A stretch of DNA of 64,000 nt from Pecten maximus (GCF_902652985.1 NC_047017.1:41788001-41852000), one strand, 5' to 3'; counted from the stretch's first letter, positions 1-64,000 are shown. Notes: a model not told the origin generated them from the sequence alone. Numbers and translations are program-made.

Positions 1-108
1 ACGTATACCACATTTAACATGTTAACAATGAGTATAATAACATAGGTTATAGAGATCCTGGAAATACAGAAGCGATAATAAACATGTATCTTTTCACAAT
101 CATTTCAG

Positions 109-3100
109 GATCTTCCTTGTTGACCATTTTCAAAAGGTCTTGCAATCGAACACTGTAGTAAGAACCATATCGGAATTGATGTACTACACGCCATCTCCTT
201 ATCCCCTAGACCTTCAAATTATCGACAAATCACAAGATGAAGAGGTAAACAATGTTAAGCTGTTTGTGCTTACTTTGAACATGGGTCAAAGGATTTTCAG
301 CAAACTTGCCATAAGGCAATATAACGTAGGTCCATCGTTCGTGCGTAAAACTGTTTTTATTTAAACAAAATCTTATCAGCCACTAAGGGGACTAGAATGA
401 TACCGTTTGGTCATGATTAGTGTTTTTCATTAATGCTCTTATCCTGATTTCGAGGTCACAGGTTCAACCATTATTGTCGATCAACAGTTCTAGAGACACC
501 ATGGGGTGAACACTTGTTCAAATGAATAGCCTTGACTCATTGCTTGGGTCGCATGAATTAGATACAGAACTGTTGTTATTTGTGTTGAATTACCCAGATT
601 AGGTCATATTTAGTGTAGTAGCATGATGTATTTAAAAAAAAAATTCTATCTAGACAAATTCGGTGGTCCCGAATTTGATAGATCTATAGACGTTCGAAAA
701 GTCTAGTATGTTTTATCATAACTAGGACAGAGATAAACATGTTTAAAAGGTATATAATCAAAATATATTAGTATATAATACACTTCACAACATAAGGTTA
801 ATTACGTGAAAGATTAATAAAATACAGTATAATGTAGAAGTATCGGTAGTATACCACATACTTTGTCGCACTGTATAGGACACCAATAACTCCCTTATTG
901 TTGTAGGAAATATGGACATTCAAATCAAAATCATGCCTAACTCGACTGGTCGTGCATTTAGCTTTTTTTTGTAAATAATTTTAGTTGGAGTTAAAATGGC
1001 AGCTAAAAGAAGAGCTATCTTTGGACTACATTGAATCGGTGGAGCTCACTTTACAAAACAGCACTACCAAAACTACCCTTGTTAAAGAAAACGGAACACT
1101 TGTGAGGAAGTTTGTTCTTGAAAACATAAAAGGTCAGTTTGTATTTTGAAAAAAATATACATGTAGTTAAAAATGGTAGATTTGATTTCTTATTTCTTCT
1201 TATGATTTAAACATTATTAAAGTAATATGTTTGTATACAAGTAAATGTATGTTACGATATTTTACTTCCCATATGTTTTATTACAATTTTAGAGAACATA
1301 AAAGTGAATGTCAAAGTGAAAACCAAACACATTGATGGAGTAGGTCAACTTTCTGACGAAACTGAGTTAGTGATTGTTCGACCACCACAGCCGAGGAGTC
1401 AAAAACGCGACCAATTTGTCAATTGGGAAAAAAAGGAGCGTCTAGAGAAGCATTTCGAGTTTAAGTAAATATACTTTTTCAAGTCCACCGTTCGCTTTTC
1501 CATCACTTCATGTCAGCATATGATATATATATGCATATATGCTACCACTGTAACATGTGGCATTTTCAGAGCTGCTGCTAACTGTATATGAAAATTAGAC
1601 AGAATCAAATTCTGGGTTCTTGTCATATTGATGTATTTTAATGCAACATCTGTATTTCATTCATGTATCAAATTAATGATGCTATAAATCAGGTAAATGT
1701 AATGGGGCATGATGTGTTTTTAATTTTATGTTTACAGAGAGACTGACCAAGGAGTGGATTCAAATAAACCGCAGCAGGTACATGTTGTGTGCAAATGATA
1801 TCCTTGTTTACTTTGTTGCCATTGCAATGTATGCTTAGTTACCTTGTTACTATTGCAATGTATCCTTAGTTACCTTGTTATGAATGAAATGTATCCTTAA
1901 TTACTAGGTTATGATTAAAATTGTTTTGTATCCCTGTTAATTTGTTATGAATGAAATGTATCCTTAGTAACCTGTTATAATTGAAATGTTTCCATGCACG
2001 GTTTGAATTTTAAGAACTTTTCATTCTGCTATAAGAACATTGCCTTACATTATGGTTGAACTGTTGACCTAAATTACAGATTCTCGATGAATCGTTATTT
2101 TTGTCACCAGATTGTTCTCGGAATGAGAAAACTAAAGTGCGGAGCATTCACTTGTCAGAGATCAAGTATAGCATCATCGCCAACACCATCGCCAACACCA
2201 TCGCCAACACCATCGCCAACACCATCGGTATCTTCATCGCATTCCGAAATGCGACCAAGACAACTACCAACACCACAACCTCTAACACAGCCCCAAGAAC
2301 AACCTCAATCCCAACAACCATCCCCGTTGTCATCACCAAAAGCAACACAACCTGTAGCTCAGCCCACACAACAACATCCACCCAAACAACCATCCCCGTT
2401 ATCATCACCAACAGCAACACAACCAGGTGTACCGTTACCACCATCTTCACAGCGATCGAATCAGGTATATGTTATACTTTCTTGAGAACCTACAGATTAT
2501 CTGAATTTTACTAGGATTGTCCAAGTGAAATTCAGTAAAAGTGTTAAGTTACAGGCGCTGTTTTGAAAATCATGATCTTATTGGATACAATTTTGTGTTT
2601 TAATTAGTTTAACAAACTTACGGTATAAAAAACGATGGTGAATATTGTGTCATCGATATAATTCCATTAATTCATTCCACTCATCCTGGTTTTTTTTAAT
2701 GAAAAAAATATCTTTAATACAATGTGAACGAACAAATATTGAATGTAAACGTTTTGTAGCATTGATTTGTACATAGTCTTATAGATTTTAATTTTCTGTA
2801 ACTGCATAAGCATAAGCAACGAAGGAGATTTGGAACCTCAAGAAGTCGGGAATATGAGGTAGGGTACCCTTTCTCTACTAAGCTTTATAGGTATGGAACA
2901 GTGTCAAACGACATACGGGTGACAGTCCCTACTGTCACAAACTTTGTCATGTCTGGAAAGGTCCAATATGCTTAATAGTATTTATCCCTGTGTAAAATGT
3001 TATACCACGATGCTATATATATTGCATTATAGCACGGTACTGTATATATAGAGGTTACACAACGAGCGAGTGTTGGATGTGGAATATATTTCACACGAGT

Positions 3101-6100
3101 AAGTTATTTTTCTAAAGTTGTAAAAGACACGAGCTTTAGCGAGTGTCTTTTGCAACTTTTAAAAAATAACTTGCGAGTGTGAAATAAATTCCATATCCAA
3201 CAATCACGAGTCGTGTGACCTGTTTCTACCACAATAATATCGGCTTTGATCAAAGGGAAACGTGGCCAAGTATAATTTCGCGTATATAAATAAAGTGTAC
3301 CGGTGACGTCCGGGACCCGGTAATGTGACGTCATTCGATTATTGATGACGTCAATAACAATTGCAGCTTGGGTCAAAGTTCGAATTCTTGACCAATCAAA
3401 AGATCGGAAGGTCATATACAACTAGTGGTATATGACATACATATACCACTAGTGGTATATAACATATATTTATCCAACAGTAGGCACATTTATACAATTG
3501 CTTGAGAGTGGAACAACACGGCGTATTGTGGTAGAAATATCATTATAGCACGGTACTGTATGCATACCATAGGACAGTACTGTATGTCAAACATAATAGG
3601 GTACTATATGTAAATTTAGTATGGTATCGTATGCATGACATTATAGTATGGTACTGAATGTAAAACATTACATCATGGTACTGTATATATAACATGGCAC
3701 GGTACTGTATGTATAACATCACGGTACTGTATGTATAACATATCACGGTACTGTATATATAACATATCACGGTACTGCATATATAACATATCACGGTACT
3801 GCATATATAACATATCACGGTACTGTATGTATGACATATCACGGTACTGTATGTATAACATATCATGGTACTGTATGTATAACATATCACGGTACTGTAT
3901 ATATAGCATATCACGGTACTGTATGTATAACATATCATGGTACTGTATGTATAACATATCACGGTACTGTATATATAGCATATCACGGTACTGTATGTAT
4001 AACATATCACGGTACGGTATGTATAACATATCACTGTATGTATAACATATCTCGGTACTGTATGTATAGCATATCACGGTACTGTATATATAACATATCA
4101 CGGTACTGTATGTATAACATATCATGATACTGTATATATACCATATCTCGGTACTGTATGTATAAGATAGTACGGTACTGTATGTATAACATATCACGGT
4201 TCTGTATGTATAACATATCTCGGTACTGTATGTATAACATATCTCGGTACTGTATGTATAACATATCATGATACTGTATATATAACATATCACGGTACTG
4301 TATGTATAACATATCACGGTACTGTATGTATAAGATAGTACGGTACTGTATGTATAACATATCACGGTTCTGTTTGTATGACGTCCTTAAATGACCCTGG
4401 CTGTAAATAGGACATTAAACAAAAACAAACCGAACCAAAGTATGACAAAGCACGTTATTGTATGTGTGATATAACACGGTAATGTGTGTATGAAATAATA
4501 GCGCAATGCTATATGTATACCATTATATAGAGGATATTTAGCAGTGTCTTCAGTAACACCAAATATATTTCACTAGTGGGGCTAATATTTTGATATTTTT
4601 CACGAGTGCGCATTTTTAAAGCAAAATCTGTCAAATCACAAAATATTTTCTTACTGGTGAAAAATATCACTTTTATAGAATGAATAATTTTCGATAATTT
4701 ACTGGTAAAATGAATAAAGCACGTACTGTAAGTGCGGTACTGTATGTACACATAGCACGGTACTAGTTTACACAACGAGTGGTTGCTGTATATGGTATTT
4801 ATTTCACTCAGGTTAGTTATTATAGAATGACGTATAACGTCGAATCTATTCCTAATGACGTTTACAAAGATTATGGGACATACAGCAACAAAGAAAAAGT
4901 AGTTCGGGCTAAAGTTCAAAATTCCGGAAAGTCATATAAACTTGTTGTATATTAATTTGTTGACTAAACTGTCATCACGTTTACACAAGAGTTCGAGATT
5001 GATATAGCAGCAAAATGGGTAAAGTAATATCATAGCACATCGTTATCATTTCTTACGTTAAAACTTGCTACTACCATTTCTTACATATATATGACAATAA
5101 CATGCTTTTCATCTTATTTCATTATCTGCCCACCCAGTCTGACAGTCAGGTCCAAGACTTTGATTCGTAAGTATGAGTTATATCCATACCTTTAACACGT
5201 GCTACAATATGATGATCGTGGTACTTGAAGAATGTAATAGGCCTTGCGTAGTGCGACCCAAATCACACCGGAAAAATATTGCGTTGCCATTTCAGCACCT
5301 TAAAGAATACGCGATTTAGTTACAACCAATTGTAAAATGTGTTCATGAGGTTTTCATAACGTTATCTGAATTGAACTTATTCGTGCACGTTTTTGCAATA
5401 TTGTGGAAGCATGTTGCTATCATAAGTTGCCTAGAGTAAGGTTTGTTATCTCGCTAAAATTATCAAATACCGAACTGTATCTATCAAAAACGGAAATAAC
5501 AAAAATGTTATAATGAACAAAACGAAACAATGGTCACGTGATATTAATCTAAACATAAAAGATGTCATGAATGATGTTAGTCAAATAAAAATTACTCGTC
5601 GTGAAAACAAGCCGATAATACTTATATGAAACCAAAGCCGCAATTCTTACCCAATATCAACAAAATGAGGACAAGAATAAACAAAACCGCTGGTTTGTAG
5701 AAAGACATTTTCACATAATTAAAGGTAACAAGACCAGGTGTTACGTAAGGATGGGCGTCTTCTGCCCAATCAACGGCACAATCAAGACAAAACATTTCAA
5801 TCCTGTCTTTTTTTTATTTAGAGGCCATCCTAGGTCTTCTGGACAGATACCAGAACTTCAGAGAAGTTCTTGTGGACCCCAACTACGTATACCTCTGAGC
5901 TGCCAGATTAATAACAACAGTGTCATCATAAGCCTTGATATTCAAAACGTGGTAATTATCATATACATGCATTTACGAATGTCTCTTCTCCCTGTATAAA
6001 ATCAGCCTAATAGTACTTCTGTTTGATACCAGTTGATGTTGGTGGTCAGGACGCCCCCCCCCCCCCCCCCCCTCATTTCGGATGAAGATTTTTTTATAGC

Positions 6101-7995
6101 CTTAAAAATGAAAAAAAAATACTAGACGAAACCTCTTTTTATCAATTCCATAAATCGCTCGGCCGGCTGTTATGTCTATTCGTATGACACCGAAAAAGAT
6201 TAAATCGTTAGGTAACATTGAATAAAAACACGCGTTAAATGTATATGTATGGAATAATTCTTGTTTTTTTATCCTTTACTGGTGTCTAAACTCAACGTGC
6301 GTCTTTCAGAATATTTGTAAATACAATGTAGTTTACGCACCAGTTACGATAAAAAATAATAATTTAAAGGATCACAAAATATGGTCTATGGGGTAGTGAA
6401 GGCTGGTAAGGGCATTTAGAACAGATAGATATTTCTGAAAAAAGTCGAAATCTCGACACTTTTATGAATTGTCTTGAAAACTGTCTTCTTACTATGGGAC
6501 GTATTATTTGTCTTAATAATATGATATAGGAGTTTTTTATTGATATATGTAGATATCATTTTATGCCTTATTTGCGTGATATCATACACAGCCAGCGCTT
6601 ACATTTCAAGGTCAAAACGAAATAAGTGTTAATACGTACCTGAAAAGGGAAAAGTCAAACAAATGTTCCTATTATTTGCTATTGACAGTTGTAAACTTAA
6701 CATCATGATCATTTTTTTGTGACTTATAACTGTTCGCTGCTACATCTTACCCCAAATTAAATCTACAGACGGAACGGTCAGCATATACGGGAAATTGTTG
6801 ATTATTTTAGAAAGTACATGCCTGAACAAAGATTTGGGTACATGAATACATTATTGTATCAAATTCAACATTATTATCTTAGATAACCCTTAAAGTTGGT
6901 GACAATAGGTATATGTATGATTAAAATATATCAAAAGAAGTGCACACACTGTAAGAGCGCAATCTCATTTCATTTTATTTTCAGAAAAAGATTTCAGATG
7001 ACAAGGTAGACATACGAAACGATATAAGTAGTAGTGAAAGTAATGGAGAAGAGATCAGTCATAGGAATAAGGAAAGTCGTTGGGAAAATGAAAAAGAAAT
7101 GCGCATTGAAAACGAAAGAAGTAGAAATAAGGAAGAAAGACTTCGCAGGAGTAAGGAAAGATGTAGAAAATATCAAGAAAAAAGACGGGAGAGAAACGAA
7201 AGAGAAAGGAAAGAAGAAGAAAAACGTCGTATGAGTAAGGAAATATGTAGAGAAAATCAAGAAATAAAACGGGAAGAAAACGAAAGAGGAAGGGAAGAAG
7301 AAGAAAAACGTCGCAGGAGTAAGGAAAGTCAAAGAAAAGAAGAGGAAAGACCACATAAAAACAAAAGGAAGAAAAGACCAATGAATTTAGGGGTGAGTAT
7401 TTTTTTTGGAATTTTCTCTGAAGGTGACATTTTTATAATTATTTCTATAAAGGTTGTTATAGATCAAATCACTAGTCTCCTGGTGATACCAGTTTCAGGA
7501 TAGGGGTTATCTAAGTTACTTTAGTAAATACATGTATTTAAATGTGTTTGCAGTGATTACGTTAAGTTCAGAAATAATAATGTGAGAAATGGAAAAGAAG
7601 AAAATAACTAATATATATATATATATAAATGAATTGCTTTTCCTTTGGAAAGAAAATGAGTTTAAAACAATTGATAAACACATTTTTTCCTGAAGTGACT
7701 CTACAAGAATGTTTGGGATATCTCCACTTTTCTGAAGTAGGAAAACAAAAAATCACTTTATAATACATTCATGATGACAATAAAACTGTACATCAATCGT
7801 GTATTTGTTTAACGAAATAAACATACCTTAAAAAATAATGTAAACCATTGTTTTTCCTGATAGGCGTATCACTCTCCAGAACACACAACAATTGAGAAAC
7901 CACGCCGTAGAGCATCAGGCTACTTTCGAATTTTATGGAGACGCCCTGTCCCTCAAAACGAACGGATGATGTACCTGTCTCCTTATTACTTTTAA
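109..7995 (+). CDS. 5'-partial multi-exon gene: fibronectin type III-like domain, Pro/Gln/Ser-rich linker, Arg/Glu-rich (coiled-coil-like) region; uncharacterised
   Basis: Ten AG/GT-bounded exons with compatible phases and no stops: 109-244, 985-1132, 1293-1464, 1738-1777, 2111-2464, 2811-2858, 5138-5166, 5822-5951, 6985-7392, 7864-7995 (TAA). Exons 1-3 join to PSPYPLDLQIIDKSQDEE|LELKWQL...KFVLENIK|ENIKVNVKVKTKHIDGVGQLSD, an FN3-like pattern (P..L, W, V.V, G.G..S). The exon 5 acceptor is uncertain (2111 or 2159). Confidence 0.65.
3049..3538 (-). mobile_element. Non-autonomous element with a long terminal hairpin (Crypton-like), inserted in the 24-bp minisatellite
   Basis: Imperfect palindrome of about 175 bp (3049-3225) centred on CGAGCTTTAGCGAG. 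CTACCACAATA after the hairpin is mirrored by TATTGTGGTAG at the far end. Satellite units lie on both sides. Same architecture as 11101-12280. Confidence 0.5.
3546..4375. repeat. 24-bp minisatellite (ACGGTACTGTATGTATAACATATC)n, about 30 copies, intronic
   Basis: Tandem units visible directly; source of the repetitive ORFs at 3543-4365. Confidence 0.95.
4380..4439 (+). mobile_element. SINE 3' tail fragment
   Basis: ACGTCCTTAAATGACCCTGGCTGTAAATAGGACATTAAAC plus an AAACC-type tail matches the 3' end of the SINE at 35388-37601. Similar tails at about 23770-23815 and 63150-63194. Confidence 0.6.
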
Positions 7996-8419
7996 AGTGA
8001 TAATGGCTTACGGAAACAGGTGTTAAACAGGGTTATTGTCGTAAAGGACAACTTTTAACATTTGTGTCTACATATATGTAATTGATAGAAATGTTTACAT
8101 CTACGCAGTCAGTTTATCAATGATTTAGGACAACCTCCAATTCGAGAATACATGTATGTAATTGATAGAAATGTTTTCATCCACGCAGTCAATTTATCTG
8201 GATTTAGAACAACTTCTTATTTACGTATACAGGTATATTGTTACATGTCTCCCTTTATCAGCTTAGTAATCTCTGACTGCGATTCGATTAGAGTATACAC
8301 AGTAAAAATGCTCAGTTGTATGATAAGCGCGGGAATCGGTAGCATAATCATGACGTCGTCTCTTTGTGATGTTATCGGAACGTCACCTAGACGGCGCCAT
8401 TTTGAAAAGACTGATCAAC

Positions 8420-8890
8420 TGAAACATTTGCGTTATGTGATGAGGACATTTTTTTACGTATAGGTAGTCAATGTGTCTGTGTTTTAGGACAACCTGAAAC
8501 ATCTGTGATGATGACAATTTTTTTTACGTTTGAGGTAGTCAATATATCTGTGTTTTAGGACAACCTGAAACATCTGTGATGAGGACATTTTTTTAAGTTT
8601 GAGGTAGTCAATATATCTGTGTTTTAGGACAACCTGAAACATCTGTGATGAGGACATTTTTTTACGTTTGAGGTAGTCAATATATCTGTGTTTTAGGACA
8701 ATCTGAAACATCTGTGATGAGGACATTTTTTACGTTTAGGTAGTCAATATATCTGTGTTGTAGGATTATCTGTAGCATCTGTGATGAGGACATTTTTTAA
8801 GTTGAGATAGTCAACATATCCTGTTGTTGGACTATCTGTAACATCTGTGATGAGGACATTTTTTACGTTTAGGTAGTCAATATATCTGAC
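8420..8890. repeat. About 60-bp minisatellite (GTAGTCAATATATCTGTGTTTTAGGACAACCTGAAACATCTGTGATGAGGACATTTTTTACGTTTGAG-like), about 8 copies with degenerate flanks
   Basis: Tandem units visible; decayed units extend to about 8040 and 9150. Same family as 38198-39225. Confidence 0.9.
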
Positions 8891-11100
8891 TTTTAACAAA
8901 CTTTCATGATTTAATGCAGATGTACTGGTTATGAGATGAGGACGTTTTTTTTTATGTCCGGTCTGTTTATCTGTGATTTAAGACATCATTTAACAATTTT
9001 ATGTGATAAAGAACATCCTTTACGTCCAAGCTATTTATCTTTGGTTTGTGACAACCTGTAACATATGTATGTGATAAAATACATCATGTATGTCCAGACC
9101 CAAACTTTTATCTGTGATTTAGGACAACCTGTAACATTGGTATGTAATAGAGGTTGATGAGAATAGTATAAAACCTCTAATCAAAACAATATATAACCCC
9201 CTTATCGGTAATTAATACCATTATTACAATTATAACAATATATCTGACTTGTTGTTAGATGTGTTTTTCAGTTGCTATTTATTTATTTTGATTACATAGA
9301 ACCTGACTTTTGGTGTGTTTAGAAATTCTTTTTCGAAATTAAGAAAAAAATGCTGATTATATGTTTATCTCCTTTCTAAGACAAACCTATAAGTAAGAAT
9401 TGTGATAAGCCTATATACACCTTTAACACTTCAGTAGGCGATTTATAACACTTGTTACTGAAAAGTGAAAGGATACAAGGTATGCTGTGATATATTATTC
9501 TATTCCAAAAAAGTGAAATTTCACGTCGTGAAATATTTACTGAACAGCTCCTGTCAGAGCCCCAAAATACAGCAAATTTGCTACATCGTAAGAGATAATA
9601 CCCTGTGATAAGGAAATCATACCTTCAAAAAATGCCCAGAGTCGCATCGAAGTTTACAAATAAAAAGAAATGTGATAATTTCCGTGTTTTGGAATTGCGT
9701 TTTTAGCTCAGATTTTATATCCGTATATGTTGCAAGTCGCATTATTTCAATACTGATAATTTAAGATGATTGTTATTGCGTGTATGACTAAGGGAAACTT
9801 TTCCTGGCAGGTTAGCTATCATATCTATGTAATGCTTCGTGTATTTATCTGTGATATCTGATAAATGGTGAGTAATTAGATGTTGGGTCTATTTGGTTGC
9901 TTTGGTGGTATAAAAACACTGTATTTCAATTTGTGTTTGTATTTAATTTTTGTGTTACCTTCCCTTCGTTTCCGATGTCTTGATGTAGCGTTTTGTCGTC
10001 ATTGTTGTATGCCGAGAATAGTGAGTTTTCGTTCATACTTTCTTCTTTATCAAAAGACTGTTTTCCGCAAGATAGGAATCGAATATTGTGAGTGCTTAAA
10101 GGGACATTCTTTCGTTTGGACATCGGAAATATACACAATTTCAATTGATGAAATCTATGTCCGACGATGATTAGATGGGTGATTGTGCCTACAAATAATG
10201 AAATACTCACCGAAATATACAGGAAAAAGGCGTATCGTATACAAATACCGTTTGTCTTTGCTTTAATAAGTGATGCTTTGGGTTGAATTAGGAATTTTCA
10301 GGACTTAATACTCGAAAAACTTTGGTTTACCTTGAGAGTAAACCTGCCGTAGTAATGTAAAGATTATTACTTTTACTACTTGCAAGAAATAATATCTTCC
10401 ATTAAGTTTAATTTTGACTACCTAAACTGTATTCAAACGAAGAAATGCCCCTTGAGATATCGTTTAAGCATGGGATTACATGAAACGACATTCGTCATGG
10501 TAATTTGAGTCGAAATCGAAACTATATCTCGTTATCAAAGTGAAAACAGGGGTTGTGGAAACGAAATCATAAAACGCTCTACAAGAATAAATTATTTTCT
10601 ATAAAACAATATCACATGGAAATACATCATAATACAGATCATGACGATTTCTCATAGTCATTATCAAATTGTATTTCTCAAAATTTGTATGCTAGCCAAT
10701 CGGTATTAAATTTGAAAAAAATAACCGAAAGGAAGCATTGGTATCAAAACTAACTGCTACATTTAAATACTATAGATTGAGAAAGTGGCGAAAGTACTAC
10801 TAGGAATGGGAATATCAACAACAACGAATTGGCAAACATGACAAATTCACAAAGTGGTAAGCGACTATATTGTCAATTTCCTTGGTTTGAATAGCGCCTG
10901 TAACAGTCAGTAATACCATACACGTATTGACAAACTAAAGACATAATAAACGCCCGGTCATCTTTATCGAGAACAAGCTATCCTGTAAGTAGTATGGAGA
11001 AAGGTCAAATGGTCACGTTCTCCGGACACGTATCGTTGTTGCGACATATTGAGATAATCAAGCTAGAATATAGCCAGGTCTAAGTTAATGTAACACTTAT

Positions 11101-12280
11101 TATTATACCTTTCCTTATTTTACTCCATATAAAAGGTAGACAATAGAAATGCTATTTGAAACACATCCTCTAAAAATGCTATTTACCAGGTTAATAGTCG
11201 AAGCAGACATAGTAATCGTTCAAGGGAATGCTACAGGAACATTTCGGAAAATGGCGTCATCTAAAAGTTTCGATAATCTGGACGAAGAAATGCTAGAGAG
11301 GATTTTTTTCTGAAAAAGACAGCGCAAACACATAACGAGAAATAAAAACGCCAGTTAGCATGCAAAAAGACTATCTCCGGGAAAAAGCATTAGGATTAGT
11401 GAGGATATGAAAATTGGTTCGAGAGAAAAAATGGAATGATTTAAATGCTGGTATAATAAAACAGTTATTGTATGGGTATTTCGGGAAATAGCACTTTTAT
11501 TGTCACCCTTGACATTAACTATTTCCCTCGGCTTCGCCTCGGAAAATAGTTCATGTCTTGGGGGACAATAAAAGTGCTATTTCCCTCACACTCATACAAT
11601 AACTGTATAATATTATACCTTTCCCTATTTTTACACTTTATAAAAAGTAGACAATAGAAATGCTACTTTAACCACATCCTCCAAAAGCGCTATTAACCAG
11701 GTTAATAGTCAAAAGTGCTATTTACCCGGAATGAGCACATTGATATTTTCGCAGTTTTTTTGCTTTGTTCATTCTGATTGGTCAATGCATAAGCGTTTTC
11801 GAGACCAAGAAGAAGCAGACACAGTATGTTTACTGAAATCGTAGGAGGGAATGCTAAAGGAACATTTCGGAGAATGGTTTCATCTACAAGTTTCGATAAT
11901 CTGGATGAAGAAGTGCTGGAGAGGACTTTTTCTGAAAAAGACAGCGCTAGCACAAAACAAGTAATAAAAACGGCAGTTAGCATGCTAAAAGACTATCTTC
12001 GGGAAAAAGCATTAGGAATAGTGGAGGATATGAACACTGGTTCGAAAAACATGGAATGCTTTAAATGAGGTATAATAAAACAGCTATTGTATGGGTATTT
12101 CAGCAAATATCACTTTTATTGCAACCCCCTCCCCCCCCCCCCCACCACCCCCCCACCCCCACCCCCCACCCCCCATTGACATCAACTACATGTATTTCCC
12201 TCAGAAGCCTAGGAAAATAGTTCATGTCCCGGGGGACATTAAAGTGTTATTTCCTTCACACCCTTTCAATAACTGTATAA
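11101..12280 (+). mobile_element. Two head-to-tail non-autonomous Crypton-like (tyrosine recombinase) elements, 11101-11610 and 11611-12280
   Basis: Both start TATTATACCTTTCC and end in a ~145 bp hairpin (CAGTTATTGTATG...CTCGGCTTCGCCTCGG...CATACAATAACTG). The retained mini-ORF from 11874 (SFDNLDEEVLERTFSEKDSASTKQVIKTAVSMLKDYLREK) resembles the N-terminus of DUF3504/KCTD1-like Crypton proteins. No TIR or TSD. Confidence 0.6.
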
Positions 12281-13234
12281 TACTGACCATTCTCCTTCCA
12301 AAGACTACATAACATAGGTGGAATTGTCCAAGTTGTAGCTAAGGTTAAATAGAATAATTACCAGGAGTAGCAATACTAACCAGCAGTCATTGCCTTAGTA
12401 GTAAGGTTCCATAACATAGTTACCAGGTAAAGCAATGCGTACTAACGGTATTGTATTAGTTATAACTGCTATTACATAAAATAGTTACCAGATGTAGCAA
12501 TATTAACTAGCGGTGATTGGTTTGGCTTGGTTTAATATAATCTAACGTCTTATCAACTTTCCTGTTTGCGAAAAAAAAACCCAGACAATTATCATTATTA
12601 TTATCACTTTGTCCTTTCTAAGATTACAATATACAAAAAATATAACCCGGTAGATATTAGAATCTTATATTATAGAAACTTGTGACGGGCGTCGTGAAAC
12701 CTTACACCGGCGGGTTTACACTGCGCAGAATGTTAAATGTTTAAAGTCAGGATTCTGATTATATAAAACAGCTAAATAACATTCAAGTGTGTAACGATGT
12801 CACAATATTACCTCTTTTATATGAATCCATAATTAAATCCACAAAAATAGTACTCAAAGACACACAATCACGATTTTTTAACATCAAGGCTTCATTCTTA
12901 TAACACTTTGGATTGAAAATAGCGGTTCGGTAAATACCAAGATAACGAACGAAAAGTTCCTCTTAATATACACATTCCGTATCGTATTTTTACAAACAAT
13001 GCCGCCTTGTTCTAAATATGTCACTTGAAGCGATCGAATAATGTAGCGAAGTGTTTTGTGTTCATGTATCATCAATTAAGTGTGAATTAGTGATTGGACT
13101 GTTAAAATGGGATATATGAAACCTAAAATGTAAGTACACGTCGTTGTCATCAAATTTAGAGTTGCGCTGTATAAAATAGTTTCGGTCGCTAAAGGTCGGT
13201 TGGCGTCCTTTAGCTATCTGAAGTAGGAAAAGGG

Positions 13235-15405
13235 GTGCTCCAGTACACAAGACTTATTCGGGAGGAAAAGTTAAGTCATCTGGGCGTGTTGGAAGTTCAA
13301 GTCCAACTCAACAATCCACACAAGTGTTTAGACTTGTTCGTAGTTAAACATGGTGGTCCATCATTGCTTAGAAGGGGTTGGTTTCGCAGTACCAAACTGG
13401 ACTGGGACAGTGTTAAGATGATCATCGTTTTGAGTGGTTCTAAACCCTCAACAGCTCGAGAAATACTTAGAGGTTTTCAAAGACGAGCTAGGCACCTTGA
13501 AGGATATCAAGCACAGATAAAGGTCAAAGAGGAAGCTCACCCAAAATTCTGCAATGCACCTACTGGTTCCTTTCGCAATAAAAGAAAAAGCTGACAGGGA
13601 GCTGAACTGACTTGTCAAAACAGGTATTTCGACTACGATTTAACGGCCTAAGCTATACAACAGCACTCACATTTGTTGTAATTTAAAGGTCACAATCAAT
13701 CAAGTTCTTAATATCGACCAAAACCTACTACCAAACATCGATGAAATCTTCGCGACACTGGTTGCTGGTCAATATTTTACGAAGATCAACCTGAAAAACA
13801 CATATCTACAAAGGATAGTGCGTGAGGCTGGCCGACTATACCGGACATAGCATCGGCTCTAGGGATACCCAGTGATCACCATTGCCTGTTTTAACGTGGC
13901 GGCCCGCCACCCTTAGCTGGGTACCGCCACGCTTACACAACCAAATTCACTCGATCCGCCACGCATGTAATTGTTACCTAACACCCCTATTTTGTATCGA
14001 TTTCAAGCGTTTCTATAGCGTCCGATACTCATTACCTATGGCCCCTGTTTTTACAGGTGAACTAGGCCTAATTGACGAATTGCGATCTCGGTTAGTTGCC
14101 TCACCGTTATGTTTTGATACGGTCGACTGATCTCTTGATCACACCTATATCGATGGTGATAATTAATTAATAGTAGGTGTACTGTTCTGACCATGGGAAC
14201 AGATGTGATTGTATGGTTTCAGTCGATCGGGACATCAGAGAAAATGTTACCATCGTCTACATCGGAAAAACCGACGGTCCGATAAGATTCCTTTTTTTTC
14301 ACAAGAATTAATATTCAGCTGGGATAATCAAACTAATAATATCAATACCTAAGCCGATGTTTGAGAAGCATAGATACATTTTTGAAAACTTTATGGCAAT
14401 GTCACCATGAAGAGAGGAGTATCAGCTCCTTTTTTGGAACACCATGTGAACGACATGCGATCGCGACAACCGATCTAGAAAACCTGCAGCCAACAGACTG
14501 AAATCTGATACATCGCGCAAGCCACGTGCACGGCTACAGAAATGCGCAGGGTGTATGAAGATGACCAAGGTAAGCTTACAATTAACCTATATTTGATTTG
14601 CTAGATAATGATAGTATTCTAATGAATATTTCGTGCATTGGTTTTCTTGTCACGTGCTATTTTAAGAAAGTACTATTAGAGTGATCTCCCTTCCAAAAAC
14701 GATCTCAAAACGTCCAATAATATAAATAATCTCAGAATCATTCCTAAATCTCTGTATTTATTATTTCATAAGTGTTATCTAGGTATTTGATTTTCTTTAA
14801 TAATTATTAAATAAAGATAAGTTAATTAGCACCTCAAGTATATACAATGTAACATGTACATTTGTAATGAATATGCACTAATTTGATTATATTTGTTAAA
14901 ATATAATTAAATTGTTTTTTTGTTTTTGTTTTTTTTCCAAAGATTTATTGATGGTTTTAATTGTTTTGCTTATTACAAATTTGTAGGAATAAGAAGTTCA
15001 TAATTATAATATGGTAATGACCACAATAAGATTCATTAAGCTTTTCAAAAATATTTATTTATCTATTTATTTATCTATTTATTTATTTATTACCACCAGC
15101 AGGAACAGGCTCTCTCAGAGGACTAAATCAAACAACATAATTAAATCTCTATTCTTAATGTCATAATTGATGATGTTTCTCGAAACGTCGCACCGCGAGG
15201 CTGCATGACATCCACAAAAGTACATGTTCAGAAAAAATTGTCAAAAAATTTTCCTCCACCCATCATTTTGAAATTGTGGTGATCCCTGGATACCGATATC
15301 TTAGTCCTACAAGGTGTACCACGTGTTTAATGCTTCTTAGACGACATGATCGGCACGACAGATGAAGAACATGTGGTAAAATTAGAGAGAATACTTCAAT
15401 TATTA
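13235..15405 (+). pseudogene. Decayed Ty3/Gypsy pol remnant (protease-RT), split by the insertion at 13870-15288
   Basis: Frameshifted peptides LGVLEVQVQLNN..LFVVKHGGPSLL(R/G)RGW, AQIKVKEEAHPKFC, PLPNIDEIFATLVAGQYFTKINL and LDDMI..TTDEEH. Uninterrupted counterpart at 43180-43925. Confidence 0.8.
13870..15288. mobile_element. Non-autonomous TIR DNA transposon, hAT-like, about 1.4 kb
   Basis: Absent at the paralogous site (about 43810). TIRs CAGTGATCACCA / TGGTGATCCCTG match at 11 of 12 positions. GATACC is duplicated on both flanks, possibly an eroded 8-bp TSD. Confidence 0.7.
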
Positions 15406-15510
15406 CATTCCAGTCCATGTTTCCGCCGAGTGTTGTATCGTTACATTACAGTCCATGGTCATCTTCTCAACCATTAACATCCGGTCATCTTCTAAATGCT
15501 CCACATCCGG

Positions 15511-18500
15511 TCATCTTCTCAACGATCTACATCCGGTCATTTTCTCAACGATCCAGTCCGAAATAAATTCAGGAAGAAAGTAATAGACTTTAGCAAGAAC
15601 CTGTAAGGGTGATGCAAATGAATTAGGAATCACACAGAATCAATCATATGACATTGCAATATAGTTTCGCTATGACGTTGATTTGGCATCTCGATTATGC
15701 TTATGAGGAGCCTCATGTGTAGTTGTGAAAAAATACCATAAGCCTCGTACATGTTATGTTGAATGTGTTAAGTTATCAAGTCAGTTATAGTGAGACCATG
15801 GATGGTGTTAAAACCTTACCGCTAGCTTGTCCACGACAGAGAAGGATCCCCCGATCATATAGCGGGCCTTTGGTGTTACGTTAATAAGGGAATCCTCTAT
15901 AGCGTTAATAACCGGATCTGCTGACATGGTCTGGATCATACTTGGCTCTTTCTTCTTCGTCATTTGGTAGATATCATCAAAGTATGGACGACCGTAGGTC
16001 TGTCTGACGTCATCAGATGCTTGTTCCCACATGTAGTCTATCTCCTTCTTTAATCGTTTCAGCTGTTTAATATGGGAATGTTACATTTTGCGTTCCTACG
16101 TATATTCATTTTTGAAATTATTTAAAAGATATTAAATATTTCACATCATTTACGTCACCTGTGGATTACATTACATTTTTTTGGTTATATATATTTATAT
16201 ATATATACATACTTTGTTTAGATATTTATACATATCTGATAAACTTTGCATTGAGAACCAGAATGCTTGGTATAATGAAATCAATTAAAACAGCTTTATA
16301 TAATGCTAAACAAACGAGGTCACCTGTTCTGGGCCACATACAGATGTGGCTGCACTAAATTGTCCAGGTTCAATGATTGAGACGTTGACACCAAACTTCT
16401 TCATTTCAAGTCTGAGGGAGTCACTCAGGGTCTCCATACCATATTTGGTAACACTGTACACGGATCCACTGGGCCAGGAAAACCGACCCCTCACGCTAGA
16501 CATGTTAACAATCCGGCCTGGAAACAGAAAATTAGATTACATAATGTTAATCACGGGGAAAGTGAAATAAGCCTACATTTGCAGACGCTCATTAATTGCA
16601 GGACCTAGCTGTTTATCCGTAAAATCGTTTCTATGTAAATATATTACTTTGTCTCTATTCTAACATAAAAACACTGACTTGACGCATATTTGTCTGTTTT
16701 TTTTTCTAATCATAAGAAAATACTTACCTCTGGACTTCCTGATAAGAGGGAGGAATGCCTTGGTGACTCGGATCATGCCGTATAGATTAACCTCAGCACA
16801 TTTCTTGTATTGATCCACAGTCGCTAACTCGACGTCGCCGGGAAAATACATTCCTGCGTTGTTGACAATAGCCCACAATCCTGATTAAAATACCCGAATA
16901 AAATAATTTAGTAATATAACTGTATATATTTACTACCTACAGTTGAGTGTAGACTAAAGGTTACACCCAAGAGCACTCCGAGTGCACTCCATTTGGACTT
17001 GGAGTGCACTCCGTTTGGACTCCAGGTAAACTTGGAGTGCACTCCAAGTGGACTCCGAGTCTACCTGGAGTCCTATAAGATACCATGTCTACCCCAGTTC
17101 TATAATCAGACTATATCATACATGTATTAATACTTTGATGCTCTTTTAATATAATTTACATATATAAATAGATTTTTACAAATTACTTTTGTTCTGTTAA
17201 TATTACTATTCACATTTGTTAATACATGGTAATAATGCCTACATTTTAAATTTATATTTATCAAGATCCATAAAAGACAGTTATACAATTTATGCCATAA
17301 TCAGGTTTCTATGAAAGTTAATTGCTTATTATTTCATATTTTATTAATGTGTAAGTAAATTGTATTTCATTCTATTAAGGAATTGAAAACGATTTCAATT
17401 AGAATATTTATTACTGTACATATATCATGACTGTAAAGGAAGTTTAGATAATGTATCTATATTATGTTATTGATTATTCAAAATATTGAAAATTAACAGT
17501 AGTTAATGAATTATGTGTTTTTTTTATAAGACATTCTCTACATATATGTACTCAGTTAGGCAAGTAATTATATAGATCATTAGAAAAATATACATTTACA
17601 ACTGTACATATTTACGAGCATTACCTGGTTAAATTAATGTTCTGACATAATGTACACATACGTATGTAATTCCGGACTACCCATAATGTATCTGTTTATT
17701 TGCTATTATTATTGGTCATGCATGACTGACTCTGGCCTGACACACCTGAGACCTGTGCCAGGTGAGTTTTAGGAGCCAGCTACAGATACTGTCCTGGGTT
17801 CACAGAAATACCTATGTCAATTTTGTCACTGTATGGCTTCAAATGATGAAGCTGTGCAAAGCAGGGTGTGTTATAACCTCAGGCCAACTAACAAAACAAT
17901 AAGATTATTTCCTGACTTGAAGAAAAGGATTGTAGCTCTCCATCTGAGAGGCCTTAATCAGACCAAAATTACATGTATAAACGAAATACCAGTGTAATTA
18001 GGTGGAAATGTAAAGATAAGCTGTAAAACCATTAACAAATTGGTTAACAGGTTTAAGAAGACCAACTCTATTGAAATGAAGTCATTCTATACTGAAATTA
18101 GAAAGTAAAAATAAGCTGTTTCTTATTACATTGTAACCTGTCTAAACCGCAAGTCATTGAGACCAAACGTATTGGCCGGTTTCTGCAGGTGTCCGGTATG
18201 TAGAGGTACAATGTTGAATGATATAAGTTCAGAAAAAATTAATGCAAATCAAATTAAGAAATGATGCAGTTCTTATCTTGTTATATTCAAAATAATAAAG
18301 ACATGGATTTAAAAATTTATTGTAAAGAAAGAGATTAAAGTAAAAAAAAAAAAAAAAAAATTTCAGTGTTATTCCAAATGGTATAATGAATGCAAATTCA
18401 CCATTTCCCAAAATCAACCTATAGCCTTATACCCGTAATTAGTACACATTGTTCTCGTCCAGGAAATAAGATTATAGATTCAGATTCAGATATGTTTATT

Positions 18501-19686
18501 AGAGTGTCACGTATTGATACATAAAATATACATAAAATACAAGCATAATTTCATTAAAAACGTTAAAACGCATCAACACCCAGCCATATTTGGCTTATGA
18601 GACACTACTACAGTAAAATCTTGAGTGTCAATTAATATTAAGACTTATTGATAAAAAGGTTTGTCTTTGGTACATATCAAACAATAACCTGGCGACGTCT
18701 TTTTGCAAATTATCTTCTTTCATAAGAAATATTAATTTATCTTTGCTGTTTAAAGCATTAAAATTCTGTAAATTAGCTTCTGCTTTATTAAAAACTAAAA
18801 GTCCCAAGTCAGAGTAAAAATCGCAATCAATAAAAAAGTGAGTTTCATCCTCATCCTATAGAGTCTGAGGTACAATTTGCTTCAGGGCAGTTGGACACAG
18901 CAACCTATGTACCATTTACCTGTTGGAACTACATGTACATCGTTTTCTATTCCCATTCAGTCAATATCTATCATAGTATGTGTCACTCATACATTGTATG
19001 TAATAGATACAGGTCATGAATGTACAATGGTTGTTCAAGCCTATTATAAAATCATAAAGTTAAATGTTCAACTTTAGAAAAAAATGACATAAGGCCAGCT
19101 GCAGTTGGTTTATGGAATGTTTGATAAGTATTTACTTAACTCAAACATGAAAATTGTATTAATCTATGTTGATTTACATATTGACTTCTAATACTCTTAA
19201 AATCTATACAGACTTACATTATAATATCAAAGACATAAAGTAATAGTACCAGTTTGAATTTTTTTTCCAAATATTTTATAATAATGACTTATAACTGTTT
19301 TAATAATACTGTAATAGGAATGGATAATCATATCATTTCAAAAGTGTCAGATATCGACAGTCACAAGTCTGTACCTATATTCTATATGACCTTGATATAG
19401 GTCAGCCTGAGTTTCCTCTAGCCCTGACACCATACCAGACATGGTGCCAGGGCCAGAGGAAACTCTGGCTAGGTAAAGGTAAGGTGTGATGACCAGTTTC
19501 CATCTAACAATTAAGGGGGTCTTTATCTAGTTAGATGACCGTGTGTACACCTGTCCAAATCTTCACACCTTACGAGGTAAACATGGAGGAAGGGGTCATT
19601 ATTGGGGTCAGTGTAAGTCTGTCTTTTCTCCACACCCCTGTAATCATGCTTGATACAGGTATATATTGACCTGGAAGTTGGGGGGT

Positions 19687-19733
<47 letters not shown>

Positions 19734-22700
19734 GTATCTTATATAACTGTTAAAAGAACTTCATTTATGACCAGGATTTAATGAGGCAGGTGTAACAAAA
19801 CAAAGTTGGTTTACCAAATGGAAATGTATTAGTTTGATGTTAATGTTTAATCTGTAAATCAATATTAGACATTGGATCCGGAATATGCTATCAAGGTGAT
19901 GAAAAACCAAAAAAATCTTTTGTATTGTATGTTAAGATAAATTTAAACTGTTGGAAGAAAAGTATTTGAAATATTAAAATCAGTAGTACTTCGAGTACAA
20001 GATATTTCCAGTACACAATCAAACTCTACATTTTGAGAGACCACAAACAACTTGCCAAATAGTTTTTGTTTATTACCAATTTCTATTAATTTACGTGGCT
20101 TGTTAAAACTCTTCAAATCAAAGGAATGTTATCATACATTTTTCAACGAAGTGCCAGATCTATTCATTTTTATAAGGTTTACTAATAGAAAAAATATCTT
20201 ATATTAGATATTGTTAGTTAACCAACTAAAAATAAACCCACAAAATAATAAGATGATATACAAAGAAAAAATAGTAACACTTATCTTATTGTTACATGTT
20301 TAAGGAGTCTAAATGTATAAACGTATACATCTATCTATAAACATTATGTATATATGTACTTGGTTACAGGTACATGTGATACATATGGACCCAGGTAGGA
20401 TCCCAAGTTTACCTGGAGTCCAAACGGAGTGCACTCCAAGTCCAAACGGAGTGAACTCGGAGTGCACTTTGTGTAACCTTTAGTCTACACTCAACTGTAT
20501 GTACTACCATTGTTTAGTACTCCCACTACTTGTATAAAACTTATCAGTTATTTGTTTTTTTTTAAGATATGGCAGGAGTCTACTTACTGTAAAAACTAAA
20601 AGATCGGCAACTCGCCACAAGCGAAACTGCACCCCACCTCACTTCAATCGACTAAACAACACATTTATTCAAACTGACACGGCTCATATTGCATACGACC
20701 GTCATCAAGAAACATTTATCTTTAACCTACCGTGTCACTCGATGCGATTTGTTTACATCCAAAACACAAAAATTCGTAAAAACATCGCCGAAGTCGAGAG
20801 AGTGCCAACTCTTCAATCACATACATGTAAGCCTAGGCCTTTCATGCTTGAAAACTTAAAAGAAATGGGAAATGGATAAGCACGCTTTTGTCACAAAGTT
20901 TACATTTACATGATTTGTATCTCGTCAGTTTGCTGAAATCATGACAAAAAGAGAGAAAAGTATATCACAGATAAGACTGGCATCAGCTTACTTCAAATAA
21001 GTGAAGTAAAACATTTACCAACATGGCTTACCCCAGAACTCTTTATCTTTTTTTCCATAAATGATTACAAATATCATGCCGTCACATACGAAAATCATTC
21101 TTCAGACATGTTTATCTATTAAATAGTCGTTTGAACTGAGGCCTGCATCAAGTTTGAGTATTTTGTATACTTTTTATTGTTATTTTCATTTTGTTCATGT
21201 TAGGCCTCCCAATTATTTATGTAATTACATAAGTGCTTATTAAGTTGAATTGAAAATTGCCCAACAACTTGCACGTTATTTAGTAATTAGTGATCTATCT
21301 ACAATTTTTTTAAGGAGACCTTTTCAGCTGTGTTGTTGAAACAATGAGTCCCACAATGTTAAAGTAAGGCATCTCAAGACATTTTTAGATTCTTATAAAA
21401 ATGATATGAATTCTTATGTCTTTCCGTGATTATCAAAATATCAAGGATGAGTTATATTCTAAAGCATTTTATTTTCTTACTTATCATAGTATAAACTAAA
21501 TACAAAATGTATAATTGTGTCATTTATTGTCAACAACGTCAAAGAGTTAAGACTTGATAGAGTAATTTCCGTAATATTACTTATTTATGTAATTCCAATC
21601 TTTGTATATCACACAAAAATGCATCACACTAAAAAGGATGGAGGTCAAATTATCAAATAAAAAAGAACGAAAAAAATGTGTCATAGCAAATAAAATTAAT
21701 GGTTGCATAACGCTTATTTCCAAACTACAGTCAATGTTCAACCGGCTTAGAAAAATTAGTGAGGAATCTGGACAGGCTGGGGGAATGATGTCCTGAAGGA
21801 GGAATTCGGCGTTATTTCCACAGATGATTGTGTTTTGCATGTAAAATTTCGTATTGAGCGACACGGTAGGTTAATGGTGAATGTTTTGTGATGGCGATCG
21901 TATATAGCATGAGCCGTTTCAGTTTGAATATATGTGTTTTTAAGTCAATAGAAGTGAGGTGGGGGTACCATTTAGCTCGTGTCGGAATTGCCGACCTTGT
22001 AGTTTTCACAGTACACAGACCATTGCCATAGAAAATAAATAAACAAAAAAATTATATGCAAGAGTCTGTGCTCTCTACTAGGATTAACGCTAAGCATATG
22101 TGCATATGAGAGAGAAAAAGTAAACTGCGTTGTGTGTTTATAATTATACATAGAACAAATGTGTATGTATTGAAAGCCCCTTTACGCATAAATTATGGCA
22201 AACTACAAAAAATATGTCGCATGCGCTCGCTTCTTGTTAGTATCAATAGACAACTATATCAACAAGGTTTTTCTATTGCTAAGTAATACTAACCAAACGC
22301 ATGTAAATAGATTAAATGATAGAACACATCCTCGAAGGATGATATAATGTGAGAATCAATACTGTAGTTTTTTTTGTAAGAACAATTTAAACCAGAAAAC
22401 GCCCCACTGCTTACTTGGAATCTCTAATTCGGTACCCCACGTTTTATATGTTAACGAGCCACGGAAAATATGTCATACACGCGTGTGCAGATTGCTTTGT
22501 ATTAATGAATGGCGGATCAGACGTACTGGTTGCTGTCGCGAAAGGAAAGGAAGGATTGGGCATTATCACAACATCTGCGATTTCAGATTCAATGTCTATC
22601 TATTAAAAAAAACGTGAAAGGTCACAATGAATTGGTAGTGGATGGTTTCGGCATTTGATAAACAAACCCATGCTTCTATGTTTACATCTGCGGATGTAAC

Positions 22701-24880
22701 ACGGCGTGCACAAGATTTGTAAAGTTATATGTTTATTACATATTTTATCTATATTGTTGACGTAGCAGAGCAGATTTGACAGAAATCAAATTAAGGTAGC
22801 GGAGTATGAAGTTTAACTTCATAAAATTTTATATTAGCAAAAAAATAGCTAGCTCTTAAGTACTTTACAAGCACGGACATACTATTGCACCTTGTCCGGT
22901 CCCGGTGACGTACCTGTACTCTAGCGCGTGTTTGACGTGCGGACATTATATCATACCTTGTCCAGTCGCATTAACATACTCCAGAGCCTTTTGGACGTCG
23001 TCATCTTTAGTAACATCCAGCTTGATCACATGAAGCCGGTCCGACTGACGTGCCTGTAAAACTTTGGCCCCCGGACTTTCCTTGCTGAGGACCCCGGCAT
23101 ATACTGTATACCCCAAGTCGTATAGTCGCTTGGCAAGAATGTGACCAAATCCTAATTAACCAATATTGAGTTAAAAAAAATATAATTAGACATGAATGAC
23201 AATGCAAACTCACAATAACACATTAAAGACTATGCAAATAAAGAATTACACAAAATATACTGTCATTATCAATTATGGCTTTTTTCATCATTTGAACTAA
23301 CAATTTGCTTTTCTAATTGGTCAGATCAATTTTCATCATACACTAAAGAACGCCATAAGATATGTACATATATGTTTACGTTTGATGCCATGCGACATGT
23401 TCAATATGTTTACGTCATTGATTCCAGTTCCACACGTCGTTCACCATAAAAGTTTAGAACACATTGCAGAAAAACCTTACCCTCTAGATAAAACTGACAT
23501 AACTACCCTATATATTTCATTGACTCCAACTCTGTCACCCGAGTTATGAAGTGAGAAATGAAGCCGTTAAATACAAGACCTCAAGTAGATCTAATCATAA
23601 AATCATGTCACTCAATATAAACAGGTATATAACGCACTACATAGGAAGCCGAATATGTAATATGTAGGACATAATGTCATGTATTACATACATTTTAATG
23701 AAAGCCTGAAAGTAAAATCATATAATTCATATTCATGCCTAACATACTACGAGGTAGATAACAATATTGGACCCTGATTGTGAATAGGACGCTAAACCAA
23801 ATAAACCAAACCAAATAGATAAATGACGCCAACATACACCCTTTGTAGATATGACCGCCCTTACACACTTGATATGTATCCTACCCTATTACTACGTCAC
23901 GCTTGATATTATCTTACCCTATTACTACGTCACACTTGATCTGTATCCTACCCTATTACTACGTCACACTTGATCTGTATCCTACCCTATACTACGTCAC
24001 ACTTGATCTGTATTCTAGCCTACTACTACGTCACACTTGATCTGTATCCTACCCTATTACTACGTCATACTTGATATGTATCCTACCCTATTATTACGTC
24101 ACATTTGATGTGTATCCTACCCTATTACTACGTCACACCTGATCTGTATCCTACCCTTTTACTACGTCACACCTGATCTGTATCCTACCCTATTACTACG
24201 TCACACTTGATATGTATCCTACCCTATTACTACGTCACACCTGATCTGTATTACTACCCTATTACTACGTCACACTTGATCTGTATCTTACCCTATTACT
24301 ACGTCACACCTGATCTGTATCCTACCCTATTACTACGTCACACTTGATCTGTATCCTACCCTATTTCCACGTCACACTTGATCTGTATCCTACCCTATTA
24401 CTACGTCACACATGATCTGTATCCTACCCTATTACTACGTCACACTTGATCTGTATCCTATCCTATTACTACGTCAAACTCGATCTGTATCCTACCCTAT
24501 TACTACGTCACACTTGATCTGTATCCTACCCTATTACTACGTCATCACATATCTGTAGATTACGAGTAATGAAAAAAAACCTTGTTTTTTTGTATCGATG
24601 ACTATATAACAAACAGATGAAAACTGAAAACATTAACACTTCCAAGACGAGAAGCAAACTTCTGTGTTATTCGGATTCTGTGTACTGCCTTACCTGTATC
24701 ACAACCTGTGATGACTACGCCCTTTCTGCCGATGTCCAACTTCTTCCGGAAATTGTTTCTGGTCATTCTTAATGCAAAGTAGACCAGTGAAATGGCCAGC
24801 AAATATTTCCAGTAAATAAACAGAAAATATACATTCAGTAAAAGTAAATATAAAACGCATGTGTTCTCTAACGACAACAT
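15511..24880 (-). CDS. Short-chain dehydrogenase/reductase, SDR9C type (retinol dehydrogenase / 17-beta-HSD / BDH1-like), copy A, 353 aa, 6 exons
   Basis: Exons 24880-24694, 23151-22957, 16880-16728, 16517-16324, 16062-15820, 15600-15511 total 1062 nt, all GT-AG, open frame. Hydrophobic N-terminal anchor, TGCDTGFG cofactor motif, LDVT, VNNAG, catalytic S (NMSS), YSVTK, IIEPG. Confidence 0.92.
16940..20497. mobile_element. Non-autonomous Tc1/mariner-like element, 3.56 kb, in intron 2 of SDR A
   Basis: Perfect 27-bp TIR CAGTTGAGTGTAGACTAAAGGTTACAC extended to about 95 bp by GGAGTGCACTCC-containing repeats; TA on both flanks; no transposase ORF. Confidence 0.85.
18479..18856 (-). mobile_element. 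5'-truncated LINE (CR1/L2-like) 3' end
   Basis: Absent from the paralog (about 47000). 6-bp TSD TATAGA. Minus strand encodes EDETHFFIDCDFYSDL (C-terminal His/Cys motif of LINE ORF2), followed by AATAAA and a (TCTGAA)n tail. Confidence 0.8.
20568..22030. mobile_element. Old foldback/TIR element with about 230-bp diverged inverted repeats (paralog at about 48706-50409)
   Basis: 20568-20795 aligns with the reverse complement of 21805-22030 (shared CCCCACCTCACTTC, ATTCAAACTGA.ACGGCTCAT, TTAACCTACCGTGTC). Confidence 0.6.
23865..24545. repeat. 34-bp minisatellite (TATCCTACCCTATTACTACGTCACACTTGATCTG)n, about 20 copies, intron 1 of SDR A
   Basis: Tandem units visible; the same array is in intron 1 of copy C (63243-64000). 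Confidence 0.95.
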
Positions 24881-25213
24881 AATGGAGTATGGGGCGCTGA
24901 TAAGTAGGTCTGAAACAAAAGATAGGGACTTGTTTAGAGCACGATAGATAAAACACACACACTACACCGACATGTTATCTGTTATCAGTGTACATTGTAT
25001 GTTAATGCGCAAGGTTACGTTAGCACATATGCGAGTACATGATCGCACGTTTACCTACACTTTAGTGACTTAAAAAAAATCAGGCTGACAGGGTCAAAGT
25101 CAATATTTTCAGCAATGCCAATCCCATATTTATTGATAGAAAACTAGTAACTACTTTTCTAAACGGACCCTGGATCAAACATTACGAAAATGTTAAGCAT
25201 GGATACACCGCAA

Positions 25214-26438
25214 TGTCAAAAAGTTATGTTGTACTCTGCAAAATATTTGCCAGTTATCCAGTACTATGGAGTGGTAAGGTATAGTGTCCTATACAGTGAT
25301 CAGGGAATACACCTGTACTGTAGAGGGTACCTGAGTTCACTGAATAGAAAGTGCTGAGTCAGGGTCACTGAGGCGTAACCAAATCATGCAACACAGGTAA
25401 GTGCTACCTGTGTGTGCGGCCATTTCAACCCCAGACCTGGACCTGGAAGGTTCACGGATGTCAGAGGCTGTGTGCCAGGGGAGAAATGCCTAAGCTGTGT
25501 GCTTGGTAATGAAATGTTACCAGGGCTGTGTGCCCAAAGTTATTATCCAAGTTAGAGATAGTTGAAGCCACTACATGTAAGCTGTGTGCTAGTTTGGGCA
25601 AAACTTTGCTACTTGGAGAAGCTGTGTGCTATGTCCACCTCAATGGAGTGTGGGAGTCCTGGAATGAAACAGGAGAGTGAGCTGTGTGCTCAGAAATGCT
25701 AAAGAGAGACGCCAACAGTAAGTACATATTTATGTCATTAATGTAATTTTGGTAAAAATGTTTAGCATGCAAATTATAGGGTGTAATATTATAGGTCATT
25801 GTTGTAGAATAATTTCCTAACATAATGTAAAGAAATAGGAAATAGAGAGAAAAGTAATAGGAGATAGTGAGAAAGAGAATTATTAAATGTCATTGTAAGT
25901 AAAATACAAATATAATACAAATGTGCAAGTGCTATAAACCCATGAACTTAGAACATTGACTCTGTAACCTTGTAGGTGACCTTGGGACAGGGAGCCATTA
26001 GCCATAGAAGGGTCTATGTGCCAGACCATAGTGGGAGCAGCAGAATCCCTGGTCTATTTATGTGAAACCAGAAAGGAGATATTTGTGCTGGACTAGTACA
26101 GTGCCTACGGAGGGTATACATATATATACCGATTATGAAATAGTTAAACAACATCGGAGTGAAGAGAACTTTGGGAACCAACCACAGTGATGAACTATAT
26201 ATATTTGGGGTCTGGAGAGACAATGGGTTTCAGAGACGGGTTTTGTTTTGTGTTGCACATTATTAATTAATTGTAGAGAATGAGTGGGAGTGTGTAAGGG
26301 TGTTTTGTATGGTGTAAATATTGTTTTCCTATGATTTTGTAAATATGTTCAAGTGAATACATATGTTAATGTAATTTATGTTGTTGTCTCATCTGTTTGC
26401 AAATAATTAGGCTAAGCCTATACCCACAATTCTTGACA
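25214..26438 (+). repeat. 5' LTR (1225 bp)
   Basis: TGTCAAAAA...TTCTTGACA; by eye identical to the 3' LTR apart from 54 extra bp at 25253-25306. Confidence 0.95.
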
Positions 26439-26440
26439 TC

Positions 26441-26458
26441 TGGTGGCAGCGGTGGGAT
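26441..26458 (+). promoter_or_regulatory. Primer-binding site complementary to the tRNA-Leu 3' end
   Basis: TGGTGGCAGCGGTGGGAT, 2 nt after the LTR, is the reverse complement of ATCCCACCGCTGCCA-CCA, the 3' end of metazoan tRNA-Leu(AAG/TAG). Confidence 0.85.
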
Positions 26459-26554
26459 AGGCCTTGTAATTAAATCTATTGCAAAATTCAAAAAGCTGTA
26501 ATTACTGCAGACAGGTATTTCAACATTAAGGCTAAATTATACATACACATCATT

Positions 26555-29500
26555 ATGGATGTTATAGAATTGGCAAAGTTGGTTGAGATAGGAAAGAGTT
26601 TAGGATTAGCAGGTGAAGATTTGCAGGTATATGTAGATAAGAAAGAGAAAGAAAAGCTTGAGAGAGATGAACGAGCTGAGGCCAGAGATATGAAGTATAA
26701 GATGGATGGGTTACAGATGGAGTTAGAGATTGAAAGATTGCGAAGGGAGGAGGGTTTAAGGAACCCAGTTGAGCAGGTAGGGAGCTCAAAGGCTTGAATT
26801 CCAAAGTTACCTCCCTTTGACGACACAAAAGATAACATTGATGCATATTTACAACGGTTCGAGAGATTTGCGGGAGCAGTTAAGTGGGACAGACAGGATT
26901 GGGCCATACATCTTAGTGCACTTCTTAAAGGTAAGGCGTTAGAGGTATACTCTCGGTTATCAGGTGAGGAAGCTGGGTTGTATGAAAACCTTAAGAATGC
27001 TCTACTTAAGAGATTTCAGATGTCGGAGGAAGGGTTTCGGCAAAAATTTCGTACCTGTAAGCCTGAGGTAGGTGAAACATCTGCTCAATTTGTAGTCAGA
27101 ATAGGTAACTATTTGGACAGATGGATAGACATGTCCAATACTGACCATACGTTTGAAACTCTGAGAGATTTACTGTTACAGGAGCAATTTGTAAATGCTA
27201 GTCATAAAAATTTAGCTCTATTTCTGAAGGAAAGGAATCAAAAGGATTCTACAGAGATGGCAAAACTGGCGGACCAATATCTAGAAGCGCATAATGGAGT
27301 GGACTTAGCATCATTTGGTAAGCCCAAAGGAAGTAAAGCTCCATATCGAGAAGGAAATCATAATGCAGTTCCAAGCTTCAGTGATTCTGAAAAGGAAGCA
27401 TTCAAAAAGGAGCGAAGGTGCTATTCATGTGGAGGTAAGGGTCACATAGCTAGGGAATGTAAATCCAAACGTGCACAGACCACAGCTGCTATGATAGAGC
27501 AGGCTAGTGAAAACCAATCTGGGTGTAGTTGTTCTCATACAAAAGATTCAGAGGAAAGAAAGCAAGGTAAGCAGAAAGGGGGAAAACACTATCAGAAATC
27601 AAGGGAGACGGCTGCTGCTTGTTCAGTACCATTACCTAGTGACTTATTTGAGTGTTGTACCCAGGAGTCTGAAGTAGTCCTAAAGTGTGGTCATCATTTA
27701 CCCATCGTTAGCGCTGCCTGTGGCAACTCTAGAGTGCAGTTAAATGTTAATAACGGGTTACCTGTAGCTATTGGATATATTGGAGAAGTGGAAGTGTCAG
27801 TTCTTAGAGATACGGGATGTAGTGGCATTGTGGTGAAACGAAATTTGGTAAGTGAACAACAGTTAACATCAAAGGTCGTGACCTGTGTACTTATAGATGG
27901 AACGGTGAGAAAAGTGCCAGTGGCAAAGATCGTGGTAGACACACCATATTTTAAAGGGGAAACTGATGTGCTGTGTTTTGAAAACCCAATATATGATCTA
28001 ATAATAGGAAATATTCCTGGGGTGAGAGAACCTGAGCACCAGATGGAGACCCCCAACACAGAAGCAAATAAGTGGGAGGAGAGGAAAACGGAGGTCAAGC
28101 AGGATAGTACAATATTAGTGCAAGCTGTGGAAACTAGAGCTCAAATAAAGAAGGTAGGGATAAAACCAACAGCACTCAAAGTACCTTGTGTTAGTGGAAC
28201 AGACATTGGGAAAGAGGAATTTAAGAAAATTCAAAACGAGGACGATTCCTTACAGCACCTGAAGGATTTTTCTAGAAAAGGGGGTAAGAGGAAAATAGGG
28301 AAATACAATTATGCTTGGTTTGTTGTAGAGAGGGATCTCTTAAAACGGAAATTCCAGTCCGAGAAAACAGATCATGGTAAGATTATAACCCAGTTAGTGG
28401 TGCCTAAGAAACTTAGACAATCAGTGATGGAAATTGGTCATAGATCCACATTGGCAGGTCACTTAGGAGCTAAAAAGACAACAGAAAAGATCTTAACACA
28501 GTTTTATTGGCCAGGATTTCACCAGGATGTGAAACTATTCTGCAGATCCTGCGACCTATGCCAGAAGACATTTCCGAAGGGTAGGGTGACTAGAGTACCT
28601 ATGACAGCTATGCCGTTGATTGACGAACCATTTCGTAGAGTGGCGGTGGATATTGTGGGCCCTATTCATCCAATGACAGAACGGAAACATAGATTCATTC
28701 TTACACTGGTGGATTTTGCGACCCGATATCCGGAAGCTGTACCATTGCAGACTATTGATACCGAACAGGTGGCTGAAGCTTTAGTTCAGATATTTTCTCG
28801 AGTTGGTGTTCCTCATGAGATACTATCAGATCAGGGATCTCAATTTACCTCTGGTGTGATGAAGGAAGTTGGAAGACCTTTGTCCATGAAGCAAATAACA
28901 ACTACTCCTTACCACCCTCAGTGTAATGGACTTGTGGAGCGCTTCAACGGTACCTTGAAGTCTATGTTGAAGAAAATCTGTGTAGAGAAACCAAATGATT
29001 GGGACAGATACCTGGGAGCAGTTCTTTTCGCGTACAGGGAAGCCCCTCAGGATTATATGGGTTTCTCTCCCTTTGAACTATTATATGGACGGACAGTCAG
29101 AGGTCCAATGTCTATACTGCGTGAACTGTGGACAAAGGAGGTAGAACCACCAGAAGTACAGACAACATATCAATATGTGCTAAATCTACGGAACATTCTA
29201 GAGGAAACCTGTGACATAGCCCAGAAAGAACTCAGAAAATCTCAAGTACGACACAAACACCACTTTGACAGAAAAGCAAGGGACAGAGGATTTAAAGAAA
29301 GAGATCAAGTACTGATTCTGTTACCTACAGACAACAATAAGTTGTTGATGCAGTGGAAGGGTCCTTTTGAGGTCAAGGAGGCTATTGGACAGAACAACTA
29401 TCGTATACAGATAAAAGGTAAGGTGAAGGTCTACCATGCCAACATGCTGAAAAAATACTTAACAGATGTCAGGGAGGTAAGAAAACCAGTTGGTTGTATG

Positions 29501-30233
29501 GAGATAGTCGGAGCAGCTGTCATTTCAGAAGACGAGGATGAGGATGTCGCCTTGACAAATGAATCCGAGATACCATTACCAGGATTACAAGCAAAAGAGA
29601 GTATCAGTGATGTTAAGGTTGCCCAAGACCTAGATGACAAACAACAGAGTGAGGTAAGATATATTCTTCAGGAACACTCAAAGGTGTTAACAGACCTACC
29701 AGGAAACTGTAAGATAGGGGAACATGTTATCAAGTTGACAACCGATGAGCCAATCAGATCCAAGCCGTATCCAGTTCCGCATGCGATGAGGGAGACGGTA
29801 AGTAAAGAAGTCAAAACAATGTTGGAGATGGGAGTCATTGAGCCGTCGACGTCGCCCTATGCATCGTCCGTCGTGTTGGTCAAGAAACCTGACAATACTA
29901 ATAGGTTTTGTATAGATTACAGACGCCTTAATACAGTAACTGTTTTTGATGCAGAGCCTATGCCTGACCCAGAGGAAATTTTCTCAAAAATCTCCATGAG
30001 CAAGTTCTTTACGAAAATTGATCTTAGCAATGCCATATCTGTACGGACGTACATTTGTGTTGCAGACAGACCACCAGCCACTGGTGTTTATGAACAAAGC
30101 AAAACTACTGAATTCAAGGATCATGCGTTGGACCTTGTTATTACAGGACTACCAATTCAGGATTGAGGCTATCCACGGTAGAGATAATGTAGGTGCAGAC
30201 TACCTAAGTCGACTGCCAGAGGTAAGTCAGTAA
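26555..30233 (+). pseudogene. Gag-Pol polyprotein (Gag-PR-IN-RT/RH) with an in-frame stop and an RT/RNase H deletion
   Basis: ORFs at 26555 and 26978 share a frame and are separated by one TGA at 26795 (KA*IPKLPPFD). At about 30030 RT motif FTKIDLS is fused out of frame to the RNase H tail PYLYGRTFVLQTDHQPL...NVGADYLSR; the YxDD motif is missing. Confidence 0.9.
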
Positions 30234-30367
30234 ATTAGATATCAGATCTACAGAAACAGGGAAGGTGAGTAGTAGACAATCATTGCTGTATATATATGAG
30301 ATTGTTTCCAGTTAACTTTTTAGTATTATGGATTAAAAAGTAAGTATTTTTATCCTAAGTTGGGGGA

Positions 30368-31538
30368 TGTCAAAAAGTTATGTTGTACTCTGCAAAATAT
30401 TTGCCAATACACCTGTACTGTAGAGGGTACCTGAGTTCACTGAATAGAAAGTGCTGAGTCAGGGTCACTGAGGCGTAACCAAATCATGCAACACAGGTAA
30501 GTGCTACCTGTGTGTGCGGCCATTTCAACCCCAGACCTGGACCTGGAAGGTTCACGGATGTCAGAGGCTGTGTGCCAGGGGAGAAATGCCTAAGCTGTGT
30601 GCTTGGTAATGAAATGTTACCAGGGCTGTGTGCCCAAAGTTATTATCCAAGTTAGAGATAGTTGAAGCCACTACATGTAAGCTGTGTGCTAGTTTGGGCA
30701 AAACTTTGCTACTTGGAGAAGCTGTGTGCTATGTCCACCTCAATGGAGTGTGGGAGTCCTGGAATGAAACAGGAGAGTGAGCTGTGTGCTCAGAAATGCT
30801 AAAGAGAGACGCCAACAGTAAGTACATATTTATGTCATTAATGTAATTTTGGTAAAAATGTTTAGCATGCAAATTATAGGGTGTAATATTATAGGTCATT
30901 GTTGTAGAATAATTTCCTAACATAATGTAAAGAAATAGGAAATAGAGAGAAAAGTAATAGGAGATAGTGAGAAAGAGAATTATTAAATGTCATTGTAAGT
31001 AAAATACAAATATAATACAAATGTGCAAGTGCTATAAACCCATGAACTTAGAACATTGACTCTGTAACCTTGTAGGTGACCTTGGGACAGGGAGCCATTA
31101 GCCATAGAAGGGTCTATGTGCCAGACCATAGTGGGAGCAGCAGAATCCCTGGTCTATTTATGTGAAACCAGAAAGGAGATATTTGTGCTGGACTAGTACA
31201 GTGCCTACGGAGGGTATACATATATATACCGATTATGAAATAGTTAAACAACATCGGAGTGAAGAGAACTTTGGGAACCAACCACAGTGATGAACTATAT
31301 ATATTTGGGGTCTGGAGAGACAATGGGTTTCAGAGACGGGTTTTGTTTTGTGTTGCACATTATTAATTAATTGTAGAGAATGAGTGGGAGTGTGTAAGGG
31401 TGTTTTGTATGGTGTAAATATTGTTTTCCTATGATTTTGTAAATATGTTCAAGTGAATACATATGTTAATGTAATTTATGTTGTTGTCTCATCTGTTTGC
31501 AAATAATTAGGCTAAGCCTATACCCACAATTCTTGACA
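30368..31538 (+). repeat. 3' LTR (1171 bp)
   Basis: Direct repeat of the 5' LTR at an offset of 5100 after the 54-bp indel. Confidence 0.95.
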
Positions 31539-33404
31539 CGTGTTCATGTTTAATATTTATAGATATTTCTCTCTCATTGTCAGCATTAATTTACATTGAG
31601 TCATTAAGTTCGACCAAGGTACACAATGGTTACATTAAACAAGTTCAATTCTAAATTATCAGGGCCAAGTTCAATGCCATATTAATTCTTCCTTGAATTT
31701 CATATTTTTGTGCTTGGCAGCATAACAGTACCAAAACCGAACAAAGAAAAAACCCCATAAATTACCAAGTATCGAAATATCATGTGCTTCCGGCTACTAG
31801 TTAATACCATCGTTACTATATAGAGGAAGAATATTGCATGCTTCTACTTTCTTCATTAAGACTGTCCTGGGCAAGGCCACTTATACTGCAATAAACCATG
31901 TAATAACTAGGTTGTGGAGAAAAAGGGGGCGGTTTAGATATTCCAAACAGTCATTTCGGATTTGAACAGTTTTGGTCATTAACCCCATTGTAGAATCCGT
32001 GAAAGACCAAATATCTGTAAAAAAAAAAAGCACATATCAGTCCTACCTGTTGACCTGTAAAGAACAATGCGCGTGTGTATTGCGCTTGTGCACGATATCT
32101 CCTGTGAAGCACCGTTTTAAATTATACCGTATGACCAGTGAACTACTTCATTACTGTTCTACCTGTGGAACAGGGGAGTACTCTGTCTAGGATGTCTAAC
32201 GATTATAGTTCTCATCACTAAGGAATTAAGGTTTTCTACAAAGAAAAGGCGCCACATTGACTTATATTTACAATTGTCTGGCATTGTCACTATATAGTCT
32301 GTTTGAGAGCTCTGGCTTTGGTGTACGTTTAAATGCCATCCACCACGCGCTACACTTATCAGCGTATTAATACAACACAAACCGGAACTACAATATCCAG
32401 GTTAATTAAGTTTAACGACTAATTATTTTGTCTACATTATTTGTTATAAAAACTATGCCATTTGCGCATTACATTGATAATAAAGTGATTAACAAAATTG
32501 AGTTTTTTTTTTTTTTTAATTTTCCATGTACTATTTTGTTTGACAAAAAGCACGCGACCGTGTTCCGGCTGTTTCAACGACTGACAAAAAAATCTGCTGA
32601 CTGTCTGTAAGGCGGGAATAATGAATTTTAAACATGAATGATAGCATTTGAAAAATATTAAAAAAAATAAAAGGAATGTAAATATAAGCGTTGAAACGTT
32701 CAAATAATAATGTGCGTTAGATTATGTTGTTTGCTTGCAAAGCTCTGGCATTCAAATATATCATAAATACCATACAAAAACAGTTCAATGCTTAAGTATT
32801 TAGCTATTCAAAGAACTGATCACTGATTCATTAGTATGATGAGTCTAAAATCATTAAAAAATATTTGTAAAAATTGCTTCGTTAAGGTAAGGAGTAGATA
32901 TGGAAAAGATTGCCTAGAAAACTTATACAATGTCAAGGAGACGAAGATAGACAAGTCAAGGAGGCAAAGACTGATAACGTCACCAGTCTCTGCGAATGGT
33001 GTCATTAAGGAGACCCTGGACATACATGCAGTGTTTTGTCGAAGGAATAAACACACACGTGGAATTGGTTGATGTAGGTAATTACAATTGTAGCGATCTT
33101 GCCAAGAAAGAATCAAGGGCGAGGTTGTAGAATGAAATGTTCACAAGCAAATATGTGGGAAAAATATACTATACGAGTGGTGTTTGCGCTGACTTTCTGT
33201 AATTACATCAGCACTGTAACAAACGAGTACACTGTTTATATGGAGGTAATACATAACCTTTGAATAATTGAAGAAACGAAATTCCCTTTTATTATACCTG
33301 GTTTCATTAGTTATCTTTATACCAGAACTTTAAAAGGAAATGTTAAGAAAATATAATTCTCCTTTACCATACAATAAGATTAAACAATGTTTACGTATTT
33401 AGTT

Positions 33405-33870
33405 TAGTACTTGATTTTCAGCTGGACGAAAGGGATCTGAATTCAATTCACGGCACTAAAGGACCAATTTAGTCCATGCATGCTCCTAATGTTTAAGAAT
33501 CATGTATTCCTGGAAGTCAAGAGGACTTTGGCAGCATGTTTTTGGGAAATTCTTAAACCCGGAGAGCTGACTTAATGCAGCATAGGTGGTTATGTTCCAT
33601 TTCCGTTGCAGGAGATGGGTCTGTCAGCTTTGTGACTGTACAATAAAGCCGTGATGCCACAGAAACCTCATTAGATTAGAAATTAAACATTTTGTTATCA
33701 GGGAAATCAGGTCTGGGTTGGCCAATATGAGTAAGAATTGACCGATCTGACTCAACATCAGCCATTTGGCATTCTTTATCATATGACCAGGACGCTTAAT
33801 GGCTTCATTATCCAGCCGTGATTCAAACAAGTCAATATTATGAATGGGGTAACTGGGAGTAGTATCTGTC
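33405..33870 (-). pseudogene. Decayed DIRS-like retroelement fragment (post-RNase H region and tyrosine recombinase N-terminus)
   Basis: Minus-strand peptides NIDLFESRLDN (compare DIDLFASRLN) and AAKVLLTSR...EHAWTKLVL*CRELNSDPFRPAENQVLN, with stops and frameshifts. Confidence 0.5.
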
Positions 33871-34349
33871 AAAAATATATTGTTTCAATTCCATTCTGTA
33901 GCATCATGACCATCAGTCATTGTTGTAAATAATGTACATTTTACTTGACCATATGTAAGACGAGCCGTTGACTCATTATGTAATCAAGAATAAACAAAGC
34001 CTGTTATTATTATTATTATTATATCAGGAAAAACGCATTAACGCCAAATTCCACGAAGATCTTTCTAAATTATCGATCTCATCAGAACACGTGTTATCTG
34101 ATTAAAAAACACAACTGAAGATAGGTGAGAGACAGAAGAGACTGAAGAGTCAGGTAGACAGCTTTGAGTTCTAGTTCAAAACGTTACGTTGATTTGATGG
34201 TGGGATTTCGATTCCGGCCATCTTCCGCCTATCTGTAGTTTTATCAGCATAGAAAGCCCAGCATGGGGGAAGGACATCTATCCCCTGCCAAATGGCCAGA
34301 TGAATTCCCTCCATTCCTGAACGGGGTTCAGTAACTGAAACCTGAGATA

Positions 34350-34790
34350 CCTGAGTTATTTATTGTGATCACATAAACCTGAGATATTTACTGTGATCAC
34401 ATAAACCTGAGTTATTTATTGTTATCACATAAACCTGAGATATTTACTGTGATCACATAAACCTGAGTTATTTATTATGATCACATAAACCTGAGTTATT
34501 TATTGTGATCACATAAACCTGAGATATTTACTGTGATCATATAAACCTGAGTTATTTATTATGATCACATAAACCTGAGTTATTTATTGTGATAACATAA
34601 ACCTGAGATATTTACTGTGATATCACATAAACCTGAGATATTTACGGTGATCAAATAAACCTGAGATACTCATGGTGATGACTTAAACTTGAGATACTTA
34701 CCATGATCACAGAAACCTGAGATATTTACTGTGATCACATAAACATGAGATACTTATGGTGATGACTTAAACCTGAGATATTTACGATGA
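34350..34790. repeat. 28-bp minisatellite (AAACCTGAGWTATTTAYTGTGATCACAT)n, about 15 copies
   Basis: Tandem units visible with period 28. Confidence 0.92.
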
Positions 34791-35412
34791 TCGTAATGTA
34801 TAGGGATACTAAGCTAATCATCAGTCAGATCAATGGATAATAGGTAATCATCTTTCTGGATAAGATCAAGAACCACATGATAATAAAGATATAACAATAT
34901 GATACATTTAAATGTTTAAAGGTTATTGGAAAAAATGTACTCATTTGACCTGTGGCTTTGATGTCAGTGTCACAATATTCTAATGGCGATGCATTGCACT
35001 TTGGTGTTAGGTCATGAAAATGTACAGCAATTTTGATTAAGATATCTTGCTTTAGAATATATAGCCCTGCCAAGAAAGCATTAGAAGAACCGGTACTATT
35101 ATGATAAGTTTCCCTTTGTTTAAATGGGAGACAAAATGACTGAGAATGATTGCTGTATTGCCAAGAATATGCAAGGGTCGCCTTGACTTGTTCAAACAAC
35201 TGTGCAATTTTCAAGACCACACAGTTAAGCTTCTCTCTGTTCTTTATTATATAATTAACTTGCCAAATTTTGATGTTTCCATATTTTTGATCAACACGGT
35301 TGCATTTTTATTTAGTGAACGATCTTGTTTTCTTGATTACAAGTATCTTTTCATCACCACTTCCAGAAGACCATATCTGTTTGAGTATGGTTAATTTTGT
35401 TTAACGTCATAT

Positions 35413-37433
35413 TGTAACAGAATAGGCCTGTTGCCTGTGGTTTCTGTGAGCACCGACTCGATCAGCTGATCGGGTCGAGATGACCCAGTTTTGTTTACAA
35501 TGCGGTTTTGAAGTATTTGTAATTAAATAACAGCACGGGAGTGTCGTGGCTGTTTTAATATATTCATATTGGATTGTAAATGCTGAGATTATTGTTTCCA
35601 TAAGGGATTGTTATATTTACGGTAATTTAGTCAAAGTATGAGAGTGGGAAAAGTAATGTACGAGTGCATCACGTGTCGATCTTGTATTGACGAGCTGACA
35701 AATTGTTATTATTCGCCAATTTATAAGCAATGTCTTAGGTAAACAGATGCATTTACGAACCTTTGGGTTGCATATTTGTAAGAGATATTGCCGATTCCAT
35801 TGTCGGACTGATATGTTGTTCGCTGTGGTTGGTCGCGGCAGCCCTCGTTCGCCTGCATGGCGCTTTCAACTTGTCTAGTGTCACAATGGAGTCGGCGTGA
35901 CGTCATATTTATTCAGCAAAGCCTTGTAAATGTTATTTAAAGTAAATAATGTTAGTAAATAATAGGTTTATGATAAGGGATGATTTTTATATCGGATTCC
36001 GTTCAATGTCAATGATTTATTATGTGTATTTTATAGCGTTTAGAAGGAACTCTATTATAGTTCCTTCGCGTAGGGGCTCGGGTGTGACATAGACAGACCG
36101 AGGCTCTCAGCCAATCAGCTGGCGGCCTAGCCTCGCCCGAGGCCCGAAGGTTATAAATAGGGGTGAGCACAGCTGCTTCAACATCTCTGTTTCACCGGTA
36201 CCAGAGCGTATCGTTGCGCCAACAGCAAAGTTAGTATAAGCTTATTAGGATAGGTTAGACCAGACACTCAAACGTTTTAAGAGTGCGGCTCTTAGCCTCT
36301 TTGAGTTGTCTTATAGGTTAGCTTATAGTTTCAGGTTTAGCAAGATACTCATAAGCTTTAAGAGTACGGCTCTTAGCCTCTTTGAGTCTAAGTTCTTATA
36401 TTAATATTGTATCTCTAGTAGGTTAGGTCAGACACTCAAACGTTTCAAGAGTGCGGCTCTTAGCCTCTTTGAGTGGTCTTATAGGTTATCTTATATTTTT
36501 AGTAGGTTTAGCAAGATACTCACAAGCTTTAAGAGTACGGCTCTTGGCTCTATGAGTAGTCTTTAAGTTCTTATATTGTTGTACATGTATTTCTAGTAGA
36601 TTAAGTCAGGTCAGACACTCAAACGTTTAAAGAGTGCGGCTCTTAGCCTCTTTGAGTGATCTACTAGTTTATATTGTCTTAAGTATTTATAGTAGGTTAG
36701 GTCGGATACTCAAATGTTTCAAGAGTATGGCTCTTAGCCTCTTTGAGTTGTCCTATTAGTTGTTCTCTTAATATCTAGTAACTTTAGCAGTTAGCATTTA
36801 GACACTCAAACATTTTAAGAGTGTGGCTCTTAGCCTCTTTGAGTGGTCTTTATTCCCATTGTTTAGTAATGTTTCAGATTAGGTTATTAGAACTATATTA
36901 GTCAGTAATGGTGATAGTTTAGTAGTTTCATAGATGGGTTGTCTCCCTTTGATTAGTCAAGTATAACGGCAAGTCATATTCCTCAAGTATTACACTTTAT
37001 TAGATTCTCACTGTCAACAACATTGTTACATTTGTATTTGAAATGAAATGTATTGCTGTAATATGCATTTCTGAGGTTATCTTTGGTGAGCAGATTACTC
37101 AGGGTTAAATATTATCTTGGAATATTAGAATGAGCATGGTGTGGAAGGTATATGTATATAAGTGAGATATTCCATTTGTTATTTGTATCTGTAATTTAAA
37201 CACATGTTGTGATTTTCTCAGTTGTATAATACATTGTTGAACTTGTACTGTTGGCTTGAGTCTTGTATTCTTCTTAGTCGTCTCCAGAGAAGCAATAGTT
37301 TGGACTTCTAGTCCAAACCCACGTATTAAATATAAATCAGCGAAAGACAGAATCTGTGACTTGGGTGCTGGGTACGGCCTCACGCTACCAAGAAACACTG
37401 CTATATACCACCCCAGGGCCGGATTTTGTCACA
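35413..37433 (+). mobile_element. Solo LTR (2021 bp), probably Gypsy, containing a 7-unit hairpin array
   Basis: Termini TGTAACAGAAT / ATTTTGTCACA (imperfect inverted repeat), 4-bp TSD ATAT (35409-35412 and 37434-37437), CCAAT at 36111 and TATAAATA at 36152; no coding capacity. Confidence 0.8.
36262..36849 (+). repeat. Array of seven ~48-nt self-complementary repeats separated by variable spacers
   Basis: Units start at 36262, 36343, 36430, 36514, 36613, 36704 and 36800; consensus AGAYACTCAAA.gtttt.AAGAGTRYGGCTCTTAGCCTCTTTGAGT. Confidence 0.9.
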
Positions 37434-37741
37434 ATATCAACAGCCAGGGTCATTACAGGACGTGCCTGGTTTTGGAGGTGGAGGAAAGCCGGGGTATCCG
37501 GAGAAATATCATCGACCTACGATCAGTACCAAGCAACTGCCCCACACAGGTTTCGATCTCGCAGGAGGGCAAATGATACAGTGTCGGACCGCCGCGGCCC
37601 CTCTGACTGTGAGGCCAATGTTGTATGGAAGTATAAATTGAATCTTTCCTAACTTTCAACCGAATAGAATATATATTTGAGTATGAATCCACTTGTGAAA
37701 TCAGTTCACTTATTAACATTGTCAGAAATACTTCTGGGACG

Positions 37742-38197
37742 TCAACGGGTAAACGATCCACATCCGGTCATCTTCTCAACGATCCAATCCGAAATAAATT
37801 CGGGGAGAATTTTATAAACTTTAGCAAGAATCTGTAAAGATAATGCCATGTGGATTAGGAACCTCTTACATACAAAGTGTAGTTTTCTGTAAATCATACA
37901 ACATTGCAATAAACAGCCTGAAATTTAGGATGATGCATAACTTTTATGGTGTATTTCTATTCTGTTTATGAGAAATTGTATGGAATTGACCTACGATTTA
38001 AACATGTTATATTGACTGGTAATTTGGAAAGTCATTGATGGCGTTAATATCTCACCGCTAGCTTATCCACGACAGAGAAGGAGCCACCGATCATATAGCG
38101 GGCCTTTGGTGTTAATAAGGGAGTCCTCTATAGCGTTAATTACTGGATCTGCTGACATGGTCCCTATCATACTTGTATCGTTCTTCTTCATCATTTG
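37742..38197 (-). pseudogene. SDR pseudogene fragment D (3' part of exon 5 plus exon 6)
   Basis: Exon 6 at 37831-37742 (ILAKVYKILPEFISDWIVEKMTGCGSFTR*). Exon 5 remnant at 38197-38056 has a 5-bp frameshifting deletion (GTAAC) and ends abruptly at the 60-bp satellite. Confidence 0.88.
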
Positions 38198-39225
38198 TTA
38201 CGTTTGAGGTAGTCAATATATCTGTGTTGTAGGACTATCTGTAGCATCTGTGATGAGGACATTTTTTTTTACGTATAGGTAGTCAATGTGTCTGTGTTTT
38301 AGGACAACCTGTAACATCTGTGATGAGGACATGTTTTACGTATAGGTATTCAATATGTCTGTGTTTTAGGACAACCTGTAACATCTGTGATGAAGACATT
38401 TTTTACGTTTAGGTAGTCAATATATCTGTGTTTTAGGACAACCTGAAACATCTGTGATGAGGACATTTTTTTTAAGTTTGAGGTAGTCAATATGTCTGTG
38501 TGTTAGGACCACCTGTAACATCTGTGATGAGGACATTTTTTACGTTTAGGTAGTCAATATATCTGTTTTAGGCCAATCTGAAACATCTGTGATGAGGACA
38601 TTTTTTACGTTAAGGTAGTCAATATATCTGTGTTGTAGGACTATGTGTAGCATCTGTGATGAGGACATTTTTTAAGTTGAGATAGTCAACATATTCTGTT
38701 GTAGAACTTTCTGTAGCATCTGTGATGAGGACATTTTTTAAGTTGAGATAGTCAACATATCCTGTTGTTGGACTATCTGTAGCATCTGTGATGAGGACAT
38801 TTTTTACGTATAGGCAGTCAACATATCCTGTTGTTGGACTATCTGTAGCATCTGTGATGAGGACATTTTTTAAGTTGAGATAGTCAACATATCCTGTTGT
38901 TGGACTATCTGTAACATCTGTGATGAGGACATTTTTTACGTATAGGCAGTCAACATATCCTGTTGTTGGACTATCTGTAACATCTGTGATGAGGACATTT
39001 TTTAAGTTGAGATAGTCAACATATCCTGTTGTTGGACTATCTGTAGCATCTGTGATGAGGACATTTTTTACGTATAGGCAGTCAACATATCCTGTTGTTG
39101 GACTATCTGTAACATCTGTGATAAGGACATTTTTACGTTGAGATAGTCAATATATCCTATTGTTGGACTATCTGTAACATCTGTGATGAGGACATTTTTA
39201 CGTTTAGGTAGTCAATGTATCTGAC
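38198..39225. repeat. About 60-bp minisatellite, about 17 copies; left boundary of duplication copy 2
   Basis: Same unit as 8420-8890, with an expanded variant (AACATATCCTGTTGTTGGACTATCTGTA). Confidence 0.92.
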
Positions 39226-41514
39226 TTTTAACAAACTATCATGATTTAATGCAGATGTACTGGTTATGAGATGAGGACGGGTTTTTTTTTTATGTCCGGT
39301 CTGTTTATCTGTGATTTAAGACATCATTTAACAAGTTTATGTGATAAAGAACATCCTTTACGTCCAAGCTGTTTATCTTTGGTTTGTGACAACCTGTAAC
39401 ATATGTATGTGATAAAATACATCATGTATGTCCAGACCGAAACTTTTATCTGTGATTTAGGACAACCTGTAACATTGGTATGTAGTAGAGGTTGATGAGA
39501 ATAGTATAAAACATCTAATCACAACAATATATAACCCCCTTATCGGTATTTGATGTCATTATTACAATTATAACAATATATCTGACTTGTTGTTAGATGT
39601 GTTTTTCAGTTGCTATTTATTTATTTTGATTACATAGAACCTGACTTTTGGTGTGTTTAGAAATTCTTTTTCGAAATTAAGAAAAAATGCTGATTATATG
39701 TTTATCTCCTTTCTAGGACAAACTTATAAGTAAGAATTGTGATAAGCCTATATACACCTTTAACACTTCAGTAGGCGATTTATAACACTTGTTACTGAAA
39801 AGTGAAAGGATACAAGGTATGCTGTGATATATTATTCTATTCCAAAAAAAGTGAAATTTCACGTCGTGAAATATTTACTGAACAGCTCCTGTCAGAGCCT
39901 CAAAATACAGCAAATTTGCTACATCGTAAGAGATAATACCCTGTGATAAGGAAATCATACCTTCAAAAAATGCACAGAGTCGCATCGAAGTTTACAAATA
40001 AAAAGAAATGTGATAATTTTCGTGTTTTGGAATTGCGTTTTTAGCTCAGATTTTATATCCGTATCCGTATATAATGCAAGTCGCATTATTTCAATACTGA
40101 TAATTTAAGAAGATTGTTATTGCGTGTATGACTAAGGGACATTTTTCCTGGCATGCTAGTTATCATATCTATGTAATGCCTCATGTATTTATCTGTGATA
40201 TCTGATAAATGGTGAGTAATTAGATGTTGGATCTATTTTGTTGCTTTGGTGGTATAAAAACACTGTATTTCAATTTGTATTTGTATTTAATTTTTGTGTT
40301 ACCTTCCCTTCGTTTCCGATGTCTTGATGTAGCGTTTTGTCGTCATTGTTGTATGCCGAGAATAGTGAGCTGTCGTTATGCTATACATGTAATATAATAT
40401 TTAAGTAATATTCTAACATTTTCCACATTCTATGGATTATTTACGGTTTTCGTTCATACTTTCTTCTTTATCAAAAGACTGTTTTCCGCAAGATAGGAAT
40501 CGAATGTTGTGAGTGCTTAAAGGGATATTCCTTTGTTTGGACATCAGAATCATACAAAATTTCAATTGATGAAATCTATGTCCGACGATGATTAGATGGA
40601 TGATTGTGCCTACAAATAATGAAATACTCACCGAAATATACAGGAAAAAGACGTATCGTATACAAATACCGTTTGTCTTTGCTGTAATAAGCGATGCTTT
40701 GGGTTGAATTAGGAATTTCCAGGACTTAATACTCGAAAAACTTTGGTTTACCTTTAGAGTAAACCTGCCGTATTAATGTAAAGATTGATACTTTTACTAC
40801 TTGCAAAAAATAATATCTTCCATTAAGTTTAATTTTGACTACCTAAACTTTATACAAACGAAGAAATGCCCCTTTAGATATCGTTAAGAATGGGATTACA
40901 TAAAACGACATTCGTCATGGTAATTTGAGTCGAAATCGAATTATATCTCGTTATCAAAGTGAAAACAGGGGTTGTGGAAACGAAATCATAAAACGCTCTA
41001 AAAGAATAAATTTATTTATATAAAACAATATCACATGGAAATACATCATAATACAGATCATGACGATTTCTCATAGTCATTATCAACTTGTATTTCTCGA
41101 AATCTGTATGCTAGCCAACCGGTATTAAATTTGAAACAAATAATAACCGAAAGCAAGCATTTATATCAAAATGAACTGCAACATAAAACTTCTACAGTTT
41201 GAGAAAGTGGCGAAAGTACTACTAAGAATGTGAATATCAACAACAACGAATTGGCAATCATGACACACTCACAAAGTGGTAAGCGACTATATTGTCAATT
41301 CTCTTGGTGTGAATAACGTCTGTAACGGCCAGTAATACCTAACACGCATTGACAAACTAAATACATAATAAACGTCTTTATCGAAAACAAGCTATTCTGT
41401 AAATAGTATGGAGAAAGGTCACATGGCCACGTTCTCCGGACACGTATATTTGTTGCGATAGCTTACGATAATCAAGCTAGAATATAGCCAGGTCTAAGGT
41501 TATGTAACACTTAA

Positions 41515-42136
41515 TATTATACCTTTCCCTATTTTACACTTTGTAAAAAGTAGACAATAGAAATATTATTTGAACCAAATCCTCCAAAAGCGCTATTAAC
41601 CAGGTTAATAGTCCAAAGTGCTATTTACCCGGAGGGGCGCATTCATATTTCGCGTTTTTTTTTTTGCTTTGGTATTCTGATTGGACAATGCATAAACGTT
41701 TTCGAGACCAAGAAGAAGCAGACACAGTTTGTTTACTGAAATCGTAGGAGGGAATGCTACAGGAACATTTCGGAGAATGGCTTCATCTACAAGTTTTGAT
41801 AATCTGGATGAAGAAGTGCTGGAGAGGATTTTTTCTGAAAAAGACAGCGCTAGCACAAAACAAGTAATAAAAACGGCAGTTAGCATGCTAAAAGACTATC
41901 TTCGGAAAAAAAAGCATTAGGAATAGTGGAGGATATGAACACTGGTTCGAGAGAAAAAATGGAATGCTTTAAATGAGGTATAATAAAACAGTTATTGTAT
42001 GGGTATTTCAGCAAATAGCACTTTTATTGCCCCCCATTGACATTAACTATTTCCCTCGGCTTCGCCTCGGAAAATAGTTCATGTCTCGGAGGACATTAAA
42101 GTGCTATTTCCTTCACACCCATACAATAACTGTATA
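41515..42136 (+). mobile_element. Single non-autonomous Crypton-like element
   Basis: Paralog of 11611-12280, with mini-ORF MASSTSFDNLDEEVLERIFSEKDSASTKQVIKTAVSMLKDYL and the terminal hairpin. Confidence 0.6.
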
Positions 42137-43179
42137 GTTACCAGATATTACAATACTACCGATTATTGTCCTTATTCTAACTAAGACTACATAATATAGT
42201 TACCAGGTATATCAATACCAACTACCGATTATTGCCCTTGTTTACCAACAAACACTGGCGGAATTGTCCAAGTTGTAGCTAAGGTTAAATAGAATAATTA
42301 CCAGGAGTAGCAATACTAACCAGCAGTCATTGCCGTAGTAGTAAGGTTCCATAACATAGTTACCAGGTAAAGCAATACGTACTAACAATATTGTATTAGT
42401 TATAACTGCTATTATATAAAATAGTTACCAGATGTAGCAATATTAACTAGCGGTGATTGGTTTGGCTTGGTTTAATATAATCTAACGTCTTATCAACTTT
42501 CCTGTGTGTGAAAAAAACCCAGACAATTATCATTATTATTATTACTTTGTCCTTTCTAAGATTACAATATACAAAAAATATAACCCGGTAGATATTAGAA
42601 TCTTCTATTATAGAAACTTGTGACGGGCGTCGTGAAACCTTACACCGGCGGATTTACACTGCGCAGAATGTTAAATGTTTATAGTCATGTTCTGATTATA
42701 TAAAACATCTAAATGACATTTAAGTGTTTAACGATGTCACAATATTACCTCTTTTTCATGAATCCATAATTAAATCTACAAAAATAGCACTCAAAGACAC
42801 ACAATCACGATTTTTTTTAACATCCAGGCTTCATTTTTATAACACTTTGGATCGAAAATAGCGGTTCGGTAAATACCAAGATAACGAACGAAAAGTTCCT
42901 CTTAATACGCACATTCCGTATCGTATTTTTACAAACAATGCCGCCTTGTTCTAAATACATGTAGGTTACTTGAAGCGATCGAATAATGTAGCGAAGTGTT
43001 AATGTGTCATCAATTAAGTGTGAATTAGTGATTGGACTGTTACAATGGGATATTTAAAAGCTAAAATGTAAGTACACATCGTTGTCATCAAATTTAGAGT
43101 TGCGCTGTATTAAAATAGGTTCGGTCGCTAAAGGTCGGTTGGCGTCAGAGACCTTTAGCTAGCTGAAGTAGGAAAAGGG

Positions 43180-43925
43180 GTGCTCCAGTACACAAGACTT
43201 ATTCGGGAGGAAACGTTAAGTCATCTGGGCGTGTTGGAAGTTCAAGTCCAACTCAACAATCCACACAAGTGTTTAGACTTGTTAATAGTTAAACATGGTG
43301 GTCTATCATTGCTTGGAAGGGGTTGGTTTCGCAGTACCAAACTGGACTGGGACAGTGTTAAGATGATCATGGTTTTGAGTGGTTCTAAACCCTCAACAGC
43401 TCGAGAAATACTTAGAGGTTTTCAAAGACGAGCTAGGCACCTTGAAAGATATCAAGCACAGATAAAGGTCAAAGAGGACGCTCACCCAAAATTCTGCAAT
43501 GCACCTACTGGTTCCTTTCGCAATAAAAGAAAAAGCTGACAGGGAGCTGAACTGACTTGTCAAAACAGGTATTTCGACTACTATTTAACGGCCTAAGCTA
43601 TACAACAGCACACGCATTTGTTGTAATTTAAAGGTCACAATCAATCAAGTTCTTAATATCGACCAAAACCTAACTACCAAATATCGATGAAATCTTCGCG
43701 ACACTGGTTGCTGGTCAATATTTTACGAAGATCAACCTGAAAAACACATATCTACAAAGGATAGTGCGTGAGGCTGGCCGACTATACCGGACATAGCATC
43801 GGCTCCTGGGATACCGATATCTTAGTCCTACAAGGTGTACCACGTGTTTAATGCTTCTTAGACGACATGATCGGCACGACAGATGAAGAACATGTGGTAA
43901 AATTAGAGAGAATACTTCAATTGTT
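43180..43925 (+). pseudogene. Decayed Ty3/Gypsy pol remnant
   Basis: Uninterrupted paralog of 13235-15405. Confidence 0.8.
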
Positions 43926-44031
43926 ACATTCCAGTCCATGTTTCCGCCGAGTGTTGTATCGTTACATTACAGTCCATGGTCATCTTCTCAACCATTAACA
44001 TCCGGTCATCTTCTAAATGATCCACATCCGG

Positions 44032-47000
44032 TCATCTTCTCAACGATCCACATCCGGTCATTTTCTCAACGATCCAGTCCGAAATAAATTCAGGAAGAAG
44101 GTAATAGACTTTAGCAAGAACCTGTAAGGGTGATGCAAATGAATTAGGAATCACACAGAATCAATCATATGACATTGCAATATAGTTTTGCTATGACGTT
44201 GATTTGGCATCTCGATTGTGCTTATGAGGAGCCTCATGTGTAGTTGTGAAAAAATACCATAAGCCTCGTACTTGTTATGTTAAATATGTTAAGTTAGCAA
44301 GTCAGTTGTAGTGAGACAATGAATGGTGTTAAAACCTTACCGCTAGCTTGTCCACGACAGAGAAGGATCCCCCGATCATATAGCGGGCCTTTGGTGTTAC
44401 GTTAATAAGGGAATCCTCTATAGCGTTAATAACCGAATCTGCTGACATGGTCTGGATCATACTTGGCTCTTTCTTCTTCATCATTTGGTAGATATCATCA
44501 AAGTATGGACGACCGTAGGTCTGTCTGACGTCATCAGATGCTTGTTCCCACATGTAGTCTATCTCCTTCTTTAATCGTTTCAGCTGTTTAATATGGGAAT
44601 GTTACATTTTGCGTTCCTACGTATATTAATTTTTGAAATTATTTAAAAGATATAAAATATTTGACATCATTTACGTCACCTGTGGATTACGTTACATTTT
44701 TTTTGGTTATATAAATTTATATATATATAATACTTTGTTTAGATATTTATACATATCTGATAAACTTTGCATTGAGAATCAGAATGCTTGGTATAAATAT
44801 AGGTTTTGGTAATGAAATCAATTAAAACAGGTTTATATAATGCTAAACAAACGAGGTCACCTGTTCTGGGCCACATACAGATGTGGCTGCACTAAATTGT
44901 CCAGGTTCAATAATTGAGACGTTGACACCAAACTTCTTCATTTCAAGTCTGAGGGAGTCACTCAGGGTCTCTATACCATATTTGGTAACACTGTACACGG
45001 ATCCACTGGGCCAGGAAAACCGACCCCTCACGCTAGACATGTTAACAATCCGGCCTGGAAACAGAAAATTAGATTACATACTGTTAATCACGGGGAATGT
45101 GAAATAAGCCTACATTTGCAGACGCTCATTAATTGCAGGACCTAGCTGTTTATCCGTAAAATCGTTTCTATGTAAATGTATTACTCTGTCTCTATTCTAA
45201 CATAAAGACACTGACTTGACGCATATTTGTCTGGGTTTTTTTTCTAATCATAAGAAAATACTTACCTCTAGACTTCCTGATAAGAGGGAGGAATGCCTTG
45301 GTGACTCGGATCATTCCGTATAGATTAACCTCAGCACATTTCTTGTATTGATCCACAGTCGCTAACTCGACGTCACCGGGAAAATACATTCCTGCGTTGT
45401 TGACAATAGCCCACAATCCTGAATAAAATACCCGAATAAAATAATTTAGTAATATAACTGTATATATTTACTACCTACAGTTGAGTGTAGACTAAAGGTT
45501 ACACCCAAGTGCACTCCGAGTGCACTCCATTTGGACTTGGATTGCACTCCGTTTGGACTCCATGTAAACTTGGAGTGCACTCCAAGTGGACTCCGAGTCT
45601 ACCTGGAGTCCTATAAGATACCATGTCTACCTCAGTTCTATAATCAGACTATATCATACATGTATTAATACTTTGATGCTTTTAATATAATTTACATATA
45701 TAAATATATTTTTACCAATTACTTTTGTTCTGTTAATATTACTATTCACATTTGTTAATACATGGTAATAATGCCTACATTTTAAATTTATATTTATCAA
45801 GATCCATAAAAGACAGTTATACAATTTATGCCATAATCAGGTTTCTATGAAAGTTAATTGCTTATTATTTCATATTTTATTAATGTGTAAGTAAATTGTA
45901 TTTCATTCTATTCAGGAATTGAAAATTATTTCAATTAGAATATTTATTACTGTACATATATCATGACTGTAAAGGAAGTTTAGATAATGTATCTATATTA
46001 TGTTATTGATTATTCAAAATATTGAAAATTAACAGTATTTAATGAATTATGTGTTTTTTTATAAGACATTCTCTACATATATGTACTCAGTTAGGCAAGT
46101 AATTATATAGATCATTAGAAAAATATACATTTACAACTGTACATATTTACGAGCATTACCTGGTTAAATTAATGTTCTGACATAATGTACACATAAGTAT
46201 GTAGTTCCGGACTACCCATAATGAATGACAGTATCTGTTTATTTGCTATTGTTATTGGTCATGCATGACTGACTCTGGCCTGACACACCTGAGACCTGTG
46301 CCTGGTGAGTTTTAGGAGCCAGCTGGGTTCACAGAAATACCTATGTCAATTTTGTCAATGTATGGCTTCAAATGATGAAGCTGTGCAAAGCAGGGTGTGT
46401 TATGACCTCAGGCCAATTAACAGAACAGTAAGATTATTTCCTGACTTGAAGAAAAGGATTGTAGCTCTCCATCTGAGAGGCCTTAATCAGACCAAAATTA
46501 CATGTATAAACGAAATACCAGTGTAATTAGGTGGAAATGTAAAGATAAGCTGTAAAACCATTAACAAATTGGTTAACAGGTTTAAGGAGACCAACTCTAT
46601 TGAAATGAAGTCATTCTATACTGAAATTAGAAAGTAAAAATAAGCTGTTTCTTATTAGATTGTAACCTGTCTAAACCGCAAGTCATTGAGACCAAACGTA
46701 TTGGCCGGTTTCTGCAGGTGTCTGGTATGTAGAGGTACAATGTTGAATGATATAAGTTCAGAAAAAATTAATGCAAATCAAATTAAGAAATGATGCAGTT
46801 CTTATCTTGTTATATTCAAAAATATAAAGACATTGATTTAAAAATTTATTGTAAAGAAAGAGATTAAAGTAAAAAAAAAAAAAAAATTTCAGTGTTATTC
46901 CAAATGGTATAATGAATGCAAATTCACCATTTCCCCAAATCAACCTATAGCCTTATACCCGTAATTAGTACACATTGTTCTCGTCCAGGAAATAAGATTA

Positions 47001-61600: not shown

Positions 61601-62532
61601 GTCACCAGGAAAATATATTCCTGCATTGTTGACAATGGCCCATAATCCTGAATAAAACACGAGTGAAATAATTTATACTATGTACTATCAGTGATTATTA
61701 CGTTATATTTACATTTGCTCCGCATTTCTCCATTGACACAATGCTAAGAGGCAGTTGCCACCATACGCCTATAAAACCCAGACCCTCAGGCTATAACACC
61801 CAGTGGGTCATGTGACATTAAAAAAGGTTAGAATTTTTGTGCTGGTTTAATTTTTCTAAGGTGACGAAAATGGTAAAACAATGTAAATATAAGTATTGAA
61901 CAGTGGTTTTAATGTTGTAATAGTCGATATGGCAGCAAGATGTATGGTTAGCAAATGTAGCATGGAACCCTTACGGGTTCCTATGCCATTTGCCCACCAC
62001 ACATCTTTCTGCCATATCAACTATAACAACATTAAAACCACTGTTCATTGCTTAAAGAGAAGATATCTTTAACAGGATACAGATTTACTCACATGCCGAT
62101 TCTGGTTTAGGATAAACATTTCATATAATTATGTGCGCATCATTAGAGGAAAATACGTAGGCATAATATATATATCAGAAAGACATGTACGAAAAGGTTG
62201 ACATGTGATGTGTATAAAATGTGTAATACACCTGCTACTGGCAGAGACTAGTATGGACTGTGGCTGTATATCGGATGGATATATATATAGGTAAATAACA
62301 AATACATATTGTTTGACGTACGGGCATTATAGTATACCTTGACCAGTTGCATTAACGTATTCCAGAGCCTTTTGGACGTCATCGTCTTTAGTGACATCAA
62401 GCTTGATCACATGAAGCCGGTCCGACTGACGTGCCTGTAACACTTTGGCCCCCGGACTCTCCAGGCTGAGGACCCCGGCATATACTCTATACCCTAAGTC
62501 GTATAGTCGCTTGGCGAGTAAGTGACCAAATC
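58658..62532 (-). CDS. Short-chain dehydrogenase/reductase, SDR9C type, copy C (exons 2-6; exon 1 beyond the window)
   Basis: Exons 62532-62338, 61647-61495, 59646-59453, 59197-58955, 58726-58658; same internal exon lengths and phases as A and B; stop 7 codons earlier (GGA to TGA). Confidence 0.88.
61890..62054. repeat. About 165-bp foldback palindrome in intron 2 of SDR C
   Basis: TGAACAGTGGTTTTAATGTTGT...GGAACCC TTAC GGGTTCC...ACAACATTAAAACCACTGTTCA. Confidence 0.75.
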
Positions 62533-63242
62533 CTAATTAACCAATATTGAGTGAAAAAAATATAATTAGACATGAATGACAATGCAAACTCACAATAACA
62601 AATTAAAGACTATGCAAATAAAGAACTACACAAAATATACTGTCATTATCAATTATGTTTGTTTCATCACTTGAACTAATAATTTGCTTTTCTAATTGGT
62701 CAGATCATTTTTTATCATACAATAAAGAACGCCATAAGATATGTACATATATGTTTACGTTTGATGCCATGCGACATGTTCAATATGTTTACGTCATTGA
62801 TTCCAGTTCCACACGTCGTTCACCATAAAAGTTTAGAACACCTTGCAGAAAAACCTTACCCTCTAGATAAAACTGACATAACTACACTATATATTTCATT
62901 GACTCCAACTCTGTCACCCGAGTTATGAAGTGAGAAATGAAGCCGTTAAATACAAGACCTCAAGTAGATATAATCATAAAATCATGTCACTCAATATAAA
63001 CAGGTATATAACGCACTACATAGGAAGCCGAATATGTAATATGTAGGAAACGATGTCATGTATTACATACATTTTAATGAAAGCCTGGCAGTAAAATCAT
63101 ATCATTCATATTCACGCTTAACATTCTACGAGGTAGATAACAATATTGGACCATGTTTGTTAATAGGACGCTAAACAAAATAAACCAAACCAAATAGATA
63201 AATTACGCCAACATACACCCTTTGTAGATATCACCGCCCTTA

Positions 63243-64000
63243 CACACTTGATTTGTATACTACCCTATTACTACGTCACACCTGATCTGTATCCTATCCT
63301 ATTACTACGTCAGACTTGATCTGTATCTTACCCTATTACTACGTCACACTTGATCTGTATCTTACCCTATTACTACGTCACACCTGATCTGTATCCTACC
63401 CTATTACTACGTCACACTTGATCTGTATCCTACCCTATTACTACGTCACACTTGATCTGTATTCTACCCTATTACTACGTCACACTTGATCTGTATCCTA
63501 CCCTATTAAAACGTCGCACCTGATCTGTATCTTACCCTATTACTACGTGAAACTCGATCTGTATCTTACCCTATTACTACATCACACTTGACCTGTATTC
63601 TACCCTATTACTACGTCACACTTGATCTGTATCCTACCCTATTACTACGTCACACTTGATCTGTATTCTACCCTATTACTACGTCACACTAGATCTGTAT
63701 CCTACCCTATTACTACGTCACACCTTATCTGTATTTTACCCTATTACTACGTCACATTTGATCTGTATCCTACCCTATTACTACGTCACACTTGATCTGT
63801 ATCCTACCTAATAACCACCTCACACTTGATATGTATCCTACCCTATTACTACGTCACACCTGATCTGTATCCTACCCTATTACTACGTCACACTTGATCT
63901 GTGTCTTACCCTATTACTACGTCACACTTGATATGTATCTTACCCTATTACTACGTCACATTTGATCTGTATCCTACCCTATTACTACGTCACACTTGAT
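63243..64000. repeat. 34-bp minisatellite, at least 22 copies, intron 1 of SDR C
   Basis: Same unit as 23865-24545; runs off the window end. Confidence 0.95.

Follow-up and report, generated by a model that had tools for sequence, protein, structure and literature searches.

The window, a 64-kb stretch of Pecten maximus DNA, contains a solo LTR of a low-copy, decayed Gypsy family, and the evidence supports a family-level, selected, multimerised element downstream of its promoter, present in the window copy as seven tandem units. The element is real and probably functional. We tentatively explain this conserved multi-copy element, at slightly under even confidence, as a putative protein-binding site made up of RNA hairpins lined up in the predicted 5' leader. 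Its most likely partner would be the zinc-finger protein encoded by ORF3, a reading frame of related elements whose role as a regulator is hypothetical.

The solo LTR and its array

The LTR occupies positions 35413 to 37433 on the plus strand (2,021 bp, TGTAACA...TGTCACA). The initial annotation had regarded it as a solo LTR, and this was confirmed by its TG...CA termini together with the short target-site duplication, ATAT, on both sides (35409 to 35412 on the left, 37434 to 37437 on the right), the features by which a Ty3/Gypsy solo LTR is recognised. ATAT is likewise found at both ends of the C10 and C17 copies of the LTR family. Relatives are followed by a tRNA-Leu-type PBS, and the Ty3/Gypsy order, PBS and then RT-RNaseH-integrase, was found among family members, with the coding remnant at one rearranged locus (L086). 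This solo copy is inert as a mobile element. When joined, its two flanks make up the tail of a SINE-like repeat present in many copies (window 35370-35412 and 37434-37540); other copies of this repeat yield very deep RNA contigs with a summed depth of 20,000-50,000; the same repeat is also inserted in several LTR copies of the family.

The promoter region was delineated on the plus strand from sequence and promoter alignments. A U3 motif, CAGCTGATCG, at 35463 to 35472 is common to sister-lineage LTRs, with at most one mismatch in the window, C16a, C12, C8 and C1 LTRs, and is absent from the outgroup C6 LTR and from the Gmr1-like LTR of the window. A small inverted repeat, AAGGAAC/GTTCCTT (36044 to 36066), lies about 100 nt 5' of the TATA box, and the word GGAACT occurs at a comparable position in sister LTRs. 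It is followed by a CCAAT box (36111 to 36115) kept between the two subfamilies of the family, by the TATA box TATAAATA (36152 to 36159) and, about 30 nt 3' of the latter, by a conserved block (36182 to 36201) at the predicted transcription start.

The whole array extends from 36231 to 36860 on the plus strand. Both the TATA box at 36152 and the seven tandem units described in the initial annotation were found again, and the first unit begins 110 nt 3' of the TATA box. Units 1 (36262 to 36311), 3 (36430 to 36479) and 5 (36613 to 36662) are of an odd type, while unit 2 (36343 to 36392), which has lost the base stem, and unit 4 (36514 to 36562), with a 1-nt deletion, are of an even type. Unit 6 (36704 to 36753) has a G-C pair at the stem base and, in its orthologues, T-A or T-G at columns 15-35; unit 7 lies at 36800 to 36849. 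The cores measure 49-50 nt, the start-to-start distances are 81, 87, 84, 99, 91 and 96 nt, and the spacers of 31-50 nt are T-rich and end in a TAGG-rich word. TAG occurs 33 times across the array as compared with 12 expected, and ATG is depleted (4 vs 12 expected); the TAG-over-CTA bias (33 vs 8) is clear only in the array of the window.

The inner stem AAGAG/CTCTT, with its variable loops (TGCGG, TACGG, TATGG and TGTGG), is present in 7/7 units as previously described, and so is the matching of YACTC with GAGTR; the AGA/TCT to GGA/TCC change at the stem base of unit 6 was also recovered. The outer stem ACTCAAA/TTTGAGT, which had been ascribed to each unit, is exact in five of the seven, with a T-T mismatch in unit 2 and a C-A mismatch in unit 4. 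Similarly, the GGCT-CTT-AGCC hairpin is found in six units and not in unit 4 with its deletion. The repeat is indeed better conserved than the spacers, with a mean identity of 84% for the cores and 59% for the spacers (paralogues 1-6). Because shuffled spacers reach 49% identity, as against a mean of 59% for the real ones (up to 82%), the spacers are diverged relatives of one another and not unique sequence. A CRISPR-like repeat/spacer array, for which unrelated spacers would be expected, was rejected on these figures.

Other features of the window include a young Gmr1-like element at 25306-31538 (LTR start approximate), whose 1,133-bp repeats are 100% identical. It has a tRNA-Leu-type PBS and a 1,122-aa ORF that encodes SCAN, zinc knuckle and integrase and precedes RT pieces. 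Positions 8436-22859 and 38787-51267 form a segmental duplication with 91-97% identity. A 66-69-bp satellite at 38192-39220 and 8436-8895 carries TGATGAG and, in some copies, GAAAC, words which we take to be reminiscent of a hammerhead core, as a candidate likeness.

Conservation of the unit within the LTR family

The DNA search of the 918-Mb genome gave 42 matches to the LTR family, which is a lower bound (30 candidates were scored). Copies of the close subfamily are 74-95% identical to the window LTR, and those of the distant subfamily 65-75% in patches; most are solo or broken LTRs, and three are followed by a tRNA-Leu-type PBS. A genome-wide search with the unit pattern returned 34 matches vs 2 for the reversed control, and a second pattern search 28 vs 0, in both cases all in loci of this family. 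The pattern had two isolated matches in viral contigs, located in gene-dense sequence and without the remainder of the unit, and none in metagenome contigs, so that these searches yielded no family copy from a second species. The number of units per copy ranges from 1 to 13. Since the three closest copies have five or six, the window copy has gained units.

Several loci of the family are rearranged. Six amplified 47-nt half-units without the 5' arm lie at L070:6040-6295, with one more at about 5545-5610. At L087-L088 (G000:C17:27158099-27176729) a family solo LTR is split by about 17 kb that include a nested Gypsy, the gag of which has helix-hairpin-helix and weak PNMA matches. The Gypsy coding region at this C17 locus was rejected as the parent of the family; it belongs to the nested element with its own 293-bp repeats.

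Selection on the unit was assessed by comparing identities between the two subfamilies with those within the old, decayed distant one, on an alignment of 48 units out of 64, the 16 excluded being half-units, partial or rich in indels. The unit core is 0.716 identical between subfamilies vs 0.741 within the distant subfamily, although many distant copies were recovered via the array itself, so that the apparent conservation of the array is inflated. The three stem-forming blocks show no divergence beyond decay (0.79, 0.76 and 0.75 between subfamilies vs 0.75, 0.71 and 0.79 within the distant one), while divergence is seen in the 9-nt segment at columns 21-29 (0.50 between vs 0.72 within) and at the 3' edge of the spacer (0.29 vs 0.60). 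As for the remaining LTR, U3 and the downstream part are 0.62 and 0.60 identical between subfamilies, compared with 0.56 and 0.57 for shuffled sequence and, among copies of the distant subfamily, 0.76 and 0.74. For the promoter block the value is 0.71-0.74. The unit is thus held about as tightly as the core promoter between subfamilies, and the fact that both are kept while the remaining LTR barely exceeds shuffled identity points to selection. The family-wide units and this conservation between subfamilies bear out the earlier proposal of a multimerised element carried by a retrotransposon family. Among orthologous close copies, change amounts to 8.5% in cores, 10.8% in spacers and 8.6% elsewhere, and such decay of cores as fast as the remainder is the expected pattern of neutral decay after insertion. 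Five copies that were found through other LTR parts (L073, L080 and L161-L163) have no array and lost it within larger deletions.

Alternatively, the array might be a neutral LTR minisatellite seeded by a quasi-palindrome, in which RT slippage alters the copy number and template switching keeps the arms alike. The variable copy number of 1-13, the amplified half-units of L070 that lack the 5' arm, the four sister lineages without an array and an ascertainment that favours the unit are all consistent with it. However, homogenisation acts inside an array and cannot account for a unit that stays similar across two subfamilies that are otherwise saturated, and structured arrays, unrelated in sequence, occupy the same post-TATA interval in four lineages. 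We therefore regard a neutral minisatellite as quite improbable.

Folding and transcription of the array

The thermodynamic signal of the units is modest. Single-unit z-scores range from -3.1 to +0.07, with 5/7 units below -2, and the whole array gave z = -2.18 (20 shuffles). In fixed 70-nt sliding windows the array (mean z -0.37 vs -1.05 for U3) is not more structured, and the antisense strands fold as well as the sense strands. By the nearest-neighbour model, a long hairpin of -8.5 to -14.7 kcal/mol is available to 6/7 window units, as compared with +1.6 to -7.7 kcal/mol for a two-hairpin fold. The two-hairpin fold is hence less stable in 6/7 units by 3-10 kcal/mol, in most cases by 3-8 kcal/mol, and only in unit 2 are the two comparable. 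The initial annotation had offered two mutually exclusive folds as a possible bistable switch; because the long hairpin is the more stable in 6/7 window units, a balanced switch is not supported.

Covariation across family copies, on which the structural claim was to be judged, is thin and not above the phylogenetic background. In the long hairpin 83% of the cells are paired, and its covariation score was reached by 75/500 shuffles (9/500 in a one-column variant). The two-hairpin fold has 89% of its cells paired, and its score was reached by 0/500 shuffles. The covariation signal comes from pairs 12-61 and 15-35, which trace to 2-3 events, as the earlier caveat about a single event had anticipated, and both pairs rank below non-pairing phylogenetic correlates in mutual information. 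At 15-35, the unit-6 orthologues show both U-G and U-A. Fixed differences between the subfamilies leave every pair of the two-hairpin fold intact but disrupt two end pairs of the long hairpin. Counted over cells that are not independent, G-U exceeds A-C by 43 vs 23 in the two-hairpin fold and by 31 vs 20 (p 0.16) in the long hairpin. RNAalifold returned no consensus structure for the family units, and a third fold, pairing AAGAG with the second CTCTT, was discarded with a covariation not above shuffles. Unpaired positions of the unit are conserved too. Heat-shock-element, NK-2-site and splice-acceptor readings of the unit were dropped because key bases differ between the subfamilies.

The two-hairpin fold exposes an 11-nt loop, which includes AACGTT where the unit is of the odd type and AAGCTT where it is even or belongs to a distant copy. 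This raises the question of dimerisation or packaging signals, i.e. self-complementary hexamers available for kissing-loop pairing, together with Gag binding, on the pattern of the HIV-1 DIS, MMTV SL4 or Ty3 PAL6. A perfect loop hexamer is present in 13/25 close and 8/23 distant units (21/48) vs 9% of background 11-mers, and in a post hoc estimate the chance of regaining it after 4 random changes is 0.06-0.07 (octamer 0.02-0.04). GATATC or GGTACC also occurs in some loops of the sister lineage C7. Nevertheless, there are just two independent loop states, and the hexamer, sought as the apical-loop mark of a retroviral DIS, is exposed only in the less stable fold. The palindromes are A/U-rich and energetically weak (loop duplex -3.5 to -5.3 kcal/mol vs -7.7 to -10.9 kcal/mol for known DIS words), so the GC-rich palindrome of a retroviral DIS or kissing-loop hairpin was rejected as a match. 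Moreover, the homodimer energy gain of the units is no better than that of shuffles (z 0.0-0.75), and the loops of the sister lineages C16b and L280 have no self-complementary hexamer. Dimerisation signals are, in our judgement, improbable.

Small-RNA precursors, also suggested initially, or ribozymes are very improbable indeed. The repeated structured units of constant length do resemble retrozyme arrays and retroviral miRNA cassettes. On the other hand, the database check named beforehand, Rfam over the LTR, gave 0 matches at E<=10, and Rfam over the arrays of three related loci gave none at E<=1, with 3 sub-threshold miRNA matches outside the array. The hairpin comprises only 16 pairs with a large internal loop, the unit lacks the hammerhead core words, and the sister arrays have no common sequence core.

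The placement of the array within a transcript is predicted from the TATA box and would put its beginning about 80 nt after the transcript start. RNA contigs (a small share in 3/23 listed runs) from five runs gave sparse, low-depth, unstranded pieces scattered along the LTR (U3, array and 3' end); one of them crosses from the LTR into the flank. Being unstranded and covering U3 as well as the array, these contigs neither show nor exclude transcription of the array. A GT..AG joint in RNA contigs (35609 to 36419) was rejected as splicing, as it represents a genomic deletion copy.

Sister lineages, ORF3 and known systems

The rearranged locus L086 consists of an LTR end, a PBS, pieces of RT, RNaseH and integrase, and again an LTR end; the region where ORF3 would sit is filled with SINE copies, and a purine tract there was rejected as a PPT, being a SINE end. 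In an RT search 150 matches were scored, and the surroundings of the 10 top loci were taken. In a tree of 40 rows the RT-RH remnant nests, on a long branch and with support 95/95, among seven other lineages. By this nesting, and with the remnant linked to the window LTR through one rearranged locus, the window family appears to belong to an ORF3-bearing, tRNA-Leu, long-LTR Gypsy clade of 8 lineages. The sister lineages have long LTRs (1.5-2.1 kb where complete), the same PBS and shared short U3 motifs. A pol protein of one sister gave 52 pattern matches in metagenome contigs, with 0 confirmed.

Sister families hold better-supported sense-strand hairpin arrays at the same LTR position. Tandem hairpin arrays lie about 130-230 nt after the TATA box in three of the seven sister lineages, at L226:5812-6464 (C7), L235:3435-3990 (C16b) and L280:2690-3190, with no sequence match to the window unit and no shared sequence core. 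They fold more stably than the array of the window, and TAG-rich words often stand in front of a unit. In C7 there are 6-8 double-hairpin units, with z between -3.6 and -5.6 for 5/6 of them. In its alignment of 33/49 units (near-duplicates and shifted rows were left out), the two adjacent hairpins comprise 19 pairs, in which 95.4% of the cells are paired and a single pair has changed on both sides; 30/500 shuffles reached the covariation score. C16b has 4.8 triple-hairpin units of 114 nt each (z -5.6), and L280 has 4 double-hairpin units of 112 nt, found by motif (z -3.1 to -7.0). The C1 lineage has one 79-nt repeat pair and no tandem array. One to three short GTG-TYAY-CAC hairpins were observed after the TATA box in the C16a, C12 and C8 LTRs (L228, L237 and L245).

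These sister arrays bear on whether the element acts as RNA or as DNA. In the latter case, inverted sites, with GAGTG/CACTC three times per unit, would be bound by a dimeric zinc-finger protein and the hairpins would be a by-product of the palindromes. The binder would be ORF3, in the role of a foamy-virus Tas or of an anti-silencing factor, or else a protein of the host, for which the gypsy insulator is the precedent. The C2H2 fingers and acidic linker of ORF3 suit a DNA-binding activator, and DNA is the usual target of C2H2 fingers. Concerted changes of the YACTC/GAGTR word affect up to three places per unit, for which no RNA is needed; the conserved unpaired positions and the equal folding of both strands agree with this as well. 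By contrast, the C7 array retains sense-strand pairing: G-U exceeds A-C by 27 vs 5 cells, and the seven variant pair types present in at least three loci comprise 4 G-U, 1 compensatory, 0 A-C and 2 loop-closing mismatches. In addition, fixed-length 50-65-nt units with variable loops suit a fold better than short sites. Taken as a whole, action at the DNA level, whether through ORF3 or through a host factor, is rather doubtful.

ORF3 follows pol, intact or broken, in 7/7 sister lineages (e.g. L229:2999-4024, L244:5947-6984 and L234:6023-7063 of G000). In most lineages it has two C2H2-like fingers, from which a linker, acidic or proline-rich, leads to the conserved C-terminal domain; the finger residues differ between families. 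The C-terminal domain is widespread, with 351 clusters at E<=0.001 and 163 at E<1e-10. A finger motif in the first 200 residues was found in 53/73 long homologues, and two motifs in 39. The best homologue is from bay scallop, and the named homologues are 'uncharacterized' bivalve proteins, with annotated examples in Argopecten irradians and Mercenaria mercenaria. The model of the whole ORF3 is poor (pLDDT 42), as opposed to a confident one for the C-terminal domain (pLDDT 86). The domain has no Pfam family, no Foldseek match at E<=0.001, a best Z of 3.5 with no clear match in VIA structural comparison a best E of 0.12 against PDB sequences and no match in Atlas. Judged on the predicted model, this lack of a clear match does not establish a new fold. 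ORF3 was not found beside LTRs of the window's family, in which no intact copy was found, and it is present in the C16a/C10a, C12, C8 and C1 lineages, which have no tandem array. In a more distant family (L270, L271 and L274) the ORF3 domain closes a frame of 590-730 aa, and a different tRNA-Leu-type PBS is used; no array was seen in its LTR.

Under the favoured RNA reading, the array would be transcribed from the LTR promoter, lie in the predicted leader about 80 nt past the start and act as RNA rather than DNA. The window family would once have had ORF3, and its binding to the array would bring about more transcription or export of genomic RNA, in a Tat/TAR- or Rev/CERV-like manner. On this view, the array sequence of each family would have evolved in step with the finger residues of that family. 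Among candidate partners ORF3 comes first because it is element-encoded, its nucleic-acid-binding fingers vary by family, and it would explain the family-specific sequence of the array. The array and ORF3 are linked by co-occurrence within the clade, and RNA binding by such an element-encoded activator is putative. In its widest form, a complex-retrovirus-style circuit would run through this bivalve Gypsy clade: ORF3 would recognise family-specific leader RNA hairpins, and arrays and fingers would be re-invented together in each family as a natural library of orthogonal RNA-protein pairs. We consider this extension unlikely at present.

Retroviruses offer well-known examples of structured cis-elements and accessory regulators, but few are known from Gypsy elements. 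Tat binds HIV-1 TAR, which is single and starts at +1. The window family resembles this pair in having a structured element in the predicted transcribed part of the LTR and a candidate partner that combines a zinc-binding region with an acidic or proline-rich segment. It differs in its 1-13 tandem units, which would start from about +80 in a Gypsy element, and in a candidate partner of C2H2 type without a known domain, the binding of which is putative. Short DNA sites bound by zinc-finger proteins or viral activators are exemplified by the Drosophila gypsy Su(Hw) insulator and the HTLV-1 21-bp repeats. Conserved cores, A/T-rich spacers and variable copy number are shared with these, whereas units of 50-114 nt, nested stems and the sense-strand G-U bias of one sister family are not.

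According to the available sections of the published work, the TAR and poly(A) hairpins of HIV-1 are structured elements in the R region of the LTR (PMC10730233), and conservation of stem-loops in long R regions has been noted (PMC3601003). The clearest case of an accessory regulator in Gypsy elements, among the literature compared, is CERV of the C. elegans element Cer1 (PMC10309623). As described there, this extra nuclear regulator is required for genomic-RNA export, is made from a spliced mRNA, and has a G-like domain and a C4-type zinc-binding loop proposed for RNA binding. Like CERV, ORF3 is an extra frame of a Gypsy element with a predicted zinc-binding part; unlike it, ORF3 lies after pol and has C2H2-like fingers. 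The bifurcated SL4 of MMTV (PMC8096270) and PAL6 of Ty3 (PMC11381356), in the portions available, are single, GC-rich and outside the LTR. They share with the window units a closing stem that carries two hairpins, of which one has a self-complementary loop; the window units, however, are multiple, A/U-rich and part of the LTR, and expose this loop in a fold other than the most stable one. LTRs with an RNA-like module are also known from the Helenus, Ajax and Cassandra TRIMs, of which animal Helenus has a 4-bp target duplication as here (PMC10886601, in the text available). Membership in this group was rejected: Rfam and ARAGORN detected no tRNA or 5S sequence (ARAGORN found no tRNA in the window), the LTR is 2 kb long with a TATA promoter, and the parent is of the autonomous type. 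No such array or ORF appears in the accessible parts of two mollusc transposon surveys (PMC6238403, PMC10294476) and of the LTR-structure study (PMC3601003). Likewise, full-text literature searches gave no description of these arrays or of ORF3, a scope outside which lie Repbase, subscription papers and supplements that may annotate the families.

The leader array, its analogues in three sister lineages and the widespread, unannotated zinc-finger ORF together suggest a testable regulator-target pair in mollusc retrotransposons. Even if the pairing of array and ORF3 fails, the ORF3 domain, with 163 clusters, a confident model and no clear fold match, is a lead of its own. Binding of the arrays by ORF3 as RNA, if true, would reveal how Gypsy elements acquire control of the Tat or Rev kind, and ORF3 would then found a new family of RNA-recognition proteins with two fingers.
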